Shown here: positions 1 to 64,000 of the stretch, one piece after another | Layout: each line of letters begins with the position of its first letter | How positions within the stretch are numbered: the stretch's first letter is position 1 | Source: Candidatus Aminicenantes bacterium UBA2190 | GTDB lineage: Bacteria; Acidobacteriota; Aminicenantia; UBA2199 | NCBI GenBank assembly: GCA_002335385.1 | Contig: DCVK01000021.1 | Location: forward strand, 137,635-201,634 | Direction of reading: 5' to 3' | Length of the DNA stretch: 64,000 bases | Notes under the pieces: generated by a model | What the model was told of the DNA's origin: nothing | What the model saw: only the letters and a program-made list of their open reading frames with translations | The model's database searches: none | Made by a program: the position numbers and the translations under genes

Positions 1-1
1 G

Positions 2-343
2 AACGCCCGGCAGCTGATCGAGGAAGAAAAACTACAGAACATCCTCAACCCCCGCAAGTCCAACCGCGAGTTCAAGGTCACCATCCGCTTCCAAAAAAAC
101 CTCGCGAAGAACTTTGAAAAGGCGCTGGCCTTGGCCCGCAAAAACCCGTTTTTCATGGAGGAGGGCGAGGGCGATCTTTACAGGGCCTACGCCAGTTTCC
201 ACCCCGCCGACGTCGAGGGACTGCACGAGCTTTTCGAACTGGTCAAAGACCGGGAGACCACGAAGATCTTCCTCAACAACAAGGCCATCCCTTACGCCCA
301 GGACCTGTGGCTGTTCCTGCTTTGGTTCTACCGGATCAAATAA
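2..343 (+). CDS. 3' end of a hypothetical protein; the 5' end lies outside the window
   Basis: Open frame runs from the window edge to TAA at 341-343. No recognisable motifs. Confidence 0.4.
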   Translation, partial: NARQLIEEEKLQNILNPRKSNREFKVTIRFQKNLAKNFEKALALARKNPFFMEEGEGDLYRAYASFHPADVEGLHELFELVKDRETTKIFLNNKAIPYAQDLWLFLLWFYRIK

Positions 344-369
344 AAAGCGGCAAAAAAGAGGGCGACAAC

Positions 370-398
370 TTGACTTTTCCCCAATATTAAATTATAAA
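370..398 (+). promoter_or_regulatory. sigma70-like promoter, TTGACT-N17-TATAAA, upstream of the TPR lipoprotein gene
   Basis: Near-consensus -35/-10 with 17-nt spacer. AGGAGG RBS at 412-417 precedes ATG 423. Confidence 0.4.
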
Positions 399-422
399 GT
401 TATCTTGCTTTAGGAGGTCTTC

Positions 423-1418
423 ATGAAAAAGTTTAGCACGGTATTGCTCATCCTTTTCCTGTCCACCTTGATCCTCGCCAGCTTCACCGCCTGCGATAAG
501 CTGAAAATAGCCAATCTGAGAGCCAACAAGCATTTCAAGACGGGCAACAAGTTCTATACCGAGGAAAAGTACAAGCGGGCGATCACGGAGTACGAGGCCG
601 CCCTGGAGCTCAATCCCGAACTCAAGTCCGCCTTCTATTATCTCGGCTCCAGCTACATCATGGTCTATAAGCCCGGCGACGACAGCGACAAGAACAAGGA
701 GTACGGAGTCAAGGCCGTCGAGTACCTGCAGAAGGCCTTGGAACTGTACCCGGAGAACAAGGACATCATCCAGGCCCTCGGCGACATCAACGACAAGCTG
801 CGCAACTTCGACGAGGCCGAGAAATATTACCTGCAGGTGCAGAAATTCACTCCCGACGATCCCGCTTCCTATTACAACCTGGCCGGCTTCTACAACAACA
901 ACGGCAAGTATGACAAGGCCATCGAGATGTTCGAGGAGAGGATCAGGCTGGATCCGGCCAACCCGGAAGGCTACCTGTACCTGGCCGACTTTTTCCAGAA
1001 CAAGCGCAAGTGGGACGATGCCATCAAGAACCACGAGCTGCGCATCGCCAGGATCGCCGATATCGACATGGACGAGAAGGAGAAGAACGAGGTCCTGGCC
1101 GAGGCCTATTACCGGCTGGGCGTCGTCTGCTGGAACAAGAGCTACCAGACCCCGCCCGACGTCATGGGCTCGGTCGAGCGGCTCCAGGTCGTCGAGCAGG
1201 GTTTCAACGCCCTGAACAAGGCCACCGAGCTCTCTCCCAATTTCCCCGATCCCTGGGCTTACATGGGCTTGCTCTATAAGCAGAAGCAGATCGCCGAGCC
1301 TCTGAAGGCGGCCGAGTATGAGAAGCAATACAAGACCATGATCGATAAGTTCCAGGAGCTCCGCAAGCGCAAGCTGGCCACCGAGCAGTTCATCCAGGAA
1401 CTGGCCAAGGAAAAGTAA
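423..1418 (+). CDS. tetratricopeptide-repeat lipoprotein
   Basis: N-terminal signal peptide ending in a Cys (LASFTAC). Several TPR-like repeats with the Y-rich signature (YYLGSSY, YYNLAGFY, YYRLG). Strong RBS. Confidence 0.8.
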   Translation: MKKFSTVLLILFLSTLILASFTACDKLKIANLRANKHFKTGNKFYTEEKYKRAITEYEAALELNPELKSAFYYLGSSYIMVYKPGDDSDKNKEYGVKAVEYLQKALELYPENKDIIQALGDINDKLRNFDEAEKYYLQVQKFTPDDPASYYNLAGFYNNNGKYDKAIEMFEERIRLDPANPEGYLYLADFFQNKRKWDDAIKNHELRIARIADIDMDEKEKNEVLAEAYYRLGVVCWNKSYQTPPDVMGSVERLQVVEQGFNALNKATELSPNFPDPWAYMGLLYKQKQIAEPLKAAEYEKQYKTMIDKFQELRKRKLATEQFIQELAKEK

Positions 1419-1443
1419 GCGCCCGCGCCGCAACCAGCGAAAC

Positions 1444-1479
1444 CCCTTGTTCTCCGACGGGGACAAGGGGTTTTTTTTT
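1444..1479 (+). terminator. rho-independent terminator after the TPR gene
   Basis: 9-bp GC stem CCCCTTGTC...GACAAGGGG followed by T9. Confidence 0.8.
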
Positions 1480-1517
1480 GGCAGCGGCCGGGGCGGCGAC
1501 GGCCGCCTGGTGAGGAT

Positions 1518-1546
1518 TTGACAATTTGTACTGAAAAAGTTATATA
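1518..1546 (+). promoter_or_regulatory. sigma70-like promoter, TTGACA-N17-TATATA, 6 nt upstream of the Rrf2 gene; probably a leaderless mRNA
   Basis: Consensus -35 and near-consensus -10. No SD before ATG 1553. Confidence 0.45.
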
Positions 1547-1552
1547 TCGAGC

Positions 1553-1960
1553 ATGAAAATCAACACCAAGATCCGTTATGGACTGCGCATGCTGATCGCC
1601 ATCGCCCAGGAGGGAAAACTGGTGAACACCACCGAGCTGGGCGAGATCATGCACGTCTCCCCGAAGTACCTGCGCAAGCTGGCCGGGCCGTTGGAAAAGG
1701 GCGGCTTGATCCAGAGCGTCCAGGGGATCTATGGCGGTTATCGGCTGGCCAAGGACCCCGAAGAGATCACCCTGCTGGCGTTGATGGATGCCTTCGGAGA
1801 GAAAGTCTCGCTCGCCAACTGCCTCCTGGGCAAGAAGTGCGAGCTGAAAGACTCCTGCCTGGCCAGGCAGGTCTGGGAAATGCTGGAAAAAACGATGCAG
1901 AAGCATTTTCTGCCCATTTCTCTCGGCGATATCCTGGGCAGCAGGGTGCAGATGCCGTGA
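1553..1960 (+). CDS. Rrf2-family transcriptional regulator (IscR/NsrR-like) with an Fe-S ligand Cys triad
   Basis: N-terminal wHTH typical of Rrf2 (MKINTKIRYGLRML). CLLGKKCELKDSC gives C-x6-C-x5-C spacing like the IscR cluster ligands. Confidence 0.85.
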   Translation: MKINTKIRYGLRMLIAIAQEGKLVNTTELGEIMHVSPKYLRKLAGPLEKGGLIQSVQGIYGGYRLAKDPEEITLLALMDAFGEKVSLANCLLGKKCELKDSCLARQVWEMLEKTMQKHFLPISLGDILGSRVQMP

Positions 1961-2000
1961 CCCCTCGCAAACGCGACGGGCGCCTCCCGGATGGGTGCGG

Positions 2001-2029
2001 TTGACTACTCCCCCGAAATATAGTATATT
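2001..2029 (+). promoter_or_regulatory. sigma70-like promoter, TTGACT-N17-TATATT
   Basis: Spacing is consensus. Short, SD-less leader to ATG 2046. Confidence 0.35.
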
Positions 2030-2045
2030 TGCTGGTAATTACAAC

Positions 2046-2522
2046 ATGACCAAGCGCGGATTTTTGCTTATTTGCTGCCTGATCTTCTTCTGCCTCAACG
2101 CGTTACCCCAGGACGAATTCCTTGGGATCGAGTGCGCGGTCGTGCCGCGCCATATCCTGCAGGGCAACGAGGGGATGCTCAAGATCAAGATCAATTTGCG
2201 CAACGGCGTCAGGATATCGGCCAATCCCGAGTTCCTCATCCGCCTCGACGAGAACGAAAGCCTGTCGTTCGCCAAGATATTCTTCGCCGGCTCGGAGTTG
2301 AACCTGCCCACCACCCAGGAAGGAGAAGCCGTGTTCCTGGACCCGCAGAAAGAGATCGAGGTCCCTTTCACGCTCAGCGAAGAGGCCTTGCTGGGCAATC
2401 TCACCGTCAGCGGCGAGGTCGTTTTCACCATGCTGTTCCCGGACAACTGGTCGGTGAAGACCACGCAGAAGTTCTCGGCCGGCTTCGTTTCGCGCCGGAA
2501 CTACCAGATCAAGAAAAAATGA
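2046..2522 (+). CDS. hypothetical secreted protein
   Basis: Internal Met followed by a hydrophobic signal-like segment (MTKRGFLLICCLIFFCLNA). No recognisable domain. Confidence 0.55.
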   Translation: MTKRGFLLICCLIFFCLNALPQDEFLGIECAVVPRHILQGNEGMLKIKINLRNGVRISANPEFLIRLDENESLSFAKIFFAGSELNLPTTQEGEAVFLDPQKEIEVPFTLSEEALLGNLTVSGEVVFTMLFPDNWSVKTTQKFSAGFVSRRNYQIKKK

Positions 2523-2529
2523 CGCCCGA

Positions 2530-3501
2530 TCACAGGAAGCCCTGCTCGCGGTACCAGGTGATCGTTTCTGCAAGGGCGGCCGGCAGCGGCACGCGGGGTT
2601 GAAAGTGCAGCATGGCATCGATCTTGGCGGCCGAGCACACCCAGGCCGGAAATTTCATCTCGTTGAACTTGTCGCGGTTGAAGATCGCCTTGTTCCCGAA
2701 GAAACGGATGCGCAGCTCGGAGAACTCGGCCAGGACGCGACCCATGGCCTCCGGCACCACGATCGTCCGCGCCTTTTTCTTTCCCAGCAGCAGGGCGGCC
2801 TGCTTCATGAGGGCGTGCCATTCGACGGCTTCCGGATTGGCCACGTAGAAGATCTCGCTCCCGCAGGAGCTGAAGGCAGCGGCGATCATGCCGCGGACCA
2901 GGTCCTTGACATATATCAGCGAATACCAGCGCTGCGTGCGTCCCAACAGGGGGATGATCCCGCGGTTGACGATGCGAAAGGCGTCGAGCATGTCCATGTC
3001 CCAGGGCCCGAAGACGATGGGGGCGCGGATGACGATGCGCGGAACCGCGCACTGCGCCGCGACGGCTTCCTCCTGGGCCAGCTTGCTCCTGCCGTAGAGC
3101 GATATCGGTGCGGCGGGGACCTCCTCGCTCAGCATGGCGCGGCCGAGACTGGGGCCGGCTGCAGCCAGCGACGACAGCAGGATGACGCGCTCCAGGTTTT
3201 TCAAGGGCCGCAGCCGCTCCATGAGCGCGCGCGTGCCCTCGACGTTTACCCGCGCAAAATCGCCGGGAGCCAGCGTCTTGGTGGCGGCCGCCAGGTGGAA
3301 GACCATTTCGATGTCTGCGGGGAAAGGCTCGGACGCGAACAGGTCTCCGCGTACCACCGCCGGCGGCCTCTTGAAGGCGCAGGCTTCCAGCCTGCCGTTG
3401 TCCCGGACCAGGAGATGCACCCGGTGGCGGCCTTCCGCCAGCAGCGCTGCGACCAGGTGGCGGCCGACGAACCCCGTCCCTCCGGTCACCAGTATGTTCA
3501 T
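2530..3501 (-). CDS. NAD(P)-dependent epimerase/dehydratase-family protein (extended SDR)
   Basis: N-terminal Rossmann motif VTGGTGFVG. About 320 aa, typical of GalE / epimerase-like reductases. Confidence 0.85.
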   Translation of the reverse strand: MNILVTGGTGFVGRHLVAALLAEGRHRVHLLVRDNGRLEACAFKRPPAVVRGDLFASEPFPADIEMVFHLAAATKTLAPGDFARVNVEGTRALMERLRPLKNLERVILLSSLAAAGPSLGRAMLSEEVPAAPISLYGRSKLAQEEAVAAQCAVPRIVIRAPIVFGPWDMDMLDAFRIVNRGIIPLLGRTQRWYSLIYVKDLVRGMIAAAFSSCGSEIFYVANPEAVEWHALMKQAALLLGKKKARTIVVPEAMGRVLAEFSELRIRFFGNKAIFNRDKFNEMKFPAWVCSAAKIDAMLHFQPRVPLPAALAETITWYREQGFL

Positions 3502-3550
3502 GGGGCCATTCTATAGAATCCATCCGCATTATGCAAACGAGGAGTGAAAC

Positions 3551-4732
3551 ATGGACGTGTTCAAAAAATGCTTTGAGTTCACCCAGGCCGAAGATTACAA
3601 AAATTCCGGCCTATACCCCTATTTCACCGAGATCGAGAAGGTGGAAGGCAACCACGTGTGGGTCGGCGGCAAGAAGATTCTCATGGTCGGCTCCAACAAC
3701 TACCTGGGGCTGTTCGATGACCCGAGCGTCAAGGCCTCGGCCATCGCTGCCGTCGAGAAGTACGGCACGTCCACCTGCGGCTCCCGCTTCCTGAACGGAA
3801 CGTATTCGCTTCACGTCGAGCTGGAAAAGAAGCTGGCCCAGTTCATGGGCAAAGAAGAGGCGCTGACATTTTCCACCGGCATGCAGACCAATCTGGGGAC
3901 CATCTCGGCCCTGGCCGGCCGCGACGACGTCATTGTCCTGGACCGCATGGTCCATGCCTCGATCATGGACGCCGTGCGCCTTTCCTATGCCCACGTCGCC
4001 AAGTTCAAGCACAACGACATGAAGGACCTGGAGGACAAGCTGGCGCACCAGCCGGCGGAAAAAGGCAAGCTGATCATCGTCGACGGCGTCTTCAGCATGG
4101 AGGGCGACCTCTCCAACCTGCCGCAGATCGTCAAGCTGGCCAAGAAGTACCATGCCCGGGTGATGGTCGACGACGCCCACGGCATCGGAGTCATGGGCGA
4201 GAGGGGACGGGGAACGGCGGAGCATTTCGGCCTGCTCGACGAGGTCGACCTGATCATGACCACCTTCTCCAAGTCGTTCGCCTCGCTGGGCGGCTTCGTC
4301 GTCGGCGACCGCACGATCATCCAGTACATCAAGCACCATGCCCGGTCGCTGATCTTTTCCGCTTCCATTACCCCGGCCGCCCTGGGCGCCGCGCACAGGG
4401 CACTGGAGATCATCCGGAACGAGCCGCAGCGCCGCCAGCGCCTGTGGGAGATCACCCGCATCATGAACAAGGAGCTGACGGCCATGGGCTACCATACGGG
4501 AAATACCGAAACGCCCATCATCCCGGTCTTCATCCACGACATGGAAAAGACCTTCATGATGTGGAAGTTCCTGCGCGATTTCGGCATTTTCACCAACCCG
4601 GTGATCGCTCCGGCCGTGCCGCCGGAGGACTCCCTGATCCGCACCTCGTTCACGGCCACCCACACCGACGAGGACCTGGAATTGATCCTCAAGGGGTTCC
4701 GGCAGGGCGGCAAGCTCCTGGGGCTGATCTGA
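3551..4732 (+). CDS. alpha-oxoamine synthase family PLP acyltransferase (serine palmitoyltransferase / Kbl-like)
   Basis: NNYLGL motif, DDAHG, and the PLP-lysine region TTFSKSFASLGGF. N-terminal YPYF...E as in Spt/Kbl enzymes. RBS GAGGAG. Confidence 0.85.
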   Translation: MDVFKKCFEFTQAEDYKNSGLYPYFTEIEKVEGNHVWVGGKKILMVGSNNYLGLFDDPSVKASAIAAVEKYGTSTCGSRFLNGTYSLHVELEKKLAQFMGKEEALTFSTGMQTNLGTISALAGRDDVIVLDRMVHASIMDAVRLSYAHVAKFKHNDMKDLEDKLAHQPAEKGKLIIVDGVFSMEGDLSNLPQIVKLAKKYHARVMVDDAHGIGVMGERGRGTAEHFGLLDEVDLIMTTFSKSFASLGGFVVGDRTIIQYIKHHARSLIFSASITPAALGAAHRALEIIRNEPQRRQRLWEITRIMNKELTAMGYHTGNTETPIIPVFIHDMEKTFMMWKFLRDFGIFTNPVIAPAVPPEDSLIRTSFTATHTDEDLELILKGFRQGGKLLGLI

Positions 4733-4763
4733 GTTCTGCCCCCGGAGGCAGGCCCGGCGGGCA

Positions 4764-5693
4764 GTGAATATCAGCGCGGTCGTCGTCAGCTTCGACTCCG
4801 CAAGGTTCCTGGAACGGAATTTCCGTTCCCTGGCCGGCCAGACCGTCCCCTTCCGCAAGATCGTCGTCGTCGACAACGCCTCCCGGGACGGTTCGCAGGC
4901 GATCATCGCGGCGTTCGCCGGATCGGACCCGTTGCTGCTGGAAAAGAATGTCGGCTACGCGGCCGCGGCCAATTTGGGCATCGGCCGCAGCGAATCCGAC
5001 CTGGTGCTGGTGGCCAACGCCGACGTCTTTCTCCATGAGGAATTCAATCGCCGCGCCCTGGAGTTCTTCGCCCGCCGCCCGCAGGCCGGGCTGCTCTCCC
5101 CACTCATCCTGCGCTTCGACGGCGCGACCATCGACTCGGCGGGCCAGGAGCGCTCGCTGGCGCTGTACCCCCGCGAGTCGGGCTACGGCCGCCCCCTGGC
5201 GCGCCAGGCGCTGGTGGAGAGGGAGGTCTTCTCCGTCTGCGGGGCGGCGACCGTCTTCCAGCGGGCGGCCCTGGAGAAGCTGAAGATCGGCGACGAGTAC
5301 TACGACGAGGATTTTTTCATGTTCTGGGAGGATTTCGATATCGGCTGGCGGGCCAACCTGCTGGGACTCAGGGCCTATTTCTCCCCCGACGTCGTCGCCC
5401 ACCATTTCCGCAGCGCCACGCTGCCGCGTTCGCGCTGCTCGCGATTCTCGCTGGCGCTGGCCCGGCCCGCCTCCCTGCGCTTTCACCTGGTGAAGAACCG
5501 CTACCTGACCCTGGTCAAGAACTTCCGCCTGCGGCGCGACGCCTGCTCCCTGCCGCTGGCCGCGGCGCGGGACCTGCTGTGGGTGGGAGCATTGACAATC
5601 CGTTCCCCCAAAATTATAATCGCCCTGGCCCGCTCGCGACATGTCTTCAGAAAAGCATGGGGAAAGAGGAAGTGGATAAAAGCTCATGAATGA
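4764..5693 (+). CDS. family 2 glycosyltransferase
   Basis: N-terminal SVVVVSFDSA...VVDNASRDGS is a GT-A fold DxD-type signature. GTG start 32 nt after the previous gene. Confidence 0.8.
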   Translation: MNISAVVVSFDSARFLERNFRSLAGQTVPFRKIVVVDNASRDGSQAIIAAFAGSDPLLLEKNVGYAAAANLGIGRSESDLVLVANADVFLHEEFNRRALEFFARRPQAGLLSPLILRFDGATIDSAGQERSLALYPRESGYGRPLARQALVEREVFSVCGAATVFQRAALEKLKIGDEYYDEDFFMFWEDFDIGWRANLLGLRAYFSPDVVAHHFRSATLPRSRCSRFSLALARPASLRFHLVKNRYLTLVKNFRLRRDACSLPLAAARDLLWVGALTIRSPKIIIALARSRHVFRKAWGKRKWIKAHE

Positions 5694-6687
5694 GATCGTC
5701 CTGGTTTTCTCATTCGTCCTCTCTTTCCTGCTAACGCTGTACGGCACGCCCCTGGCGCAGAAGGCCGCCTTTCGCTATGGGATCCTCGACCAGCCCGACG
5801 GCAAGCTGAAAAAGCACTCCCGGCCGGTGCCGTACATGGGAGGGGTGATCGTCTATTTCGCCTTCATCTCGCCGATCAGCCTGGTGTTCGACTTCAACGA
5901 ACGCCTGCTGGGCATCCTGTTCGCCAGCTCCATCCTGCTGCTGGTGGGGCTTCTCGACGACCTCAAGGCCCTGACCCCGGTGATCAAGTTCCTGTTCCAG
6001 GTGGTGGCCACCTATATCCTGCTCAAGAGCGGCATCGTCATCGATCTGATTTTTTTCCCCCAGTGGCTGGACATCGCCCTCTCCTGCCTGTGGATCCTCA
6101 CCGTGATCAATGCCTTCAACATCATCGACATCATGGACGGGCTGGCCGCAGCGGTGGGCGCCCTGAGTTCCCTGACCATATTCATCATCTCCCTGTATAC
6201 CGGGGACTTCCTGATCTCCATCCTTTCCGTCAGCCTGGCCGCCGCCCTGCTGGCCTTTCTCAAATTCAACTGGGAACCGGCCCGCATCTACCTGGGCGAC
6301 GCCGGCAGCATGGTCCTGGGCCTGATCATCGGCTCCCTGGCCATGATGGTGAGCTATACCCGCTTCAACCGCATGGCGTTCCTCTCGGGGCTTTTCGTCG
6401 TGGGCATCCCGCTCTTCGACCTGGCCTACGTGATCGTGCTGCGCATCCTGAAAGGCCGTTCTCCGTTCCTGGGCAGTCCGGACCATTTCGCCCTGCGCCT
6501 GCGCAAGAAGATGAACTGGTCGGCGCAGCGGACCGTCGGCGCCATCCTCTATGCGCAGCTGGCCCTCTCCGGTCTGGTCATCGCCAGTTTCTTTTCCACG
6601 CCCCGCTTCACCCTGGTTTCCGGCACCGCGGCCGCCGGCTTGTTCATCATCCTGGGGTGGGTCCTGGCGGGGGTGGAAATGGAATGA
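5686..6687 (+). CDS. polyprenyl-phosphate sugar-1-phosphate transferase (WecA/MraY family)
   Basis: Multi-TM protein with NAFNIIDIMDGLAA (N-x2-N-x2-D-G-x-D-G-L) and DxxK motifs. Overlaps the GT2 gene by 8 nt. Confidence 0.85.
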   Translation: MNEIVLVFSFVLSFLLTLYGTPLAQKAAFRYGILDQPDGKLKKHSRPVPYMGGVIVYFAFISPISLVFDFNERLLGILFASSILLLVGLLDDLKALTPVIKFLFQVVATYILLKSGIVIDLIFFPQWLDIALSCLWILTVINAFNIIDIMDGLAAAVGALSSLTIFIISLYTGDFLISILSVSLAAALLAFLKFNWEPARIYLGDAGSMVLGLIIGSLAMMVSYTRFNRMAFLSGLFVVGIPLFDLAYVIVLRILKGRSPFLGSPDHFALRLRKKMNWSAQRTVGAILYAQLALSGLVIASFFSTPRFTLVSGTAAAGLFIILGWVLAGVEME

Positions 6688-7925
6688 ACGTCATCATCGG
6701 GGCCGGCATATCGGGCCTGAGTGCCGGGCAGGAGCTGCGAAGCGATTTCTTGATCCTGGAGAAGAGTTCCGCCCTCGGCGGCCTTGCGGGACAGTACCGC
6801 GCCGGCGGCTTCGCCTTCGATCACGGGGGCCACTATTTCCATTTCCAGGACAAACCGGAGATCCAGAGGCACGTGGAAATGTTCCATGCCTTTCGCCGCT
6901 ACCGGCGCAACAGCAAGGTGTTCCTGCAGGGGCGCTTCATCCCCTATTCCCTGCAGTACCATCTGGCCGGTCTGCCGGCGCGGCAGCGCAACCCCATCCT
7001 GGCCGAGGTCCTGGCCGGCCCGGGCGGTCCGGCGGGCGGGCCGGCGCAGGACCTGGAGCGGTTCCTGCTGGCCCACTTCGGGCCGAGCCTGGTGCGCCTG
7101 TTCTTCGCGCCGTACCTGGAGAAATTCTACGGCCGGCCGCTGGCGGCCATGATCGCCGGCATGGACAAGGGGAGCATCCCGGTCCCAAGGAAAGAGGACG
7201 TTGTGGCCGGTGCCCTTTGCCGACGGCCGTGCGCCGAGGGTTACAACCCCGTTTTCTATTACCCGTCGGGATCGCTCCAGGCTTTCATCGACGATTACGG
7301 GCGTCCCCTGGCGGCAAGGATCCGCTGCCGGGAAGAGGTCGTCGCCATCGAACCGGCGCGGAAGCTGGTGGTCACCAACGGCGGCAGCTATCGCTACGAC
7401 AGCCTGATCAGCACCATGCCCTTGAACCGTTTGCTGGGGATCATGACGCCGCCTCAGCCCTTTCCCCGGAAGCAGTTTCACCACCTGTCGACCCTGGTGG
7501 TCAACGCCGTGCTGGCGCGGCGTCGGCGCCGCTTTCACTGGCTGTATCTGCCGGAAACGCAATTTCCCTTCTATCGCGTCGGCTACTATCCGGCGGCGGG
7601 GACGGTCGCCGTGTACCTGGAGAAGACGATCGCTGCGGATTCCCCCCTCGATGCCCGTCAGGTCCGCCGTGAAGCGGTCTTCACCCTGAAGCGAACGGGG
7701 ATGATCGCCGGCGCCGAAGAGATTCTTTTCCATGACCTGAAGAGGATCCCCGTTTCCTACGTGGTTTTCGATCGCGGGTGGCCGCGACTGGTGCCGGCCG
7801 CACTGGCGCACCTGCGCCGCCAGAGCATCCACTCCATCGGCCGCTACGGCAGCTGGAATTACACGTCCATGGCCGACGATATCCGCCTGGCGCGGGAAAC
7901 GGCCGGCCGCCTCAACAAGGCATGA
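6684..7925 (+). CDS. FAD/NAD(P)-binding oxidoreductase (amine-oxidase / UDP-galactopyranose-mutase-like)
   Basis: N-terminal dinucleotide-binding motif VIIGAGISGLSAG. ATGA overlap with the upstream gene. The ORF track runs this frame on from 6063; the real start is the internal ATG 6684. Confidence 0.65.
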   Translation: MNVIIGAGISGLSAGQELRSDFLILEKSSALGGLAGQYRAGGFAFDHGGHYFHFQDKPEIQRHVEMFHAFRRYRRNSKVFLQGRFIPYSLQYHLAGLPARQRNPILAEVLAGPGGPAGGPAQDLERFLLAHFGPSLVRLFFAPYLEKFYGRPLAAMIAGMDKGSIPVPRKEDVVAGALCRRPCAEGYNPVFYYPSGSLQAFIDDYGRPLAARIRCREEVVAIEPARKLVVTNGGSYRYDSLISTMPLNRLLGIMTPPQPFPRKQFHHLSTLVVNAVLARRRRRFHWLYLPETQFPFYRVGYYPAAGTVAVYLEKTIAADSPLDARQVRREAVFTLKRTGMIAGAEEILFHDLKRIPVSYVVFDRGWPRLVPAALAHLRRQSIHSIGRYGSWNYTSMADDIRLARETAGRLNKA

Positions 7926-9097
7926 GCGGCAGGATCGTCGTCGCCCACGTGATCACCAAGCTGGAGCTTGGCGGCGCCCAGCTCAACACGCTGCACACGG
8001 TCGAGCACCTCGATCCCTTGCGCTTCGACGCCTGCCTGCTCTGCGGCCCCGGGGGGGTGCTGAAGAGCCGGCTGGCCGAAGCGGACCGCCTTTTCATCGT
8101 CCCCGCCCTGGGAAGGGAGATCCGGCCCGTCCGGGACATCCAGGCATTGCTGCAGCTGCTGCGGCTGTTCAAGCGGTTCCGGCCGCAGATCGTCCACACC
8201 CATTCGGCGAAAGCCGGCATTTTGGGACGGGCGGCCGCCCGCCTGGCGGGCGTCCCGGTCGTCGTCCACACAATCCACGGTTTTTCCTTCTCCCCTTTGC
8301 AGCCGTTTTTACAGCGCCGTTTCTATCGCCTGGCCGAAAGAGCCTGCCGGCCGCTGACGGACCATTTCGTCTTTGTCTCCCGCAGCGACATGGACCAGGC
8401 GCGCCGGCTGAAGCTGATGATACCGCCGCGCATCGACTCGGATGGCGACAGCTTCTCCCTCATCCGCAGCGGCTTCCCCCTGGGAAAATTCCTCGCCAGA
8501 GGGGACGCGGCGGCGGCCAGGGCGAAATACGACCTGCCGCCGGGATGTATCGTGTGCGGCACCATCGCCCCTTTCAAGCCGCAGAAGGGGCTGCTGGGCC
8601 TGGTGGAGGTCGCCGCCCGGGTCATCGCCAGGAACCCGGAGGTCATTTTCTTCATCGCCGGAGACGGCGAGCAGCGGCCGCTGCTGGAGGCCGAGCTGCG
8701 GCGTCGCGGCATTGCGGCGAACTTCCGCCTGCCGGGATTCATCCGTGACGTGGAGAACGTCATGGACGCTTTTGACATCGGACTTTCCACCGCCCGGTGG
8801 GAAGGGCTGCCGCAGAGCCTGGTGCAGCTGCGCCTGAAGAAAAAGGCGATCGTGGCCAGCGACATTCCGGGCAACCGTGAGGTCGTCCGGGACAGGGAGA
8901 ACGGACTCCTGGTGCCCTGGAACGACGCGGAGCGCTTTGCCGCGGCCATCCTCGAACTCGCCGGGAATGCCGGGCTGCGGCGCCGGATGGGAAACTTCAG
9001 CGCCGAGGATTTCAGCGAGTGGTCGGCCGACGTGCTGGTGGCGCGCCAGGAGGAGCTGTACCAGCGCCTCGTGGTCCGCAGCTGGACGCGGAACTGA
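7922..9097 (+). CDS. family 4 (GT-B) glycosyltransferase
   Basis: N-terminal VAHVITKLELGGAQ, and a C-terminal E-x7-E-like region typical of GT4. ATGA overlap with the previous gene. Confidence 0.8.
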   Translation: MSGRIVVAHVITKLELGGAQLNTLHTVEHLDPLRFDACLLCGPGGVLKSRLAEADRLFIVPALGREIRPVRDIQALLQLLRLFKRFRPQIVHTHSAKAGILGRAAARLAGVPVVVHTIHGFSFSPLQPFLQRRFYRLAERACRPLTDHFVFVSRSDMDQARRLKLMIPPRIDSDGDSFSLIRSGFPLGKFLARGDAAAARAKYDLPPGCIVCGTIAPFKPQKGLLGLVEVAARVIARNPEVIFFIAGDGEQRPLLEAELRRRGIAANFRLPGFIRDVENVMDAFDIGLSTARWEGLPQSLVQLRLKKKAIVASDIPGNREVVRDRENGLLVPWNDAERFAAAILELAGNAGLRRRMGNFSAEDFSEWSADVLVARQEELYQRLVVRSWTRN

Positions 9098-9127
9098 GGG
9101 CGTCCGCACCGGCGGCAAAGCGACGTC

Positions 9128-9156
9128 TTTACTTATCATCTCCCGGGGGGTACAAT
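9128..9156 (+). promoter_or_regulatory. sigma70-like promoter, TTTACT-N17-TACAAT, upstream of bfr
   Basis: Followed by a 5'-UTR hairpin GCGGGAGAATTCCCCGC, then AAGGAGG RBS. Confidence 0.35.
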
Positions 9157-9213
9157 GAAGCGAAGCGCGGGAGAATTCCCCGCCCGGCGGCCTGGCCGCC
9201 CAAGGAGGTCGGA

Positions 9214-9678
9214 ATGAAAGGCAACAAGAAGCTGATCCAAACCCTGAATGCGCTCCTGGCCGATGAATTGACGGCGGTCAACCAATACATGGTGCATTCG
9301 GAGATGAATGCCGACTGGGGCTATGAAAAGCTGCACCAGCATTTTGAAAAGCGGGCCATCGACGAAATGAAGCATGCCGAGAAGCTGATCGGCCGCATCC
9401 TTTTCCTGGAAGGACTGCCGGTCGTCACCACCCTGAAGAAGATCACCATCGGTGCGGATATCGCCAAACAGCTGGCCGCCGACCATGCCGCCGAGGCCGA
9501 GGCGATCGTGGCCTACAACCAGGCCATCAAGCTGGCCGGGGATCTGGCCGACTTCGCCACCCGCGAGATCCTGGAAAGGATTCTGAGCGAGGAGGACGGC
9601 CATATCGACAAGATCGAGGAGCTGCAGGATCAGATGGGGCACATGGGGGCGGCGATCTTCCTCACCACCCAGGTCTGA
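9214..9678 (+). CDS. bfr: bacterioferritin
   Basis: MKGNKKLIQTLNALLADELTAVNQY matches the Bfr N-terminus, including the heme-Met region. Ferritin-like diiron ligands are present. Strong RBS. Confidence 0.85.
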   Translation: MKGNKKLIQTLNALLADELTAVNQYMVHSEMNADWGYEKLHQHFEKRAIDEMKHAEKLIGRILFLEGLPVVTTLKKITIGADIAKQLAADHAAEAEAIVAYNQAIKLAGDLADFATREILERILSEEDGHIDKIEELQDQMGHMGAAIFLTTQV

Positions 9679-9695
9679 ACGCCGCGGCGCCCGGA

Positions 9696-10538
9696 TCAGG
9701 CTGGGCGCATGGCCCGCAGGCGGGCGACCCGCTCCTCAATGGGGGGATGGGTCGAGAACAGCGCCAGCAGGCTCTTGCCGCTCAGCGGCGAGACGATGAA
9801 CAGGTGGGCGGTCTGCCGCGTCGCCCGCAACGGCAGCCGCTTGGAGTATGCGGTCAGTTTTTCCAGGGCCGAGGCCAGTCCCTCGGGATCGCGGGTCAGC
9901 CGGGCGGCACCCTCGTCGGCCTTGTATTCCCGCGTGCGTGAAATGGCCATTTGGATGAGGCTGGCGGCCAGCGGCGCCAGGATGGCCATGGCCAGCAAGC
10001 CCAGGACGCCGCCGCGGTTGTCGTCGTCGCGGCCTCCGAAGAAGACGCCGAACCAGCGTGCCTGATAGGCCAGGAACATGATAGCGCCGGCCAAAGTGGC
10101 GGCCACGGTCTGCAGCAGCGTGTCGCGGTTGATCACGTGAGTCAGTTCATGGGCGATCACTCCCTTCAGCTCCGGTTCGTTCATCAGCTGCGTGATCCCG
10201 CGCGAGAGAGCGATGACCGCCTTGCTGGGATCGCGGCCGGTGGCGAAGGCGTTGGGGGAATCCTGCTCGAAGACATGGAGGGCAGGCATGGGCACCTGCG
10301 CCTGCTGGCAGAGCTCGCGCACCATGGCGTAGATGCGCGGAGATTCGCTCTCGCTCAGCTCGCCTGCCCGGTAGGCCTTGAGGACGATCTTGTCGGAGAA
10401 CCAGTAGGAGACGAAATTCATCACGCCGGCCAGGACCAGGGCGATCAGCATGCCCTGCTGGCCGCCGGCCATGCCGCCGATGAAAAGAAAAATGCCGGTC
10501 AAGGCTCCGAGCAGCGTCACGGTCTTCAATTTACTCAT
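9696..10538 (-). CDS. htpX: zinc metalloprotease HtpX (peptidase M48)
   Basis: HELTH zinc motif within HEXXH. N-terminal TM helices. Conserved ALSRG / FSTHPP segments. Confidence 0.9.
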   Translation of the reverse strand: MSKLKTVTLLGALTGIFLFIGGMAGGQQGMLIALVLAGVMNFVSYWFSDKIVLKAYRAGELSESESPRIYAMVRELCQQAQVPMPALHVFEQDSPNAFATGRDPSKAVIALSRGITQLMNEPELKGVIAHELTHVINRDTLLQTVAATLAGAIMFLAYQARWFGVFFGGRDDDNRGGVLGLLAMAILAPLAASLIQMAISRTREYKADEGAARLTRDPEGLASALEKLTAYSKRLPLRATRQTAHLFIVSPLSGKSLLALFSTHPPIEERVARLRAMRPA

Positions 10539-10896
10539 GCTTCGCCTCCTGTGGCTCCTGCACCAGCACGACCACCTTTTCGTTCTTCTTCATCAGCCAC
10601 AGGTCCTTCCGGGCCTTTTTCTCCAGGGCCAGGGGGTTTGCGCGCAGCTGCTCGATCTCGCGGACCAGCTGCGCTTTTTCCTTTTCCAGGGTGAAGATGG
10701 TCTGCCGCAGGGCCCTGATCTGCTGTTTCGTTTTGATGATTTCCACGATGCCGCGGTCGCCGAAAACGAACGCCAGCACCAGGATGAACAGGAAGAAGGC
10801 CAGCAGCAGGGGGAGGCCGCGGGACTGCAGCAGCGAGCTCTCCTTTTTCTTGCTGGCGCCGTCCTCTCGTTGTCGGAGCTGGCGGGTTGCGGGCAT
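10531..10896 (-). CDS. septum-formation initiator (FtsB/DivIC-like) coiled-coil membrane protein
   Basis: Single TM helix followed by a leucine-zipper-like coiled coil. Overlaps htpX by 8 nt. Confidence 0.55.
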   Translation of the reverse strand: MPATRQLRQREDGASKKKESSLLQSRGLPLLLAFFLFILVLAFVFGDRGIVEIIKTKQQIRALRQTIFTLEKEKAQLVREIEQLRANPLALEKKARKDLWLMKKNEKVVVLVQEPQEAKHE

Positions 10897-11020
10897 GGGG
10901 ACAAAATATCACAAATCATCCCGGGGCGCAATCGCCTGCCGCCGCCTGGGAGCCGGCGACGGGCGGCCCCCAGGCGCGAACGGAGGTCGCAAGCGGATCG
11001 GGATGCAACCCCAGTGGAAA

Positions 11021-11049
11021 TTGACAACCAGACAATATTGGGTTAAAAT
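11021..11049 (+). promoter_or_regulatory. sigma70 consensus promoter, TTGACA-N17-TAAAAT, upstream of grpE-dnaK-dnaJ
   Basis: Perfect -35 with 17-nt spacer. No CIRCE inverted repeat seen. Confidence 0.4.
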
Positions 11050-11147
11050 TTTTTTATGCAGGCAATCACCCGGGATCGGGTGCTCCCCGGGGTCGCGGCC
11101 CATTTTCGCGCGCGGCGGCCAGGCCCGGAGGGAACAGCGAGGAGCAA

Positions 11148-11792
11148 ATGACTTCGGACGAGGACAAGGAAGGCGTCGGCTACGTTCCGGACGAGAGCGA
11201 TCTGGACGAGGAAGAAGCGAAGGTCCCGGAGAAAAACCTCCAGGAAGAAGCCGGCCATAAGAAAAAAAGCATGTCCAGGCGTGCCCACCACCGGGCCGTT
11301 GATCCGGAAGCGCTGCTGCGCAGCACCGCCGCCGAACGTGATGAATTCAAGGACAAGTACCTGCGCGGCCTTGCCGAAATGGACAACTTCCGCAAGCGGA
11401 TGAAAAAGGAGCGGGATGAGTTCCAGAAATACGTCCTGTCGGAGGTCCTGCTCGACCTGCTGCAGATCTACGACAACCTGGAGCGGGCGCTGAGAGCCAA
11501 AACCGCGGAGCAGGACAAGGGGATCGTTTCCGGCGTGGAGATCATCCGCAAGCAGTTCCTGGAGCTGCTGAAGAAATACCAGGTGCTCGAGATCGATGCC
11601 CTGGGTCAGCATTTCGACCCCGCTTTTCACGAAGCCCTGAGCAAGGAGGAGCGGGAGGGCATCAGCCGGGCGGTGGTGGTGGAGGTGTACCAGAAAGGGT
11701 TCACTTATCACGACAAGCTGCTGCGCCCGGCCTTGACCAAGGTGGCCATCCCCGTCGCCGCCCCGGCAGTGGAAAACGAGCCTGAACCCTGA
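11148..11792 (+). CDS. grpE: nucleotide exchange factor GrpE
   Basis: GrpE signature region LRGLAEMDNFRKR...ILDLL...VVEVYQKGF. Confidence 0.9.
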   Translation: MTSDEDKEGVGYVPDESDLDEEEAKVPEKNLQEEAGHKKKSMSRRAHHRAVDPEALLRSTAAERDEFKDKYLRGLAEMDNFRKRMKKERDEFQKYVLSEVLLDLLQIYDNLERALRAKTAEQDKGIVSGVEIIRKQFLELLKKYQVLEIDALGQHFDPAFHEALSKEEREGISRAVVVEVYQKGFTYHDKLLRPALTKVAIPVAAPAVENEPEP

Positions 11793-13606
11793 TGGCCAAG
11801 AACATCGGCATCGACCTGGGCACGACCAACTCCTGCATCAGCTACCTGGAGGGGCGGGATGCCCTGATCGTCCCCAACCCGGAGGGGGCCAGGGTCATCC
11901 CGACCGTCATCGCCCAGACGCCGGAAAAGAAACGCATCTTCGGCAACGCCGCCAAGCGGCAGATGATTACCAACAGCAAGAACACCATCTGGGGGATCAA
12001 GCGCCTCATCGGCCGCAAGTTCGACAGCCCGGAGGTCAAGGAAATCTCCCGCCGCGTGGGCTATGAGATCGTACAGGCGGCCAACGGCGACATCAAGGTC
12101 AAGCTGGCCGACCAGATGTACTCCAGCGAAGAGATCTCCGGCATGTACCTGGGCTACCTGAAGGGCATCGCCGAGAACTACCTCGGCGAGCCCGTCTCCG
12201 ACACCGTCATCACTGTGCCCGCCTTCTTCAACGACGCCCAGCGCCAGGCCACCAAGGTGGCCGGTGAGATCGCCGGTCTGAACGTCACGCGCATCATCAA
12301 CGAGCCGACGGCGGCTTTGATCGCCTACCGGCAGAAGATCAAAAAGAACGGCCTGTACGCGGTCTATGACCTCGGGGGCGGGACGTTCGACATCTCCATC
12401 GTCGAGGTCAACGGCGACATCTACAAGGTCGTCTCCAGCCTGGGCGACACCTTCCTGGGCGGCAGCGATTTCGACGCCCAGATCTGCGACTGGATCTTCC
12501 ACGAGGTCGAACGCGAAACCACGGTCGACCTGCGGGACAGGAAGGATGTCGTGCAGCGGGTGATCCAGGTGGCGGAAAAGGCCAAGATCGAGCTCTCTTT
12601 CGACCAGGAGACCCTGATATCGATCCCCTACCTGCATCATTTCAGCGACGGCTCCAATTACCATTTCCAGAAGAAGCTGACCCGCTCCCACCTGGAGTCC
12701 AGCACCGTGGATTTCATCGACCGCACGCTGGAGCTGATCCGGAAGTCGCTGGACGACATCCATATCCAGCCCGATAAAATCGAGCGTGTCGTCCTGGTCG
12801 GCGGACAAAGCCGCATGCCGCTCATTTTCCGGAAACTGAACGATTTCTTCGGCCAGCCGCCCGATATCCAGATCAACCCCGAGGAGGCGGTGGCCCAGGG
12901 AGCGGCGCTGCAGGCCGAGATCATCAAGGGCAAGGTGCGCGACCTGCTGCTGCTGGACGTCACCCCCCTCTCGCTGGGCGTGGAGACCAAGGGCGACAGC
13001 TTCACCAGGGTCATCGAGCGCAACTCCACCATTCCCACGAAAAAATCGATGATCTTCACCACCATCAGCGACAACCAGACGACGGTCAAGATCCATGTGT
13101 TGCAAGGGGAGCGCTCGACGGCCTCGGGCAACAAGTCGCTCGGCTTTTTCAACCTGGTCGGCATCCCCCAATCCCTGAAGGGCATCCCGCAGATCGACGT
13201 CACGTTCGAGATCGACGCCAACGGCATCGTCCGCGTCTCGGCCCAGGATAAGACGACCGGCCTCAGCCAGAGCATGAAGATCCAGCCGTCGAGCGGCCTG
13301 TCCCCCGAGGAGATCGAGCACGTCATCCAGGACGCCAAGAAGTATGAGGAGCAGGACAAGACGGAGCTGCGTCTGGCCAAGGCCAAGCTGCAGCTGCAGG
13401 AGGAACTGGAGACCGTCAAGTTCTATTACCAGCGCTACATAGAAAAGCTGAACGCCCATGACGGAGCCGAGATCGATTCGCTGATCGGCCGTTGCGAAAA
13501 AGCCCTGGAGGGCCATGACGTGGACCTGCTGGAGGGACTGCTGAAAAAAATGAAGAATTACCGAACAATGATCAACACCATACTGACCGCCGAATTCTCC
13601 AAATAA
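11792..13606 (+). CDS. dnaK: Hsp70 chaperone DnaK (short C-terminus)
   Basis: [19 protein letters not shown], and EPTAA motifs. Sits between grpE and dnaJ. Confidence 0.9.
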
Positions 13607-13611
13607 CCGCC

Positions 13612-14715
13612 ATGGCCAAGAAGGACTATTATCAAGTACTGGGCGTCGCCCGCGGCGCCGGCGCCGAGGAGATCAAGAAGGCCTACCGCAAGCTGGCCCT
13701 GCAGCACCACCCCGACCGCAACGGCAACAACCCCGAGGCCGAGGAAAAGTTCAAGGAAGCCTCCGAAGCCTATTCGGTCCTGGGCAACAGCGAGAAAAGG
13801 CAAATCTACGACCAGTACGGCGCCGAAGGCCTGCGCGCCGGCGGCGGTTCCGATTTCGGCTTCTTCGCCGATTCCATCTTCTCCGATTTCGGCGATATCC
13901 TCGGCGACATGTTCGGCTTCGGCGGCTCAGTCTCCGGCAGCCGGCAGCGCCGGGGCCCGCGCAAGGGGAGCGACCTGGGGCTGGAGGTGGCGCTGACCCT
14001 GGAGGAGTCCTTTCTCGGCGTCGAGAAGGAGATCGAGGTGGAGAGCGAACGCAATTGCGACGCCTGCGACGGCTCGGGTAGCGAGGCGGGACATGATCCC
14101 GAGACCTGCCGCAAGTGCGGCGGCGGCGGCAGCGTCCGCGTCAGCCAGGGTTTCTTCTCCATGGCCACCACCTGTTCCAGCTGCCGGGGCAGCGGCAAGG
14201 TCGTGACCCATCCCTGCCGCAAGTGCCACGGCCACGGGCGGCGGCGCGAGAGCAAGAAGATCAAGGTCACCTTCCCGGCCGGGATCGACGAGGGCAACCG
14301 CCTGCGCGTCACCGGCGAGGGCGAGGGCGGCCGTCAGGGAGGCTCTCCCGGCGACCTGTACGTCATGGTGCGCATCAAGCCCGACAAGCGCTTCCAGCGC
14401 CACGGGCAGGACCTGATGCTGGCGCTGCCCATCAGCTTTTCCCAGGCGGCGCTCGGCGACCAGGTCGCCATCCAGACTTTCGAGGGCACGGAGAAGATCA
14501 AGATCCCGCCGGCGACCCAGAACGGCCAGATCCTGAAGATCAAGAACAAGGGGTTCCACCCGGTCAATCGCTGGAACCGCGGCGACCTGCTGGTGCAGGT
14601 TCAGGTGCAGACGCCCCGCCAGCTTACCCGCCAGGAAACCGAGCTGTTCAAAAAACTGCGCGAGATCGAAGTCGGGAAAGGGCAGGCCCTGCTCGAGAAC
14701 GACCTGGTCAATTGA
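13612..14715 (+). CDS. dnaJ: co-chaperone DnaJ
   Basis: J-domain HPD, G/F-rich region, and four CxxCxGxG zinc-finger repeats. Confidence 0.9.
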
Positions 14716-15410
14716 TGGCGGAACGGCGCTTTTTTTCCCCTCACGAGACCGTCCAGGGCCAGGTCTGCATCGACGGCGACGAGTTCCATCATATCGTCCA
14801 TGTCATGCGCTGCCGCGCGGGCGACGAGCTGGAGATCGTCAACGGGCGCGGGCGCCTGGCGCGCGGCCGCATCGCCGTTGTCACGGGCCGCGCGCTGCGC
14901 GTCGATATCCAGCATGCCGAGGAGTTTCCCCGTCCGGCGCCGCGGGTATTCATCGCCCCGTCGCTGACCAAGGGGCATGCCATGAACTGGCTGATCGAGA
15001 AGCTGTGCGAGATGGGGGTCGATGAAGTGCGGCCGCTGCTGTGCCAGCGCACCGATGTCGCCTGGAGCCCGTCGCAGCTGCGGCGCTGGGAAAAGATGGC
15101 CTCCCAGGCCCTGAAAGTCAACCGCCGCTACTGGCTGACGCGCATCCTGCCGCCCGTCTCCCCGGCGGCTCTCATCGCTGACTGCGCGGGGCTGCCGGCG
15201 AAGATACTGCTCGACATCGCCGGCACGCACCGGCTGGAGCGCCCCGCCGCCTATCCGGTCCTGGCCGCCGTCGGTCCGCCCGGCGACTTCAGCGAAGCCG
15301 AGAAGGAATTGTTCCTTGCCGGCGGTTTCCTGCCGGTCCTGGTCAACGATGCCATACTGAAGACCGAGACCGCGGCGCTCGCGGTCGCCGCCATCTTGAA
15401 AAATGATTGA
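14715..15410 (+). CDS. rsmE: 16S rRNA (uracil1498-N3)-methyltransferase RsmE family
   Basis: Overlaps the dnaJ stop (ATTGATGG). PUA-like N-terminus and SPOUT C-terminus (ALAVAAIL). The ORF track's 431-aa frame runs on from 14115 through dnaJ; the real start is the internal ATG 14715. Confidence 0.75.
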   Translation: MAERRFFSPHETVQGQVCIDGDEFHHIVHVMRCRAGDELEIVNGRGRLARGRIAVVTGRALRVDIQHAEEFPRPAPRVFIAPSLTKGHAMNWLIEKLCEMGVDEVRPLLCQRTDVAWSPSQLRRWEKMASQALKVNRRYWLTRILPPVSPAALIADCAGLPAKILLDIAGTHRLERPAAYPVLAAVGPPGDFSEAEKELFLAGGFLPVLVNDAILKTETAALAVAAILKND

Positions 15411-16347
15411 GCTGAAGGGGCAGATCGGCAAATACCGGATCCTAAGAAAGCTGGGCAGCGGCGGCTTCGGCACCGTCTACCTGGCCGAGGACACCATCCT
15501 CAAGTGCCAGCGGGCGCTGAAGATCCCCCATCGCACCAGCGCCCAGGCCGACAAGATGCTGCAGGAGTCGGTGCTGCAGACAAGGCTCCTCGACCACCCG
15601 CACATCGTCAAGCTGCTGACCGTCGATATCATCGACAACATCCTGATCATGGTCATGGAATACATCGAAGGCACCGACCTGGAGAAGATCCTGGACCAGT
15701 CCAGCTCCCTGCAGATCAAGTCGGCGCTGAAGTACTTCAAGCAGATCCTCTCGGCGCTGGCCTTTGCCCACCAGAAATCGGTGATCCACCGCGACATCCG
15801 CCCCTCCAATATCCTGATCAACCTGGACGACGACGTCAAGATCGCCGATTTCGGCACGTCGACGCTGCTGCAGGAAAAGCAGTTTGCCACCACCAAGATC
15901 GGTTCGCCGCCCTACATGGCCCCGGAGCAGTTCGAGGGCAAGGCTGTCTTCGCTTCGGACATCTATTCGGCGGGCAGCCTTTTCTACGAGATGGCGACGG
16001 GTTTCCCGCCCATCGTCCTGGCCAATCCCATGGAGATATACAAACGGGCCAAGGTCGGGCAGTTCACGCCGCTTTCCCAGAAGAACTCGCTGGTGGCCCC
16101 GGAGCTGAACCGGGTGATCATGAAGACCATGGCCCCCGACCTCAAGGATCGCTATGCCCATGCGCTCGACGTGCTGAACGACCTGGAGCACATGTCCGAC
16201 CGCAACCGGGATTATTCCAGCGAGATGAAGGACATCCAGAAGCGCATCCAGGCGCGCGAGAGCCGCACCGACTTTGTCTGCTGGAATTGCCGCAAGGCCA
16301 TGGGCCGGCGCGTCAAGACCTGCCCCTACTGCGGCGAGGAGCAATAG
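15403..16347 (+). CDS. Hanks-type Ser/Thr protein kinase with C-terminal zinc ribbon
   Basis: GSGGFGTVY...K (ATP site), HRDIRPSNIL, DFG, and APE motifs. C-terminal CWNC...CPYC. Confidence 0.85.
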   Translation: MIELKGQIGKYRILRKLGSGGFGTVYLAEDTILKCQRALKIPHRTSAQADKMLQESVLQTRLLDHPHIVKLLTVDIIDNILIMVMEYIEGTDLEKILDQSSSLQIKSALKYFKQILSALAFAHQKSVIHRDIRPSNILINLDDDVKIADFGTSTLLQEKQFATTKIGSPPYMAPEQFEGKAVFASDIYSAGSLFYEMATGFPPIVLANPMEIYKRAKVGQFTPLSQKNSLVAPELNRVIMKTMAPDLKDRYAHALDVLNDLEHMSDRNRDYSSEMKDIQKRIQARESRTDFVCWNCRKAMGRRVKTCPYCGEEQ

Positions 16348-16419
16348 CCGCTTTTTCTTCCCGCTGCGCGCTCTTGATTTATCGGATTGTTGCGGGGATA
16401 ATGTGGAGAGGAGCCCCCC

Positions 16420-17712
16420 ATGAAACGAGAAGAATTGTTCAAAAAGATCAGCATCGAGAACGACAGAAAAATGCTGCTGCTGGTGCTCGACGGCCTGGGC
16501 GGCCTGCCACGCGACGGCCGCACCGAGCTGGAGACGGCCCGCACGCCGAACCTCGACCTGCTGGCCGCCGAGAGCGAACTCGGGCTCAGCCACCCCATCG
16601 CCCCGGGCATCACTCCGGGAAGCGGACCGGCCCATCTGTCGCTCTTCGGCTACGACCCGCTGAAGTACGAGATCGGCCGCGGCATCCTTGAGGCGCTGGG
16701 GGTGGGCATCGAGGTCAACGCCCGCTCCGTCGCCGTGCGCGGCAATTTCGCCACCCTGGAGAACGGGCGCATCAGCGACCGCCGCGCCGGCCGCATCCCC
16801 ACGGAAAAGAACCGCGAGCTCGTCGCCTTCCTGGGCGAACGCATCCAGAAGATCGAGGATGTCGAGGTCCGGCTCTACTCGGGAGAGGAGCATCGCTTCG
16901 TCCTGGTGCTGACCGGCGACGGCCTGGACGACCGGCTGACCGATGCCGATCCCGAAGCCGTCGGACTGCCGGTCAGGTATGCCGAGGCCAAGGATGACGC
17001 GGCCGTCCGGACGGCGCGCATCGTCAACCGGTTCATCGACCGCCTGGGCGCAGAACTGGCCGGTCAGCTCCCGGCCAATACCTGCCTGCTGCGCGGCTTC
17101 GCCAGGTATCCGGTCATCCCGTCCATGAACGACCTGTTCAGGCTGAAGGCGGCGGCCATCGCCGTCTATCCGATGTACAAGGGGCTGGCCCGGCTGGTGG
17201 GCATGGACGTGCTCGCGACCGGCCGTTCCATCCAGGACCAGGTGGCGACGCTCCAGCAGCAGTACGCCGACTACGATTTCTTTTTCGTGCACGTCAAAAA
17301 GACCGACTCCTGGGGCGAGGACGGCGACTTCGCCCGCAAGGTCGAGGTGATCGAGGAGTTCGACCGCTGGCTTCCCGCGATCCTCGAGCTCACCCCCGAC
17401 GTCCTGGTCGTCACCGGCGACCACTCCACCCCGGCCCTGATGAAGGGCCACTCCTGGCATCCCAGCCCGGTGCTGCTCAAGTCGCCTTTCCAGCGGCGGA
17501 TGCCCGCCCGCGCCGAAATGGTGGATGCTTTCGCCTGCGGCACGCCCGACGGCGCGGACGGACAGGCTTGCGGCAAGGTCACCGTGAATGCGCTGGCGGA
17601 CAAGTTCGGCGAAACGGCCTGCGCCCGGGGCGTCCTGGGCAACTTCAACGCCATGGACGTTCTGCCGCTGATGATGGCCAACGCCCTGAAATTCAAGAAA
17701 TTCGGAGCCTGA
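16420..17712 (+). CDS. cofactor-independent phosphoglycerate mutase, archaeal-type (ApgM-like metalloenzyme)
   Basis: LLLVLDGLGG phosphopentomutase / alkaline-phosphatase-superfamily N-terminus. About 430 aa. Confidence 0.7.
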   Translation: MKREELFKKISIENDRKMLLLVLDGLGGLPRDGRTELETARTPNLDLLAAESELGLSHPIAPGITPGSGPAHLSLFGYDPLKYEIGRGILEALGVGIEVNARSVAVRGNFATLENGRISDRRAGRIPTEKNRELVAFLGERIQKIEDVEVRLYSGEEHRFVLVLTGDGLDDRLTDADPEAVGLPVRYAEAKDDAAVRTARIVNRFIDRLGAELAGQLPANTCLLRGFARYPVIPSMNDLFRLKAAAIAVYPMYKGLARLVGMDVLATGRSIQDQVATLQQQYADYDFFFVHVKKTDSWGEDGDFARKVEVIEEFDRWLPAILELTPDVLVVTGDHSTPALMKGHSWHPSPVLLKSPFQRRMPARAEMVDAFACGTPDGADGQACGKVTVNALADKFGETACARGVLGNFNAMDVLPLMMANALKFKKFGA

Positions 17713-17716
17713 CGCC

Positions 17717-18331
17717 ATGCCCTACCTGAGCCTTGATGTCGGCGCACTGGAGACCAACTGCTACCTGTTCTACGATGAGGCCGGCCGGGATTGCCTGGTC
17801 ATCGATCCCGGCGCCGAGGCGGACAGGATCATGGCGCTGATCGATCAGAACAAACTCCTGCCGCGGGCGATCGTCCTGACCCACGGCCATCCCGACCATG
17901 CCGGCGCCGTTGCGTCCCTGATGGCCCGTTACCGCATCCCGCTCTGGCTGCACGCCGCCGATGAGGAGGCGATGCGTTCCGCGGCCGGTCTCGGCCTGGC
18001 CGCCATGTTCGGCGTCGGACCGCTCCCCGCTGTGGAGCGCCTGCTGCGGGACGGCGACACCCTGGTCTGTGGGAGACTGGAGCTGAAGGTCATCCACAGC
18101 CCGGGCCATTCCCCCGGGTCCGTCCTGCTTCATGGACAGGGGCTGCTTTTTTCCGGCGACACGCTTTTCCGCGGCGATGTGGGGCGCAGCGATCTTCCCG
18201 GCGGCGACGAGGAGGAACTGCGGCGTTCCCTGGCCATGATCAGGGAACTGCCGCCGGAAACGATCGTTTTGCCAGGCCATGGCCCGGCCAGCGTCCTGGA
18301 GCTGGAACTGAAGGACAACCCCTACCTGTGA
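17717..18331 (+). CDS. MBL-fold metallo-hydrolase
   Basis: THGHPDHAG metal-binding motif plus downstream His/Asp ligands. Confidence 0.8.
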   Translation: MPYLSLDVGALETNCYLFYDEAGRDCLVIDPGAEADRIMALIDQNKLLPRAIVLTHGHPDHAGAVASLMARYRIPLWLHAADEEAMRSAAGLGLAAMFGVGPLPAVERLLRDGDTLVCGRLELKVIHSPGHSPGSVLLHGQGLLFSGDTLFRGDVGRSDLPGGDEEELRRSLAMIRELPPETIVLPGHGPASVLELELKDNPYL

Positions 18332-19254
18332 ACATGGCCGGCCCGTCTTCCCCGCGATCGCCACTTGAGCAGTTCCTGCAGTACGCCGAGTTCGAAAAAG
18401 GGTTCGCGACCAACACCATCCTTTCCTATCGCCGCCAGCTTGAGAAGTTCTTCGCCTTCCTGAAGGGGCGGCGGCAGGATTGCCTGCTCCTGGACGAGAT
18501 GGATATCCTCGATTTCATCCGTAGCGCGGGGGGCAAGGGCGGCAGCGCCTCCTCGCAGGCCCACCTGATCTCGGTGCTGAAGAGCTTCTACCGCTTCCTG
18601 CTGCACGACGACCTGATCGCAGCGAGCCCGGTGGCCGCCGTCGCCCTGCCCAAAAAATGGGCCCGGCTGCCAAAGTACCTGTCGCTGGAGGAGGTGACGC
18701 GCCTGCTGGAGTCGCCCGACGCCGCCACGGTCCTCGGTTGCCGGGACAAGGCCGTCCTGGAGCTGATGTATGCCACCGGCCTGCGCGTATCCGAGGTGGC
18801 CCATCTGAAAGCGGCCGATGTCTACCTCGGCGAAGGTTTTCTGCGCGTGCGCGGCAAGGGCGGGAAGGAACGGGTCGTGCCTTTCAGCGATGTTTCCCGC
18901 GATTGCCTGAAGGCCTACCTCGACTCCAGCCGGCCCGCCCTGGCCGGCGCCGGCGATCCTGGAACGCTTTTCGTCAATTACGGCGGCGGGGCGTTCAGCC
19001 GCCAGGGCCTGTGGAAGATGATCAAGGGCTACGGGGAAAAGGTCGGCCTCGCCGCCCGTCTGACCCCGCACGTGCTGCGCCACTCGTTCGCCACCCACCT
19101 GGTGGAAAAGGGGGCCGACCTGCGCTCGGTGCAGATGCTGCTCGGCCACTCGTCGATCACCACCACCGAGATCTACACCCACCTGGCCAAGGACCAGTTG
19201 AAGCGTATCTACGACCAGTTCCATCCGCGCGGGAAAAAAGGCAAGGGGGAGTAG
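18328..19254 (+). CDS. xerD: tyrosine site-specific recombinase XerD/XerC
   Basis: N-terminal SAM-like domain. C-terminal catalytic RHSFATHL...LLGHSSITTTEIYTH with the R-H-R-Y residues. Confidence 0.85.
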   Translation: MNMAGPSSPRSPLEQFLQYAEFEKGFATNTILSYRRQLEKFFAFLKGRRQDCLLLDEMDILDFIRSAGGKGGSASSQAHLISVLKSFYRFLLHDDLIAASPVAAVALPKKWARLPKYLSLEEVTRLLESPDAATVLGCRDKAVLELMYATGLRVSEVAHLKAADVYLGEGFLRVRGKGGKERVVPFSDVSRDCLKAYLDSSRPALAGAGDPGTLFVNYGGGAFSRQGLWKMIKGYGEKVGLAARLTPHVLRHSFATHLVEKGADLRSVQMLLGHSSITTTEIYTHLAKDQLKRIYDQFHPRGKKGKGE

Positions 19255-19289
19255 GGGAAAAGGGGAGCCGGGCTCCCCTGCGGGTAACG

Positions 19290-20309
19290 TCAGAACTTGA
19301 AGTACAGCGTGAGATAAGCGTAGATATCGGCCGCGGGCGTTGCGCCGTTCTTCGGCGCGTCATAAAAGATATACTTAAGGCTGGGAATGACCTTCACATT
19401 GTCGCCGAGGGTCCAGCCGAGGCCGGCCAGCACCACGTTGGCCCTGGCATTGTCGGCCATGGGGATGTAGTCGATCTTGCTGCCGCTGGGATTGGGGTCG
19501 AGCAGGCGGTCGTAGCGGCCGATCAGGTCCAGCTTGGCGCCGACCTTGAGGACGCCGAACAGCGAGACGAATTTCATGTCGCTGGTGACCCCTGCCGTAC
19601 TGGAATTGCGTATGCCGAAATTGAGGCCGCTGCGGCCCCAGCCCCCCCTGACGCCGGCGAAGGCCTGGAAAATGTTGACCGAGCTGTCGTTGCCCATGTT
19701 GGTATAATCGGCATACAGCTCAAGGAACAAGGATGGCGTGGGCTGGAAGTTAAGGCGGCCGTAGACCGCCTTGCCGCGGTTGGTCTCGGACTTGATGCCG
19801 GCGCCATTGCCGAAGACGACCGTGTAGGTGAGCTTGTTCTTGGCATCCAGCGCCCCCTTCAGCCCCACGCCGAACTCGCGGGAATTGCCGAACTTGAAAA
19901 GGTCGATGGGCGTCTTCTCCATGGGCCGGTAGCCCCAGAACTCTTCGATGGTGTCGTACAGGGGGGTGCCGATCAGTCCCAGCAGCAGCGTCTGCCTGCC
20001 GAGCCTGGCGGTGAGATAGGCGTCCTTGACGAAGGGGACCAGGGTCGACGATGTCTTGAAGTCGCCCGGGCTGTTCATCTCCAGGCGGAAGCGCATGGCG
20101 AATTTGTCGCTCAGGGCATTGTCATAGGTGAAGTAGACGCGCCGCAGCCAGAAGCCGTTGTTGCTTTCGACGGTCTCGTCGTGATGGGCGACCGCAAAGT
20201 AGTAATCGCCGAACACCAGGCCGGAAAACTTGCCCTCGCCCTTCAGCAGGGAGGCGGGCACGAGCAGCAGGCACAGGGCCAGCACCGCGAAGAGGTTTTT
20301 GCTTTTCAT
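19290..20309 (-). CDS. outer-membrane porin, possibly phosphate-selective
   Basis: Signal peptide, alternating amphipathic beta-strands, and a C-terminal aromatic residue (YFKF). Immediately downstream of pstS. Confidence 0.55.
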   Translation of the reverse strand: MKSKNLFAVLALCLLLVPASLLKGEGKFSGLVFGDYYFAVAHHDETVESNNGFWLRRVYFTYDNALSDKFAMRFRLEMNSPGDFKTSSTLVPFVKDAYLTARLGRQTLLLGLIGTPLYDTIEEFWGYRPMEKTPIDLFKFGNSREFGVGLKGALDAKNKLTYTVVFGNGAGIKSETNRGKAVYGRLNFQPTPSLFLELYADYTNMGNDSSVNIFQAFAGVRGGWGRSGLNFGIRNSSTAGVTSDMKFVSLFGVLKVGAKLDLIGRYDRLLDPNPSGSKIDYIPMADNARANVVLAGLGWTLGDNVKVIPSLKYIFYDAPKNGATPAADIYAYLTLYFKF

Positions 20310-20336
20310 GTCTTGCTCCTCGATCGTCCGCTGGCG

Positions 20337-21299
20337 CTACTGGCCGATCCGGGCCAGGGCCTGGGTGACCTTGCCGGCGGCCAGGCCGATGTATCCGGCT
20401 TCCGGCACGAACTTTTGCCCCTCCTTGAGGATCCAGCGCAGGAAGGCCTTGACCAGCGGTTTCTTGGGCTGGCCCTTGCAGACGAGGTACAGGTCGCGGG
20501 CCGGCGGGCTGGGATACTTGTCCCCGGCGATGGCCCTGGTGATCGCATCGCGGTTGCCGTAAAAGCTCTCGTCCGCATCGATCTTGCCGTTGCCGTTCAG
20601 GTCGATGGGCAGGATCGCCGTCCCGGCCATGGGCTTGAGCGAGGTGGCGTCATAGGCGTAGTTGATGTTGTTGAAGCCGATGCCCAGGGCGTCCTTGCGC
20701 ACGGCTTCGTTCAGTCCCGGGTCGCCGAAGACGCCAATGCCCAGGAGGTCCTCCTGTTTTTTCCCCATGAAGGCGGCCCAGGTCTCGGCCGCGCCGCAGG
20801 AATCCGAGCGGGTATAAACATTGACCTGCACGCTGCCCGTGCCGCCGAGCAGCGCGTTCCAAGTCGGCGTCTCCTCCTGGAGCCAGATGCGCGCGAAGTC
20901 GGATTTCTTGACCCCTTTTTTCATGATCTCCTTGAGCAGCGGGTTGGCCTGGTTGATGACCGGGATCACGGCGTCCTTGGTGACCGGAACGAACCAGGCC
21001 CCTTTCTGCACCTCGGCCGGGTAGATCTCCCGCGATACCATGCCGATGTCGACCATGTCGGACAGCGCGTCGGCGATGCCCTTGCCGGCTCCCCCCGCCG
21101 AGATGTCGAAGCGCACGTCGGGGTGGAGCTTGCGGAATTCCTCGGACCATTTCATGACCATGGGGTAGAGCGCCCAGGCGCCGGAGATGGTGATCGTTCC
21201 CTGCAGTTTCGGGGCAACGGTCTTCTGAGCCGAGAGGGCGGGAATGAAGACAAGGCCCAGAAGGGCCAGCGCGGTGAGGATCGTGATCGCTCTTTTCAT
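20337..21299 (-). CDS. pstS: phosphate ABC transporter substrate-binding protein PstS family
   Basis: Signal peptide from the internal Met with GGAGG RBS. PBP-like SAGGAGKG, characteristic of the PstS phosphate-binding site. The ORF track's upstream 20 aa have no RBS. Confidence 0.85.
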   Translation of the reverse strand: MKRAITILTALALLGLVFIPALSAQKTVAPKLQGTITISGAWALYPMVMKWSEEFRKLHPDVRFDISAGGAGKGIADALSDMVDIGMVSREIYPAEVQKGAWFVPVTKDAVIPVINQANPLLKEIMKKGVKKSDFARIWLQEETPTWNALLGGTGSVQVNVYTRSDSCGAAETWAAFMGKKQEDLLGIGVFGDPGLNEAVRKDALGIGFNNINYAYDATSLKPMAGTAILPIDLNGNGKIDADESFYGNRDAITRAIAGDKYPSPPARDLYLVCKGQPKKPLVKAFLRWILKEGQKFVPEAGYIGLAAGKVTQALARIGQ

Positions 21300-21476
21300 C
21301 GGAAATGCCTCCAGTGTGTTGATTTGCCTGCCCATAAATGGGCTACAAGCATAGTACAATTATAATACAATTAATTCGTTTGTCAATACCTGGGCCGAAA
21401 ATCGTCAACGGTCTGACAGCAGAAGCCGCGATTGTATTTCCTGGCGATTTGATCTACAATGGCGGCGAGGTGATTC

Positions 21477-21884
21477 ATGGAGCAAACCCTGGCCATCATC
21501 AAGCCCGACGCTGTCCAGCGCCAGCTGGTCGGGGTGATCATCTCCGAGATCGAAATGAACCGCTTCGCCATCGGCGCCATCCGCGTCCTGCGCCTGTCCG
21601 CCGACCAGGCCGCCCGCTTCTACCGGGAGCACCAGGGGAAGCCTTTCTACGAGAGTCTCGTGGCCTACATGTCTTCGGGGCAGCTTTTTTCGTTGGTTTT
21701 GGAAAGGGATCAGGCCGTCGACGAATGGCGGCGGCTGATGGGGCCGACCGATCCCGCCAAGGCGGGGCCGCTCACCCTGCGCCGGCGCTTTGCCATCGAC
21801 ATGCAGCGCAACAGCGTCCACGGGGCCGACTCGCCGGCGACAGCGGCCCGGGAGATCGACTTTTTCTTTGGAGAGGGGGCATGA
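21477..21884 (+). CDS. ndk: nucleoside diphosphate kinase
   Basis: LAIIKPDAV and the NSVHGADS active-site His motif. Confidence 0.9.
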   Translation: MEQTLAIIKPDAVQRQLVGVIISEIEMNRFAIGAIRVLRLSADQAARFYREHQGKPFYESLVAYMSSGQLFSLVLERDQAVDEWRRLMGPTDPAKAGPLTLRRRFAIDMQRNSVHGADSPATAAREIDFFFGEGA

Positions 21885-22243
21885 AAAGTTTTCAGATCCG
21901 CAGCAAGATGGTCAACGGCGTGGCGGTCCTCTACCTGAAAGGCCATTTGGACGCCCATCAGGTGGGCCGTTTCGAGAAGGAGCTCGTGCGCATGATCCGC
22001 GAGAGCAATTTCAATATCCTGATCAACGGCCAGGACCTGAACTACATCACGTCGGCCGGCATGGGCATCATCATGGGTTACATCGACGAGGTCCGCGAGA
22101 AGGGCGGGGATATCAAGCTGTGTTCGCTGAGCGAACGGGTGCATGAGACCTTCGACCTGGTGGGCTTCACCGAGATTTACGATTTCGTCGCCGACGAGCA
22201 GGCCGCCATTGAAAAATTCAGCCGCATTCCCCCCCAAGCCTGA
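21881..22243 (+). CDS. STAS-domain anti-sigma-factor antagonist (SpoIIAA/RsbV-like)
   Basis: About 120 aa. Conserved phosphorylatable Ser in DLNYITSAG. ATGA overlap with ndk. Confidence 0.8.
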   Translation: MKSFQIRSKMVNGVAVLYLKGHLDAHQVGRFEKELVRMIRESNFNILINGQDLNYITSAGMGIIMGYIDEVREKGGDIKLCSLSERVHETFDLVGFTEIYDFVADEQAAIEKFSRIPPQA

Positions 22244-22652
22244 CTTTTCGATCACCATCCTGTCGCAGACCCAGTTGTTGAAGATGGTGGTCGAGCTGAC
22301 CCGTCATATCGCCACCCTGTCCCAGTTCCCCCTCCAGGAGGCGCAGAAGATCTCGCTGGCCATCGATGAGGCCGTGACCAACGTCATCAAGCACTCCTAC
22401 CGCAACGAGGCGGATCGCGAGATCCGCATCGAGTTTTTCCTGGCTCCCGCCGGCTTGCGCATCCGCATATTCTACCGTGGCCTGGCGCCCGACATCTCCG
22501 GCGAGGAGGTGAACATCGGCCGCATGATCAAGAAAAAAAGGAAGGGCGGCCTGGGCGTCAAGCTGATGAAGACCATCATGGATTCGGTCGTTTATACGAG
22601 CGTCGACGGCGAGAACTGCTGCGAGATGATCAAGTGGCGGACGGCGAAGTAA
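22143..22652 (+). CDS. anti-sigma regulatory factor Ser kinase (RsbW/SpoIIAB-like HATPase); start uncertain
   Basis: GHKL N-box EAVTNVIKHSY and G-box GGLGVKLM. The true start is probably near 22240-22285, overlapping the STAS stop, but no canonical start codon is resolved. Confidence 0.65.
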   Translation: MRPSTWWASPRFTISSPTSRPPLKNSAAFPPKPDFSITILSQTQLLKMVVELTRHIATLSQFPLQEAQKISLAIDEAVTNVIKHSYRNEADREIRIEFFLAPAGLRIRIFYRGLAPDISGEEVNIGRMIKKKRKGGLGVKLMKTIMDSVVYTSVDGENCCEMIKWRTAK

Positions 22653-23884
22653 AGCGGCTGCAGAAAGAGCTGCAATTCAAGAAGCTGCAGCTGAATTCCA
22701 TCCACGAGCTCTCAGCGGCCATCCAGACGCAGTACGACGTCGACCATGTCATGAGGATCTTCTTTTCCTCGCTCATGGCGCCGCTGGGTCTTTTGCGCAC
22801 CTTTATTTTCGACCGCCGCCATGACCTGTTCCGCAAGCGCGGCTTCGCCCTGAGCGAGGGCGAGTCGCTGCTGCTGAAGAAGAAGCTGACCCGCGCCCTG
22901 GCCGGCAAGGACTGCGTGAACGTGGATGCCCTGCCCCCGGCACTGGACGACCTGAAAAAGCTGCTGCAGGCGCGGCGCATCGCCTACCTGCTCAACATCG
23001 CTGAAGGCAAAAAGGGGCCCATCATCCTGGGGCTGGGGCGCAAATTCAACCGGAGCGAGCTGCAGGCGGAGGACTTCGAGTTCGCCTGCATCCTGTCGCG
23101 CTTCATGCTGATCGAGCTGGACAACATCCGCTACCTGGCGCAGATCGTCGAGAAGCGGAAGCTGGAGCACGAGATGCAGATCGCCCGCCGCATCCAGCTT
23201 TCGCTGCTGCCCCAGTCGCTGCCGTTGCTGCGTCACTACGACCTGGCGGTCATCTACGAGCCGATCCAGGAGGTTGGCGGCGACTATTACGACATCCTGA
23301 AGAAAAGGAAGCATGTCCAGCCGCTGGTGCTGGCCGACGTCGAGGGCAAGGGCCTGGCCGCCGCCCTGCTGGCCGCCTCCTGCCAGGCGGTTTTTCATTC
23401 CATGAACGAGCTGTACCTGTACAAGCCGGCCATTTTCATTGCCAAGGCCAATGCCTTCATCCACGAGATCACCCGCGGCAGCCGCTTCATTACCCTGTTC
23501 TGGATGCTGCTCAACGACGATGCCCCGGCGCTGACCTATGTCAATGCCGGTCACAGCGCCCCTTTCCTGGTCGGCGCCGGCGGCGCGCGCAAGCTGGACG
23601 CCGGGGGGCTGCTGCTCGGGTTCAGCGGCGTCAGCGCCTACCAGGAGCAGACCGTGGCGTTGGACAGCGGCGACGTGATCTGTGCCTTCACCGACGGCGT
23701 GTTCGAGGCGCAGAACCCGGCGGGCGATGAGTTCGGCGAGCAGGCCATCGCCGCCTTCCTCCAGGCCCATCGCCGCCTCGGGGCCCGGGAGCTGGGCGAC
23801 GCGCTGTACCGGCGGATAAGAAGTTTCGTCGGCAAAGCCAAGTTCCGTGATGACTTCACCATACTGATCGTCAAGGTGCGTTGA
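22634..23884 (+). CDS. PP2C-type Ser phosphatase (RsbU/SpoIIE family) with N-terminal sensor (GAF-like) domain
   Basis: C-terminal GDYYD...DVEGKG...DGV PPM motifs. N-terminal ~170-aa sensory region. Confidence 0.8.
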   Translation: MADGEVKRLQKELQFKKLQLNSIHELSAAIQTQYDVDHVMRIFFSSLMAPLGLLRTFIFDRRHDLFRKRGFALSEGESLLLKKKLTRALAGKDCVNVDALPPALDDLKKLLQARRIAYLLNIAEGKKGPIILGLGRKFNRSELQAEDFEFACILSRFMLIELDNIRYLAQIVEKRKLEHEMQIARRIQLSLLPQSLPLLRHYDLAVIYEPIQEVGGDYYDILKKRKHVQPLVLADVEGKGLAAALLAASCQAVFHSMNELYLYKPAIFIAKANAFIHEITRGSRFITLFWMLLNDDAPALTYVNAGHSAPFLVGAGGARKLDAGGLLLGFSGVSAYQEQTVALDSGDVICAFTDGVFEAQNPAGDEFGEQAIAAFLQAHRRLGARELGDALYRRIRSFVGKAKFRDDFTILIVKVR

Positions 23885-23896
23885 AAAGGGGAGATC

Positions 23897-25165
23897 ATGA
23901 ACACTGTCGTGCTGGGGCTGCAATGGGGTGACGAAGGCAAGGGCAAGGCCATCGATTATCTGGCCGGGGGCTTCGACGTGGTCACGCGTTTTCAGGGCGG
24001 CCATAATGCCGGGCATACCGTTTATTACCGGGGGCAGAAGGTCGTCCTGCACGTGCTGCCGTCGGGGATCTTCTACCCGGACTGCCTGGCGGTGATCGCC
24101 AGCGGCGTGGTGGTGCAGCCGCTGCAGCTGGTCGATGAGATCCGCAACGCTCGTGCCCTGGGCCTGACCCTGCAGAACCTGGCGCTGAGCGAGAATGCGC
24201 CGCTGATCCTCCCCTTCCACCAGCAGCTGGACGTCATCTTCGAGGACTCCCGCTACCAGCGTATCGGCACCACCCGGCGCGGCATCGGGCCGGCCTACGA
24301 GGACGTCGTCGGCCGCCGTGCCCTTTTCGTCGGCGACCTGCTGCACGCCAGCGCGTTCCGTGGCAAGATCGCCCGCCTGGCGGAATACTACAACCGCCTC
24401 TTCGCCGCCTATGGCCACCCGGCCGAGGACCTGGAATATGCCGTCCAGCGCTACCTGGAGGCCGGGGAGTTCCTCCGGCCCCACGTGACCGACACCACCC
24501 GGCTGCTGCAGGAGTCCTGGCAGGAGAAGAAGAAGATCCTGTTCGAGGGGGCCCAGGGGAGCCTGCTGGACATCAACCTGGGCACCTATCCCTTCGTCAC
24601 CTCCTCCAACACCACCATCGCCGGGGTTTTTTCCGGGACCGGGCTCTCGCCCAAGGCGGTCGATCGTGTGGTGGGCATCTCCAAGGCCTACGCCACCCGT
24701 GTCGGCGAGGGGCCCTTTCCCAGCGAGCTGAAAGACGATTTTGGCGCCCTGCTGCGCGCGCGCGGCAATGAATTCGGGGCGACCACCGGCCGTCCGCGAC
24801 GCGTCGGCTGGCTCGATCTGGTGGCCCTGAAGCACGCGGTGCAGATCAACGGCGTCGACGATATTTTCCTCACCAAGCTCGACGTGCTCGACGACCTGGC
24901 CGAGATCCGCGTGGCCACCGCCTATGAGGTCGACGGCGAGCGCCGCGCTGCGTTCCCCTGCCACGCCGAGGCACTGGATCGGGTCACGCCGGTCTACCAG
25001 GCGCTGCCGGGCTGGCAATGTTCCCTGGGCGCCATCGAGCGCGCCCAAGACCTGCCGAGGGCGGTTCGCTCCTATATCGATTTTATCGAGACATTCGTCG
25101 GGGCGCGCATCCGCTACCTGGGGGTCGGCGGCGAGCGCCGGCAGACGATCGAGATCACAGACTGA
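23897..25165 (+). CDS. purA: adenylosuccinate synthetase
   Basis: QWGDEGKGK P-loop, GGHNAGHT, and conserved TTGRPRR. Confidence 0.9.
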   Translation: MNTVVLGLQWGDEGKGKAIDYLAGGFDVVTRFQGGHNAGHTVYYRGQKVVLHVLPSGIFYPDCLAVIASGVVVQPLQLVDEIRNARALGLTLQNLALSENAPLILPFHQQLDVIFEDSRYQRIGTTRRGIGPAYEDVVGRRALFVGDLLHASAFRGKIARLAEYYNRLFAAYGHPAEDLEYAVQRYLEAGEFLRPHVTDTTRLLQESWQEKKKILFEGAQGSLLDINLGTYPFVTSSNTTIAGVFSGTGLSPKAVDRVVGISKAYATRVGEGPFPSELKDDFGALLRARGNEFGATTGRPRRVGWLDLVALKHAVQINGVDDIFLTKLDVLDDLAEIRVATAYEVDGERRAAFPCHAEALDRVTPVYQALPGWQCSLGAIERAQDLPRAVRSYIDFIETFVGARIRYLGVGGERRQTIEITD

Positions 25166-25290
25166 AAAAAAGATATTAAAAAGTTCGAGGTTGAAGAGAA
25201 AAAAGGCATAAGGCAAAAGTGAAGGGACATCACTAGACAGACGGCATCAGGCGCCGGCCGCCGCGGAACTGGGCGGAGTTCAGGACCCGG

Positions 25291-25488
25291 TTACTTTTTT
25301 TTGGCCTTGGCTTTGGCCTTGGGCTTTGCCTTTGCGGCCTTGGCCAGCTCGGCCTTGCTCTTGCGCTTCATGTCCATGGCGTGGGATTTCTTGTAGCTCT
25401 GGATGTCCTTGAAGCGCCCCTTGGCGTCGCGAACGGCGTAGAGCTTCTTTCCCTTCGAGCTTCTCATGACGGTTCTTTTAACTGGCAT
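25291..25488 (-). CDS. small lysine-rich basic protein with KAKPKAKAKAKKK tail
   Basis: Internal Met with GAGGTG SD. 65 aa, pI very high. AKP/KAK C-terminal repeats resemble histone-H1-like tails. Confidence 0.5.
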   Translation of the reverse strand: MPVKRTVMRSSKGKKLYAVRDAKGRFKDIQSYKKSHAMDMKRKSKAELAKAAKAKPKAKAKAKKK

Positions 25489-25600
25489 GGGCTCACCTCT
25501 GCCCATCGTATAGCACGCGGAAACGCCAATGTCAATTTTTCGCGCCCGCATAGAAGTGAGTGCAGTTATTATCGCGGCAAGCGTTTAAAATATTTCGTTC

Positions 25601-26788
25601 TTACCCCTTGAACTGGTCGAGGGCCAGCAGCAGCAGCCTGGCGGCGCGCTCGAGCTTGGGCGTCTCGATCACGTAGGCCAGGCGCACCTCGTCCTTGCCC
25701 CGGCCCGGGGTCTTGTAGAAACCCTCACCCGGAGCGATCATCACCGTCTCGTTGTTGTCGCTGAACTCGTTGAGCAGCCAGCGGGCAAAGATCTCACCGT
25801 CGGCGATCGGCAGCTTGGCCATGATGTAGAAGGCGCCCTCCGGTTTCTGCAGAATGATCTCCTGGCGCGAGGTCAGGATGGAATAGAGGATGTCGCGGCG
25901 CTTCTGGTATTCGGCCATGACCTCCTTGAAATAGTCGTGGGGCAGCTCGTAGGCGCCGATGGCCCCTACCTGCTCGAGGGTGGGCGGGCAGAGACGGGCC
26001 TGGGCGAACTTGGTAATGCCCTTCATCACGGACTCGTTGCGCGATATCACGGCGCCGATACGGGCGCCGCAGGCCGAATAGCGCTTGGAGATCGAGTCGA
26101 CGACGATGACACGGTCCTCCAGTCCCGACAGCTGCAGCACGCTGAAATGGACCTTGCCATCGTAGGTAAACTCCTTGTAGACCTCGTCGGCGATGAGGAA
26201 CAGGTCGTGCTTCCTGGCGAAATCGCCGATGGCCCTCAGTTCGTCGGGGGTGTAGACGGTGCCGGTGGGGTTGTTCGGCGAGCAGAGGAGGACGGCGCGG
26301 GTGCGCGGGCTGAGTTTCTGCTCGAACTCGCTGATGGCGGGCAGGTGAAATCCGTTCTCGGCCTTGGCCGTCACGGGCACGATCTTGAGGCCGCACTGCG
26401 AGGCGTAACCGCTGTAGTTGGTGTAGAAGGGCTCGGAGACGATGACCTCGTCGCCGGGATCGCCCACGGCGTTGAAGGCGAAGGAAATGGCCTCGCTGCC
26501 GCCGGTGGCGATGACGATGTTCTTGGGTTCCAGAATGATCTCGAAAAAAGCGAAATAATTGACCATGGCGACCTTGAGGGCCTCCAGGCCGTCGGAGGGG
26601 CCGTAGGAGAGGACCTTCTCCTCATAGTCGTAGATCTTCTGATAGAAAACCTCCGGGGTGTGGATGTCGGGCTGGCCGATGTTCAGGTGATAGACGGTCG
26701 TGCCCCGCTTCTTGGCGGCGTTGGCAATGGCGGTCAGCTTGCGGATCGGGGATTCCTGTATGTTCTGGGCGCGCTGCGAGATGTTCAT
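25601..26788 (-). CDS. class I/II (aspartate/aromatic-like) PLP aminotransferase
   Basis: N-terminal MNISQRAQNIQESPIRKL. PLP-lysine SKRYSACGARIG. GGAGG RBS before the internal Met. Confidence 0.85.
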   Translation of the reverse strand: MNISQRAQNIQESPIRKLTAIANAAKKRGTTVYHLNIGQPDIHTPEVFYQKIYDYEEKVLSYGPSDGLEALKVAMVNYFAFFEIILEPKNIVIATGGSEAISFAFNAVGDPGDEVIVSEPFYTNYSGYASQCGLKIVPVTAKAENGFHLPAISEFEQKLSPRTRAVLLCSPNNPTGTVYTPDELRAIGDFARKHDLFLIADEVYKEFTYDGKVHFSVLQLSGLEDRVIVVDSISKRYSACGARIGAVISRNESVMKGITKFAQARLCPPTLEQVGAIGAYELPHDYFKEVMAEYQKRRDILYSILTSRQEIILQKPEGAFYIMAKLPIADGEIFARWLLNEFSDNNETVMIAPGEGFYKTPGRGKDEVRLAYVIETPKLERAARLLLLALDQFKG

Positions 26789-26860
26789 GATGCCTCCTCG
26801 AATGTCAGAAGCAAAATTATAAGCCCAAACAGGGGGAGAAATCAATGACTGTCAGTACTT

Positions 26861-27099
26861 GGTTTACGGTCGACGGTTTACGGTTTACGGGAAGAAAAGA
26901 GACGATAGGGAGACTTGAATCCAGTTTTCAATTTCCAAAAACAAACAATATCCAAAGCCAAAATTCCAATTTCCAAAAAGAAATCCCTGTTTATTTAGTC
27001 TGTCTTTTTCCTAGCGCCTTGTTCTTCAACGTCGAACTTCGAACATCGAACTTCGAACCTTGTCCAGGGATTTCACATTACTTGTCACTCGTCACTGAT
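26861..27099. repeat. composite intergenic element of four different short-tandem-repeat modules: GGTTTAC x4, CCAAAWT-type, TCGAACW x4, GTCACTC x3
   Basis: Divergent region between the aminotransferase and rlmN. The same module families recur elsewhere in the window. A 97-aa ORF here is low-complexity and spurious. Confidence 0.6.
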
Positions 27100-27109
27100 T
27101 TGCGATACT

Positions 27110-28162
27110 ATGGGACTTGTGAAGGAAGCAATAACTAAACCCTGGGTCCTGGAGCGGCAGCTGGGCGAACTGCGCTCCGAGCTTCTGGCCGAGGGATTTC
27201 GCGACTACGTCGCCCGCCAGGTGTTCCAGTGGGTCTACCGCAAGAACAGCCAGGAACCTTCCTCGTGGAGCAATATCGCCAAGGCCGGCCGCGAGAAGCT
27301 GGCCGGCCTCTATGACTGGAGTCCGCGGCCCGTGCTGCAGGTTCAGGGTGGAGCCCGGGAAGCCCGCAAGTTCCTCTTCCTTCTTGGGGACGGTCAGAAG
27401 ATCGAGGCCGTCCTGATCCGGGAGAAGGACCATTATACTTTTTGCCTTTCGAGCCAGGCGGGATGCCCGCTGGCTTGCGCCTTCTGCGCCACCGGCGCCA
27501 TGGGCTTCCGCCGCGACCTGACCGCCGGGGAGATCGTCAGCCAGGTGCTCGCCCTGAAGAAGGAGCTCGGCGAATATTCCGGCAGGTTGAACCTGGTCTT
27601 CATGGGCATGGGCGAGCCCTTGCTCAACTACAACAACCTGGCCCGGGCCCTGCGCGTCATCACCGAGCCCGACGGGCTGAACATCTCGCCGCGCCATGTC
27701 ACTGTTTCCACCGCGGGCATCCTGGAGAACCTCGCGGAACTGGAGCGTGATTTCCCGCAGGTGAAGATCGCCTTCTCGCTCAATGCCCCCGACCCGCAGC
27801 TGCGCGCCGAGCTGATGCCGGTCTCGCGGAAGCACAGCCTGGATGACCTCCTGGCTTATTTCCGCGGGCACAAGCGCCGCCAGCGGATTACCTTCGAGTA
27901 CGTGCTGCTGGCCGGAATCAACGATTCGCCGGCACAGGCCCGGCAGGTGGCGCGGCTGCTGCACGGCATCCCGGCAAAAATCAACCTCATCCCCTACAAC
28001 GCCAACCCGGGGATGCCGTTCAAGCGCCCCGACGAGGGCGCGGTGGAAAGATTCCGCTCCATCCTGCTGGAAAGGGGCCTGACCGCGGTCACGCGCTGGT
28101 CCAAGGGGCAGGAGACCCGCTCGGCCTGCGGCCAGCTGGCCGTTGGCGGTTTTTCTTGTTGA
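27110..28162 (+). CDS. rlmN: 23S rRNA m2A2503 / tRNA methyltransferase RlmN (radical SAM)
   Basis: Radical-SAM CPLACAFCATG and a C-terminal Cys. Conserved GMGEPL. Confidence 0.9.
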   Translation: MGLVKEAITKPWVLERQLGELRSELLAEGFRDYVARQVFQWVYRKNSQEPSSWSNIAKAGREKLAGLYDWSPRPVLQVQGGAREARKFLFLLGDGQKIEAVLIREKDHYTFCLSSQAGCPLACAFCATGAMGFRRDLTAGEIVSQVLALKKELGEYSGRLNLVFMGMGEPLLNYNNLARALRVITEPDGLNISPRHVTVSTAGILENLAELERDFPQVKIAFSLNAPDPQLRAELMPVSRKHSLDDLLAYFRGHKRRQRITFEYVLLAGINDSPAQARQVARLLHGIPAKINLIPYNANPGMPFKRPDEGAVERFRSILLERGLTAVTRWSKGQETRSACGQLAVGGFSC

Positions 28163-28204
28163 TTTCTACCGGATTCGGTTATATAATATAGTCTCTGGGA
28201 TAGG

Positions 28205-28816
28205 ATGAAATCAAAACTTCAAAAACTCAAGGGTACCTGTATCGGCATCGCCGGCTGCGGCGGGCTGGGCTCCAACTGCGCCGTGGCCCTGGCTCGCGCC
28301 GGCGTCGGCCGCCTGGTCATCGCCGATTTCGACAGCGTGACCCGTGAAAACCTCGACCGCCAGTACTATTTCCTGGACCAGGTCGGGCAGAAGAAGGTCC
28401 GGGCCCTGTACGAAACCCTGCTGCGCATCAACCCCGACATCGTCGTGGAGGCTTATGACCTGCGCCTGGGTCCCGGGGAGATCGCCCACGTTTTCAAGGA
28501 CTGCCAGGTGATCATCGAGGCCTTCGACCGCGCCGACATGAAGCGGATGATCATCGAGGCGGTCGTGGAGCATTTCCCCGACAAGTTCATCATCGCCGGC
28601 TCGGGACTGGCGGGGTACGGCGGCAACAACGAGCTGCGCACGCGCCGGCTCGGCAACCTGTTCATCTGCGGCGATGAGGTCAGCGAGGTTTCCGACGAGC
28701 TGCCGCCCCTGGCGCCGCGCGTGGCCGCGGTGGCGGCGCTGCAGGCCAACCAGGCGCTGGAGATCGTTCTGGACGACATGGAGCCGGCCCGTGGCGGCGA
28801 CGTGTGGGACGAGTGA
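28205..28816 (+). CDS. thiF: ThiF/MoeB-family E1-like sulfur-carrier adenylyltransferase (short form, no rhodanese domain)
   Basis: GIAGCGGLGSN nucleotide-binding loop and the DFD motif. Confidence 0.75.
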   Translation: MKSKLQKLKGTCIGIAGCGGLGSNCAVALARAGVGRLVIADFDSVTRENLDRQYYFLDQVGQKKVRALYETLLRINPDIVVEAYDLRLGPGEIAHVFKDCQVIIEAFDRADMKRMIIEAVVEHFPDKFIIAGSGLAGYGGNNELRTRRLGNLFICGDEVSEVSDELPPLAPRVAAVAALQANQALEIVLDDMEPARGGDVWDE

Positions 28817-28829
28817 ACGAGGAACGAGG

Positions 28830-29033
28830 ATGAAGATCACCTTGAACAACAGCGAGGTCAGCATGGCGGGCGAGTCGTTCAGCGTCCGCGAGCTGCTGGC
28901 CCTGATGAAATTCACCTTCCCGATGATCGTGGTCAAGATCAACGGCCGCCTGGTCAGGAAAGAGGACTACGAGAGGGTCTTCGTCGGCGACGGCGACAAC
29001 GTCGAGGCCATCCACCTGATCTCAGGGGGCTGA
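28830..29033 (+). CDS. thiS: ThiS-like sulfur-carrier protein
   Basis: 67 aa, beta-grasp, ending in ...ISGG (C-terminal Gly-Gly). AGGAACGAGGA RBS. Confidence 0.75.
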   Translation: MKITLNNSEVSMAGESFSVRELLALMKFTFPMIVVKINGRLVRKEDYERVFVGDGDNVEAIHLISGG

Positions 29034-29054
29034 TCAGGACTCAAGCGGACCTTC

Positions 29055-29243
29055 GTGACGCGTAACACGTGACGCGTAACGCGGAAGAAATCAAATTCCA
29101 AATCACAAGCACCAAATTCCAAATAAATCTCAATTTCCAAATTCCAATGACCCAAACGAAGGCCCCTTTGGATTCATTTCTTTGTTTTGGTCATTGGTGC
29201 TTGGAGCTTGTTTGTTATTTGGTGCTTGGAATTTGGTGCTTTA
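29055..29243. repeat. heptamer module CGTGACG/CGTAACA plus a ~155-bp imperfect hairpin built from ACCAAAT/TCCAAAT tandem units (B-type, copy 1)
   Basis: Left arm ...CAATTTCCAAATTCCAATGACCCAAACGAAGGCCCCTTTGG, loop, right arm TTTCTTTGTTTTGGTCATTGGTGCTTGG...TTGGAATTTGGTG. Lies at the convergent junction of thiS and the YkgJ gene. Confidence 0.65.
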
Positions 29244-29275
29244 GTCCAACCTGACTGTCGAGTTTAGTGACTCCT

Positions 29276-29707
29276 TCAACGGAACTGGTCCTGGGCTTTT
29301 CTCCAGCGCGAAATAAAAAAAGCCTCGACATCCTTTTCTTTATAGGGCCGGCCGAGGAATGTGTGCCGGCAGCCCATGTAGGCGGCGCACTCGAAAGGCT
29401 TGACTTCGTGGATGAGGCATTGCCCCTGCGCGGAGAGGAAGACACAGCGGCCTGCCTCATCGGCATAGTAATCGGGGACGACGGAGCCTGGCGCGGCCAG
29501 GAAGTGCGCTGCCTTGATCTTGGCCGGGGCCAGGAATTGGACATGGCTGTCCCTGCCCTTGGCCGGGATGCGCACCAGGAAGCGCCGGCAGAGCTCCGCT
29601 TCGCCGATTTTCTTGAAGGCGGCGATCTTCCTCACGTCGGCGGGGACCAGCCGGCCGGGATCGCGGCGGCAGGCGCTGACGCATTGTTCGCAGGCGCAGG
29701 CCTCCAT
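29276..29707 (-). CDS. Cys-rich YkgJ/UPF0153-family putative Fe-S/zinc-binding protein
   Basis: N-terminal CACEQCVSAC cluster plus C...C...C in the C-terminal half (CVFL...CLIHEVKPFEC). Confidence 0.55.
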   Translation of the reverse strand: MEACACEQCVSACRRDPGRLVPADVRKIAAFKKIGEAELCRRFLVRIPAKGRDSHVQFLAPAKIKAAHFLAAPGSVVPDYYADEAGRCVFLSAQGQCLIHEVKPFECAAYMGCRHTFLGRPYKEKDVEAFFISRWRKAQDQFR

Positions 29708-29708
29708 G

Positions 29709-30605
29709 TCAGCCCCGCCTTGCCGTTTCGGGGTCCAATTGGCGCCGCAACCCCAGGATCGTGTCCAGCTGGCGGCTTGCCGCCTGCTCGCCGCGGCGGA
29801 TGATCTCGGCCGGGCGATAGAACTCGAACATTCTGAAATCCGCGGTATCGACGTGGATGGTCACGTCGGGAGCGTCACTGCGCAGGCGCGACATGACCAG
29901 CTTCTCCTGCATGACCTCGATGGTGGCCAGGATGGTCTCGACCAGATTGGGCTCCTTGCCGGCGCCGCCGCTGAGCAATTTGCGGCTGAAGAAGTCGTCG
30001 AGGCGGGCGATCAGCGGTTTTTCCTTTCCCGGGCGCTCGGGAGACCGGGTCCGCTCCAGCAGCGGCGAAATGACGTTGACGGCGATGGTGAAGGCGGCGC
30101 CGTTCTTTTTCAGCGTGTCGACCGGCACGGGATTGACCAGGCCGCCGTCGACCAGGAAGCGGCCCTCCCAGGAGACGGGCTTGAAGATGACCGGCACGGA
30201 AATGGAGGCGCGCACGGCCCGCGCCAGGCTGCCGTGATCGAGCACGACCTCGATGCCGCGGCGGATATCGGTGGCGATGCAGAAGTACGGTACGTCCAGG
30301 CTCTCAATGGCGGCAGTTCCCAGCGTGTCGTCCAGGAATCCCCGGATGCGCTTCTCCGAAACCAGCCCCGAGCTGCTGGGACGCGCCGCCAGGTATCGGG
30401 AGAGGTTGGCGTCCTCGAACCCCAGTGCGAACTCCTCCACGGTGTGGATATCGCCCTTCAGGCAATACAGGGCGCCGACCAGGGCGCCGATGCTGGTGCC
30501 GGCGACCACCTCCGGGACGATGCCGTGCTGCAGCAGCACTTTGAGCACGCCGATATGGGCCAGCCCCTTGGCACCTCCGCCGCCCAGCGCGATGCCCGTC
30601 GTCAT
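29709..30605 (-). CDS. patatin-like phospholipase
   Basis: GGGAKG oxyanion motif, GTSIG nucleophile elbow, and DGG catalytic Asp. ATGA-type overlap with the upstream dipeptidase gene. The ORF track's extension to 30893 lies in the dipeptidase region and is spurious. Confidence 0.85.
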   Translation of the reverse strand: MTTGIALGGGGAKGLAHIGVLKVLLQHGIVPEVVAGTSIGALVGALYCLKGDIHTVEEFALGFEDANLSRYLAARPSSSGLVSEKRIRGFLDDTLGTAAIESLDVPYFCIATDIRRGIEVVLDHGSLARAVRASISVPVIFKPVSWEGRFLVDGGLVNPVPVDTLKKNGAAFTIAVNVISPLLERTRSPERPGKEKPLIARLDDFFSRKLLSGGAGKEPNLVETILATIEVMQEKLVMSRLRSDAPDVTIHVDTADFRMFEFYRPAEIIRRGEQAASRQLDTILGLRRQLDPETARRG

Positions 30606-31723
30606 CGCCCGTTTCCCGCCCGCGCCACCCGACGCAGGAAGTGCCTCAGGTTCAGGCCGCAGACCCGGCGCACTTCGCCGGCGCGGAACCCCCGCCGGCG
30701 CAGTCCCGCCGCCAGGGCGGGATAATGGGCGGCGTTCCTCAAGTCGGCGGGGGTGGAGGCGATGCCGTCGAAGTCGCTGCCCAGGCCGACGCAGCCGATG
30801 CCGCCGAGCGCGGCGATATGCACGACATGGTCGATCAGGTCGTCCAGGAATACCCGGTTGTTGCCCTGCACCGCCTTCTGGAAGTACTCCCACTCGAGGT
30901 CACTGAGGAGTTTCGGGTCGTCCTCCTTCCCGCGGGAACGGGCCTTGATCTCCCTGGCGTGCCGGGCGAAATTCTCCTCGATCTGCTCGTAGACGCGGCG
31001 GCGAATGAAGGCCGGGTGGAAATTGACGCCGATGAAGCCGCCGCCGGCAGCGATGGCGCGGACCAGGTCGTCGGGCAGGTTGCGCGGCACGTCGCACAGG
31101 CTGCGGGCATTGGAGTGCGAGGCCAGCAGGGGAGCGTTTACCGACCGCAGCACGGCGCGCGTTGTGGCGTCGGAGACGTGCGAAACGTCGATGGCCATCC
31201 CCGTTCGCTCCATCTCCCGGACGATGCGCTTGCCCAGGGCGCTTAATCCCCGCAGGCGCGGGACGTCGGTGGAGGAATCGGCCCAATCGTTGTTCCGACC
31301 GTGGGTTAGGGTCATGCCGCGCACGCCGAGGGAACGGAACACGGCGAGGACCTCCAGGGAGTTCTCGAGCGCATGCCCCCCTTCCAGGAAGACCCAGGCG
31401 GCCAGGCGCCCGGCCGCGACCGCCTGGTCCATCCCGGCCACCGATACGACCTTGACGGCAAGTCCCGGTGCGAAAACCTTCGTTTCGAGCGCCTGCAGCA
31501 CCTCCAGGCCGCGCTTCAGGGCGCGGTGCGGGGCGAAGAGCGGATCGACCCAGACGGCGAAGACCTGCGCCTTGAGCCCTCCCTTCCGGGCCTTGCCCAG
31601 GTCGATGTGGGCGGGGCTGCGGCGGAATCCCCAGGCCTTGTCGGCCAAAACGGTGGCCGTGTCGCAATGGGCGTCAAAGACGAACAGGTCCTGCGCTTCG
31701 CCGGCATTTGCCTTGTTTCTCAT
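30602..31723 (-). CDS. membrane (renal-type) dipeptidase, peptidase M19
   Basis: FDAHCDT, SHSNARSL, and GLGSDFDG metal-ligand motifs. Confidence 0.85.
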   Translation of the reverse strand: MRNKANAGEAQDLFVFDAHCDTATVLADKAWGFRRSPAHIDLGKARKGGLKAQVFAVWVDPLFAPHRALKRGLEVLQALETKVFAPGLAVKVVSVAGMDQAVAAGRLAAWVFLEGGHALENSLEVLAVFRSLGVRGMTLTHGRNNDWADSSTDVPRLRGLSALGKRIVREMERTGMAIDVSHVSDATTRAVLRSVNAPLLASHSNARSLCDVPRNLPDDLVRAIAAGGGFIGVNFHPAFIRRRVYEQIEENFARHAREIKARSRGKEDDPKLLSDLEWEYFQKAVQGNNRVFLDDLIDHVVHIAALGGIGCVGLGSDFDGIASTPADLRNAAHYPALAAGLRRRGFRAGEVRRVCGLNLRHFLRRVARAGNGR

Positions 31724-31876
31724 GCCGGGATTCTATACCAATTCGCCGCCGCGCGAAAGGAGGGATGCTGTCTCCGCCTGGAAGCGGGTCGGGAAAAGCG
31801 CGCTCGCAGGCGAAAAACGCTGCGGTTCATTGACAAACTTTCGCTTTTACATATAATACCTAATGGTGAGGGAATA

Positions 31877-32245
31877 ATGAGCACAACGGTCCTGATCGTC
31901 ATTTTCGTGGTCGCACTGATCGTTTCCCTGGGATTCCTGCTGCTGGTCATCACCCTGGTGCCGGCCATCCAGCAGCTCAAATCGCTGCTGCTGGACCTTG
32001 AAAAAACGTCGGTTGAGGTGCGCGACCTGGCCCGCGAGGCCAAGCGCCTCGGCGCCCTCGCCGAGGACCGTCTGGAAAAGGTCGACACGGTGCTCTCGCA
32101 GTCGCGGCGGATGGTGGATAACGCCGGCGACGCCCTGCATTTCATCAACCGCAGCGTATTGCGGCGCTCGGCCGGACTGCTGGCGTTCCTGCCCGCCGTC
32201 CGCCTGGGCTGGAACCTGGTCAAGAAGATCAAAGGAGGAAAATAA
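31877..32245 (+). CDS. DUF948-family membrane protein
   Basis: N-terminal TM helix followed by a coiled-coil-like region. Immediately followed by a YtxH-like gene, a typical pairing. Confidence 0.55.
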   Translation: MSTTVLIVIFVVALIVSLGFLLLVITLVPAIQQLKSLLLDLEKTSVEVRDLAREAKRLGALAEDRLEKVDTVLSQSRRMVDNAGDALHFINRSVLRRSAGLLAFLPAVRLGWNLVKKIKGGK

Positions 32246-32515
32246 ATGAGCGAAAATACTGGCAGCAAGATGTTCTTCAGTTTCCTGACCGGAGCCGCCC
32301 TGGGCGCCGGCTTGGCCCTGTTGTTCGCCCCCCAGTCCGGCAAGGAGACGCGCAAGCAGATCAAGGATTTTTCCGACAAGCTCGGCAATGATGTCAAGGA
32401 CGAGGCCGAAAAGATCAGCAGCAGGGTCAAGTACGAGGTCGACAAGCTCGGCGACAAGGCCAAGAGCATCATCGGCGAAGCCAAGGAAACGTTCGGAAAA
32501 AAATCAAGGATCTAA
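32246..32515 (+). CDS. YtxH-domain protein
   Basis: GAALGAGLALLFAPQSGKETRK is a YtxH signature. 89 aa. Confidence 0.6.
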   Translation: MSENTGSKMFFSFLTGAALGAGLALLFAPQSGKETRKQIKDFSDKLGNDVKDEAEKISSRVKYEVDKLGDKAKSIIGEAKETFGKKSRI

Positions 32516-32645
32516 GCCGGCGGGCATTTCCCGTTTCGGGAACGGTGGATGAAGAATGGACTCGCCATGCGCAGGGATCATGCTGCCTGCGCGGGCGGTA
32601 AGCCGGAAATAGATTTTTAGCAGCCTTTCAGAGAGGTTTTTCAAC

Positions 32646-34289
<1,644 letters not shown>

Positions 34290-34311
34290 GAACAAACGGG
34301 AAAGCGGGGAC

Positions 34312-35400
34312 ATGACCTTCTGGATCATGGTCGCGGGCGCGGCCCAGGGATTCTTTCTTGCCGCCCTGCTGGCCGGCAGGGCCAGGCATGGGGCGGCGGC
34401 GAATCGCATCCTCTCCCTCCTGGTTGGGCTGATCTCGATCCGTCTGGCTGAGGCCGCGGTTGCGACACGCCTGGGCTATGGCTTCATCCCCGGCGCCATC
34501 CAGGTGACATTCCCCATTATCTTTGCTTTTGCGCCCCTTCTCTACTTCTATGTCGAGGCTCGCGGGCGGCCCGATTTTGGATTTCGCCGATGGGACTGCC
34601 TCCACTTCCTTCCCTGCGCCATGGCCACGATCTGGGTCATTGCCGCACTGTGGACCCGGGCGCCACTCGGACTGGATTCGGAGCTTGAAGCCTGGGCCGT
34701 CGACCTGCCCTGGTTCATCCAGGCCGTCGTCTATTCGACGCTGATCCTGTTGCGGCATCCCGATGCCATGAACCGCGTCCTGGATACAGACGCTTCTCCC
34801 GAGCGGGCCAATATCCGCTGGATCGGCTTCTTGACGCTGACCTTTCTGGGCATTGCCGCTCTCGTCGCCTTTCGCTTGCTGGCCCTGCTGGCCGGGATGC
34901 ATTATGCCCCAGGCCTGCGGGGCATTCTATATGCGGCCGTCGCCCTGCTGATCTATCTGTGGGGGTATCGTGGGCTGAGTCAGGCGGAGATCTTCTTCCC
35001 GACCGATGCTTCCCGTTTGCCCGGGCGAGAGGCTGGTCCTGATGAAGATGCCGGCCGCATTTCTGTCCTGCAGGTCAAGATCCTCGGCTTCATGGAAGCG
35101 GAGAAGCCCTTTCTCGATCCCGAGCTTTCCCTGCACGGCCTGGCCGCCCGGCTGCATGAGCCGCCTCATCTCATCTCGCAGATGATCAACCGCGAGTTCA
35201 ACAGCAACTTCTTCACTTTCGTCAATGGCTACCGGGTCGAGGAAGCCAAGCGCCGCCTGGCCGAGCCGGAAAGCCGGCGCATAAAGCTCCTGGCCCTCGC
35301 TCTGGACTGCGGTTTTGCCTCCAAGTCCTCGTTCAACCGGGTTTTCAAGGAGATGGCTGGAATGACGCCTTCGGAGTTCCAGCGCTTGCCGCGAAAATAA
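34312..35400 (+). CDS. AraC-family transcriptional regulator with N-terminal multi-TM sensor domain
   Basis: About 6 TM helices, then C-terminal HTH_AraC (GFASKSSFNRVFKEMAGMTPSEFQ). Confidence 0.75.
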   Translation: MTFWIMVAGAAQGFFLAALLAGRARHGAAANRILSLLVGLISIRLAEAAVATRLGYGFIPGAIQVTFPIIFAFAPLLYFYVEARGRPDFGFRRWDCLHFLPCAMATIWVIAALWTRAPLGLDSELEAWAVDLPWFIQAVVYSTLILLRHPDAMNRVLDTDASPERANIRWIGFLTLTFLGIAALVAFRLLALLAGMHYAPGLRGILYAAVALLIYLWGYRGLSQAEIFFPTDASRLPGREAGPDEDAGRISVLQVKILGFMEAEKPFLDPELSLHGLAARLHEPPHLISQMINREFNSNFFTFVNGYRVEEAKRRLAEPESRRIKLLALALDCGFASKSSFNRVFKEMAGMTPSEFQRLPRK

Positions 35401-35614
35401 CCGTAACCGACTGAGCGCATCGACCTGCCGTTCTCTGGATTTGTGACGGGGCTCATTCAGCGCAAAAGGTCCCAAAACTCATAAAGATGTCCCGGTTCGT
35501 TGATTTGGGGCGACGAATGCCGGTCCCCCGGTTATCCTGGAACCTCATCAGGAGGTTCTCCATGAACGACATTAAAAAACGCGGTGGCTCCGGGCTCTCA
35601 GCCTGGATCCAGAA

Positions 35615-36706
35615 GTGAAAGCGGTGCGCAAACTCACCCGCCGATTTTTCCTGTTCTGCAGCGTTGTCTTTGTTCTTTTGCTTGGATTGCTGGCCGTTGA
35701 TTTTGCCTTTTTACGCGGCCGAACCCCGAAAATTGCGGGATCGTCCACCAGCATCGCCTCCCTGGAACGCATCACCCTTGGTGGAGTCGAGCAATGGATT
35801 CTGATTCGCGGCTGGAGGGTTTCGGACCCGGTCGTTCTGTTCCTTCACGGCGGCCCCGGCATGCCGGCAATGTACCTGGCCCACGATTTTCAAAGGGAGC
35901 TGGAAAGGAATTTTGTCATTGTCCATTGGGATCGGCGCGGTGCCGGCAAATCGTATCGTTCGGGGGTCGACGGCGATATCAGCGTCCGCCAGACCATCGA
36001 TGATACATTTGAACTCACCCGTCTTCTCTGCCGGCGCTTGAACAAGGACCGCATTTATCTGGTCGGCCACTCCTTTGGCTCCTATTTTGGCATGCTGGCC
36101 GCCTGGGAGCACCCTGAACATTATTTGGCCTACATCGGCATGGGACAAATGACCGATGGTGCGAACGGAGCGCGTGCAATTCAAGCCCAAAGGCGATTCT
36201 TGCTGCAGAAGGGGCGTGAAGCGGGCGACGATGAACTGGTCAAAAGACTGGCGGCCCCGGGAACAAAGGCCGCCGAAAAAGACCTTTTCCGATATCGCGC
36301 TGAGCTGTTCCGCTCAACCAATTGGTGGCCGATCGCCTACTCGGGCTTGACAGCCCCCGAGTACACCCTTGCGGATATTTTGAATCTGCAGAAGGGAGTG
36401 GACATGGTGGCACGCAAGATCAAAATGCGCATGAACGCGATTCCCGGCCCTCTGGCCGAGTGCGTGAGCCAGGTACGGATCCCCGTTTACTTTTTTTTGG
36501 GCCGCCACGATTACAATACGCCCTCGCTCCTGGCCGAGGAATACTTCCATTTGCTTCAGGCGCCCTTGAAAAAGCTTGTCTGGTTCGAGAATTCGGCGCA
36601 CATGCCCTTTTTTGAAGAGCCCGAATTCTTCCGCAGGCAAATGATCGCCATGGACAGAGGAACGATGCGTTTTTGGACAGCCCAGAAAAAAAAGGCGCAC
36701 GATTGA
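35615..36706 (+). CDS. alpha/beta hydrolase (proline iminopeptidase-like), secreted or membrane-anchored
   Basis: HGGPG oxyanion motif and GHSFGS nucleophile elbow. N-terminal hydrophobic segment. GTG start. Confidence 0.75.
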   Translation: MKAVRKLTRRFFLFCSVVFVLLLGLLAVDFAFLRGRTPKIAGSSTSIASLERITLGGVEQWILIRGWRVSDPVVLFLHGGPGMPAMYLAHDFQRELERNFVIVHWDRRGAGKSYRSGVDGDISVRQTIDDTFELTRLLCRRLNKDRIYLVGHSFGSYFGMLAAWEHPEHYLAYIGMGQMTDGANGARAIQAQRRFLLQKGREAGDDELVKRLAAPGTKAAEKDLFRYRAELFRSTNWWPIAYSGLTAPEYTLADILNLQKGVDMVARKIKMRMNAIPGPLAECVSQVRIPVYFFLGRHDYNTPSLLAEEYFHLLQAPLKKLVWFENSAHMPFFEEPEFFRRQMIAMDRGTMRFWTAQKKKAHD

Positions 36707-36825
36707 TCCCGGCGCGCGCAAGAAGCATGCCCTGCGCACGTGCACCCTGGACGCCGGCCGCCTCTTCGCCGCCGCTTTTCCTGCGGCCAGCGGAAACCCG
36801 CAAAAACCCGGAGCATGACGACATC

Positions 36826-36875
36826 AAGCTTGACAATCAAAGAAAGGCCTGGTAATATGACTTTTAAGTCATATG
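36826..36875 (+). promoter_or_regulatory. promoter TTGACA-N-TAATAT with an overlapping perfect 20-bp palindromic operator, ATATGACTTTTAAGTCATAT
   Basis: The palindrome overlaps the -10 and TSS, directly upstream of the TetR gene (autoregulation typical of TetR). A half-site repeat GTCATAT follows. Confidence 0.55.
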
Positions 36876-36901
36876 ACCAACAAGTCATATTAGGGAGGAC
36901 C

Positions 36902-37516
36902 ATGCCCAAAAAGACATTTCTCAACCTCAGTGCCGCAAAAAGGCAACGGTTCGTCAAGGCAGCCCGTGCTGAATTCGCGGCCCGAAACTACGCCGCCGCC
37001 AACCTGGATGAGATCTGTCGGAAGGCGGGCATTCCCAAGGGGTCCCTGTACCAATATTTTGAAAACAAGCGGGACCTTTATGATTTCATCTCCCATCAGG
37101 CGCTGGATGAAGCCTGGCACTTGCTGGGGGCTTTCCTGGAAAAGGATCCGCCCCGAGATTGTTTTGACATGCTGGGGAAAACCTGGATGTTTTTAGAAAA
37201 AATGAAGCGCGAGGAGCCCCAGCTGCTCAACATTTACTATCGCGCAGGTTATGAGCATAAACAGGTGAATCGGCCCATCGGGGAGCATAACGATGCCTTT
37301 CTCGATCGCTTTTTATCCTGGGGAATCGGCGAAGGGATGATCGATCCCAAGCTGGACCGGGTTGCGGTCGCCTTCATGATCGACGCCGTTTCCAACCGTT
37401 TTCAGGAAGAGGTGCTCTTTCCCAGGAGGAAAAAGATGCGGGAAAAGACCCCCCCGAACGATCTGGCGATGAAACTGCTGGAATTGTTGCGCCGCGCGCT
37501 GGGCCCGTTGAAATAA
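36902..37516 (+). CDS. TetR/AcrR-family transcriptional regulator
   Basis: N-terminal HTH (ICRKAGIPKGSLYQYFENKRDLY). GGGAGG RBS. Confidence 0.85.
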   Translation: MPKKTFLNLSAAKRQRFVKAARAEFAARNYAAANLDEICRKAGIPKGSLYQYFENKRDLYDFISHQALDEAWHLLGAFLEKDPPRDCFDMLGKTWMFLEKMKREEPQLLNIYYRAGYEHKQVNRPIGEHNDAFLDRFLSWGIGEGMIDPKLDRVAVAFMIDAVSNRFQEEVLFPRRKKMREKTPPNDLAMKLLELLRRALGPLK

Positions 37517-37530
37517 AATAAGGAGGAAAA

Positions 37531-38703
37531 ATGATCCGAAAATCGATTCTTGTCTACTTGCTGTGTTTGCTCACCGTCTGCTGGATGCCTGCCGCAGAGA
37601 ACTCTTATGATTCACTGGTCAAAGCTGTCGCCGGGAATGACGCGCTGGAAGGAGAAACATTGGAATACTTTTTGCGGCTGACCCCGCCGCTGCTCCAATA
37701 CCTGGACCATGCCAGTGGAAGAAAGTTGAATAAATCACTTGCCAACGTTCATTCTGTATCCGATTTAAAGCGGGCGCTGGATCGGGAAATCGGCCCGGAT
37801 TGGATCGATTTCGGAGAAGAGCTGTTCGATTTTTTCACCCCCTGCGATTCCCTGGAAAAAAACGGTGAAGCGCGCAGCATGGAAACGGCTCATTTTATTT
37901 TATCATTTCTCACCGGCACCAGGGCGGAGCAGGACATCGATTTTCTCGCCGCCAATGCCGAGAAATCCTTTGCGGCGATCGCCGCCACGATCGGCGGTAG
38001 CCTGGAAGCACCGATGCGGTTCCTGAAAAACAGCGGGGAAGCCGGCCAGGACAAGCGAAAGATCGCTGTTTTTTTCCATGGCAACAAGCAGGCGATGCAG
38101 CAAAGGACAAAAAGCAATGGCTTGGGGATTACCAATTTTGGGGCGACCATCGACGATGAGCAGTCGGTGCGCCTCACCTGCGAGATCAACGTGGTGTACA
38201 CTAATCCCTTCGCGCTGGCGATCGTTGCTCACGAAGTGGCCCATGCCGCCCTGCTTTTGGGCAGTTTCAAGCTTGAGGCCATCCAGGGCAATAAAATTGA
38301 AGGCCAGAAGGGTTTGGCCAAGGCCTTCTTCGCCGGTTATCGCCGGATCCCGGCATTCCTCCAGGAGGGAATCGGCGACCATGCCGCGTACTACCAGGGA
38401 TTTCTGGGGAAATGGCCCCTGCTCCCCGACATCGGGCAACTGCTGCGGCCGGTCCTTGGCAGCGGTTCGTACATCCCGTTGGAACAACTGATCGACGCCC
38501 ACCCCGCGATTGTCGTGAAGAAGCACAAGTATTTTTCACTTCTGGCGGCTTCGTTCATCGATTTTCTTATTCAGGAATATGGCGTGGGGAAAATGAGGGC
38601 CTGGCTGCTGGCAGGAAATGAAAAGGGGAGGGAAACCTTTGCCTCCATTTATGGCGAAGATGTAAGGGCCGTAGAAAAAAAGTGGCTGGCGTCACTGACC
38701 TAG
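37531..38703 (+). CDS. secreted hypothetical protein with HExxH motif (putative metallopeptidase)
   Basis: Signal peptide. IVAHEVAHAALLL gives a single HEXXH. AGGAGG RBS. Likely co-transcribed with the tetR-like gene. Confidence 0.5.
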   Translation: MIRKSILVYLLCLLTVCWMPAAENSYDSLVKAVAGNDALEGETLEYFLRLTPPLLQYLDHASGRKLNKSLANVHSVSDLKRALDREIGPDWIDFGEELFDFFTPCDSLEKNGEARSMETAHFILSFLTGTRAEQDIDFLAANAEKSFAAIAATIGGSLEAPMRFLKNSGEAGQDKRKIAVFFHGNKQAMQQRTKSNGLGITNFGATIDDEQSVRLTCEINVVYTNPFALAIVAHEVAHAALLLGSFKLEAIQGNKIEGQKGLAKAFFAGYRRIPAFLQEGIGDHAAYYQGFLGKWPLLPDIGQLLRPVLGSGSYIPLEQLIDAHPAIVVKKHKYFSLLAASFIDFLIQEYGVGKMRAWLLAGNEKGRETFASIYGEDVRAVEKKWLASLT

Positions 38704-38841
38704 CATCCACGTACAATCGAGTCAGTGCAAACCAAAAGAAGGTTTTCAGGCAAGGAGGTTTCAGTGCAATAAATAGTTCCCCAAGCCGGCAGCGGTTGGT
38801 TTTTTGAGTATGAAAAACGTCTGACCTACAAGGAGGTCGCA

Positions 38842-39618
38842 GTGAAGAAATTGTTTATGGTGCTGCTGTTCATGATGGCCTGTGCGGCAAATGCAGCGGA
38901 AAGCCCTTTTAAGAAAGGTACTGCCTATTTGAATTTCAATTTCCATGTCAGCGGTAAATCCTGGACCGAAATCGGGAATCCCTCCTCTTCGGTCTTTGGG
39001 GTAACCGGGCCAAACTTGCTGCCGGGCGATTCCTTGGGAGTGGACAAGCTCGCTGTCCACAACAATCAAAGCTTTGGCAACATGGCGACGGGGGTTGCCC
39101 TGGAATACGCACTCACCAATAACCTGGGACTGGAATTTCAATATTCCAATCGCTCCAACGATTATGAGGGGGTTGCCATTGAACTGGCAAAACCCGAAGA
39201 ATCCGAATCCGGCAATGGAGTAAAACATATAGTCCTCAACCACTACTATGATGCGGGGAGATTCTCGGATCGGGTCCTTTCATTGGGGTGCAACTACCAT
39301 TTGAATTTCATCGGGATCCGCCGTCTGGATGTTTACACCGGCTTCCAGCTTGGGATCGAGGAGAAGAAATTTTCCGTCCATTCACGCTTGAAGGAAAGCG
39401 TTAAACTCGAGTTCCCGGCCATGGAGAAGGAATTTTGGATCACCCCCGTCGATTATGCGGGCAATCGGGGCCTACTGGTCTATTCTCATGTCGCCGCCGG
39501 CTTGAATTTTTTCTTCACCAAGAGGATCGCAATCAACTTACGCTCGGGCTTGAAAATCGGTTCCCAGGGATATGAATCGGAGTTTTTTGGCGGCGCCGGA
39601 TTGACTGTGAAGCTTTGA
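38842..39618 (+). CDS. hypothetical outer-membrane beta-barrel protein
   Basis: Signal peptide (cleavage ~AANA-AE) and alternating hydrophobic beta-strand pattern. Confidence 0.5.
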   Translation: MKKLFMVLLFMMACAANAAESPFKKGTAYLNFNFHVSGKSWTEIGNPSSSVFGVTGPNLLPGDSLGVDKLAVHNNQSFGNMATGVALEYALTNNLGLEFQYSNRSNDYEGVAIELAKPEESESGNGVKHIVLNHYYDAGRFSDRVLSLGCNYHLNFIGIRRLDVYTGFQLGIEEKKFSVHSRLKESVKLEFPAMEKEFWITPVDYAGNRGLLVYSHVAAGLNFFFTKRIAINLRSGLKIGSQGYESEFFGGAGLTVKL

Positions 39619-39740
39619 TCATCCAACCATGGCCGCACACCTCGTCCCCAGGCTTTAGAGTTCCTGCCGGTCAGCTAACCTGTGGATGGCAGTGATGAAT
39701 TGAGGATAGACATTCTTATGAAAACAAGAAGGAGGCTCTC

Positions 39741-40412
39741 ATGAATTTCAAAAAAATGCTTTTCATCTGGTTATTGCTGTTCCCGCTGGCACTGAGCGCG
39801 GATATTTTATCGGGCGCGCGCCTGGGCTTTCAGCAGGGGCATCTGCTTTCGCGGCTGGATTTTTCCTGGAACCTGTCGCCATACAGCATCGCCGACATGC
39901 AGCGTGCCCAGGGCGGCATTTTCCTGTCGCTCCGGCTGGGAGATCATTTCGCCATCCGACCGGAATTGAACTTCACGCAAAAAGGGGTGCACGTCCGCTC
40001 TGGGGGGGCGCAGATCCCTCCGTCCGAGGAAACGCGGCGCTTTGAATTTGTCGAATTTCCGGTCAATGTTCATTTCTACCCCTTGGGAAAAAGGGGCGTT
40101 GTGACCCCGTCGTTCTTCGCCGGTCCCTACGCTGCCGCCCGGATTGGCTGGCGAATGACCGTCAACGGCAGAGAAGTTGACGTGCCCTCTTTTCTGGCCC
40201 ATTCTTTCGATCTGGGCATGATGGCGGGCATCGCCTTGGCCGCGAAAACCGGAGCCGGACGTCTCCATTGCGAGTTGCGGTATTCTCATGGGCTTAGCAA
40301 TTTTTTGGAGGACCCATGGTACGGCAGTCATCCCGAATCGACGACCATTAAAACGCGTTCCCTGGCCCTGCTGTTCGGCTTCAGCCTGCCGCTGGGCAAG
40401 AATTGGCAATAA
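39741..40412 (+). CDS. outer-membrane beta-barrel protein (OmpA-like 8-strand / porin family)
   Basis: Signal peptide, amphipathic strands, and aromatic-rich C-terminus. Confidence 0.55.
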   Translation: MNFKKMLFIWLLLFPLALSADILSGARLGFQQGHLLSRLDFSWNLSPYSIADMQRAQGGIFLSLRLGDHFAIRPELNFTQKGVHVRSGGAQIPPSEETRRFEFVEFPVNVHFYPLGKRGVVTPSFFAGPYAAARIGWRMTVNGREVDVPSFLAHSFDLGMMAGIALAAKTGAGRLHCELRYSHGLSNFLEDPWYGSHPESTTIKTRSLALLFGFSLPLGKNWQ

Positions 40413-40786
40413 AGAAAGAGTATGCGGGGGCGATTCCCGGGAATCGCCCCGTTTCCTGACGAGGATTACCTTGAAGATCAAACAGTTCGCGGCGCTTGCG
40501 TTTTGGCTGGTCTTTTTTACAGCGACTAGGTTGAAAACGAGGTATAGATTTCTGGCAACGCATCGATGGGCTTTTCAGCCAGTGGTCGGTTAAAAAAACA
40601 GTAAAAGTTCGCTGTGAGTGCAATTGCCCCATCAACTCATCTGTCCAGCAAGGAATGCGCGCTCTCCTGGATTGGGTCATTTGGCCATGGCGGCTTGGGG
40701 TTTGCTGCTTCCTTCCCACTGTCCACTGTAAACCGTCCCTGAGGACCTGTTTGCCATTTCCCGAAATTGCTGGTAAAATCGACCTT

Positions 40787-41599
40787 ATGAAGACGTTTTT
40801 CAAGGTCGACGATCTGGAAATCAGCGATGAGAAGCTTTTCCTGATCGCCGGGCCCTGCGTTATCGAGGACGAGGGGCTGACCCGCGAGATCGCCGCCGAG
40901 GCCCGGAAGATCACCGCTGAATTGGGCATCCCCTACATCTTCAAGGCCTCTTTCGACAAGGCCAACCGTTCCTCCGCCGGCTCGGCCCGCGGTCCGGGCA
41001 TCGAAAAGGGGCTGCCGGTGCTGGAGCGCATCAAGGCCGATTACGCTCTCCCCGTCCTCTCCGACATCCACGAGCCCTGGCAGGCCGCCGAAGTCGCCCA
41101 TGTCCTCTCTGTCATCCAGATCCCGGCCTTCCTCAGCCGCCAGACCGACCTGCTGCTGGCCGCCGCGCGCACCGGCCTGCCGCTGAACATCAAGAAGAGC
41201 CAGATGATGAGCCCGGCCGACATCCGCCTGGCGGTCGACAAGGTCGCCGGCGCCGACAATTCCCGCGTCATGCTCACCGAGCGCGGCACCTTTTTCGGCT
41301 ACAACAGCCTGGTGGTCGACTTCCGCTCCATCCCGCTGATGAAGGAGAGCGGCTGCCCGGTGGTCATGGACGCCACCCACGCGGTGCAGCGCCCCAGCGC
41401 CGCCGCCGGCGTCTCGGGCGGCGATCCGCGCTTCATCCCGCTGCTGGCTGCCGCCGGCGTCACCTCCGGCGCCAACGGCGTTTTTCTCGAGGTGCATCCC
41501 CGTCCCGAGCAGGCCCTCTCGGATGGCCGGAATTCCCTGCCCCTGGGCGATCTCCGCCCCCTTTTAATCCGCCTGCAGAAGTTGTATAATCTCGCTTGA
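40787..41599 (+). CDS. kdsA: 3-deoxy-8-phosphooctulonate (KDO-8-P) synthase
   Basis: LIAGPCVIE and the KASFDKANRSS motif. About 270 aa. The ORF-track N-terminal extension lacks an RBS and conservation. Confidence 0.9.
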   Translation: MKTFFKVDDLEISDEKLFLIAGPCVIEDEGLTREIAAEARKITAELGIPYIFKASFDKANRSSAGSARGPGIEKGLPVLERIKADYALPVLSDIHEPWQAAEVAHVLSVIQIPAFLSRQTDLLLAAARTGLPLNIKKSQMMSPADIRLAVDKVAGADNSRVMLTERGTFFGYNSLVVDFRSIPLMKESGCPVVMDATHAVQRPSAAAGVSGGDPRFIPLLAAAGVTSGANGVFLEVHPRPEQALSDGRNSLPLGDLRPLLIRLQKLYNLA

Positions 41600-42558
41600 T
41601 GGGCAGTATTGAGACGGGAAAAAAGGTTCTGCAGACCGAAGCCAATGCCATTTTAAAAGCCCTCAACCGCATCGACCGGCAGTTCGAAACCGCCGTCGAC
41701 ATCCTCTTCCGCTGCCGCGGCCAGATCGTCGTCACCGGCATGGGCAAGTCGGGCCTGGTCGGGCGCAAGATCGCCGCCACTCTGACCTCGACCGGCAGCC
41801 CGGCCGTCTTCCTGCACCCGGCCGAGGCCATCCACGGCGACATCGGCATCATCCACCCCGAGGACGCGGTCCTCGTCCTCTCCACCTCCGGGGAGACCGG
41901 CGAGGTCACCCGCATGCTCGACTACATCAAGCGCCTGGGCATCAAGCTGATCGCCCTGGTCGGCAACCCGCGCTCGACCCTGGCGCGCCAGAGCGACGTC
42001 TTCATTGACTGCAGCGTCGAGAAAGAGGCCTGCCCGATCGGGCTTGTGCCCTCGGCCTCCTCCACGCTGGCCCTGGCCGTGGGCGACGCCCTCTCCATCG
42101 CGTTGATGGAGAAGCGCGGCTTCAGCGAGGAGGATTTCCGCTACTTCCACCCCGGGGGCCAGATCGGCAAGAAGCTGCTCAAGGTCAAGCATCTGATGCA
42201 CAGGGGCCGGCAGCTGCCCATCGCCGACGTCGCCGCGCGCATGAAGGGCGTGATCGGCACCATCAACGAAAAGAAATTCGGCGTGGCCATCGTGGTCCGC
42301 GATCGCGACCGCGTGGCCGGCATCATCACTGACGGCGACCTGCGCCGCCTTTTTTTAAAGGGAACGGACTTTTCCAAGGCCCGGGCCTCGTCCTGCATGA
42401 CCGCCGGGCCGCTGTGCATCAGCGAGGAAAAGATGGCCGTCGAGGCCCTGAAGATCATGGAAGACCGGGCGGTGACCTCGCTGATCGTCGTCGACGACAG
42501 GAACCGGCTGCGCGGACTGCTGCACCTGCACGACCTATGGAGAACGGAGATGATATGA
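41596..42558 (+). CDS. kdsD: arabinose-5-phosphate isomerase (KdsD/KpsF), SIS + tandem CBS
   Basis: VVTGMGKSG SIS motif and C-terminal CBS pair. Overlaps kdsA. Confidence 0.85.
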   Translation: MMGSIETGKKVLQTEANAILKALNRIDRQFETAVDILFRCRGQIVVTGMGKSGLVGRKIAATLTSTGSPAVFLHPAEAIHGDIGIIHPEDAVLVLSTSGETGEVTRMLDYIKRLGIKLIALVGNPRSTLARQSDVFIDCSVEKEACPIGLVPSASSTLALAVGDALSIALMEKRGFSEEDFRYFHPGGQIGKKLLKVKHLMHRGRQLPIADVAARMKGVIGTINEKKFGVAIVVRDRDRVAGIITDGDLRRLFLKGTDFSKARASSCMTAGPLCISEEKMAVEALKIMEDRAVTSLIVVDDRNRLRGLLHLHDLWRTEMI

Positions 42559-43118
42559 TGGACCAGAAAGAGTTGGCCAAGAAGATCAAGCTGATCATCA
42601 TGGACGTGGATGGGACCCTGTCGGACGGGCGCTTTTTCATGATGCCCAACGGCCAGTCGATCAAGTCCTTCGACGTCAAGGACGGCACCGGGGTCATTTT
42701 CGCCCGCCTGGCCGGCATCAAGACGGCGATCATCACCGGCAAGACCTCCAAGCAGGTCAAGAAGCGGGCCGAGGAGCTGCAGGTCGACGAGTACTACGAA
42801 GGGGTCTACAACAAGACCATCCCGTTCTTCGAGCTGCTGAAAAAATACAATCTGGAAAAAGAGGAAGTGGCCTATATCGGCGACGACATCGGCGACGCGG
42901 AAGTGATGGGCATGGTCGGCTTTGCCGCCGCCGTCGGCGACGCCCATCCCCTGATCAAGCGCGTCTCCCATTACATTGCCAAGCGCTACGGCGGCCGCGG
43001 CGCCGTGCGCGAGGTCATCGACTTCATCCTCGACGTCCAGGAGCAGTGGACGTCCATCTTCGCCGAGCTGAAGAAATCGAACGATTGGGAGGAGATCTTC
43101 AAGGAGATCAATTCTTAA
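42555..43118 (+). CDS. kdsC: KDO-8-phosphate phosphatase (HAD superfamily, KdsC)
   Basis: IIMDVDGTLSDG HAD motif I, GDDIGD motif. Overlaps the kdsD stop. Confidence 0.8.
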   Translation: MMDQKELAKKIKLIIMDVDGTLSDGRFFMMPNGQSIKSFDVKDGTGVIFARLAGIKTAIITGKTSKQVKKRAEELQVDEYYEGVYNKTIPFFELLKKYNLEKEEVAYIGDDIGDAEVMGMVGFAAAVGDAHPLIKRVSHYIAKRYGGRGAVREVIDFILDVQEQWTSIFAELKKSNDWEEIFKEINS

Positions 43119-43147
43119 GACGGTATCCGGTGCACGGTTGACGGTGA

Positions 43148-43336
43148 ATAAGGCAAAAGGTAAAAGTAAGAGACGAAGCACCAAATTCCAAGCACCAAAC
43201 AACAAATAATTTCCAAATCCCAAATTCCAATGTCCAAAACGAGAGCCCTTTCAGTTTCTTTTCTTTGTTTGGGTCATTGAATCATTGGCATTTGGTGCTT
43301 ATTTGGGATTTGGTGCTTGTGATTTGGAATTTTAAT
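43148..43336. repeat. B-type tandem-repeat hairpin element (copy 2), preceded by an AAGGCAAAAGGTAAAAG module
   Basis: Same architecture as 29090-29243: ACCAAAT/TCCAAAT units, core CCAATGTCCAAAACGAGAGCCCTTT, loop, TTTCTTTGTTTGGGTCATTG, and inverted units. Again at a convergent gene junction. Confidence 0.65.
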
Positions 43337-43370
43337 TCTTACAATATCTTCCTCTATCGTAGACCGTGAC

Positions 43371-44270
43371 TTACTTCTTTTGCTTCTCCATAAGGTTTGT
43401 TCCCAAATCCTTGATTAGCGCCGCCATCTCCTCGCCCTGGCCCAAGCCGCCCCAAACAAGCTCTCCCTGCATGGATACCCGGACCGGGCCGTTGTAGGGG
43501 TCGTTGATCACCAGGTTCCCCGGCCGGATTTCCGTGGCGGCGCCTTCCTTGTCCAGCCGGGCCCAGCGCTGCAGCCTGGCGCGGGCTTTGTCCGCGCCCG
43601 CGCTGTTCATGATGAACAGTTTGAAGCGCCTGCCGTTCACTTCGTAGTCGGCGCTGAAAGCCGCGCCCAGGAAATCGTGGCCCAGGAAGTTGTCCAGGAA
43701 GTAGCGCTCGGAATGGGCGATCTTGCCGCGGACGGGGAAGGCGGCCAATGCCGCCGGCAGGGCGTTGCCGCCGTTGACGGCCTGGGCGATCCTCTCGCCA
43801 AGATGGCGCAGCGCGTCCGCCCCCGCCTCGCCGAGGTCGAAGCCGTTCAGCTTGACGTAATAGGCGTCGCTGATGAAGTTCAGTACGCCCTCCTCGATGT
43901 AGCCCTCGCTGCCCAGGGCCAGGTAATCGCCCTGCAGCGGCTTCTCCGAGCTGTAGATGGCGAAGGCGTTTTCCGGCGTGCCGTGGAAGTAGATCTCGGC
44001 CGTCAGCGCCTGCCGGCTCTCATTGACGTAGTTCTGCACGGCCAGGAGCTCGAAGCCGCAGGCCAGGAAGCTCTCGGCGGCGCCGTTGATGTGCTCGTAC
44101 AGGTTGTCGGGCCGGAACGTCCGCACGTCACCGTCCCGTGTCCAGCCCTTCAGCTCCGGGAACAAGGCGGCCATGTCCGGAGCCGCAGCCGCCAGGGGCA
44201 GCGCCGCCGCCAGCAGCGCGGCCAGCAGGATGTTCTTGCTTCTTGCTTTCATGAATCCTCTCCTTCTCAA
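43371..44270 (-). CDS. hypothetical secreted protein
   Basis: Signal peptide (LLAALLAAALPLAAAAP). No recognisable domain. Confidence 0.5.
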   Translation of the reverse strand: MRRRGFMKARSKNILLAALLAAALPLAAAAPDMAALFPELKGWTRDGDVRTFRPDNLYEHINGAAESFLACGFELLAVQNYVNESRQALTAEIYFHGTPENAFAIYSSEKPLQGDYLALGSEGYIEEGVLNFISDAYYVKLNGFDLGEAGADALRHLGERIAQAVNGGNALPAALAAFPVRGKIAHSERYFLDNFLGHDFLGAAFSADYEVNGRRFKLFIMNSAGADKARARLQRWARLDKEGAATEIRPGNLVINDPYNGPVRVSMQGELVWGGLGQGEEMAALIKDLGTNLMEKQKK

Positions 44271-44281
44271 GGGGTGCGTTC

Positions 44282-45115
44282 CTATTCCGTCAGGCTGTGC
44301 CAGACCTTCAGCGCCTTGACCGTGGCGTCCACGTCGTGGACGCGCAGGATGGCGGCGCCGTTGCGCGCGGCGACCAGGTTGGCGGCGATGGTCTCGGCCT
44401 CGCGCCTTTCCGGGGTCTTCTCGCCGCCCAGCAGGCCGAGGAACGACTTGCGCGACACCCCGACCAGCAGGGGCAGCTCGAACTCGGCGAAGCGCTTCAG
44501 GTGGCGGATGAGGGCGATGTTGTCCTCCAGGCGCTTGCCGAAGCCGATGCCCGGGTCGAGGATGATCTTTTCCTTCTTGATGCCGCGGCCCAGGGCGTAG
44601 TCGATGCGTTCCTGGAAATAGTCGGCGACCTCGGCCACGACGTCTGCATAGGAGGGGTCGCGCTGCATGGTCTCCGGCGTGCCCAGGATGTGCATCAGCA
44701 CCACCGGCACGTCCAGCTCGGCCACCACCGTGGCCATGCGCTCGCTGAAGCGCAGGGCCGAGATGTCGTTGATCATGTCGGCGCCGCCCTCCTCCACCGC
44801 CCGCTGCGCCACCTCCTCCTTGCTGGTGTCGATTGAAACCAGCACGCCCGTCTCCTCCTTGATGCGGCTGATCACGGGCAGGACGCGGTCGATCTCCTCG
44901 TCCAGGCCGATGGCGGCAGCGCCCGGGCGCGAGCTTTCGCCGCCGACGTCGATGATATCGGCCCCGGCCGCCGCCATCGCGCGCGCGTGCGCCATGGCCG
45001 CCTCGGGCTCGAAGAAGCGGCCGGCATCGGAGAACGAGTCGGGGGTGACATTGAGGATGCCCATGACCAGCGGGCCGGCCTTTTCCAGGAAGCCGTTGCG
45101 CAGGTAGAGCTTCAT
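44282..45115 (-). CDS. folP: dihydropteroate synthase
   Basis: GILNVTPDSFSDGG, DIIDVGGESSRPG, and the GVSRKS motif. The ORF track fuses this with cca through a frame artefact. Confidence 0.9.
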   Translation of the reverse strand: MKLYLRNGFLEKAGPLVMGILNVTPDSFSDAGRFFEPEAAMAHARAMAAAGADIIDVGGESSRPGAAAIGLDEEIDRVLPVISRIKEETGVLVSIDTSKEEVAQRAVEEGGADMINDISALRFSERMATVVAELDVPVVLMHILGTPETMQRDPSYADVVAEVADYFQERIDYALGRGIKKEKIILDPGIGFGKRLEDNIALIRHLKRFAEFELPLLVGVSRKSFLGLLGGEKTPERREAETIAANLVAARNGAAILRVHDVDATVKALKVWHSLTE

Positions 45116-46581
45116 TTGTTTTCGCCTCCCTTCCTTTTGCGCTCGGCGCGGAAGAGGGCCAGCCCCTGCTCGCGGGTGCGGAATGCGCCGTCCAGCTGCA
45201 GGTCGTACAGCCGTTTCAGCTGCACGCCCATCTGGCGGCCGGCGGGTACGCCCAGGGCCAGCAGGTCGCGGCCGAGGATCAGCGGCCGGATGGTCTCCTG
45301 GCTGATGCGGTATTCGTCCTTGCGGTCGGCGAACCAGCGGGCGATGGCGTCTAGTTTGCGGAAGGCGAGCGGGCGGTCCGCGCGCGAGCGGCGGTCGGCG
45401 AAATCGAGCAGCAGCAGGAGCAGGTCCTCGCCGTCCATGTCCTTGACGGCCCGGGCGACGGCCTTGAAGGTGATCTCGCCGCGGTTGCGGTAGAGCTCGA
45501 AGATGCGGTGGTGCTGCTGGATCAGCTTCAGCACGATGCGGCGCAGCGGAAAGCCCTGGCGGGTCTCGATGCGCAGCCTCTCCAGCAGGCCGTCGGCCAG
45601 CCTGACGCCGCGCGAGTCGTGGAAGGGGGAGGTGACGGTCATGCGCCCGCGCTTGAACTCCCAGGCGGTGGTGACGGCCTTGCCGCAGTCGTGCAGCAGC
45701 GCCGCCAGCAGCAGCGCCAGCGCCCGCGGCTCGTCCAGGCGCTGCTGGCGCGCCAGCTTGGCGGCGATGTCGACGGTGATCAGCGTATGCGCCCAGACCG
45801 AGTGATGGCCCTGCTCGTCGCTCTCGGGGTGAAAATGGGCGTCCTGGATGGTCAGGGCCAGGACGGCGAGTTCGGGGAAGAGCTGGTCCAGCACGGTCAG
45901 CCGGAAGTACTCCTGCAGGCCCAGCGACGGGCGCGGCGATTCCAGCAGCAGGCGCAGCAGCTCGTCGGCGACGCGCTCGGCGCTCAGCTCGCCCAGCGGC
46001 ACCTTGCGCGCCTTGGCATAGATGGCCTTGTCGACGGCGAAGGCGTGGCGGGAGGCGAAGCGGGCGGCGCGCAAGACGCGCAGCGGGTCGTCGCTGAAAC
46101 TGGCCGGCGAGGTCATGGCGATGCGCCGTCCGGCGATGGCCTGCAGCCCGCGATGGGGATCGGCGACCGCCCCGTCGGCCAGGCGCACGGCGATGGAGTT
46201 GCAGGTGAAGTCGCGCCGCCCCAGGTCCTCCTCCAGGGTGACCTCGGGGCCGGACTGCACCTCGATGTCCCTGTGGCCGTGGGCGCTGCCTTCCTTTTTC
46301 CGGTCGCGGCGCGGCAGGGCGATATCGAAGGTCCGGCCCCGGCGGCTGAACTTGATCACCGCGAAGCTCTTGCCCACGGTGTCGGTCTTGCCGTGCCCGC
46401 GCAGGCGCGACTCGACCTCGTCGTAGCCCAGCCCGGTCACCAGCAGGTCGACGTCCTGCTCGGCAACGGCCTTGCCGTAAAGGACGCGGTCGCGCACCGT
46501 GCCGCCGACGACGTAGGCGTCCCGGCCGAACACTGAGACGAAAAAATCCTTCTGGGGGAAGTCGATGCGCAGCCGCTTCAT
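45112..46581 (-). CDS. cca: CCA tRNA nucleotidyltransferase / poly(A)-polymerase family with HD domain
   Basis: GGxVRD head-domain motif (VVGGTVRD), DxD, and the HD region (LLHDCGK). ATGA-type overlap with folP. Confidence 0.8.
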   Translation of the reverse strand: MKRLRIDFPQKDFFVSVFGRDAYVVGGTVRDRVLYGKAVAEQDVDLLVTGLGYDEVESRLRGHGKTDTVGKSFAVIKFSRRGRTFDIALPRRDRKKEGSAHGHRDIEVQSGPEVTLEEDLGRRDFTCNSIAVRLADGAVADPHRGLQAIAGRRIAMTSPASFSDDPLRVLRAARFASRHAFAVDKAIYAKARKVPLGELSAERVADELLRLLLESPRPSLGLQEYFRLTVLDQLFPELAVLALTIQDAHFHPESDEQGHHSVWAHTLITVDIAAKLARQQRLDEPRALALLLAALLHDCGKAVTTAWEFKRGRMTVTSPFHDSRGVRLADGLLERLRIETRQGFPLRRIVLKLIQQHHRIFELYRNRGEITFKAVARAVKDMDGEDLLLLLLDFADRRSRADRPLAFRKLDAIARWFADRKDEYRISQETIRPLILGRDLLALGVPAGRQMGVQLKRLYDLQLDGAFRTREQGLALFRAERKRKGGENK

Positions 46582-46621
46582 TATGGCCAGATTTTAGCGG
46601 TTCCAACCGCGGAAGTCAATT

Positions 46622-46797
46622 CAGTGAAAAGTAAAAAGTGAAAGGTGAAAAGTGAGAAAAAACAGCACTTGTATGAGTTCTTGCCGCTGCATTTCATTTT
46701 TAACTTCCAATGGATTGGGCACGGCCTTCGCGAGGGGACCGCGACGCTCACCACTCCGGGGAAAAGTAAAAAGTGAAAAGTGAAAAGTGAAGAGAAA
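46622..46797. repeat. two direct copies of a GTGAAAA-heptamer array, AGTGAAAAGTAAAAAGTGAAAGGTGAAAAGTGAG
   Basis: Copies at 46622-46658 and 46760-46797 in the cca/mfd divergent region. Related modules occur at 25200-25225, 43148-43172, and 55205-55240. Confidence 0.6.
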
Positions 46798-47061
46798 ATG
46801 CAATAGTCCGGGATGACGCGGTTATTTTTACAGCCATGATGTGTCCCGCATTAGCGAACGAAACGGAGGGATCGGGTCCCGACCCGGGGAGCGCCGATGG
46901 CCGAAGGTAAAATGGCCACTGTTTGAGTCCCGCGCCAGCGGGACGAGTCGGCCATTTTAATCGGCGCGAAACGCGGTCGGTCGGTCCCGGAGTGGTGAGC
47001 GTTGCGGGACCATCAGGGCGCATTCACTGTGTCGTGCACCGGCGATCGGCTTGGTGATATA

Positions 47062-50000
47062 ATGAAGCTCATGGTGGAAACGCTTTTCAGCCCGGTTTTT
47101 TGGCAGAAACTCGACTCGCGCCGGCGCCGCATCGAGGTGGCGTCAATCGACCGCGAGGCGCGCGAGCTCGCCGTGGCCGCTGTCTTTGTCCATTTCAACG
47201 AAAGCGTCGTCTGGCTCGTCGGCGAGAACGAGCCGCTGGAGGAGAAAAAGGAGAAGCTCGCCCAGTGGCTGAAGCTCCTGGGCAACGAAGGGGCGCCGAT
47301 CCATTCCCACCTGCTCCCCTTCGAAGATCCCTACATCAACGCCGTGGCCGACCCGCGGCGCATCGCCGACAAGCAGCGCCTGCAGGTTGACATGGCCGCC
47401 GGCAGCAAGATGATCGTGCTGTCGACGCCGGCCGCCCTGTCCATCCGCCTGGAGCGGCCGGGGGGCCGGGACAAGGCGCTGCAACTGGGCGCCGGCGACC
47501 TTTGGGAGCGGGGCGAGCTGATCGAAAAGCTGACCGCCCTGGGCTACCAGGCGCGCGCCGCCGTGGAGATCGCCGGCGACCTGGCCTGGCGCGGCAACGT
47601 CCTCGACGTCTTCCCGGTCGCCGGCGAGCAGCCGGTGCGCCTGGAGTTCGAGGGGCGGCGCCTGGCCTCGCTGCGCACGTTCGACCTGGAGAGCCAGCGC
47701 TCCACCGGCACGATCGCCGCCGTGCTCGTCGGCGAGAACCGCTATGCCTCCGGGTCCGCCGGCGCGGACGCCGCCTTCCTGACCGACCTGCTCCCGGGCT
47801 GCCGGCTGCTGGCCTCCAACTGGCGGCGGCTCGAGGACGAGTACGGCAAGCTGCTGGACAATTTCCGCCGCATCCGCGAGGCGGTCGCCGGCCGCCGCGG
47901 CAAGGTGCCCGAAGTCGGCGAGCTCTTCCCGTTCCCCGTTGCCGCCCAGCGGCTGATCGACCTGGCCGACTTCGCCGCTGACCCGCGGGCTTTGCCGGAG
48001 GTCCGCGTCCTGCCCAAGGCGCTCGCCGGCCTGAACGACGACGACATCGGGGACCTGCAACGGCGTTCGGAGCATGGCTGGCGGCTGCTGGCCTTTGCCG
48101 CCGACGCGCGGCTGCTGGAGAACCTGCGCGTCCGCCTGCCGCGCCTGGAGTGCCACTTCTTCAACATCCCCTGCTCCTTCGAGAACCCGCTCCTGCGCCT
48201 GGCCTGCCTGACCGGGCGCAATTTCCTTTTGCCTGCGCGCGAGGAGCCGGCGCGCCGGGTCCCGGCGGAGGAGGAACTGCGCGAGATGGCCGAGGGCGAT
48301 TGGGTGGTCCACCGCCGCCACGGCATCGGCCGCTTCGCCGGCTTCACGCGGTTGCGCCTTGAGGGGGCGGCGGGCGAGTTCCTCAAGATCGAGTACCTGG
48401 ACCGCGAGTACCTCTATGTGCCGCTGCATGAGCTGGAGGTGCTGAAGCGCTACAGCGGCAGCGAGGGGGCGGCGCCGGCACTCGACCGCCTGGGCGGCAG
48501 GACCTGGCAGGCCAAGACCGCGCGCGCCCGCAAGGCCATCGTGCAGTACACCCGCGAACTGCTCGACCTTTACGCCATGCGCAAGTCGGTACGCAAGACC
48601 GCCCTGGCCGCGGTCCCCGAGCTGGAGGAGAAGCTGCAACAGGACTTCCGCTTCGTCGAGACCGAGGACCAGAAGCAGGCCATCGCCCGCGTGCTGGCCG
48701 ACATGGAGGCCGATTTCCCCATGGACCGCCTGGTCTGCGGCGACGTCAGCTTCGGCAAGACCGAGGTGGCGCTGCGCGCCGCCCTGCGCGCCATGGCCAA
48801 CGGCCGCCAGGCGGCCTTCCTGTGCCCGACGACCATCCTGGCCCTGCAGCACTTCCGCAACTTCGAGCGCCGCCTGGCCGCCTTCCCCCTGCGCCTGGGC
48901 ATGCTGTCGCGCCTGGTGTCGGGCGCCGGGAAGAAGCGCGTCCTGGCCGGCCTTAAAAGCGGCGCCATCGACCTGGTGGTGGGCACGCATTCCCTGCTGG
49001 CCTCCGGCGTGGAGTTCAAGCGCCTGGGGCTGTTCATCGTCGACGAGGAGCAGCGTTTCGGCGTCTTCCAGAAGGAGAAGCTCAAGAAGGGGCGCGAGAA
49101 CATCGACGTGCTGACGCTGTCGGCCACCCCCATCCCGCGCACCCTCTCCATGGCCATGTCGGGGCTGCAGGACATCTCGCTCATCCAGTCGCCGCCGCTG
49201 GGGCGCCTGGCCATCCGCAACTACGTGGGGCTGTTCTCCCGTCAGGTGGTGGTCTCGGCCGTGCTCAACGAGGTCGAGCGCGACGGCGCCGTCTTCGTCG
49301 TCCACAACAACATCGAGCACATCTTCCGCTTCCGCGACCAGCTGGCCTCCTGGCTTCCCGACGTGCCCATCGTCGTCATCCATGCCCAAATGCCGACGGC
49401 GGCGATCGAGAAGAACCTGATGGATTTCATCGCCGGCAAGTTCCGTGTCCTGCTCTCGACCACCATCATCGAGAACGGCATCGACATCCCGCGCGTCAAC
49501 ACCATGATCGTGCTGAACGCCGACCGCCTGGGGCTGACGCAGATGTACCAGCTGCGCGGCCGCATCGGCCGCAGCACCCGCCAGGCCTACGCCTACTTCC
49601 TGGTCGACGACCGCAAGGGCGGGGTGAGCGAGCTGGCCAAGAAGCGGCTCGCCGGCATCCGCGAGTTCTCCGAGCTGGGCGCCGGCTACAAGCTGGCCGA
49701 GTTCGACCTGCACCTGCGCGGCGCCGGGGCGCTGCTGGGCAACCGCCAGCACGGCCATGTCGAGGCCCTGGGCTACGACTACTTCCTGGAGCTGTTGCGC
49801 CAGACCATCCGCGGCCTCAAGGGCGACACGAGCGAGGAGCGCGAGCTCGCCTTGCGCGTCCACTTCCCCTACGCCGTCGGCGAGGACTACATCGCCGGCA
49901 CGGCCGAGCGCATCGCCGCCTACCGCCGTGTGCTGGAGGCCGGGGACGCCTTCGAGCTGCGCGCCCTGCGCGACGAGCTCGGCGACCGCTACGGCCAGAT

Positions 50001-50253
50001 GCCCCGGGAGATGGAAAAGATCTTCTACGTGGGCGCGGTGAAGCTGTTCGCCCGCCAATGCGGCTGGCGCAAGGCCGAGGTTTTCGCCGACCGCGTGCAG
50101 TTCGACGCCGGCCGCGAGACGGCGCTGCCGGCGGGCAGGGCCTTCGTCGTGCCGGGGCTGAAGCATCTGGAGGGCGGCAACTTCGAGCTGGAGTTCTCCG
50201 GGCTGGACGGGTTTCTGGCGCTCGAGAAAGGGCTCAAGAGGCTATTCCAATAA
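47062..50253 (+). CDS. mfd: transcription-repair coupling factor Mfd
   Basis: RNAP-interacting, UvrB-homology, and superfamily-2 helicase motifs (Walker A GDVSFGKTEV, DEEQRFG, TRG-like C-terminus). Start could be 47071 if the mRNA is leaderless (see findings). Confidence 0.9.
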   Translation: MKLMVETLFSPVFWQKLDSRRRRIEVASIDREARELAVAAVFVHFNESVVWLVGENEPLEEKKEKLAQWLKLLGNEGAPIHSHLLPFEDPYINAVADPRRIADKQRLQVDMAAGSKMIVLSTPAALSIRLERPGGRDKALQLGAGDLWERGELIEKLTALGYQARAAVEIAGDLAWRGNVLDVFPVAGEQPVRLEFEGRRLASLRTFDLESQRSTGTIAAVLVGENRYASGSAGADAAFLTDLLPGCRLLASNWRRLEDEYGKLLDNFRRIREAVAGRRGKVPEVGELFPFPVAAQRLIDLADFAADPRALPEVRVLPKALAGLNDDDIGDLQRRSEHGWRLLAFAADARLLENLRVRLPRLECHFFNIPCSFENPLLRLACLTGRNFLLPAREEPARRVPAEEELREMAEGDWVVHRRHGIGRFAGFTRLRLEGAAGEFLKIEYLDREYLYVPLHELEVLKRYSGSEGAAPALDRLGGRTWQAKTARARKAIVQYTRELLDLYAMRKSVRKTALAAVPELEEKLQQDFRFVETEDQKQAIARVLADMEADFPMDRLVCGDVSFGKTEVALRAALRAMANGRQAAFLCPTTILALQHFRNFERRLAAFPLRLGMLSRLVSGAGKKRVLAGLKSGAIDLVVGTHSLLASGVEFKRLGLFIVDEEQRFGVFQKEKLKKGRENIDVLTLSATPIPRTLSMAMSGLQDISLIQSPPLGRLAIRNYVGLFSRQVVVSAVLNEVERDGAVFVVHNNIEHIFRFRDQLASWLPDVPIVVIHAQMPTAAIEKNLMDFIAGKFRVLLSTTIIENGIDIPRVNTMIVLNADRLGLTQMYQLRGRIGRSTRQAYAYFLVDDRKGGVSELAKKRLAGIREFSELGAGYKLAEFDLHLRGAGALLGNRQHGHVEALGYDYFLELLRQTIRGLKGDTSEERELALRVHFPYAVGEDYIAGTAERIAAYRRVLEAGDAFELRALRDELGDRYGQMPREMEKIFYVGAVKLFARQCGWRKAEVFADRVQFDAGRETALPAGRAFVVPGLKHLEGGNFELEFSGLDGFLALEKGLKRLFQ

Positions 50254-50257
50254 TTAA

Positions 50258-50430
50258 GTGACAGTGTCAGTGTCAGCAGGAAGCATTCAGGGCAATCAAT
50301 GACAGGGAAAGTTTAAGTGTTTGCAGGAGGTTCAAGAAGTCAAAAATAAAGCGAAAGTCAGCGGAAATTATTGGCCTTAAAGGATTTCGGTTATTTCTCT
50401 TGCTGACACTGTCACTGACACTGACACTGT
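50258..50430. repeat. inverted pair of E-type (CTGACA)n hexamer arrays flanking a ~115-bp spacer
   Basis: 50258-50280 GTGACAGTGTCAGTGTCAGCAGG in reverse orientation. 50397-50430 CTTGCTGACACTGTCACTGACACTGACACTGTTA forward. Lies between convergent mfd and a small minus-strand gene. Confidence 0.65.
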
Positions 50431-50447
50431 TACCGGAACTGGAAGAG

Positions 50448-50810
50448 CTAAGGCTTGGTGATCTCCAGGGTCTCCTTCTGCAGTCCGTGCTTCGGGCACT
50501 TCCTGAGGACGCGGATCTCCCCCTTGTCCTTTCCGGTCAAGGAGACGACCAGGTCGAGCCGGTAGACGCCTTCCTCCGTCAGTTCCCACTGGCCCCGCTT
50601 TTCGATCTTCAGCCCTTCCGTTTCCAGGATCGTCTCCGCGATGGCTACCGGGCAGCGCCGGTGTATGCACTCGACGAACAATTTCACCTGGAACTGGTCC
50701 GCTTTGCCCTTGACCAGCGGTCCGGTCTCGCTGTAGACGTAGCAGGGAAGCAGTTGCGACATGCTCCCCATGACCAGCAGCGTCATTATCAATAATATGG
50801 GTCGTTTCAT
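50448..50810 (-). CDS. small secreted/lipoprotein-like Cys-containing hypothetical protein
   Basis: Signal peptide MKRPILLIMTLLVMGSMSQLLPC. 120 aa with 4 Cys. Confidence 0.5.
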   Translation of the reverse strand: MKRPILLIMTLLVMGSMSQLLPCYVYSETGPLVKGKADQFQVKLFVECIHRRCPVAIAETILETEGLKIEKRGQWELTEEGVYRLDLVVSLTGKDKGEIRVLRKCPKHGLQKETLEITKP

Positions 50811-50861
50811 GTTATTCCTTATACGTTAGACAATTGCGTCCGATTTTTCTTGCGTTCCAGA

Positions 50862-50980
50862 GAGTGTCAGTGACAGTGTCAGTGCCAGCAAGAGAAGCGA
50901 ACGAAATCGGAAAATATAGCAACCAATTCATTTTTTTCTTGCTGTCACTGCCACTGACACTGTCACTGTCAGTGGCAATA
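50862..50980. repeat. E-type palindromic element: reversed (CTGACA)n arm, ~45-bp spacer, forward arm
   Basis: AGTGTCAGTGACAGTGTCAGTGCCAGCAAGAG...TTTCTTGCTGTCACTGCCACTGACACTGTCACTGTCAGTGGC. Imperfect ~30-bp arms. Confidence 0.65.
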
Positions 50981-50990
50981 CGTTGAATTG

Positions 50991-51797
50991 CTATTCCTTC
51001 AGCCTGACCCATATCCCGGCCGCGGCGTCCTCTTCGTCGCGGCGCACCTCGAAGTCGGGGAGCGACTTGATCAGCGACGACAGCTGGCGCTGGCCGAAGC
51101 TGCGCGGGTCGAAGCCGGGGTCGAGCTGCTGCAGCGCCTTGCCCATCGGCCCCAGGTTGGCCCAGCCGTTCTCCTGCACCGCCATCTCGAAGGCTTCGCG
51201 CAGCAGCGGCATGGGATCGGTGCCGGCGTAGAGCGCCTGCGGCGGCGGTGGCGGTTGCGGCGGCTGCTCCTGCGGCCCCGTCTTGCGGCTGCCGCCGCGG
51301 CCGCGGTCGCGCCCGCGCTCCTGGCGCTGCTGGCTTTCGCGGCGCGGCGCCAGGTTCTCGGTGTAGATGAAGATATCGCAGGCGTTGACGAACGACTTGG
51401 GGGTCTTTTTCTGGCCGATGCCCATGACGAAGAAGCCCTCCTCGCGGATGCGCGTCGCCAGGCGCGTGTAGTCGCTGTCCGAGGAGATGATGCAGAAGCC
51501 CTCGACGAAGCGGCGGTGCATGATGTCCATGGCGTCGATGATCAGGGCGCTGTCGGTGGCGTTCTTGCCCACGGTGTAGCGGAACTGCTGGATGGGCTGC
51601 ACGGCGTGCATGTGCAGCGCCTCCTTCCAGGAGTGCATGCTGGACGTGGTCCAGTCGCCGTAGATGCGGCGGATGGTCACCGATCCGTGCTTGCCCACTT
51701 CGGCCAGCATCTTGGGCAGCAGCGAGGCCTGGGCGTTGTCGCCGTCGATGAGGACGGCCATCTTGGTGTCCTTGTTTTCTATGTTGGGTTGAGCCAT
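50991..51797 (-). CDS. NYN-domain (PIN-like nuclease) protein with C-terminal OST-HTH/LOTUS domain
   Basis: VLIDGDNA...RIYGDW NYN signature with Asp cluster. Gln/Pro-rich linker, then a LOTUS-like helical C-terminus (LLREAFEMAV...LIKSLPDFEV). Confidence 0.75.
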   Translation of the reverse strand: MAQPNIENKDTKMAVLIDGDNAQASLLPKMLAEVGKHGSVTIRRIYGDWTTSSMHSWKEALHMHAVQPIQQFRYTVGKNATDSALIIDAMDIMHRRFVEGFCIISSDSDYTRLATRIREEGFFVMGIGQKKTPKSFVNACDIFIYTENLAPRRESQQRQERGRDRGRGGSRKTGPQEQPPQPPPPPQALYAGTDPMPLLREAFEMAVQENGWANLGPMGKALQQLDPGFDPRSFGQRQLSSLIKSLPDFEVRRDEEDAAAGIWVRLKE

Positions 51798-51885
51798 TTT
51801 CTCTCCACTAGGTCATTGGCTAATGATTTACTGTAACAGAGATGGGGAGTTTAGTCAAGCTGGGGGGCGGCGTAAGGCGAAGCTC

Positions 51886-51998
51886 AGGGAAAGGCAGAGG
51901 GAAGAGAGAGGGAAGAGAGAGTGGAAAGGCCCTTTCAGGACATCTTTCCCACTTCGTCTTCCCTCTGTCTTTCCCTCACTCTTCCCTCATTCTTCCCT
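51886..51998. repeat. D-type 11-mer (GGGAAGGCAGA / GGGAAGAGAGA) tandem-repeat hairpin
   Basis: Forward arm of ~4 units. Loop CCCTTTCAGGACAT. Reverse-complement arm CTTTCCCACTTCGTCTTCCCTCTGTCTTTCCCTCACTCTTCCC. Lies between the 3' end of the DUF5916 gene and the start of the NYN gene. Confidence 0.65.
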
Positions 51999-52004
51999 GC
52001 ATTT

Positions 52005-54626
52005 CTATAGATTGAAATTGTAGGTGAACTTCACCAGGAACACGTTTGTCGACGGCAGGCGCATCAGGTCGCTGAAGCCGCCGGCCACGTCGAACTCGCC
52101 GCGGCCCAGGTCGCCGGAGCGGCCCTGGCTCCAGACCGCGTACAGGGCGGCTCCCGGGCGGTACTCCCAGCGCAGCACCAGGTTGGAGCGCAGCTCGAGA
52201 ACGCGGAAGTCGGGGTTGGCGAAGGAGTAGACAGCGCCGCCCGCCTCGTTCACCAGGTAGTTGCCGCCCTCGGGGTCGAGGCTGATTTCGCCGGCGGCGA
52301 AGGGGCGCAGCTGGTCGTGGATCGAGCCGGCGCGGGGATCGACGACGCGGCGGAAGCCGGCGTAGCGGCCGTTGCTCAGGAAGGGCTGGCCGTAAAACTG
52401 GATGGAGAGGTCGGGGGTGAGGCAGTAGTTCAGGCGCAGGGTCACGTAGTAGGTGTCCTGCTCGATCGTGCCCAGGATATAGCGGCTCTCGCCGCCGATC
52501 TCGGGGGCGGCCACGTACTGCCTGAGGTTGCGGTTGTAGGAGTAGCCGGGAGTGACGCGCAGCGACAGGCGGCTGCCCGGGCGGTAGGCCAGGGCCAGGC
52601 TGGCCCCGCCGCTCTCGCGCGTGTCGTGATCGGCCCGGTAGATCGAGCCGCTCAGCGAGGCCACGAAGGGGCGGCGCGAGTCGCTGCCCAGGCCGTACCA
52701 GACGTTCCAGCCGGGATCAAAGCGCAGCGCCGGGCCGCCGCGCAGGGCGCCGGGCGAGAGGTTGGGCCCCTGGCGGTTGATGCCGGCGTTGACGCTCCAG
52801 TAGTTCTTCAGCTCGCCCCAGAAATTGACGTTGCCGCCGACGAAGATCGGCTCCATGCCGAAGTCGTATCCCTTCCAGCCGTTGAGGTTGATGCCCAGTT
52901 GGTTGAAGATCCAGGTCGGCTTGCGGATGCGGTAGCCGGCCCAGCCCCAGGCCATGGCGGCGTCGCTCCTCCCCAGGTAGCCCATGTCGTTGAGCTCCAG
53001 GCCAGGCGAGCGCCAGGTCAGGCCTCCGGCCCAGTTGATCCCGGTCCCGGCGCTGCGCCCCAGCTCCAGGTTGCCGCCCCAGCCGCCAAGCGAGGTGCGC
53101 GTCGGGTCGAATTCCAGGTAGTCGGCGTCAGGACGCTGAAAGTAGCGGACCGGGGACTTCTGCGTGCGCTCGATCGCCTCGGCGTTTCCTCGCACCAGGC
53201 TGAAGACGGTCTTGGCCGAGACGTGGAAGCGGCGGTTCTTCCAGCTGTGGTAGATGTCGACGCCGCCGCTGTAGGCCTGGCGGTGGAGGAAGTCGAGCTG
53301 CGGGTCGCTGATGTCGCGGTGGACCGCGGTGACCATGGCGCCGAGCACGGTCTTGCCCTCGTTGAGATCCTGCTGGGCGCGCAGCATGAAGTAGTTGGTC
53401 AGCGGTTCCACCGTCTCGTTGCGGTTCCCGCCCGAAAAGGCGATGGCTGCGCTCTCGCGGGCGGTCAGCGCGTCCAGCACGCCGAGCGACAGGCCGCGGC
53501 GCGTCTTGCCGGTGACCTTGAAGGCGCCCAGGATCGAGGTCGCCGTGGGCATGTCGAGGTACTCGCCGGGGCCGGTCTCTGGCCAATGGCGCGGGGCGCG
53601 GCCGACGCGGCGCGAGTAGAAGAGGTTGTCCATGCTGAAGTCGCCGTCGCCGCCCATGATCTGGAAATTCAGGATGCTCTTGCCTTCGGTGAAGAAGGGG
53701 CGCTTCTCCTGGAAGAAGGTCTCGTAGGCCGTCAGGTTGACCACCGAGGGGTCGGCCTCGACCTGGCCGAAATCGGGGTTGAGGGTGAAGTCGAGGGTCA
53801 GGTCGCTGCTCAGACCGACCTTGCCGTCGAGACCGCCGAGCAGGGCGCCGCTGCGGCCGTCGGCGAACGGGTTGCCCGCCTGGCGCGGCGACAGCGTTGC
53901 CTGTGCCACGGTGTAGGGGACGATCTCCACCTGGTGCTGGGCGCGGATGCCCTTCAGCCCCTCGAGAACGCCGAAACTGCTGACGAACCCCGGCGCCTCC
54001 TTGGGGATGTACTGCCAGGAGGAGATCTCCTGCCGGCGGTGGAGCAGGCGCCGCACCTGGAAGCCGAAGGCGACGTTTTCGCCCGCGGCGAAGCGCAGCT
54101 GGCTGAAGGGGATGGCCATCTCGGCCGTCCAGCCGCGGTCGTCCATGGCGGCGGCCGCGTCCCAGACCGGGTCCCAGGTGGAGTCCTGGTTGTTGCTGTC
54201 GCCCGAGAGGGTGACGTCGGCCTTGACGCCGGCGGCGTTGACCTTGAAGCCCAGGGCGGTGCGCTTGTCGAAGTAGCTGTCGATCAGGACCGCCACGTAG
54301 TCGCCGTCGATCTCGTCGCGGCGCGAGATGCGGCGCCCGATCTTTCCCGACTCGTTGTCGTGGCAGCGGACCAGCACGTACAGGTGCTTGTCGTCGAACA
54401 TCACCTTGAACTCGGTGGGCTCGCCCGGGGCGGCGCCGCAGTCGGGCTCGCTCTGGGTGAAGCCGCCGCTCCACTCTGCCTTCTGCCAGCAAGGGTCGTC
54501 GCCGCGGCCGTCGATCGCCGGCGCGTGGGGATTGATATGCTTGCAGGTGTAGACTTTCTTTTCCGCGGCGTCGAGCGCCGCCAGGCCCAGCAGGGCCATC
54601 AACAACGCGAACAGCGCTTTCTTCAT
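52005..54626 (-). CDS. large secreted outer-membrane-associated protein, DUF5916 / carbohydrate-binding (CBM9-like) family
   Basis: Signal peptide MKKALFALLMALLGLAALDA with GGAGG RBS. About 870 aa with a C-terminal beta-barrel-like region ending in aromatic-rich ...VKFTYNFNL. The ORF-track N-terminal extension beyond 54626 is repeat-derived and spurious. Confidence 0.7.
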   Translation of the reverse strand: MKKALFALLMALLGLAALDAAEKKVYTCKHINPHAPAIDGRGDDPCWQKAEWSGGFTQSEPDCGAAPGEPTEFKVMFDDKHLYVLVRCHDNESGKIGRRISRRDEIDGDYVAVLIDSYFDKRTALGFKVNAAGVKADVTLSGDSNNQDSTWDPVWDAAAAMDDRGWTAEMAIPFSQLRFAAGENVAFGFQVRRLLHRRQEISSWQYIPKEAPGFVSSFGVLEGLKGIRAQHQVEIVPYTVAQATLSPRQAGNPFADGRSGALLGGLDGKVGLSSDLTLDFTLNPDFGQVEADPSVVNLTAYETFFQEKRPFFTEGKSILNFQIMGGDGDFSMDNLFYSRRVGRAPRHWPETGPGEYLDMPTATSILGAFKVTGKTRRGLSLGVLDALTARESAAIAFSGGNRNETVEPLTNYFMLRAQQDLNEGKTVLGAMVTAVHRDISDPQLDFLHRQAYSGGVDIYHSWKNRRFHVSAKTVFSLVRGNAEAIERTQKSPVRYFQRPDADYLEFDPTRTSLGGWGGNLELGRSAGTGINWAGGLTWRSPGLELNDMGYLGRSDAAMAWGWAGYRIRKPTWIFNQLGINLNGWKGYDFGMEPIFVGGNVNFWGELKNYWSVNAGINRQGPNLSPGALRGGPALRFDPGWNVWYGLGSDSRRPFVASLSGSIYRADHDTRESGGASLALAYRPGSRLSLRVTPGYSYNRNLRQYVAAPEIGGESRYILGTIEQDTYYVTLRLNYCLTPDLSIQFYGQPFLSNGRYAGFRRVVDPRAGSIHDQLRPFAAGEISLDPEGGNYLVNEAGGAVYSFANPDFRVLELRSNLVLRWEYRPGAALYAVWSQGRSGDLGRGEFDVAGGFSDLMRLPSTNVFLVKFTYNFNL

Positions 54627-54708
54627 CGTCGTCCTCCTCGGGATCGGGATCGTACCTGCCTGGTAATACTTGGGATTGGGGGGAGAGGTAACAGGAAAGC
54701 CAGTCCAG

Positions 54709-54845
54709 TCACAGTGACGAGTGACAAGTGACGAGTGACGAGGAGCGGGCAAAGAAGAGAGACTCAAGGGAAGGCAGAGGGAAGGCAGAGGGAAGAAGGA
54801 GGGAAGAGAGAGTGGGAAAAGCGGGAAGCGGAGGGAAAAGAGGAT
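54709..54845. repeat. AGTGACG heptamer x4 (I-type) followed by D-type GGGAAGGCAGA 11-mer x4
   Basis: CACAGTGACGAGTGACAAGTGACGAGTGACGAGG...AAGGGAAGGCAGAGGGAAGGCAGAGGGAAGAAGGAGGGAAGAGAGAG. Single arms upstream of gene 54921. Confidence 0.6.
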
Positions 54846-54920
54846 GTCGGGAGGCCCGGGATCAGGACTTTCATTATTTCCGGTTCGGGAGTACCATCTT
54901 GCCGGCAAGGAGGAACACGA

Positions 54921-55193
54921 ATGGCTTATGAAGCGGAAGGAAGAAAGATCGCCGCCGACCTGCGTGCGCAGTGCGGCAAGCTGCTGGAGGCGCGCCTGGA
55001 GTCGAAGAGCCCCAGCCGCATCGTCCTGGCCTTCGAGAAACAGACCATCACCCTGCCGGGCAATTTCATTTTCCAGTTCGGCTATGCGGGATCCGGGCCC
55101 GATTGCTTTCACGCGTTCCTCCAGGAGTCGGGTTTCAGCGTGACCAAGGAGCAGGTCACCGGGGCCAAAGAGGGCGATATTCTGAAGCCCTGA
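54921..55193 (+). CDS. small hypothetical protein (90 aa)
   Basis: AAGGAGG RBS 7 nt upstream. No recognisable motif. Confidence 0.5.
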   Translation: MAYEAEGRKIAADLRAQCGKLLEARLESKSPSRIVLAFEKQTITLPGNFIFQFGYAGSGPDCFHAFLQESGFSVTKEQVTGAKEGDILKP

Positions 55194-55204
55194 AAGAAAA
55201 GATC

Positions 55205-55337
55205 TTCTAAAGGCAAAAGGCCAAAGGAAAAAGGCAAAAGTGAAGAAAGATATCTATCGAGTGCTCTCTGCAACCACTATCACTACCGCTCAAGTCTCGT
55301 TTGCTTTCTTGCTGACACTGACACTGTCACTGACACT
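55205..55337. repeat. A-type AAGGCAAAAG module, F-type CCACTA hexamer x4 module, and E-type (CTGACA)4 module in series
   Basis: AGGCAAAAGGCCAAAGGAAAAAGGCAAAAGTGAAG ... CAACCACTATCACTACCGCT ... CTTGCTGACACTGACACTGTCACTGACACT. The E module ends 21 nt before the RBS of gene 55359. Confidence 0.65.
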
Positions 55338-55358
55338 TAGAATAAATAAGGAGGAATC

Positions 55359-56072
55359 ATGGATCCGCTGGTCAGCCAGGTACGCCGGGAGCTGAGGGAG
55401 AATACCGACGAGAAGAAGCGCCGGGGGGCCCAGGCCTATTTCAAGGAGGGGGTGACCTGCCTGGGCGTGGGCACGGCGACCGTTCACCGCATCGCCCGGG
55501 AGAGGATCGCCGATCTCAAGGGCATGACCAAGGGGGAGGTCTTCGGGCTGTGCGAGGAGCTGTGGCGCGCGGGGAGCCTCGAGGAGACGATCGTGGCCTG
55601 CGACTGGTCGTACTTCATCCGCCGGCAATACGTCCCCGGGGACATCACGGTGTTTGCCGGGTGGGTCGGCAAATACGTGAACAATTGGGCGTCATGCGAC
55701 ACGCTGTGCAATCACTCGGTCGGGGAACTCCTGGAGATGTACCCGGAGCGCGTGGCCGATCTGAAGCAATGGGCCCGGTCGAGGAACCGCTGGCTGCGGC
55801 GCGGGGCCGCCGTGTCGCTGATCATCCCGGCCAAGAAGGGAAAGTTCCCGGACGACGTCATGCAGATCGCCGACATCCTGCTCGAAGATCCGGACGACCT
55901 GGTGCAGAAGGGCTACGGCTGGATGCTGAAGGTGGCCAGCCAGGCGCGGCAGAAGGAGATCTATGCCTACGTGATGCGCAACAAAGCGGCCATGCCGCGA
56001 ACGGCCCTGCGCTATGCCATCGAGAAGATGCCGGCCGAATTGAAACGGCGGGCGATGAAGAAGCAGGCATGA
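55359..56072 (+). CDS. DNA alkylation repair enzyme (AlkD/AlkC-like HEAT-repeat glycosylase family)
   Basis: N-terminal ...RGAQAYFKEG...GVGTATVHRIARE typical of PF08713. HEAT-like helical repeats throughout. Confidence 0.75.
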   Translation: MDPLVSQVRRELRENTDEKKRRGAQAYFKEGVTCLGVGTATVHRIARERIADLKGMTKGEVFGLCEELWRAGSLEETIVACDWSYFIRRQYVPGDITVFAGWVGKYVNNWASCDTLCNHSVGELLEMYPERVADLKQWARSRNRWLRRGAAVSLIIPAKKGKFPDDVMQIADILLEDPDDLVQKGYGWMLKVASQARQKEIYAYVMRNKAAMPRTALRYAIEKMPAELKRRAMKKQA

Positions 56073-56083
56073 AGGGAAGTTCT

Positions 56084-56225
56084 CAAGGGAAGGCAGAGGA
56101 AAGAAACAGATGAGGTTCGAAGTTCGACGTTCGACGTTTAAGAATAAAGCGAGAGGAGAAAGGCTATAACACTTGGATCTCGCTTATGTTCTTGCTGACA
56201 CGGACACTGCCACTGACACTGTCCT
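56084..56225. repeat. D-type unit, C-type GTTCGAA/GTTCGAC heptamer x4, and E-type (CTGACA)n module
   Basis: CTCAAGGGAAGGCAGAGG ... GAGGTTCGAAGTTCGACGTTCGACGTTT ... CTTGCTGACACGGACACTGCCACTGACACTGTCC. A TATAAT box (56248-56253) lies between the E module and the RBS of gene 56297. Confidence 0.65.
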
Positions 56226-56296
56226 GAAATAAAATCCATTTCCGCATATAATGCTGGCGTGCTCCGCTCCCGGGGGCGGGGAACAAGGAGGAGCAA

Positions 56297-56857
56297 ATGG
56301 TGACATTGTTTTCATTGTGGCTGCCGATCGTCGTGGCGGCCGTTGTCGTGTTCATCGCCAGCTCGGTCATCCACATGGCGCTGCCCTGGCACAAGAAGGA
56401 CATGATCAAGGTGCCCGGGGAGGACGAGGTGCGCGAGGCGCTGCGCAAGTTCGCCATCCCGCCCGGGGACTACGGCGTCCCCCACGCCGGCTCGATGAAG
56501 GAGGGGAGCTCGCCGGAGTTCACCGCCAAGCTGAACGAGGGGCCGGTGCTGTTCATGTCGGTGGCCAGGAACGGCCCGCCCAACATGGCGCTCAGCTTCG
56601 TCTTCTGGTTCCTCTACTTGCTGGTCGTCGGCAAGCTCACGGCCTACGTCGCCTGCCTGGCGCTGCCCGCCGGCGCCGCCTTCCTGCCTGTCTTCCGTCT
56701 CACCGGCGCTGTGGCCTTCGCCGGTTACTCCCTGGCCCTGCTGCAGCGGCCCATCTGGTACGGCGGCAGCTGGTGCGCGACCCTCAAGTCGGTGTTCGAC
56801 GGCCTGGTCTACGCTTTGCTGACCGCCGCCGTCTTCGGCTGGCTGTGGCCGCGCTGA
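56297..56857 (+). CDS. hypothetical integral membrane protein
   Basis: About 5 predicted TM segments. GGAGG RBS. Confidence 0.5.
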
Positions 56858-56906
56858 GGTGCTTCGGGCATATCTTGTAAACGATACCGGACAATAATCA
56901 GATAAC

Positions 56907-57028
56907 GGGAGGGTTTGAAACCCTCCCCTACGTGAAGATGTTTCTTTTCCTCCTGCAACCACTACCACTATCACTACCACTGATACCTGTAATGCCTCTT
57001 GCTGACACTGACACTGTCACTGACACTG
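56907..57028. repeat. J-type hairpin GGGAGGGTTTGAAACCCTCCC+CTACGTGAAGA, F-type (CCACTA)4, and E-type (CTGACA)4 modules
   Basis: Stem-7/loop-7 hairpin followed by the CTACGTGAAGA tail, as at 57850-57881. The F and E modules are near-identical to those at 55268-55337. Followed by TTGACG...TATATAAT promoter-like boxes before gene 57100. Confidence 0.65.
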
Positions 57029-57099
57029 TTTAGTTGACGCGGTCATACAATGATGCTATATAATAATAACGATGAATTAACGCATCGGGGAGGTGTATC

Positions 57100-57327
57100 A
57101 TGGTCAAGACGCTCAGCAAGCACGGCAACAGCCTGGCCCTGGTCATCGAGAAGCCGGTGCTCGAGCTGCTGGGCGCCGACGCCGCCACTCCCTTCGAAGT
57201 GACCACCGACGGCCGGGCGCTGGTGCTGACGCCGGTGCTCGACCCGCAACGGCAAAAGCGCTTTGCCGCGGCCCTGGACAAGGCGAACAAGAAATATCCC
57301 CGGGCGTTGAAGAAGCTGGCCGAATAG
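57100..57327 (+). CDS. AbrB/MazE/SpoVT-family antitoxin (Phd-like partner of Doc)
   Basis: 75 aa. Swapped-hairpin motif region KHGNSLALVIEKPVLELLG. Stop overlaps the Doc start (TAGATG). Confidence 0.75.
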   Translation: MVKTLSKHGNSLALVIEKPVLELLGADAATPFEVTTDGRALVLTPVLDPQRQKRFAAALDKANKKYPRALKKLAE

Positions 57328-57735
57328 ATGGCCGGCCCCGTTTTCCTGACTTTGGCCGAGGTGTTGGAGATCCATCGCGACCAGATCGGTCGTTACGGGG
57401 GCAGGGAGGGAATCCGCGACCTGGAGCTGCTGCAATCGGCGCTGGCCGTTCCCGCGGCTTCCTTCGCCGGCGGATTCCTGCATGAGGGCCTGCCGGAGAT
57501 GGCCGTCGCATACCTGTTCCACATCGTCCGCGACCATCCCTTCATCGACGGCAACAAGCGCACGGGGGCGGTGGCGGCGCTGGTTTTCCTGCTGCTCAAC
57601 GGCCATGAGCTCCGCGCCCCGGAAGACAAGCTGTTCGAGGCTGTCCTCGCCGTGGCCTCCGGGAAGATGTCCAAGGCCGAGCTGACCCTGTTCTTCCGCC
57701 GCTGGACGAAAAAAGGGCAGGGAAAGAAGAGATAG
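57328..57735 (+). CDS. doc: Doc (death-on-curing) toxin, Fic-fold kinase
   Basis: Fic/Doc motif HPFIDGNKRTG. About 135 aa. Confidence 0.9.
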   Translation: MAGPVFLTLAEVLEIHRDQIGRYGGREGIRDLELLQSALAVPAASFAGGFLHEGLPEMAVAYLFHIVRDHPFIDGNKRTGAVAALVFLLLNGHELRAPEDKLFEAVLAVASGKMSKAELTLFFRRWTKKGQGKKR

Positions 57736-57762
57736 GACGGGATTAGAACCTGTTTCCGCATC

Positions 57763-57945
57763 GGGCGGGCACGGGGGCCCGCCCCTACGGAAATATTGCG
57801 GCAGGCTTACACCCCAAGGAGGTTAAACCCTCCTTACATGGAAAAATGCGGGAGGGTCACAGACCCTCCCCTACGTGAAGAGACAATGGGAACCTGCCGG
57901 TGTAGTCCTCCAGCTCTTGCTGACACTGACACTGTCACTGACACT
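57763..57945. repeat. three consecutive GC-stem hairpins each followed by CTACG (J-type), then an E-type (CTGACA)4 module
   Basis: GGGCGGGCACGGGGGCCCGCCC-CTACGG. AAGGAGGTTAAACCCTCCTT. GGGAGGGTCACAGACCCTCCC-CTACGTGAAGA. CTTGCTGACACTGACACTGTCACTGACACT at 57915-57945. Confidence 0.65.
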
Positions 57946-58213
57946 TTCTTCAATATTTTGAATTTTTTATAACAAAATAAAATATCACATTTTTCCCTAT
58001 TGTCTCCTTGTCCGCCAAAAACTATAATTTTCTCTTGATCACCCGATGGACGCTAAAGGAATTCATCCTCCCCTGCGAAGCTTCCCCAGGCCACCGGCGG
58101 GAGCTTGGGAAAATATTAAGGAAAGCACCTTTAAATAAATCATATAAGCGGGGCGGCAGATGGATAGCGGATCAGCGGTCCGCCCCGAAAATTATTAGGA
58201 AGGAGGACAGGAA

Positions 58214-58627
58214 ATGTCTGAACAAATCAGGGTTCGTTGGGGCTGGCTCAAGGGAATGTATGTGTACACGATTGCTGTGGCGGGGTTTCTTGGCTTGGGA
58301 ATCATCGTCATGCCCGAAATGATCAGAACGAAGTTGCCATGGCCGGTTGCAGAACCAACGGCTTTCGGGGTTGTCGGCAGCATTTATGTGGCATGCGGAC
58401 TGCTGGCCATATTGGGACTGCGCTCTCCTCTCAAATTTGTGCCGCTTCTTTTGCTGCAGCTTTTCTACAAGTCCGTATGGTTCATCGGCGTCGCCTTGCC
58501 TCTCTGTGTCAGCGGCCATTTCCCGACTTATGCGCTGCCCATGGCGATCATCTTTGTAACGTTCATCATCGGAGATCTGATTGCAATACCTTTTTCATAT
58601 GTCTTTGCTAAAGAACCAAGTCAGTAA
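58214..58627 (+). CDS. hypothetical small membrane protein (4 TM)
   Basis: Hydrophobic helices. GGAAGGAGG RBS. Confidence 0.5.
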   Translation: MSEQIRVRWGWLKGMYVYTIAVAGFLGLGIIVMPEMIRTKLPWPVAEPTAFGVVGSIYVACGLLAILGLRSPLKFVPLLLLQLFYKSVWFIGVALPLCVSGHFPTYALPMAIIFVTFIIGDLIAIPFSYVFAKEPSQ

Positions 58628-58693
58628 AGGGCTGTTGGGGACGGAACGTTCCCCGGTTCTGTTCGTAGTAATGAGAACCAGATCAAGGATAAG

Positions 58694-59623
58694 GTGAACA
58701 TGAAAAGAGAATTCCGCATCGTTCTGCTGGCCGTGGTGATGGCGTCTGTCTTCTGGTTTGTCGGAGCGGAGGAAGAGCTCGTCGCTCCGCCTGCGCCCTA
58801 TTTCGGGCTGAAGGCGCCGGGAATGGTCCCGGAGGTGTTCGCCCCGGGAATCGTCTCGACCGGGCAGTTCGAGTTCGGGATTGCGTTTTCCCGGGATGGC
58901 AGGGAGTGCTTCTTCACCCGGCGCGCCACGTACGAGGGCGCGGACAACCGGATCTTGCGGACGCAAATGAGCGATAAAGGGTGGAGCCGCCCGGAGCCCG
59001 CCTCCTTCTCCCGCGACGTCTTCGAATTCCTCCCGGTCGTCTCGCCTGACGGCCGCCGGCTCTATTTCTATTCCGAGCGCCCCGAACCACCTGCGGATGC
59101 GGCGCTGGACGGAGATCTCTGGGTGACGGAGAAAGGGGAAACGGGCTGGGGCGATCCGCAGCGCCTGCGGGCGCCCGCCAACCGCAGGTATTGCATGATG
59201 GTCTCGGAGGCGAAGAGCGGGACGATCTATTTTTCAGGGATGTTCGCCGGGAAGAGGGGCATGTTCCGTGCCGCCTGCCAGGCGGGCGAGTATGGGGAAA
59301 TGGAACGCCTGCCCGAGGAGATCAATGCCATCCGGCCCGCCCACCCCTTCATCGCCCCCGATGAAAGCTACCTGATCATGGACGCCCAGGTAACGGGCAT
59401 GGGCCAGCCGGAACTCTTCATCAGTTTCCGCAAGGCGGACGGGAATTGGACTCGCGCGCTGAACATGGGGCAAGCGATCAACGCCACGAAGACCGAATTC
59501 GCCGCCAGCGTCTCACCCGACGGAAGATTCCTGTTCTTCCACCGTCGCGTGAACGGCAACGGGGATATCTACTGGGTCGATGCCGGGATCCTTGATGAAC
59601 TACGGGAAAAGATCAGGGACTAA
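58694..59623 (+). CDS. secreted TolB-like / WD40-like beta-propeller (PD40) repeat protein
   Basis: Signal peptide. Repeated ...SPDG(R)...F...FFxR/S... blades (SRDGRECFFT, SPDGRRLYFYS, SPDGRFLFFH). Confidence 0.6.
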   Translation: MNMKREFRIVLLAVVMASVFWFVGAEEELVAPPAPYFGLKAPGMVPEVFAPGIVSTGQFEFGIAFSRDGRECFFTRRATYEGADNRILRTQMSDKGWSRPEPASFSRDVFEFLPVVSPDGRRLYFYSERPEPPADAALDGDLWVTEKGETGWGDPQRLRAPANRRYCMMVSEAKSGTIYFSGMFAGKRGMFRAACQAGEYGEMERLPEEINAIRPAHPFIAPDESYLIMDAQVTGMGQPELFISFRKADGNWTRALNMGQAINATKTEFAASVSPDGRFLFFHRRVNGNGDIYWVDAGILDELREKIRD

Positions 59624-59815
59624 AGGGATGGACTGTTGATCCGATTATTCAAGGAAAGGATTAGGGACGGACGGCAACAAGGTAAGAACTAGAATGGAAC
59701 TCCGGGGCATGATCCGTAATCAGAGGGCATTTGGTGTAAGCATTATCGTATTCCTGCCATGAGAAAAAGTAATCATGCAAGACCTGTATTTCTTAATCCA
59801 AAGGGAGGCATCAAG

Positions 59816-60814
59816 ATGCGATTGATCTTCCTCGGCATTTTTTGCCTGGCGATCATCTTCTGTCCGGGCTTCGGGCAGAAAGACAAACCCGAAACGGAAG
59901 TGGGCTTTGCCGACGGCCACGTTCATGCCGGCTTTGCAAAAAAGGACGGCATCCTCGCCACGCGTTTCGCTTATTTCCAGCTCCAGGGCGTCAAGACCAT
60001 CTGCCTTTCCCTGCCGCTGGACAGTTCCAGGACCGCTGACCTGCGGGCGCGGATCAGCGGGGAGATCGCCGCGCTGCGCGAGCTCGCGAACAGGGAAAGG
60101 ACTTTCCGCCTGCTCCCGGGCGACGGCGGAACGCCGGGGCCGCCGGGGGAATTGGATGTGTTCCTGAGCGTGGAATATTTTCACGGCGCCTTCAACGGCG
60201 ACGCCGGCCTGGTGAACGCTTACAGGGACCTGGGCATCAGGGCTGTCACCCTCATCGACAATGACCGCGACCCGTTCTTTGCCGGGGGAGCGCTGACCCC
60301 GTTCGGGAAAAAGGTGATCGCCCTGATGGACGAATCGGGATTGCGGATCGACGTTTCACACCTGGACTCGGCCCAGAAGCTCGCGGTCATCGCGGCCGCC
60401 AAGTCGCCGGTCCTCGTTTCGCACACCAATGCGCGGAGCGTGGCCGATCTCGATTACAACATTCCGGATGAGGTCCTGGCGGCCTTGAAGAAGAACCGGG
60501 GCTCGGTCCTGGTCTCCTTCAACCGCAACGGCGTTTTCGCCGAAAACGGAGGGAGAAGCGGCGGCATCGCCCAACTGGCGGACCATATCGATCATTTCGT
60601 TGAATGGCTCGGCGTCGACCATGTCGGCATCGGCTCGGACTACCAGGCCGACGGCAGGTATGTGGCCGCGCCGCTGAACGAGCCCGACGCCTTCGGAAGG
60701 ATCGCCCGCGAGCTGGCCGGGCGCGGCCATGACGCGGCCGCGATCCATCAGATCATGTCCGCCAATGTCCGGCGATTATTTGGGGCTGGGGAAAAAGCGT
60801 ATAATTCGGAATAG
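59816..60814 (+). CDS. secreted membrane-dipeptidase (M19) family protein; second paralogue in window
   Basis: Signal peptide from the internal Met with AAGGGAGG RBS. HxH-type ligands (GHVHAGF), SHTNARSV, and GIGSDY motifs. Confidence 0.8.
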   Translation: MRLIFLGIFCLAIIFCPGFGQKDKPETEVGFADGHVHAGFAKKDGILATRFAYFQLQGVKTICLSLPLDSSRTADLRARISGEIAALRELANRERTFRLLPGDGGTPGPPGELDVFLSVEYFHGAFNGDAGLVNAYRDLGIRAVTLIDNDRDPFFAGGALTPFGKKVIALMDESGLRIDVSHLDSAQKLAVIAAAKSPVLVSHTNARSVADLDYNIPDEVLAALKKNRGSVLVSFNRNGVFAENGGRSGGIAQLADHIDHFVEWLGVDHVGIGSDYQADGRYVAAPLNEPDAFGRIARELAGRGHDAAAIHQIMSANVRRLFGAGEKAYNSE

Positions 60815-60862
60815 GCTGCACCTTCTCGAAGCAGCGCTGAAATAAAACCAGAGGAGACCGGA

Positions 60863-61516
60863 ATGGATTTTTATGAAGCGGTGAGGAAGCGGCGGACGGT
60901 CAGGGAGTTCGCGGACAGGGCGGTGCCCGAGGAAGCCCTGCGGCGGGCGCTGGCCGCGGGGCTGCGGGCGCCATGCAACGCCCACTTGAAGAGCTGGCAG
61001 TTCATCCTGCTCCGCGACCTGGAAAAGCGGGACAAGGCGGTCTTCGACGGACTGAAGGCCAGGGATATGAAGGATCCCGACGAGATCGAGCGCTTCGTCG
61101 CCCGCTTCGAGGAGCCGGAACTTAAAAAGGTCTACCGCCGCTCGCTGCCCCGGCAGCTGAGCATGATGCTGGAGGCGCCCGAGCTGCTGCTGGTGTGCTA
61201 CCGCATGAAGCCCCAGGACGAATGCCGCACCCTGTTCGAGCTGAACCCCCTGGCGTCGGCCTGGATGTGCATCGAGAACATCATGCTGGCACTGGCCGCC
61301 GAGGGGCTCTACGGCTGCACCTATACTCCCTACGAATCCAGGGGGCTGAAAAAGATGCTGGGCGTACCCGCGGGCTACGAGATCGCCGCGGTCATTCCTC
61401 TCGGCTATGCCGAGGAAGATCCCGGCGAGAACGAAACGGAGGACCTGGACGCGCGGCTGCACATTGACGGCTGGGAGCAGAAGACAGGGAGGAATGAGGG
61501 AAGCAGAAGCAAGTAA
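60863..61516 (+). CDS. nitroreductase-family (NADH-flavin oxidoreductase fold) protein
   Basis: RRTVREF N-terminal FMN-binding signature. Conserved ...IPLGYA... C-terminus. Confidence 0.85.
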   Translation: MDFYEAVRKRRTVREFADRAVPEEALRRALAAGLRAPCNAHLKSWQFILLRDLEKRDKAVFDGLKARDMKDPDEIERFVARFEEPELKKVYRRSLPRQLSMMLEAPELLLVCYRMKPQDECRTLFELNPLASAWMCIENIMLALAAEGLYGCTYTPYESRGLKKMLGVPAGYEIAAVIPLGYAEEDPGENETEDLDARLHIDGWEQKTGRNEGSRSK

Positions 61517-61548
61517 AAAGAACTTCCGCTCTTTCCCGAGGAGGAAAC

Positions 61549-62484
61549 ACGAAAAAAAAATTCGCATGGCCGCTGATCGCCGGGGCGCTTGTTCTCGCCG
61601 CCGCGGCAGGTTTTGCCCTAAGCGCGGGGAATGTCCCCGGCCGGGAAACGCTGCGCCTTGAAGTGGAGGCCGTCGCGCGGTCGATCGACGGCAAGCTGGG
61701 AGTGGCCATGTTGGGGCTGGAAACGCGGGAGAGCTTCCCGTTCAACGGAGACCACCGTTTCCCGATGCAGAGCGTCTACAAGTTTCCCCTGGCCATGGCC
61801 GTGCTCGAGTTGGTGGACAAGGGCCGGCTCTCCCTGGGCCAGGCCGTTCGCGTGGCCCCTGCCGACCTCCTGCCCGATACCTGGAGCCCGCTGCGCGACG
61901 CGAACCCAAGGGGCGATTTCGATCTCGCCCTGAGCGAGCTGCTGCGAGTCACCGTGTCCGAGAGCGACAACAACGGCTGCGATATCCTTTTCCGCATGCT
62001 GGGCGGCCCGGCGGCGGTCGACGCCTACGTCCGCGGTCTCGGCGTAGAAGGCATGGCCATCGCCGCCACCGAGGAGGAAATGCACCGCGTCCGCGATTCG
62101 CAGTTCAGCAACTGGTGCGAGCCGGCCGCCATGGCGCGGCTGCTCGACCTCTTTTTCCAGGGCGGGACCCATGCCGTTGCCAGCCGCGATTTCCTGATGC
62201 GGCTGATGATGGAGACCGCCACCGGACCCAAGCGCATCAAGGGCTTGCTGCCCTTGGGGACGCCGGTGGCCCACAAGACCGGTACGTCGTTCACCGATGA
62301 AAAAGGGTTGACGGCGGCCACCAACGACGTCGGCATCGTCACCCTGCCCGACGGGAGCCATGTCGCCATGGTCATTTTCCTGGCCGACTCCTCCGCCTCG
62401 CCGGAGGCCCGGGAAAACGCGATCGCCCGCGTCGCCCGGGCCGGGTTTGATTACTTCGCGGCGGCGAAACCCGGGAAAGAGTAG
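61549..62484 (+). CDS. bla: class A beta-lactamase; no canonical start codon in frame with its signal peptide
   Basis: S-x-x-K (SVYKF), SDN (SESDNN), E166-like EEEM, and KTG (HKTGTS) all present. The signal peptide KKKFAWPLIAGALVLAAAAGFALSA is in frame but preceded only by ACG at 61549, 4 nt after GAGGAGG. The first canonical start is GTG 61663, after the signal peptide. Confidence 0.75.
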   Translation, partial: TKKKFAWPLIAGALVLAAAAGFALSAGNVPGRETLRLEVEAVARSIDGKLGVAMLGLETRESFPFNGDHRFPMQSVYKFPLAMAVLELVDKGRLSLGQAVRVAPADLLPDTWSPLRDANPRGDFDLALSELLRVTVSESDNNGCDILFRMLGGPAAVDAYVRGLGVEGMAIAATEEEMHRVRDSQFSNWCEPAAMARLLDLFFQGGTHAVASRDFLMRLMMETATGPKRIKGLLPLGTPVAHKTGTSFTDEKGLTAATNDVGIVTLPDGSHVAMVIFLADSSASPEARENAIARVARAGFDYFAAAKPGKE

Positions 62485-62581
62485 GAGATTTTTGTCCGTT
62501 TCCGGGGTTTCGATTATGGATATTCGGATAATTTTGAAGTGAAGACGAAGATCGGCCCATGGCCGTTCAGGAAGGAGAACG

Positions 62582-62854
62582 ATGCTATACATGGCATATG
62601 AGAAATTCAAGGCGGCCGGGGCCAAAGAGGTCTATCGCCGATCGCGGGAAAAAGGCAGGATGCTGCCCCAAGGGCTGAATTATGTCTCAAGCTGGGTGGA
62701 CCTGGAGTTCAGCAGATGCTTTCAACTTATGGAGACCGAGGACTTTTCGCTGTTTTCAAAATGGACCAGCCAATGGCGGGACCTGGTGGAATTCGAGATC
62801 ATTCCGGTCAGGACATCGGCTGAAGCGATGACTTTGATGGAGCCGACCTTATGA
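62582..62854 (+). CDS. small hypothetical protein (DUF3303-like)
   Basis: 90 aa. N-terminal MLYMAYEKFK resembles the DUF3303 start. Weak support. Confidence 0.4.
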   Translation: MLYMAYEKFKAAGAKEVYRRSREKGRMLPQGLNYVSSWVDLEFSRCFQLMETEDFSLFSKWTSQWRDLVEFEIIPVRTSAEAMTLMEPTL

Positions 62855-62965
62855 ACGTGATAAAGTTTTCAGACACGTCTTGCTTTATGACCTTTCAAAA
62901 TTTGTAAAGTAAGGGACAGGAGGAGACGAATCCCTCCGCCCGGCAGCCCAGTGAAGGAGGTTCTC

Positions 62966-64000
62966 ATGGCCATCTCAACAATGTCTTTCCTCAGCAAGGC
63001 CAAGCGGCCGTTTTTCCTGGTCACAATCCTTTTCCTTCTGGCCGCAGCCCCGGCCTGGCCGGCCGCTGAAAACGAGTTCCTTACCCGCGAGGCCAGGGAG
63101 GCCATCGTGAAGCGCGTCGCTTCCGAATTCCGGGCCAAATATTTTCCCGCGCAGCTGGCCGAGGCCATGGCGGCGAACCTCGAGCGCAGCTTTGCCGCCG
63201 GGGCCTACGACGGGTTCGGGGATATCCCGGCGTTGGCGGCCCGCCTGCAGGAGGATTTGCGTTCGGTGTCGCGCGATCTGCACGTAAAGGTACTGCCCGG
63301 CGTGATCCCGGATTTCGACTCCGATGCCGAAATGCTGCGGCGGGAGAACTACGGCTTCACCGCCGTCGAGGTGCTGTCGGGAAACATCGGCTATGTCGAC
63401 TTCTTCCAGTTCTACGCGGTCAGGGATGCCGGGGCGACGGCCATCGCCGCCATGAACTTCGTGGCCAACTGCGACGCGCTCATCGTTGACCTGCGCAGCA
63501 ACGGCGGCGGCTACCCCGAGCTGCGTTCGCTGATCTGTAGCTATTTTTTCGACGAGCCCAAGCGCCTGATCGACTTCCACGGCCGCGACGGCGTCACCCA
63601 GAACTGGACCCTGCCTCACGTGCCCGGCCGACGCCTGCCCGCTGTCCCTCTCTTTGTGCTGATTTCCCGCAACACCTTTTCCTGCGCCGAGGATTTTGCC
63701 TTCTGCCTGCAGGGCCTGGGCCGGGCGACGGTCATTGGCGAGAACACTCGCGGAGGGGCCCATGACGCGAAATTGTGGGCCTTCCCTGCGGAAGGGATCT
63801 CTCTGCAGATCCCGTTCAACGAAGCGGCCGATCCCAGAACCGGGAAAAACTGGGAAGGAGAAGGGATCAAGCCCGACGTGCCGATGCCGGCCCGCAAGGC
63901 GCTGCCGGCAGCATGGCGCCTGGCCGCGCAGGCCCTGCTGAAGGAGGAGAAGGACCAAGGGCGGCGCTTCCTGCTCGAATGGATCGTCCAGGATTGCGGC
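62966..64000 (+). CDS. S41-family (tail-specific / C-terminal processing-like) peptidase, 3' end truncated by the window
   Basis: Signal peptide. Peptidase_S41 core (...IVDLRSNGGG...) with a catalytic Ser/Lys context. GAAGGAGG RBS. Open to the window end. Confidence 0.7.
   Translation, partial: MAISTMSFLSKAKRPFFLVTILFLLAAAPAWPAAENEFLTREAREAIVKRVASEFRAKYFPAQLAEAMAANLERSFAAGAYDGFGDIPALAARLQEDLRSVSRDLHVKVLPGVIPDFDSDAEMLRRENYGFTAVEVLSGNIGYVDFFQFYAVRDAGATAIAAMNFVANCDALIVDLRSNGGGYPELRSLICSYFFDEPKRLIDFHGRDGVTQNWTLPHVPGRRLPAVPLFVLISRNTFSCAEDFAFCLQGLGRATVIGENTRGGAHDAKLWAFPAEGISLQIPFNEAADPRTGKNWEGEGIKPDVPMPARKALPAAWRLAAQALLKEEKDQGRRFLLEWIVQDCG

Follow-up and report, generated by a model that had tools for sequence, protein, structure and literature searches.

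A (CTGACA)n module that recurs between 50 and 58 kb of a 64,000-nucleotide stretch of Candidatus Aminicenantes bacterium UBA2190 DNA (the window) is the most conspicuous family in a lineage-wide system of dispersed short-tandem-array repeats, which form the long intergenic gaps of Aminicenantes. We interpret it as a polar, STRR/BIME-like gene-boundary repeat, lineage-wide in distribution, and give this explanation as a whole a probability of about 0.6. That the arrays act as orientation-dependent transcript-boundary elements is put forward more tentatively, as less likely than not. The eight window copies are a product of local repeat richness where gene content varies, and not a regulon.

The module unit is polar and approximately 45-50 bp long: a T-rich leader (~TTCGNTNATTTNT) is followed by CTTG (the head), three to six CTGWCA hexads and then CT. 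Eight copies of tTtCTTG-(CTGWCA)3-6-CT were found at 50.25-57.95 kb, where none is expected by chance, and none in the rest of the window. In searches of the window, the 24-mer CTGACACTGACACTGTCACTGACA gave nine matches at <=3 mismatches (0.00 expected) and the two-unit pattern CTGWCACTGWCA gave 26 (0.34 expected), all within 50259-57943. The 24-nt array is identical in the copies at 55308, 56998 and 57916, and a second subtype, A-T-A-A, is present at 50403. Both orientations of the TGACA core occur among the hexads, so that nearly every copy contains the 11-bp palindrome TGACA-C-TGTCA; homogeneous arrays are rare (7/147). All eight copies listed by an earlier, sequence-only reading were recovered, at its positions or a few bases off, and the unit grammar it described was correct: the third unit is CTGTCA, which creates the overlapping palindromes TGACA-c-TGTCA and TGTCA-c-TGACA. 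The hexamer array that it took for the conserved unit also stood, but the conserved unit is longer and includes the T-rich leader before CTTG. Its statement that four forward copies lie 20-300 bp upstream of genes agrees with tail-to-ATG distances of 21, 72, 72 and 268 nt, and the AlkD-like and Doc identities were confirmed by Pfam.

Table 1. Module copies and associated repeats at 50-58 kb of the window.
Feature	Position	Strand	Remarks
Module copy, three units, CCTG head	50256..50284	-	tail begins 3 nt past mfd stop codon
Inverted pair 1, head-in	50256..50284 (left arm), 50386..50429 (right arm)	-, +	centre ~111 bp
Module copy, T-rich leader TTCGGTTATTTCTCTTG, A-T-A-A	50386..50429	+	refined core 50399-50429
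Module copy with leader	50863..50905	-	refined core 50863-50892; tail ~53 nt upstream of 120-aa gene start (50810)
Inverted pair 2	50863..50905 (left arm), 50938..50977 (right arm)	-, +	centre ~45 bp
Module copy, five to six units	50938..50977	+	tail ~14 nt from NYN/OST-HTH gene stop
Inverted pair of (AGAGGGAAGAG)n 11-mer arrays	51896..51998	.	between NYN start and CBM9 stop
(CGTCACT)n heptamer array, CACT-periodic superfamily	54713..54742	-	C-rich strand runs to CBM9/DUF5916 start (54626)
Composite block, ~130 bp	55209..55337	+	(AAAGGCA)4, CACTAN array (55270-55290), module (55308-55337)
Degenerate module copy, CTGACA CGGACA CTGCCA CTGACA CTGTCC	56191..56224	+	
REP-like hairpin GGGAGGGTTTGAAACCCTCCC, then CTAC (GTAG on other strand)	56907..56931	+	
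Composite, CCTCCTGCAA(CCACTA)n array and module	56950..57027	+	array 56950-56983, module 56998-57027
Second REP-like hairpin, same family as 56907..56931	57850..57874	+	
Module copy, right direct repeat flanking phd-doc	57916..57945	+	

The tail of the right arm of pair 1 and the stop of the 120-aa minus-strand gene are ~20 nt apart, and the position of this arm is kept in the related loci L183, L130, L225 and L226. In pair 2, conservation of the left arm is 100% in both L183 and L130, and the arm orthologous to the right one is of the CTAACA/CTATCA type in L183 and of the CACTAT type in L225. The 11-mer arrays, whose C-rich strands face outward, showed a 22-bp (two-unit) copy-number difference between strains ~99.8% identical. 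The heptamer array had been assigned, as a GTGAC variant, to gene 54921; it points instead to the minus-strand CBM9/DUF5916 gene. The module that closes the ~130-bp composite reads TTTCTTG(CTGACA-CTGACA-CTGTCA-CTGACA)CT and ends 21 nt before the AlkD-like ATG; the entire block was found again in L193 and L211, in unrelated contexts, and several assemblies end within it. A promoter-like CTGAAA-17-TATAAT and then a 186-aa membrane gene follow directly 3' of the degenerate copy. The composite at 56950..57027 (91% identity to L118) has a REP-like hairpin upstream and the phd-doc promoter TTGACG (57034-57039) 6 nt past its tail. Its module (56996-57027) and the copy from 57914 on are identical over 32 bp and form the left and right direct repeats around phd-doc; after the right one, a conserved promoter region, TTGTCT-17-TATAAT (58000-58028), is followed by different genes in L225 and L228. 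The hairpin at 56907..56931 is part of a recurring block of REP, CACTAN array and module at gene 3' ends, and the second hairpin has two degenerate copies, at ~57763-57790 and 57808-57833.

The module is one among many short intergenic arrays of the window. Arrays of period 5-8 fell within the intergenic 16% of the sequence in 112 of 140 cases, and more than 40 other unit families occupy the same gaps, several of them common to different MAGs and most with the polarity of the module. Modules frequently join REP-like hairpins and arrays of CACTAN or AAAGGCA in composites, and composite blocks recur. Head-bearing modules were found in at least five Aminicenantes MAGs (UBA2199, UBA6072, Zod_Metabat.920, PFL21 and clean593) and in one Acidobacteria-labelled MAG, RA.bin124; the related loci were all chosen for containing the module, the window alone being the exception. 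The window and UBA2199 share 90-96% identity over shared genes. The module was also present on 96 metagenome contigs and on 0 viral contigs, its sites in MAGs and contigs being always intergenic, and assemblies from several metagenomes end inside modules, a sign of multi-copy status. Matches in other taxa were mostly coding repeats without the head (91/119 in long open frames). A spread regardless of gene context, named beforehand as counting against an operator or cassette role, was observed across the lineage, although the window itself shows its copies in a cluster.

Within a repeat-filled gap, module copies occupy the outer margin and set the tail against the flanking gene, start or stop, and the head inward. 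In 62 of 71 cases the tail, and not the head, was the end closer to a gene, and ~20 of 25 copies in a separate count showed the same; the median distance from tail to stop was 25 bp and from tail to start 60 bp, and heads lay at 176-211 bp. Across 96 independent metagenome loci, tails faced stops 59 times and starts 49 times (45 vs 23 where both flanking genes were known), and modules lay between convergent genes in 18 cases and between divergent genes in six. Some copies stand alone; others form head-to-head inverted pairs, whose AT-rich centre is not conserved, or 47-bp tandem duplications or clusters. Neighbouring copies formed 24 head-in pairs, 20 direct and two tail-in, and ~42% of the copies have no inverted partner. 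The genes faced by tails are functionally unrelated and include the core genes rpoD, ahcY, murG-murJ, rarA and mfd. Among CTGNCA arrays, 77 of 86 had the C-rich strand running toward the closest gene, as did 113 of 167 arrays of other types, where the polarity stems partly from linkage inside composite blocks; the AAATTCC and AACGTGG families showed the opposite polarity. With arrays removed, a skew test gave +0.12 at gene ends, 5' and 3' alike, compared with -0.025 in control bacteria. These statistics rest on crude gene models (ORF length times GC3 minus GC2). Tail-out foldback elements that fill short gaps could produce the polarity as a side effect.

Comparison of related genomes revealed that arrays persist at orthologous positions, with unit sequences turning over in concert from CTGACA to CACTAT or CTAACA. 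In a ~90% identical relative, orthologous CTGACA units were replaced by non-palindromic CACTAT/CCACTA units, and in L183 one arm had drifted to CTAACA/CTATCA, its partner arm being unchanged; paired arms thus do not always stay complementary. Module arms can be 100% conserved across species despite diverged flanking intergenic sequence, and the CTGACA modules were identical in ten of ten near-identical assemblies. The arrays also act as dispersed homology for the insertion, deletion or inversion of gene-sized units: relatives with 77-86% AlkD identity showed single-gene gains and losses in exactly the 50-58 kb module region; phd-doc, between its identical direct repeats, is an inserted or deleted unit, whose empty site has one module copy in L228 and none in L225, with breakpoints at array tails; and a two-gene segment was inverted, with breakpoints within array blocks.

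A promoter-like site was located between tail and start in 51% of the start-facing copies and after only 3% of the stop-facing ones. Relative to the tail, predicted promoters are downstream at a variable distance, several tails being 3-14 bp from the -35 element; modules are situated upstream of that element, not between -35 and -10. Sigma-70 promoters were enriched in the window (33 vs ~10.5 expected), and intrinsic-terminator-like sites were not (52 vs ~46 expected). Inverted module pairs fold as long stems (z = -4.0 and -5.4) with loops of 33-186 nt, far above those of known terminators, and no U-tract follows the module tail. By published Rho-loading-site criteria, blocks (37%) scored scarcely above random windows (30%), and YC dinucleotides are almost absent from (CUGACA)n. 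In high-GC bacteria, terminators tend to have long stems and short U tracts, and 3' ends are marked by stem-loops in both termination modes (PMC13613805).

In the transcript-boundary role that we propose, an RNA polymerase nearing a gene from outside would, immediately ahead of that gene, transcribe the C-rich array strand. Paired copies may then give a 25-30-bp stem-loop at the transcript 3' end; single copies might offer a strand-specific signal, either to a termination factor or to a bound protein that serves as a roadblock. By either route, adjacent transcription units would be shielded from one another in a genome poor in canonical terminators.

The sequence-only reading had offered a shared operator, controlling a regulon of accessory genes. 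This was not supported, since tails face stops as often as starts, with enrichment between convergent genes, the genes are unrelated, promoter distance varies, units are replaced at orthologous sites and more than 40 similar families exist. The same observations bear on a broader form of this idea, a binding array for a dimeric ribbon-helix-helix-like protein (omega-heptad or MatP/matS type) that would serve as shared operator or as a nucleoid-organising or roadblock site. We consider it unlikely: stops are faced as often as starts, convergent gaps are enriched, promoter distance is not fixed and adjoining genes are unrelated, and beyond this, orthologous arrays become CACTAT, CCACTA or CTAACA units without the palindrome, and the other families, more than 40 in number, act alike. 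The palindrome present in almost every copy, with homogeneous arrays at 7/147, nevertheless speaks for such binding, as do the several tails 3-14 bp from a -35 element and the A-to-T junction cTGACACTGTCAC, which agrees with E. coli matS19 GTGACACTGTCAC at 12 of 13 positions. Unspaced heptads in both orientations are the binding target of the omega repressor, and a hexamer array is one way of reading the Fur box; to our knowledge, MatP is found only in enterobacteria and their relatives. A possible though doubtful explanation is that selfish or neutral foldback repeats of a MITE-like or BIME-like kind, with no cellular function, make up the modules; they would spread via transposition or gene conversion and be tolerated between genes only, and their tails would point at genes simply because a tail-out foldback in a short gap has one outer end beside each neighbour. 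The prevalence of head-in over tail-in pairs (24 vs 2), nested pairs (pair within pair) in L131, L160, L200 and L215, the ~130-bp composite in unrelated contexts and a foldback present in L225 and missing from the window at ~92% identity are in agreement with it, and so are the tandem 47-bp duplications, the rapid concerted unit turnover and the assembly breaks at modules. However, no target-site duplications were found, centres are unrelated from copy to copy and ~500 kb of module-bearing sequence contained 0 transposases; single copies, and non-complementary outer arrays (AAAGGCA on one side, CTGACA on the other), keep the outward C-rich polarity, and arms are 100% conserved between species where the flanking intergenic sequence has diverged.

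The modules might also be recombination sites of an attC-like gene-cassette system, gene and module being moved by a site-specific recombinase. Four direct copies between successive small same-strand genes, the single genes gained and lost in the region among relatives, the phd-doc indel with exactly one 32-bp module at the empty L228 site and breakpoints at tails, and what is left, directly behind the module tail in L226, of the ribosome-binding site and start codon of AlkD all fit this scheme, which we hold to be quite improbable. No integrase was found within 7-10 kb in five genomes and no integron integrase in the window, whose only tyrosine recombinase, 31 kb away, is an XerD equivalog (337.6 bits vs a cutoff of 329.6; integron integrase model, 132 bits vs a cutoff of 265). 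RYYYAAC/GTTRRRY core sites are absent, the genes have their own promoters, the L225-specific genes were gained with neither arrays nor modules at their junctions, a different repeat flanks the 137-aa unit of L226 on both sides, and elsewhere most copies adjoin core genes and stop codons; homologous recombination between direct repeats of 32 bp to 100 bp accounts equally well for the single indel. The suggestion that modules bound cassettes is partly supported, by phd-doc and the variable gene content of the region; the other gene gains lack modules. Contingency loci, in which unit number shifts by slippage and switches neighbour genes on or off, would be consistent with the proximity of arrays to promoters and with the two-unit difference in the 51.9 kb 11-mer array between ~99.8% identical strains. 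We find this hardly credible for the modules, which are identical across ten near-identical assemblies, lie upstream of -35 and not between -35 and -10, and face stop codons in half of the cases; their heterogeneous units follow conserved patterns (A-A-T-A, A-T-A-A), which indicates that they are copies of master sequences and not slippage products.

Several known systems share single traits with the gene-boundary repeat. The match to matS19 recalls matS/MatP, and omega-binding heptad arrays likewise consist of contiguous short units, direct and inverted mixed; matS sites, however, are single, number 23 per genome and occur in the Ter domain only, the arrays of omega and ParG overlap with promoters or with centromeres, and, unlike matS and the ribbon-helix-helix operators (omega, ParG boxes, MetJ metboxes), the module forms many arrays at gene ends and drifts to non-palindromic units at orthologous sites. 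Integron attC arrays are similar in their direct repeats between small same-strand accessory genes, including a toxin-antitoxin pair, in gene units that are present or absent with one repeat remaining at the empty site and, for paired modules, in inverted arms with a variable centre just past a stop codon; the module system differs in lacking an integron integrase and R''/R' cores and in having genes with promoters of their own, most module copies elsewhere adjoin core genes, and other indels are module-free. MITEs and foldback elements (Correia, Nezha) resemble paired modules in their ~25-35 bp terminal inverted repeats, short centre, intergenic location, nested insertions and assembly breaks, but modules show no target-site duplication, have unrelated centres, no cognate transposase was found for them, and many are single or direct copies.

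The closest analogues of the Aminicenantes array system are the STRR repeats of cyanobacteria and the BIME mosaics of enterobacteria. STRR sequences, the short tandemly repeated repetitive sequences of cyanobacteria reportedly described by Mazel et al. in 1990, have like the module 6-7 nt units in few tandem repeats; their copies are numerous, dispersed and non-coding, each genome has several unit families, and the distribution is lineage-specific. They belong to another phylum and have other unit sequences, and the module differs from them in its conserved CTTG head, T-rich leader, mixed-orientation grammar, tail-to-gene polarity, head-in pairing and composite blocks, none of which, as far as we know, has been described for STRR. 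The term is in use in PMC2670836 and PMC4046671, and RUT-like signatures near transcript 3' ends are reported in STRR-bearing heterocystous lineages by PMC13613805, a paper that does not say whether they correspond to STRR. REP/BIME elements are, like the module, intergenic, multi-copy, enriched at gene 3' ends and in convergent gaps, depleted in divergent gaps, and arranged as mosaics of repeats with alternating orientation. Proposed or demonstrated roles of REP/BIME elements are the stabilisation of mRNA 3' ends, transcription termination and the binding of proteins. An individual REP consists of one imperfect palindrome, 20-40 nt long and headed by GTAG, and owes its mobility to a RAYT transposase, whereas the module is a tandem hexad array, not itself palindromic; true REP-like GTAG hairpins are separate elements that adjoin the modules (56907, 57850).

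All eight (CTGACA)n copies claimed by the sequence-only reading were present on direct reading of the region (table). The hexad array was confirmed as the repeated unit in part: the unit is longer and also includes a T-rich leader before CTTG. We refer to the whole as the module, with a CTTG head preceded by the leader, an array of three to six CTGWCA hexads and a CT tail. The exact 24-mer CTGACACTGACACTGTCACTGACA was found three times in the window (55312, 57002 and 57920) and nine times when up to three mismatches were allowed, against 0.00 expected from shuffles. A two-unit pattern gave 26 matches, all within 50259-57943, against 0.34 expected, and a chance origin of the copies is rejected by these counts.

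Pfam searches confirmed the neighbouring genes as mfd, a gene for a 120-aa protein, NYN/OST-HTH, CBM9/DUF5916, an AlkD-like DNA_alkylation protein and Fic/Doc. As had been described, the forward copies precede successive genes, their tails ending 21, 72, 72 and 268 nt before the start codons, and at 50.2-51 kb four copies are arranged as two inverted pairs. The heptamer array that had been placed before gene 54921 exists, but points to the minus-strand CBM9 gene. The module is one of many short intergenic arrays in the window, with periods of 6, 7 and 11 (Tandem Repeats Finder). No Rfam family was found at gathering thresholds anywhere in the window.

Features of the window, in window coordinates, and states of the phd-doc site
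Feature	Position (strand)	Remark
Module copies	50256 (-), 50399 (+), 50863 (-), 50938 (+), 55308 (+), 56191 (+), 56998 (+), 57916 (+)	
Heptamer array	54713-54742	
Short arrays in gaps	25.2, 26.9, 27.0, 29.1, 46.6, 46.8, 51.9, 54.7, 55.2, 56.1, 56.96 kb	Tandem Repeats Finder
11-mer (AGAGGGAAGAG)n array	51896-51926	upstream of NYN
Composite block	55209-55337	(AAAGGCA)n, CACTAN array, module
AAATTCC/GCACCAA foldbacks	29087-29240, 43160-43340	
REP-like hairpins	56907-56931, 57850-57874	GGGAGGG-N7-CCCTCCC then CTAC (GTAG on opposite strand)
Degenerate REP-like hairpins	~57763-57790, ~57808-57833	
Segment inverted in L130 and L227	50448-51797	120-aa gene, NYN/OST-HTH
Gene-flux hotspot	54.9-64 kb	among relatives (L225-L228)
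137-aa gene and upstream sequence	58132-58588	
Sequence related to GGGGACGGTGCTTGACTTTGTGACTTTAGCGAGATCGTGAAG ... TTGGGGACGGACYGTTAATA	58630-58665	3' of 137-aa gene
XerD equivalog	18328-19254 (+)	
Genes with low third-position GC	34282-40412, 58214-58627	
Small repeat-coding ORF	25291-25551 (-)	
Hairpin-plus-T-run terminator	1439-1474	
phd-doc site, L228		REP hairpin, (CCACTA)n, module, promoter region
phd-doc site, L225		REP hairpin, (CCACTA)n, promoter region (no module)
phd-doc site, window		REP hairpin, (CCACTA)n, module, phd-doc promoter, phd, doc, REP hairpins, second module, promoter region

A scan for (CTGWCA)4 with one genome per species returned at least 118 loci. Among the matches listed from unrelated taxa, 91 of 119 lay inside long ORFs, and most were without the CTTG head; coding repeats of the SD/LT type account for most (CTGWCA)4 matches elsewhere, but not for the window copies. 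Head-bearing modules were found, among the matches listed, in the Candidatus Aminicenantes MAGs UBA2199, UBA6072, Zod_Metabat.920, PFL21 and clean593 and in one MAG labelled Acidobacteria. Scanning metagenomes for head plus array added 96 further loci with 147 modules (other module-bearing or orthologous loci are designated here by L numbers). No module was found in a scan of viral contigs, and an association with phages is rejected on that result. Full-text literature searches, with the module sequence and for Aminicenantes together with repeats, yielded no relevant description of the element.

Identity to the UBA2199 contig DCVB01000003 is 90-96% over shared genes, and the window therefore comes from a close relative of UBA2199. 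The same strain is represented, at 99.7-100% identity, in ten assemblies from hydrocarbon-associated and other metagenomes. Several of their contigs start or stop inside a module, as expected of a multi-copy repeat. The modules are unchanged across these ten assemblies, with no polymorphism in unit number. The 11-mer array upstream of NYN, at 51.9 kb, carries two additional units (22 bp) in L120 (2395-2440), and this is the only indel in 9 kb between strains otherwise about 99.8% identical. A phase-variable simple-sequence repeat is thus not supported for the modules, as only the 11-mer array varies.

All module copies in Aminicenantes loci are intergenic, and they are strongly polar. Of 71 cases in the independent metagenome sample, 62 (about 87%) had the tail, not the head, as the end nearer to a gene. 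The median distance of the tail was 25 bp from a stop codon and 60 bp from a start codon, and heads lay 176-211 bp from the gene. The gene end faced by the tail was 3' in 59 cases and 5' in 49 in the same sample; where both neighbours were known, tails pointed toward stops 45 times and toward starts 23 times. The gaps holding modules were tandem (28), convergent (18) or divergent (6). The consensus 3' of the tail is mildly T-rich, without a U-tract and without a fixed -10 element.

Neighbouring copies are arranged as head-in inverted pairs (24), direct tandems (20) or tail-in pairs (2), the centres of head-in pairs measuring mostly 33-186 bp and the gaps of direct tandems about 23 bp. A loose or better inverted partner lies on the head side of 58% of copies. 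The 24-25 head-in pairs have arms of 24-35 bp, that is, terminal inverted repeats, around AT-rich centres that are dissimilar among copies and in some cases include nested pairs; BLAST of centre against centre returned only nested arrays or same-locus matches, and no consistent target-site duplication was found in the flanks of 25 pairs. Two window pairs fold into long stems (z = -4.0 and -5.4), with arm stems of 19-36 bp. In the direct clusters a 47-bp unit is repeated in tandem; the 19-bp linkers are nearly identical, which indicates tandem duplication and rejects a CRISPR array of repeats with unique spacers.

On the head side the flanks are mosaics of CACTAN, CCGTAAA, GCGTTAC, GTTGAAAC, TTGGAAT, CTTTTGC, CTGGAA and other arrays. 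Across 171 kb (window and MAG loci), 140 arrays have a period of 5-8 and 112 of these are intergenic, although intergenic sequence makes up 16% of the total; more than 40 unit families occur there, several of them common to different MAGs. Whole combinations recur as well: the composite block of the table in other contexts (L193, L211), and CCTGCAA(CCACTA)n followed by a module at L118, L075, L060 and L056.

The strand on which the module reads from head to tail is rich in C. The C-rich strand is directed at the nearest gene in 77 of 86 CTGNCA arrays and in 113 of 167 arrays of all other kinds; the AAATTCC foldback family has the reverse polarity, with C-rich strands inward (3:12). In an array-independent test on the 80 nt at gene ends, read toward the gene, the C-versus-G skew was +0.12 at both 5' and 3' ends and +0.105 without CTGNCA segments, compared with -0.025 in GC-rich control bacteria; these polarity and skew values include linkage within composite blocks and come from related loci chosen for carrying the module.

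The AAATTCC/GCACCAA foldbacks are about 180 bp long and consist of arrays around a conserved centre, with 83-93% identity to copies in L043, L052, L118, L165, L182, L186, L194 and L224. Unlike the CTGACA modules, they are conserved over the entire element, and may represent a genuine MITE, a structured RNA or a terminator. REP-like hairpins recur in L225 and L228, at gene 3' ends, within blocks of REP hairpin, CACTAN array and module; such hairpins suggest that a RAYT-type transposase is encoded somewhere in the genome. A small repeat-coding ORF was also observed, the 3' part of which is a coding (GGCCAA)n repeat. Its lysine/alanine-rich tail resembles those of histone-H1-like nucleoid proteins; as a DNA-binding protein, the product might matter to this repeat-rich genome.

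Two loci, L183 and L130, are orthologous to window 50.4-52.2 kb at about 75-82% identity. In both, the array at the 120-aa gene stop and the array pair between the 120-aa gene start and the NYN stop occupy the same place and point the same way. Despite diverged flanking intergenic sequence, the window, L183 and L130 share one identical arm; other arms in L183 and L130 show a concerted shift to CTAACA, CTATCA or CAAACA units, and no compensating changes were found in the partner arms of these drifted arrays. Of the four arrays at 50.2-51 kb, three belong to the CACTAT/CCACTA type in UBA2199 (about 90% identical), with the same head; at equivalent positions, CACTAT/CCACTA replace the CTGACA units in L225 (about 90% identical). 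Since the UBA2199 arrays switch type and keep the head, CTGACA and CACTAN arrays are interchangeable variants of one element, with turnover of the unit sequence far exceeding that of the genes. Arm covariation was discarded as a test of hairpin function because the orthologues conflict: one arm is non-complementary in L183, and both arms have switched together in L225.

It had been proposed that the modules are boundaries of a cassette-like gene array. This stands insofar as recombination-prone repeats edge gene units in a variable region; a dedicated cassette system is not supported. Comparison of AlkD-orthologue neighbourhoods (77-86% identity) showed that single genes, for the most part on one strand, come and go in the stretch after CBM9, among them ABC_trans_aux, GNAT acetyltransferase, deaminase, GGDEF, phd-doc and a 137-aa membrane protein. 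Nitroreductase, beta-lactamase and other genes are also gained or lost in this hotspot. The phd-doc pair is a unit between two identical 32-bp direct copies, with breakpoints at array tails, as seen from three base-level states of the same site (table). The conserved promoter region after 57945 lies upstream of three different genes in three genomes. With respect to the CBM9 gene, the related genomes of L130 and L227 carry the segment of the 120-aa gene and NYN/OST-HTH in inverted orientation, and both breakpoints lie inside array blocks.

The expectation that genes between modules vary as units was borne out by phd-doc, but not by the ABC_trans_aux and acetyltransferase genes specific to L225, at the junctions of which no arrays were found, nor by the 137-aa gene in L226, which is bracketed by a different repeat, approximately GGGGACGGTGCTTGACTTTGTGACTTTAGCGAGATCGTGAAG ... 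TTGGGGACGGACYGTTAATA (5905-5995 and 6775-6835). Related sequence occurs in the window and in L225 (12145-12250), and the 137-aa unit of L226 is preceded by what is left of the AlkD ribosome-binding site, with ATGGATCCGC. The 137-aa gene and its upstream sequence are duplicated about 7.5 kb downstream, past the window (97.4% identity; L119 10301-10758). One strain or assembly, L121, departs at 58650 from the window sequence, and from its position 4007 has other genes (SHOCT, copper ATPase) instead, which may reflect a deletion or chimera between the two 137-aa gene copies. Third-position GC is low in the genes of two stretches (about 0.58-0.68 versus about 0.85 elsewhere), and suggests recently acquired DNA.

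The genes between modules have their own promoters, as predicted sites, which counts against a cassette system. No Phage_integrase gene was found within 7-10 kb in the window, L119-L122 or L225-L228, loci that cover five genomes. The sole tyrosine recombinase of the window is an XerD equivalog, 31 kb from the modules, scoring below the integron integrase cutoff, and the module flanks contain no attC RYYYAAC ... GTTRRRY cores, the arms ending in ...AAGTG / CACTT.... An integron is therefore rejected, and homologous recombination between dispersed repeats suffices as an explanation. The cumulative GC-skew minimum of the window, at about 19 kb, adjoins the XerD equivalog. Neither a DnaA-box cluster nor replication genes were found near this minimum, and the idea of an origin-proximal centromere was dropped.

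The other proposal, that the module is a shared operator giving a regulon, was not supported. The four forward window copies do lie upstream of starts; across the metagenome loci, the tail points to a stop no less often than to a start, and the tail of the nearest copy lies anywhere from 3 to more than 54 bp from the -35, with no fixed spacing to -35 or -10. A promoter-like site is present between tail and start in 51% of start-facing copies and after the tail in 3% of stop-facing copies. Thirty randomly sampled tail-side genes are unrelated, among them rpoD, ahcY (S-adenosylhomocysteine hydrolase), a murG-murJ fusion, urocanase, rarA, FKBP isomerases, Aldedh (aldehyde dehydrogenase), a P-type ATPase and PilZ; mfd, NYN, AlkD and Doc are added to this set by the window modules. 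The recognition sequence is not conserved either, the palindrome being lost at orthologous sites occupied by CACTAT/CCACTA (L225) or CTAACA/CTATCA (L183, L130). A promoter inside the module (TTGCTG-17-GACACT) is rejected because better promoters lie 3' of the tail and half of the copies face stops, and a sigma-54 promoter in the CTGGCAC variants because there is no -12 element. As for a protein reader, the A-to-T junction cTGACACTGTCAC matches E. coli matS19 GTGACACTGTCAC at 12 of 13 positions, and also the 13-bp palindromic matS consensus GTGACRNYGTCAC at 12 of 13, with the outer G-C symmetry broken. In view of the match to matS19, a dimeric reader of the ribbon-helix-helix type is conceivable, by analogy, for the A-to-T-junction subtype. 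No landmark of a replication origin or terminus was found in the window.

Promoters of the sigma-70 type are about 3-fold enriched in the window (33 versus about 10.5 expected), with several perfect TTGACA-N16/17-TATAAT sites, and hairpin-plus-T-run terminators are at chance level (52 versus about 46 expected), only one of them being convincing. The genome appears poor in canonical terminators. According to a recent survey, stem-loops mark transcript 3' ends in both termination modes, with a tendency in high-GC species to longer stems and shorter U tracts (PMC13613805). A polymerase nearing a gene from outside would transcribe the C-rich array strand just before the gene, and in paired copies transcription of the second arm would complete a stem of 25-30 bp. 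For these reasons we favour a transcript-boundary role, in which the polar arrays would act as orientation-dependent boundary or insulator elements. While the polar placement of the element at gene boundaries is a direct observation, this mode of action is put forward tentatively. An intrinsic terminator is rejected, as there is no U-tract 3' of the tail, and large loops, uneven arm pairing and many single copies also weigh against any simple terminator. A classical rut site for Rho loading requires an excess of C over G across about 78 nt, the C residues being spaced every 11-13 nt (PMC6407284). The arrays have a C/G ratio of 1.58 in the sense direction and 37% of sense windows pass, hardly above random windows (30%; antisense, 1%); (CUGACA)n is almost without YC dinucleotides, and paired copies fail the need for unstructured RNA since their arms form stems. 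A classical rut site is therefore poorly supported. The main rival to the transcript-boundary role is that the modules are functionless foldback repeats, the polarity of which is merely geometric. Tail polarity, skew across unrelated array families and the apparent scarcity of terminators together make the directional hypothesis testable. That long intergenic gaps throughout a phylum-level lineage are made up of dozens of families of polar short tandem arrays insulating gene boundaries according to their orientation, as an undescribed class of termination or insulation signal, we regard as unlikely. The reader of such arrays would be either the termination machinery or a protein devoted to binding them, and the arrays would partly stand in for hairpin-plus-U terminators, the homology used in gene shuffling being a side effect.

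We conclude, with a probability of about 0.85, that the element is a new polar variant of the dispersed intergenic repeats known as STRR- or BIME-type phenomena, specific to Aminicenantes. STRR, REP and BIME repeats have been known for decades; the recognisable head and tail make the module an unusually clean handle on their function. Aminicenantes are abundant members of sediment and hydrocarbon-degrading communities, and their metagenome assemblies break at these repeats, which also mark sites where the gene content of close relatives differs, including a toxin-antitoxin unit between identical copies.

A REP is an imperfect palindrome of 20-40 nt with GTAG, whereas the module is a direct hexad array without GTAG; the hairpins at 56907 and 57850, separate from the module, do show the REP palindrome and GTAG. 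What the module shares with REP/BIME is its intergenic location, its enrichment at 3' ends and in convergent gaps, and the mosaics of alternating orientation. With MITEs the module pairs share terminal inverted repeats, but they lack both a target-site duplication and a conserved centre, and a MITE identity was rejected for the module. Cyanobacterial STRRs differ in their hosts, heterocystous cyanobacteria as against Aminicenantes MAGs, and in their units, but have in common with the module short tandem units, many dispersed non-coding copies and several families per genome.

Follow-up and report, generated by a model that had tools for sequence, protein, structure and literature searches.

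The DNA downstream of mfd in the window, i.e., the whole analysed stretch of 64,000 nt, is probably the beginning of a long, native, lineage-conserved, plus-strand tract of mostly single-gene units that forms a gene-flux hotspot, with left-half spacers made of polar, lineage-wide repeat modules. The host is an Aminicenantes genome (class Aminicenantia, Acidobacteriota). The tract is native DNA and not an imported island, and no integron machinery takes part in its gene turnover. The modules are found genome-wide and lineage-wide and are not specific to the tract. From their sequence and arrangement, putative roles in recombination and at transcription-unit boundaries were assigned to them.

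Gene content and native origin of the tract

Genes from mfd onward (Table 1) were identified with Pfam and NCBIfam. The gene list of the original prediction was correct, and all genes from 54.9 kb on lie on the plus strand, as it had claimed. Nothing supported its description of the genes as related to envelope stress. The mfd ORF opens at 47002, and the start of its relatives is ATGACGCAAACC (47084). At the beta-lactamase, the ATG of relatives is AAA in the window. Beyond the S41 peptidase, locus L001 carries a 118-aa gene, OmdA/DUF8412, and then a second 137-aa gene copy. Promoter-like sites were barely enriched overall (6 vs 3.0 ± 1.5), and the −10 box proposed for individual genes was found for the 120-aa, NYN, 186-aa, phd, and 137-aa genes only, not for the others.

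Table 1. Genes, repeat modules, and spacers from mfd to the end of the window
Feature	Position	Strand	Remarks
mfd, transcription-repair coupling factor; conserved left anchor	47084–50253	+	Pfam; orthologues in L117, L118, L120, L097, L128
CTGACA-type module (head CTGCTG + hexamers)	50257–50281	−	4 nt past mfd stop; tail toward mfd
CTGACA module	50398–50428	+	tail 20 nt from stop of 120-aa gene
120-aa protein	50448–50810	−	signal peptide, four Cys, no family
Head-to-head CTGACA pair	50863–50970	50863–50893 −, 50937–50970 +	between NYN stop and 120-aa start
NYN + OST-HTH/LOTUS protein	50991–51797	−	orthologues 74–89% aa identity
Palindrome of 11-nt purine/pyrimidine arrays (AGGGAAGAGAG / CTCTTCCCTCT)	51883–51998		between DUF5916 stop and NYN start
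CBM9 + DUF5916 outer-membrane-type protein	52005–54626	−	
7-mer array (AGTGACG), then 11-mer purine arrays (AGGGAAGGCAG)	54713–54843	+	upstream of DUF5916 and 90-aa gene
90-aa orphan	54921–55193	+	96% aa identity in L117, L120
Spacer: (AAAGGCA)n array, CCACTA-type module (55268–55290), CTGACA module (55307–55337)	55209–55337	+	
AlkD-type DNA alkylation repair glycosylase	55359–56072	+	orthologues 77–86%
Spacer: purine 11-mer array, (GTTCGAC)n array, CTGACA module (56190–56220)	56073–56220	+	
186-aa membrane protein	56297–56857	+	no family; 93% in L120
Composite site: REP-like GTAG + GC-palindrome (56907–56931, −), CCACTA module (56949–56981), 15-nt linker, CTGACA module (56997–57027)	56907–57027		
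918-nt phd-doc unit: TTGACG promoter-like box, phd-like, doc, two REP-like hairpins, second CTGACA module	57028–57945	+	
phd-like antitoxin	57100–57327	+	
doc toxin	57328–57735	+	
137-aa membrane-protein unit	58132–58650	+	
PD40, M19 dipeptidase, nitroreductase, class A beta-lactamase: colinear four-gene block	58636–62463	+	short array-free spacers
Class A (A2-like) beta-lactamase reading frame	61552–62484	+	
DUF3303 protein	62582–62854	+	atypical codon usage (z −3.9)
S41 peptidase	62966–64000	+	cut by window end

Codon usage was close to that of the core in 13 of the 15 tract genes, phd-doc among them (z = −1.6 to +1.3); the sole exceptions were the 137-aa gene (z −4.9) and DUF3303. In contrast, the genes at 34.3–40.75 kb scored z −2.8 to −4.0. 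These belong to a true foreign island of the same window, which is absent from all five compared relatives. For the tract itself, no plasmid or phage similarity, no tRNA, and no Rfam match was found. For each of beta-lactamase, AlkD, and Doc, orthologues with 80–90% identity are present throughout the lineage. The tract had been proposed to be an island, to be abandoned if gene order and content were conserved in relatives and codon usage was indistinguishable from the core. Measured in this way, the outcome was mixed, with codon usage refuting the proposal and synteny not refuting it. As imported DNA, the island did not survive, since codon usage matches the core and the backbone order is kept in UBA2199.

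Gene flux between relatives

The backbone of the 120-aa, NYN, DUF5916, 90-aa, AlkD, and 186-aa genes (50.4–56.9 kb) has the same order in the closest relative, Ca. Aminicenantes UBA2199. The aligned backbone genes share 89.7–92% nucleotide identity with it, and the window's conserved genes 89.7–95%. UBA2199 carries two additional genes, i.e., ABC_trans_aux at the position of the 55209–55337 spacer and an acetyltransferase at that of the 56073–56220 spacer, and has no phd-doc. In relative L117, a histone-deacetylase gene substitutes for most of DUF5916, of which only a 3' remnant is left; the breakpoint lies inside DUF5916. In the same relative, the 137-aa unit is inserted at the AlkD start and is flanked by a 13-nt duplication. 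The 120-aa gene is present in L117 and L120, inverted as a block with NYN in L118, and missing from L097 and L128. The 137-aa unit sits at other positions in L117, L120, and L204, and a second copy with 97% identity is located 7.4 kb downstream, shortly past the window end. The two copies of this 458-bp gene duplication stand on either side of a 7.4-kb segment. A deletion allele, L003, may be an assembly collapse.

The differences within the tract are thus single-gene insertions or deletions, one inversion, and one duplication, and the predicted gene-by-gene change of content downstream of mfd was seen. Landmark genes (NYN, DUF5916, 90-aa, AlkD, OmdA, PD40-M19-nitroreductase-bla, SHOCT-Cu-ATPase, and others) occur in varied combinations across relatives, and blocks retain their order. 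L202 to L204 have landmark genes in common, with many differences among them. The PD40-M19-nitroreductase-bla block is conserved, with 96% nucleotide identity in UBA6072. The synteny baseline, which spans no more than about 20 kb of adjoining core, was colinear (25.3–34.3 and 40.75–46.6 kb) at 72–87% nucleotide identity in all relatives with contigs reaching there. Judged from these comparisons, most of which use MAG or metagenome contigs that are prone to break at repeats, the tract appears to be a real chromosomal gene-flux hotspot.

The phd-doc unit is flanked by two identical 31-nt CTGACA modules (56997–57027 and 57915–57945), and its REP-like hairpins are at 57763–57788 and 57850–57874. 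L203 represents the empty site, i.e., the composite site of 56907–57027 type with one module and without phd-doc. Because of these identical boundaries and the one-module empty site, it is reasonable to consider that recombination or insertion can take place at the repeats. At this junction in L120, the module was lost at a CACT microhomology. L205 and L206 also carry the unit (80–84% nucleotide identity), in different surroundings, without CTGACA modules and flanked by REP-like GTAG-palindromes. Among the junctions compared, phd-doc is the only indel whose ends are set by modules. Other junctions fall within a gene, at the 13-nt duplication, or at the 458-bp duplicated gene, and two spacers simply lack homology between relatives over their full length. 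The suggestion that the repeats are recombination or insertion hotspots therefore stands for phd-doc and fails for several junctions without repeats.

The only tyrosine recombinase of the window is XerD (18328–19254), 31 kb from the tract. It was assigned by TIGR02225 (score 337.6, cut-off 329.6) and scored 132 against the integron-integrase model, below the cut-off of 265. IntI was not found in the window by profile models, and RYYYAAC...GTTRRRY attC core pairs numbered 0 against 0.8 expected, as the original prediction had reported. For seven relatives, the Pfam lists of the genes called within about 20 kb of surrounding DNA contained no integrase or transposase domain.

Polar repeat modules

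The commonest module consists of a 7-nt head (CTTGCTG) and 3–6 NCACTN hexamers; sister families have other hexamers, 7-mers, or 11-mers. The 31-mer TCTTGCTGACACTGACACTGTCACTGACACT occurs six times at three or fewer mismatches (0.00 expected), and the hexamer-array pattern has 23 matches (0.02 expected). The repeats did not arise as an artefact of assembly, because contigs from 10 or more independent metagenomes agree with the window across them at 99.7–100%. Repeat-laden spacers had been described between all genes. This holds for 50,254–58,213, where 24.9% is intergenic and tandem arrays make up 24.4% of the intergenic bases, and not for 58,214–64,000, where short spacers (8.5% intergenic) contain no tandem arrays.

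The module position at the mfd stop is also occupied in L097 and L117, and in L120 by a different hexamer family. In L128, the spacer between mfd and NYN is zero, so modules are dispensable at this site. The head-to-head pair between NYN and the 120-aa gene folds into a long, imperfect hairpin (−51.9 and −49.2 kcal/mol, z −6.7 and −5.6). Its two arms switch family together, as L120 has TCACTA-family modules in both. The 51883–51998 palindrome folds at −65.6 kcal/mol (z −4.9), and its 51958–51998 part is the inverted partner of the arrays at 54713–54843. The tail of module 55307–55337 lies 22 nt from the AlkD ATG.

In species-representative genomes, the module pattern matches more than 106 stretches, about 96 of them in Aminicenantes/Acidobacteriota-type MAGs (at least 14 MAGs). 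Modules also adjoin housekeeping genes in the window. Of 260 CAC-hexamer arrays, 94% are intergenic, in DNA that is 20% intergenic. The modules are polar, with the C-rich strand reading toward the nearest gene. The tail side was closer to a gene in 145 arrays vs 22 (p = 2e-23), at loci whose selection by repeat is biased toward the CTGACA family and has no orientation bias; the same direction was seen in 71 of 78 cases when each spacer was counted with one array only, and in an independent set (23 vs 7). Over all tandem arrays, including non-CAC ones, C exceeded G toward the nearest gene in 58 vs 17, and in non-CAC arrays alone in 37 vs 10. A distant control of 221 kb contained 8 arrays, which showed no bias.

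Neighbouring arrays were direct in 94 cases, head-to-head in 25, and tail-to-tail in none. Both members were of the same family in 80% of head-to-head vs 26% of direct neighbours (Fisher p = 1e-6). The folding energy of head-to-head pairs was −49 to −66 kcal/mol (z −4.7 to −7.5), and direct series gave z +1.1 and −2.3. From the polarity, each transcription unit is bracketed by modules with tails inward and heads outward, and between adjacent units lies either a head-to-head pair, which folds into a long hairpin, or a direct run of modules that differ from each other and are unstructured. Across species, heads and linkers are conserved, and the 30-nt consensus module is identical between species whose genes share 80–90% identity.

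Alternative explanations and known systems

An ordinary variable region would have neutral or selfish repeats (slippage-prone low-complexity DNA, MITE-like) that accumulate in long spacers and play no role in flux or transcription; the polarity would be merely the tolerated orientation. This is unlikely. It would explain why array units differ in orthologous spacers of close species, as slippage-driven concerted evolution predicts, and would suit the missing spacer of L128, the array-free right half, and the several junctions unconnected with repeats. However, the polarity is very strong and independent of family, no tail-to-tail pair occurs, and the rule of shared family is confined to head-to-head neighbours. 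Together with the conserved heads and linkers and the joint switch of the NYN/120-aa hairpin arms, such polarity and pairing are difficult to explain unless structure or strand is under selection. The pairing rule also indicates an intergenic hairpin and not the ends of a cassette. It thereby bears on a repeat-based cassette system, in which modules, with or without REP-like hairpins, would be attC-like sites and a lineage-specific recombinase encoded elsewhere would move single-gene units.

Such a system is very unlikely, although the phd-doc boundaries and matching empty site, the GTAG-palindromes around this unit elsewhere, and the 137-aa unit at four different positions would fit it. So would the small, co-oriented genes with a toxin-antitoxin pair, comparable to chromosomal integron arrays, and the module identity between species. 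Against it, XerD is the only recombinase in the window and the relatives' surroundings gave no integrase or transposase domain, modules adjoin housekeeping genes (mfd, poly(A) polymerase) and occur genome-wide, and the majority of junctions lie away from modules. The L205/L206 unit has no CTGACA modules, and the flanking modules of a single gene often differ in family. Horizontal acquisition of the whole tract as a classical genomic island or degenerate integron (CALIN), followed by decay, is scarcely credible and is already contradicted by native codons, the conserved backbone order, and the absence of integrase and attC cores. The lineage-wide orthologues, the negative tRNA, Rfam, and plasmid/phage searches, and the contrast with the true island of the window also count against it. 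The accessory-looking content (toxin-antitoxin pair, beta-lactamase, nitroreductase, orphans), its co-orientation, and its position beside the conserved mfd had favoured it.

In the preferred reading, a native hotspot, single genes or small units past mfd are inserted, lost, duplicated, or inverted between relatives, and these units would be drawn from the lineage's own gene pool and not from foreign mobile elements. The modules and adjacent REP-like hairpins may serve as dispersed short homologies for RecA-type or microhomology recombination that adds or removes units. Their primary role would be in marking or insulating the boundaries of transcription units. Pairs arranged head-to-head could be hairpin terminators or stabilisers, and direct series, being C-rich, G-poor, and unstructured, could be Rho-loading tracts against transcription entering a gene.

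Several known systems resemble the tract in part. Like sedentary chromosomal integrons and CALINs, it has small co-oriented genes, many of no known function, a toxin-antitoxin pair, imperfect palindromes between genes, and gene-by-gene variation among relatives. Unlike them, it has XerD only and no IntI, no R/L-box attC cores, promoter-like boxes of its own in left-half units, native codon usage, and repeats that are genome-wide tandem hexamer arrays flanking housekeeping genes too. REP/BIME elements of Enterobacteria and Pseudomonas, associated with RAYT transposases, are short, dispersed, high-copy intergenic sequences in alternating clusters with hairpins at gene ends, and they are known rearrangement substrates. 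Three window hairpins with a GTAG head and GC-rich palindrome are REP-like. However, the dominant modules are not self-complementary, consist of a head and tandem hexamers in many unit families, and give hairpins solely when paired head to head. Within the window and the relatives' contigs that were covered, a RAYT gene was not found. The dispersed DNA uptake sequences of Neisseria and Haemophilus act as hairpin terminators when inverted pairs lie just downstream of genes. The modules are likewise dispersed and often form such hairpin pairs, but they are tandem arrays of several families, many of them single or in direct series upstream of promoters, and nothing about them points to an uptake function.

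The STRR sequences of heterocystous cyanobacteria are hairpin-capable intergenic tandem repeats, usually of 7 bp, with a suggested role in transcript stability or translational coupling (PMC2670836). The modules are also intergenic tandem repeats able to form hairpins, but they occur in another phylum, their head and linkers are conserved, and they point strictly toward genes. STRR are not known to have such a polarity. Horizontal-transfer hotspots have variable content between conserved core anchors, no mobile-element genes, and turnover via recombination. The tract similarly concentrates variable content between conserved anchors without mobile-element genes; it differs in that its incoming genes have the lineage's own codons and that repeats delimit at least one exchanged unit.

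Gene content and turnover downstream of mfd

The tract from 50,254 to the window end is made up mostly of single-gene units, and its annotation agreed with the genes that the original prediction had listed for 50,254-62,484. Promoter-like boxes were located 5' of the 120-aa, NYN, 186-aa, phd and 137-aa genes, and the consensus scan was weakly enriched, i.e., 6 matches against 3.0 expected. The 90-aa orphan had no family assignment. Its amino acid identity was 96% in L117, a locus of a relative, and in L120, the locus of Candidatus Aminicenantes UBA2199, and most of its neighbours were less conserved (83-93%; the exception was a 95% poly(A) polymerase fragment in L117). The two M19 dipeptidase genes of the window share only ~27% identity; they are ancient paralogues and did not arise by a recent duplication. 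In relatives, mfd starts at ATGACGCAAACC, ~7 nt past a TATAAT box, which suggests that the mfd mRNA is leaderless or has a very short leader and that the true start lies downstream of the mechanical ORF start at 47002.

Features of the tract and of the rest of the window, in window coordinates
Feature	Position	Strand	Remark
XerD-type tyrosine recombinase	18328-19254		sole recombinase of the window; amid housekeeping genes (phosphoglycerate mutase, MBL-fold hydrolase)
Arrays outside the tract	26.9, 27.0, 29.1, 46.6-46.8 kb		
Palindrome, ~180 nt	29040-29270		CAAATTC/TTGGAAT-type arrays between convergent thiS-like and CxxCxxCC genes
M19 dipeptidase	30602-31723	-	
Foreign island	34290-40750		6.4 kb
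GC-rich element, ~165 nt	46846-47010		5' of mfd
mfd start region	47050-47090		TATAAT box
mfd	left end of tract	+	annotation
120-aa signal-peptide protein	after mfd	-	annotation
NYN+LOTUS protein	after 120-aa gene	-	annotation
CBM9+DUF5916 protein	after NYN+LOTUS gene	-	annotation
90-aa orphan	54921-55193	+	
AlkD	after 90-aa gene	+	
186-aa membrane protein	after AlkD	+	
31-mer, direct copies	55307, 56997, 57915		identical; 0.8-0.9 kb apart
REP-like hairpins	56907-56931, 57763-57788, 57850-57874	-	GTAG head and GC-rich palindrome; 3 against 0.02 expected
phd-like gene	stop at 57327	+	
doc	start at 57328	+	
CTGACA module	57915-57945		exception to the tail-to-gene rule
137-aa membrane protein	after doc	+	
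Dispersed element TTGGGGACGGAnCGTTAAT...	58637-58660		
PD40 protein	after 137-aa gene	+	
M19 dipeptidase	59759-60814	+	
Nitroreductase	after M19 gene	+	
Class A beta-lactamase (bla)	after nitroreductase gene	+	start region 61540-61570; GTG at 61663
DUF3303 protein	after bla	+	
S41 peptidase	after DUF3303 gene	+	cut by window end

Relatives were found via AlkD, beta-lactamase and Doc homologues, and their gene contexts were then compared. In UBA2199, in which the conserved genes shared 89.7-95% nucleotide identity with the window, the order of the mfd, 120-aa, NYN, DUF5916, 90-aa, AlkD and 186-aa genes was retained, with an extra ABC_trans_aux gene between the 90-aa and AlkD genes and an extra acetyltransferase gene between the AlkD and 186-aa genes. 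The phd-doc pair was missing there, and gene content diverged beyond that point. In L117, DUF5916 was reduced to a 3' remnant, the rest being occupied by a histone-deacetylase gene, and an insertion of ~1.07 kb with a 137-aa gene was found at the AlkD start, between the copies of a 13-nt duplication (ATGGATCCGCnGG). In another relative (L118), the NYN-120aa block was inverted and five different genes preceded DUF5916. The 120-aa gene was absent from L097 and L128, and the stop codons of mfd and NYN are immediately adjacent in L128.

Farther right, the loci L202-L204 showed the same plus-strand tract with common landmarks, i.e., OmdA, PD40, M19, nitroreductase, bla, SHOCT-Cu-ATPase, BsuPI, flavodoxin, PPIase and PDZ genes, and many differences were interspersed among them. 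The PD40-M19-nitroreductase-bla genes form a colinear block with 96% identity to UBA6072. This genome has two copies of the 137-aa unit; the second, 97% identical, lies 7.4 kb downstream on L001, a metagenome contig near-identical to the window. In L003, another such contig, from ERZ27315067, a chimeric copy of the 137-aa gene was found and the intervening 7.4-kb segment was missing, which is either a real deletion allele or an assembly collapse. For comparison, 25.3-34.3 kb and 40.75-46.6 kb served as the baseline and were colinear in every relative whose contig reaches them, down to ~72% nucleotide identity. Tract content differed while this core was colinear, so the variable region proposed in the original prediction stood up to the synteny comparison. 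Gene flux in the mfd-downstream tract is real.

The class A beta-lactamase scored 274 with the bla_class_A model (cut-off 200) and 319.2 with the subclass A2 model (cut-off 320). Its start region reads GATGAGAAAATTC in relatives and GAAAAAAAAATTC in the window and in the independent contig L001. Because the relatives' ATG of the signal-peptide-encoding frame reads AAA in both, the signal peptide lacks a canonical start, and the product of the next canonical start, a GTG, would have no signal peptide. The gene is not a mobile resistance cassette but one that the lineage inherits vertically and whose start codon has been lost.

Origin of the tract

Although the tract somewhat resembles a chromosomal integron array in the way it works, it lacks the features that define an integron. 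The single tyrosine recombinase of the window passed the XerD equivalog model (337.6, cut-off 329.6) and failed the integron-integrase model (132, cut-off 265). Pairs of attC core motifs (RYYYAAC...GTTRRRY), searched as core sequences, numbered 0 in 50254-64000 and 0 window-wide, with 0.8 expected. The absence of intI and attC, as first noticed from the sequence, therefore holds, and an integron or CALIN was rejected. No integrase or transposase domains were found in the Pfam families of genes called around the tracts of seven relatives.

Import as a genomic island was also considered. With 32 core genes of the window as the codon-usage reference, 13 of the 15 tract genes, phd and doc among them, lay at z -1.6 to +1.3, and only the 137-aa gene (z -4.9) and the DUF3303 gene (z -3.9) deviated. 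The tract is not missing as a block from relatives, since its backbone was in order in UBA2199 and partly so in L117, L118 and L203, and no tRNA or integrase was found at its borders. On native codon usage and the conserved backbone, an imported island was rejected, and foreign origin is refuted by the codon-usage comparison that the original prediction had called for. In the whole window, no tRNAs, no Rfam matches and no megablast matches of its DNA to plasmids or phages were found, and the module pattern described below matched just 2 viral contigs out of 2.9 million. What is left of the cassette-like islet is a native gene-flux tract, which is neither an island nor an integron.

The true foreign, strain-specific island of the window is the segment at 34.3-40.75 kb, judged by composition and synteny. 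It encodes an alpha/beta hydrolase, TetR, a 390-aa protein, two OMP beta-barrels and two small ORFs, with z of -2.8 to -4.0, GC3 of 0.62-0.68 and no tandem arrays in its spacers. The segment was missing in 5 of 5 relatives, where the methylmalonyl-CoA mutase gene adjoins kdsA directly.

Anatomy, spread and polarity of the repeat modules

The most interesting content of the region is a set of lineage-wide polar repeat modules with a putative function. Each module consists of a head, i.e., CTTGCTG, CCTGCTA or CCTGCAA, and a tail of 3-6 NCACTN hexamers. The repeats are genuine features. The 31-mer TCTTGCTGACACTGACACTGTCACTGACACT was found in six copies with at most 3 mismatches (0.00 expected), and the hexamer-array pattern matched 23 times in the window (0.02 expected). 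Further arrays consist of the 7-mers AGTGACG, AAAGGCA, GTTCGAC, AGTGAAA and others, and of the 11-mer AGGGAAGGCAG. The proposed repeat-laden spacers were confirmed for 50,254-58,213, which is 24.9% intergenic with 24.4% of that in tandem arrays, but not for 58,214-64,000, which is 8.5% intergenic without arrays; the corresponding share in core spacers was 5-10%. The palindrome between the thiS-like and CxxCxxCC genes folded at -57.7 kcal/mol (z -7.5), which indicates that the array system is active in the housekeeping part of the window too.

In a scan of one genome per species, the degenerate module pattern matched more than 106 stretches, ~96 of them in 14 MAGs with arrays on many contigs. 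These MAGs are labelled Candidatus Aminicenantes or Acidobacteriota, or are two mislabelled bins sharing window genes. Because the matches concentrate there, the repeat is a lineage-wide dispersed element and no islet-specific property. Contigs of at least 10 other metagenomes, methanogenic hydrocarbon enrichments among them, matched the window through the repeats at 99.7-100%, and several of them terminate right at a repeat, which shows that the genome carries multiple copies of it. Short-read assemblies break at the modules, and the gene content of Aminicenantes MAGs near modules is therefore likely under-assembled. In orthologous spacers, array position, head and polarity are kept and the unit sequence can change. 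The array unit at the mfd 3' end is GTGACA/GTGTCA in the window and GTGGTT/GTGATA in UBA2199, the unit on the poly(A)-polymerase side is AGTGAAA in the window and AGTGATT in relatives, and both arms of the NYN/120aa hairpin change family together. In the full-text literature, no paper joining Aminicenantes, intergenic and repeats and no description of such repeats there was found, and the hexamer string returned only unrelated papers.

Array statistics were taken from ~776 kb of Aminicenantes loci. The 260 CAC-hexamer arrays were 94% intergenic, in DNA that is 20% intergenic. The nearer gene lay on the tail side in 145 arrays and on the head side in 22 (p = 2e-23), and with a single array taken per spacer the tail side was the nearer in 71 of 78; tails pointed toward genes in 23 against 7 cases in the window and protein-selected relatives. 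The tail lay a median 36 nt away from a stop codon or 88 nt away from a start codon, and ~240 nt separated the head side from the next gene. Of the eight CTGACA modules in the window, seven follow the tail-to-gene rule. Neighbouring arrays were direct in 94 cases, head-to-head in 25 and tail-to-tail in 0, and 80% of the head-to-head neighbours belonged to the same family compared with 26% of the direct ones (Fisher p = 1e-6). Read toward the nearest gene, C exceeded G in 58 against 17 of all tandem arrays (independent set), and in 37 against 10 when CAC arrays were excluded. This array-level count is the informative polarity test, rather than the purine excess of whole spacers; the excess in spacer halves reading away from genes is real and modest, i.e., 55-60% in the first 60 nt past stops. 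Distant high-GC control loci had 8 arrays per 221 kb and no orientation bias. On folding of either strand, head-to-head pairs formed hairpins of -49 to -66 kcal/mol (z -4.7 to -7.5), and direct module series were unstructured.

If it holds genome-wide, the gene-oriented polarity would indicate a function tied to transcription, e.g., termination, insulation or mRNA stability. Canonical intrinsic terminators were not enriched (17 against 14.2 expected), which leaves room for a role of the modules in termination. A role as sigma-70 promoters was considered, given the likeness of CTGACA to a -35 box and one predicted promoter that makes use of the last hexamer; it was rejected because other families are unlike the -35 box and many modules point to the 3' ends of genes. 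The view that modules are the terminal inverted repeats of gene cassettes was rejected as well, because the modules flanking one gene often differ in family and only adjacent head-to-head modules match.

The phd-doc indel and possible mechanisms

Doc matched Fic/DOC at 2.2e-16 and DOC_P1 at 55.7 (cut-off 38.65), and the 75-aa protein upstream scored 28.1 with doc_partner, under the cut-off of 55.9. With its stop abutting the doc start, the pair has the layout of a predicted type II toxin-antitoxin system, i.e., a Fic/Doc toxin preceded by a small antitoxin gene. Of the events at repeats, the phd-doc indel is the cleanest. At the empty site in L203, a REP-like hairpin precedes a CCACTA module, after which come a linker, one CTGACA module and an AT-rich promoter region. 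The window shares this left part, which is followed by a 918-nt unit (promoter-like box, phd, doc and two additional REP-like hairpins), another CTGACA module identical to the first and the AT-rich region seen in L203. The UBA2199 junction had no CTGACA module and showed CACT microhomology at the breakpoint. The unit was found elsewhere in L205 and L206 at 80-84% identity, without CTGACA modules, and in L206 GTAG-palindromes flank it on both sides. The idea that the repeats are recombination or insertion hotspots is thus supported at one junction, the module-bounded phd-doc indel; other junctions do not use modules. The three identical direct 31-mers are plausible substrates for further single-gene deletions.

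REP-like hairpins occur in the window only around phd-doc, with more copies at 8 distinct loci of relatives. Because they surround phd-doc in both the window and L206, a RAYT-type system may exist in the lineage; no Y1_Tnp domain (RAYT) was found among the listed genes of the 8-20 kb MAG pieces examined. Like REP/BIME, the modules are short, intergenic and hairpin-forming, but only the minor element has the layout of GTAG head and palindrome, and the dominant CTGACA modules differ. Cyanobacterial STRR are likewise tandem units of ~6-7 nt, intergenic, genome-dispersed and hairpin-forming; their function is still unknown (PMC2670836). Unlike both, the modules join a head to tandem units and have strict gene-directed polarity.

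Short repeats scattered through the genome may be the sites at which homologous or microhomology recombination swaps gene units within the lineage. The modules could mark or insulate transcription-unit boundaries, where head-to-head pairs would be terminator or stabiliser hairpins, and direct series, as C-rich, G-poor and unstructured tracts, could load Rho on transcripts entering a gene. It is a rather improbable proposal that all of this belongs to one undescribed genome-wide system of Aminicenantia, in which polar boundary modules bracket and insulate transcription units by hairpins or Rho-loading tracts and serve as integrase-independent exchange points for cassettes, with the mfd-downstream tract as its most active site. 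The region is an example of unit-by-unit tract turnover without integron or transposon machinery, presumably via short dispersed homologies. If the polarity rule is genome-wide, transcription-unit boundaries in an uncultured lineage could be read from sequence by means of the modules, which would also be a rare example of dispersed repeats oriented to genes, not to replication.

Other small elements were observed. The GC-rich element 5' of mfd had one orientation in the window and L117 and the opposite one in UBA2199 and L097. It had no Rfam match and may be a small element capable of inversion or movement, or else an RNA outside the known families. The dispersed element TTGGGGACGGAnCGTTAAT... 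was found in the window, L101, L117 and L120 immediately 3' of the stop codons of several unrelated genes, and a ~45-nt version lies on both sides of the 137-aa gene in L117.

Follow-up and report, generated by a model that had tools for sequence, protein, structure and literature searches.

In a 64-kb stretch of DNA (the window, meaning all of the DNA analysed here), an open reading frame for a class A beta-lactamase (bla) carries its signal peptide in frame but has no canonical start codon in front of it, which raises the question of whether, and from which codon, the secreted enzyme can be made. The original prediction offered three answers, namely rare initiation at an ACG codon, very recent inactivation by a point mutation or an indel, or a sequencing error in a run of adenines, and regarded the locus as a cryptic or silenced resistance gene in every case. 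The evidence favours a silenced gene: with a probability of about three in four, we consider the locus to hold a translationally silenced gene for a secreted subclass A2 beta-lactamase, which would make it a pseudogene of very recent origin or a 'cryptic' resistance gene. The features on which this reading draws are collected in Table 1.

Table 1. Features of the bla locus, with positions counted along the window, and start regions of the window gene and its orthologues.
Feature	Position	Strand	Remarks
Nitroreductase-family gene, upstream	60863..61516	+	Pfam PF00881, E=7e-22
ATG in the third frame	61494..61496	+	within the nitroreductase 3' end; GGAGG 1 nt upstream
TGA, in-frame upstream stop	61495-97	+	read from the sequence
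Shine-Dalgarno GAGGAGG, intact	61538..61544	+	seen in the sequence; GGAGG-to-ATG distance (N7) kept in 8 orthologous loci
ACG spacer codon	61549..61551	+	4 nt after the Shine-Dalgarno; L007 has an identical ACACG, then ATG
Former start codon, now AAA	61552..61554	+	gap-free alignment to orthologues with ATG
A9 homopolymer	61552..61560	+	AAA at the former start plus two Lys codons, AAA AAA
Signal-peptide coding region, (K)KKFAWPLIAGALVLAAAAGFALSA	61552..61626	+	translation; likely cleavage after LSA
Mature subclass A2 class A beta-lactamase domain and stop	61627..62484	+	intact ORF; stop codon 62482-84
GTG	61663..61665	+	first canonical in-frame start, residue 38 of the precursor; gene-caller product of 273 aa
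ATG	61708..61710	+	used by other gene callers; residue 53; truncated product of 258 aa
SVYK motif	61771-82	+	aligns identically to VEB-type PDB chains
SDN motif	61963-71	+	aligns identically to VEB-type PDB chains
EEEMH motif	62071-85	+	aligns identically to VEB-type PDB chains
KTG motif	62275-83	+	aligns identically to VEB-type PDB chains
L007 start region			GGAGGAAACACG ATG AAA AAA TTC GCA TGG
UBA6072 start region			GGAGGAAACAGG ATG AGA AAA TTC GCA TGG
L008 start region			GGAGGAAGTAAG ATG AAG AAA TTC
Window start region			GGAGGAAACACG AAA AAA AAA TTC GCA TGG

The bla product matches the NCBIfam class A beta-lactamase model NF033103 with 274.2 bits (cutoff 200) and Pfam PF13354 (Beta-lactamase2) with E=5e-37, while its best-scoring model, NCBIfam NF012099 for subclass A2, gives 319.2 bits, 0.8 bit short of the cutoff of 320. 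Comparison with the PDB retrieved VEB-type and PER structures (E=8e-86 to 5e-63), of which the VEB-type structures align end to end (E=8e-86) and PER-1 and PER-2 reach E of about 1e-63 to 1e-65. Identity to the solved VEB structures is 50-55% over the full length of the product, and its fold is therefore certain. That all class A catalytic motifs are intact, as had been predicted, is borne out by their identity to those of the VEB-type structures; we take SVYK, SDN, EEEMH and KTG to be Ambler S70-x-x-K73, S130-D-N, E166 and K234-T-G, respectively. The product shares the segments PMQSxYKF, SDNNGCD, ATEEEMH and HKTGxS with the subclass A2 families VEB/PER/TLA and CGA/CIA, its best NCBIfam models are those for SubclassA2 and TLA, and like the enzymes of this subclass it is encoded with a Sec-type signal peptide. 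In contrast to the named A2 families, however, it reaches no family cutoff (for example, 295 against 640 bits for TLA), it groups with about 17 Aminicenantes alleles (77-89% identity) that form a clade of their own, and its gene lacks a start codon. On these alignments we assign the predicted product to class A, subclass A2 (VEB/PER/TLA-like), with putative activity and substrates, and regard it as an addition to the A2 branch that belongs to none of the named VEB, PER and TLA families.

From its relatives in genome collections we assign the gene to the chromosome of an uncultured member of Candidatus Aminicenantes (Acidobacteriota). Among species representatives the closest is UBA6072, which shows 96.1% nucleotide identity over positions 58636-62444 and has the gene order of the window (PD40 protein, M19 dipeptidase, nitroreductase, bla), and the order M19 dipeptidase, nitroreductase, bla recurs in the UBA6072 loci L003-L006 and L010. 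Because the stop codon of the nitroreductase gene lies only 35 nt before the former bla start, the two genes are probably co-transcribed. Promoter-like sites were absent from positions 58500-64000, terminator-like sites occurred there at chance level, and the gap between the nitroreductase gene and bla held neither kind of site. Scans of the window with Rfam and for tRNAs returned no match, and there is no second bla copy within its 64 kb. A candidate for an intact second copy elsewhere in the genome is the allele on L007, which co-occurs with the start-less one in assembly ERZ27315071; such a copy would account for the loss being tolerated.

The coding sequence itself is intact, with 310 bla codons free of stops and frameshifts. 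Translated in frame across the start region it reads ...NTKKKFAWPLIAGALVLAAAAGFALSAGNVPG..., and the signal peptide KKKFAWPLIAGALVLAAAAGFALSA is encoded in frame with the mature domain. Its homology to the orthologue precursors, which read MKKFAWP...GFALGA, agrees with the translation in supporting the Sec-type signal peptide that the original prediction had placed upstream of the mature domain. Cleavage is likely to follow LSA, with GNVPGRETLR as the predicted mature N-terminus, and the mature VEB chains in the PDB start aligning at residue 30. A codon-by-codon check of the bla frame from the upstream stop to GTG 61663 found no ATG, GTG or TTG, as had been claimed, and the only near-cognate codons in this interval are AAG (61501 and 61507), ACG (61549 and 61648), CTG (61573 and 61651) and ATC (61576). 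Initiation at GTG 61663, which is preceded by CTGCGCCTTGAA with no Shine-Dalgarno sequence, would cost the product its signal peptide and roughly the first 8-12 mature residues. The nearby ATG at 61566 does lie in another frame, as had been noted, although the peptide that it encodes is 31 rather than 30 aa long. The original prediction made no mention of the third-frame ATG at 61494.

We aligned the 5' regions of nine orthologous loci (L003, L004, L005, L007, L008, L009, L010, L013 and L015) with the window without gaps and found ATG at window position 61552-54 in every one of them. The arrangement GGAGG-N7-ATG-A[AG][AG]-AAA-TTC-GCA is common to eight orthologous Aminicenantes loci from MAGs and contigs, the pattern GGAGG-N7-ATG is found likewise in L009, L013 and L015, and the full-length orthologous proteins all begin with M[KRTM][KN]FA[WR] at window position 61552. 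Over positions 61538-61572, L007 differs from the window at two bases only, both within the former ATG. In the window, the orthologous start is thus replaced by a non-start codon, and the next canonical in-frame start is residue 38. The Shine-Dalgarno sequence, the ACG codon 4 nt behind it and the A9 run all lie where the original prediction had put them, but its view of ACG 61549 as a start or former start does not hold, as the orthologues carry ACACG (or ACAGG or GTAAG) within a conserved 7-nt spacer in front of ATG. The comparison of orthologous start regions that it had proposed puts the ancestral ATG at 61552-54, not at ACG 61549. From the alignment we read the lesion as ATG>AAA, a tandem TG>AA double substitution without an indel, which joins the two following Lys codons into the A9 run. 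Of the two kinds of very recent inactivation that had been envisaged, the point mutation is accordingly upheld and the indel is not, given the gap-free alignment and the origin of A9 from TG>AA. This run is the only one of nine adenines in the 62% GC window, for which base composition predicts about 0.02.

The same lesion is present in other assemblies. Copies and variants of the allele were recovered by exact-protein look-ups, and all nine of the other contigs read match the window at every base of a 260-nt stretch spanning the start, AAA and A9 included. They comprise five Logan contigs (L001, SRR5323328; L091, SRR943329; L092, SRR942941; L093, SRR943330; L095, SRR636569), three ENA contigs (L002, ERZ27315067; L090, ERZ27315071; L094, ERZ922796, built from SRR636559) and one JGI contig (L089, 3300002220), which represent nine different run or assembly accessions, although some of the ENA assemblies may reuse the same runs. 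L094 (SRR636559) is labelled PRJNA183510, a project on Canadian hydrocarbon-contaminated sites (PMC7164591). The ten copies are 100% identical and may come from one clonal population, and each of the ten assemblies has exactly A9, with no length variant among them. An artefact of sequencing or assembly hiding a true ATG has in its favour that homopolymers are error-prone on some platforms. It is nonetheless scarcely credible, because the lesion is a double substitution that leaves length unchanged and the ten contigs, from nine further accessions and different assemblers, agree base for base. The recurrence of the double substitution across assemblers and accessions speaks against a homopolymer or assembly artefact, and on these contigs sequencing error as the cause of AAA, the last of the original proposals, appears effectively excluded.

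Truncated calls that begin at GTG 61663 (273 aa) or ATG 61708 (258 aa) are recorded from many contigs, and the protein cluster to which the window allele belongs contains truncated calls only and no intact form. A search of 5.8 billion clusters, in which 8,000 word-sharing candidates were scored, found no intact protein more than 90% identical, and scans of metagenome contigs with a gapped start-region pattern and a 28-nt exact pattern gave no match. Two other Aminicenantes alleles (L011 and L012, from sample MFD04716) have apparent frameshifts in the signal peptide; on a speculative and improbable reading, 5' disruption of this bla family might be recurrent and selected.

The remainder of the gene bears the marks of purifying selection. 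Pairwise dN/dS between the window gene and six orthologues is 0.29-0.41, inside the range of 0.29-0.56 found between intact orthologues, and the changes specific to the window lineage comprise 12 synonymous and 10 nonsynonymous ones, where neutrality expects about 74% nonsynonymous (P=0.0036). Pseudogene decay or relaxed selection in bla is rejected by both the dN/dS values and the lineage-specific changes. The lack of decay elsewhere in the gene argues that the start was lost recently. The substitution pattern suggests either that the loss is very young compared with the divergence from the nearest known allele or that the gene is still useful; an intact ORF with a signature of purifying selection fits a still-functional gene as well as a very recent loss.

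We envisage silencing as follows. Replacement of ATG 61552-54 by AAA has left the Shine-Dalgarno sequence, the signal peptide, the mature domain and its motifs untouched. As the Shine-Dalgarno sequence is intact but the initiation codon is AAA, canonical initiation would find no start and the precursor should not form; a ribosome-binding site with no start codon behind it would not yield precursor at a meaningful level, and we infer that bla expression is lost. Residual initiation at ACG 61549 or AAA 61552 would be at most a trace. By analogy with Escherichia coli, in which starts at non-canonical codons reach 0.01-3% of the AUG level (bioRxiv 10.1101/063800), it would amount to about 0.01-1% of that at an AUG.

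The alternative that most merits weighing, though we hold it to be unlikely, is attenuation, in which initiator tRNA would start at ACG 61549 (or AAA 61552) and yield a low level of secreted, active enzyme that is maintained by selection. Because the strong Shine-Dalgarno sequence has survived and is separated from ACG by 4 nt, the spacing at which the neighbouring DUF3303 gene has its ATG, some leaky synthesis is conceivable, and in E. coli an ACG-initiated protein with an intact N-terminal Met has been detected at a low level (bioRxiv 10.1101/063800). An argument that ACG stands too close to the Shine-Dalgarno sequence was dropped, as the 4-nt spacing is in use at the DUF3303 gene; spacing was judged from neighbouring gene starts, since a window-wide histogram of GGAGG-to-start distances mostly records GGAGG read in frame within coding sequence (a period-3 signal) and is uninformative. 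Attenuation would also account for an ORF under purifying selection and without decay, but recent loss explains this signature equally well, and against attenuation stand the ancestry of ACG as a spacer rather than an evolved start, the published levels of 0.01-1% of AUG for such codons and the fact that no relative has a non-AUG start at the bla position. Still less probable is a functional truncated cytoplasmic protein made from GTG 61663 or ATG 61708, a reading that we would put far below attenuation even though these are the first canonical in-frame starts and GGGAG lies 5 nt before ATG 61708. GTG 61663 has no Shine-Dalgarno sequence, the truncated products lack the signal peptide and, when set against VEB structures, 8-25 residues of the mature fold, and the full precursor is encoded in every relative. 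Periplasmic targets would gain no protection from a beta-lactamase confined to the cytoplasm, which further counts against such a product, and the annotated 273-aa and 258-aa products are regarded as gene-caller artefacts.

The A9 run invites a different explanation, namely a slippage switch in which the loss of one A, through slippage of RNA polymerase or during replication, would bring ATG 61494 into frame and produce an extended secreted precursor, MREAEASKKNFRSFPRRKHEKKFAWPLIAG..., in a stochastic or phase-variable manner. In many bacteria transcriptional slippage becomes significant once a run reaches nine adenines (PMC1088944), among the reversible silencing lesions of Staphylococcus aureus resistance genes poly(A) indels are the most frequent (PMC6819657), and no stop interrupts the frame of ATG 61494 before the A run, with the A8 product keeping a basic n-region and a hydrophobic core. 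Yet ATG 61494 sits inside the nitroreductase coding sequence with GGAGG just 1 nt upstream, and since the UBA6072 allele carries it identically alongside a normal bla start, it is no evolved start. No relative has an A9 tract, the ten assemblies include no A8 variant, and an A10 variant would join a frame without any start. Of the properties of a slippage tract, a slippery homopolymer of at least 9 A/T at the frame junction is present as the A9, whereas conservation or length variants and a credible upstream start are both missing, and we consider a switch improbable. The related idea that TG>AA turned the start region into an A9 contingency tract, from which an A8 subpopulation of transcripts or cells would make an N-terminally extended, exported enzyme as a stochastic, low-cost form of resistance, we find very improbable as well. 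A -1 slip within A9 could nevertheless reactivate the gene, and a C>T change at 61550 could restore a canonical start in one step.

Translational silencing of bla, the reading that we prefer, can be set beside known systems. Some bacterial genes naturally use starts other than AUG, GUG or UUG for regulation, as with the AUU of infC, and such starts are near-cognate and conserved among relatives. The window gene resembles them in that the codon where initiation would occur, behind a good Shine-Dalgarno sequence, is non-canonical, but AUG is found in all its relatives, and AAA departs from AUG at two of the three bases. A9 runs are slippage sites in Thermus thermophilus dnaX, in IS elements and in Shigella mxiE (Baranov et al., 2005; PMC1088944), and the window shares with these sites a sense-strand A9 at which a one-base change in mRNA length switches the ORF. 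In the known sites, however, the tract is conserved and both frames are truly coding with a real start, whereas the window A9 occurs in one allele only, was made by the inactivating mutation and has an upstream ATG without a proper ribosome-binding site. In the silencing of antibiotic resistance by mutation (SARM; Kime et al., 2019; PMC6819657), as proposed for the window gene, a small mutation in the gene or its expression signals turns off a resistance determinant whose structure is intact, and reversion by a single further mutation is possible in principle. The two differ in the lesion, a poly(A) deletion in SARM and start-codon loss by a tandem double substitution here, and in their basis: SARM was described in cultured clinical S. 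aureus with phenotypes and measured reversion, while the window gene is known from sequence alone, in an uncultured environmental anaerobe.

Loss of a start codon is an ordinary, known kind of event, and it leaves what is known of beta-lactamases and of initiation unchanged. The locus does illustrate the over-calling of genotypes in environmental metagenomes, since resistome surveys and gene callers enter it as a resistance gene, 'beta-lactamase class A', of 258 or 273 aa, although the exported enzyme is probably not made; truncated gene calls can mask the loss of a start codon. For the organism, a silenced bla would mean that at least one Aminicenantes population can do without its chromosomal A2 beta-lactamase, or finds it costly, while a single transition (61550 C>T) would be enough to give the gene a canonical start again.

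Divergence from the nearest species representative, UBA6072, is much greater in the class A beta-lactamase gene bla than in the three genes directly 5' of it: in pairwise comparison with the UBA6072 loci (L004 and L010), bla has a dS of 0.17 and a dN of 0.069, against a dS of 0.05-0.09 and a dN of 0.008-0.020 for the upstream neighbours. Synteny between the two genomes stops about 40 nt short of the bla stop codon, beyond which the window carries genes for DUF3303 and an S41 peptidase, and UBA6072 carries genes for a hypothetical protein, a SHOCT protein and a P-type ATPase. On these comparisons, bla seems to lie at the edge of a recombination or rearrangement, or its allele seems to have been swapped between lineages.

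Two genes 5' of bla, the window and UBA6072 alike encode an M19 membrane dipeptidase that carries a signal peptide of its own. Mammalian M19 dehydropeptidase-I hydrolyses carbapenems, and a functional link between the dipeptidase and bla is only a thought.

Further upstream lie at least five copies of the intergenic repeat CTTGCTGACACTGACACTGTCACTGACACT, which consists of four CTGACA/CTGTCA hexamers. Two of the copies follow a GC-rich hairpin, CGGGAGGGT...ACCCTCCCC, and a sequence similar to the repeat region is found in another Aminicenantia MAG. Besides the A9 run of bla, the window contains just one homopolymer of nine bases, a T9 immediately 3' of a GC hairpin (CCCCTTGTTCTCCGACGGGGACAAGGGG); together they form a textbook intrinsic terminator.

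Coordinates of bla, its surroundings and related loci
Feature	Sequence	Position
Hairpin CCCCTTGTTCTCCGACGGGGACAAGGGG plus T9	window	1430-1479
T9	window	1471
Repeat CTTGCTGACACTGACACTGTCACTGACACT	window	55295-57963
Hairpins 5' of repeat	window	56906, 57849
Repeat-like region	L008	1128-1439
Three genes 5' of bla	window	58694-61516
M19 dipeptidase	window	59759-60814
bla	window	61552-62484
End of synteny with UBA6072	window	62444
Out-of-frame signal-peptide start	L011	2950-3010
Out-of-frame signal-peptide start	L012	2960-3010

Intact and start-less alleles occur together in ENA assembly ERZ27315071, on contigs L007 (intact allele P0003) and L090, respectively. P0003 is 87% identical in protein sequence to the start-less allele and, unlike it, sits between prolyl isomerase and nitroreductase genes; it could be the allele of another strain or a second copy within the same genome. 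Two bla copies (L009 and L011) are present in MAG MFD04716.bin.1.273.

In two other bla loci of the Aminicenantes clade, L011 and L012, the conserved signal-peptide N-terminal start (MPMIRRVAWS... and MTTKQ...) is out of frame with the mature domain, indicating a frameshift within the signal-peptide region. Both MAGs derive from sample MFD04716, and the frameshifts could be assembly indel errors or could represent further 5' disruptions in the same bla family.
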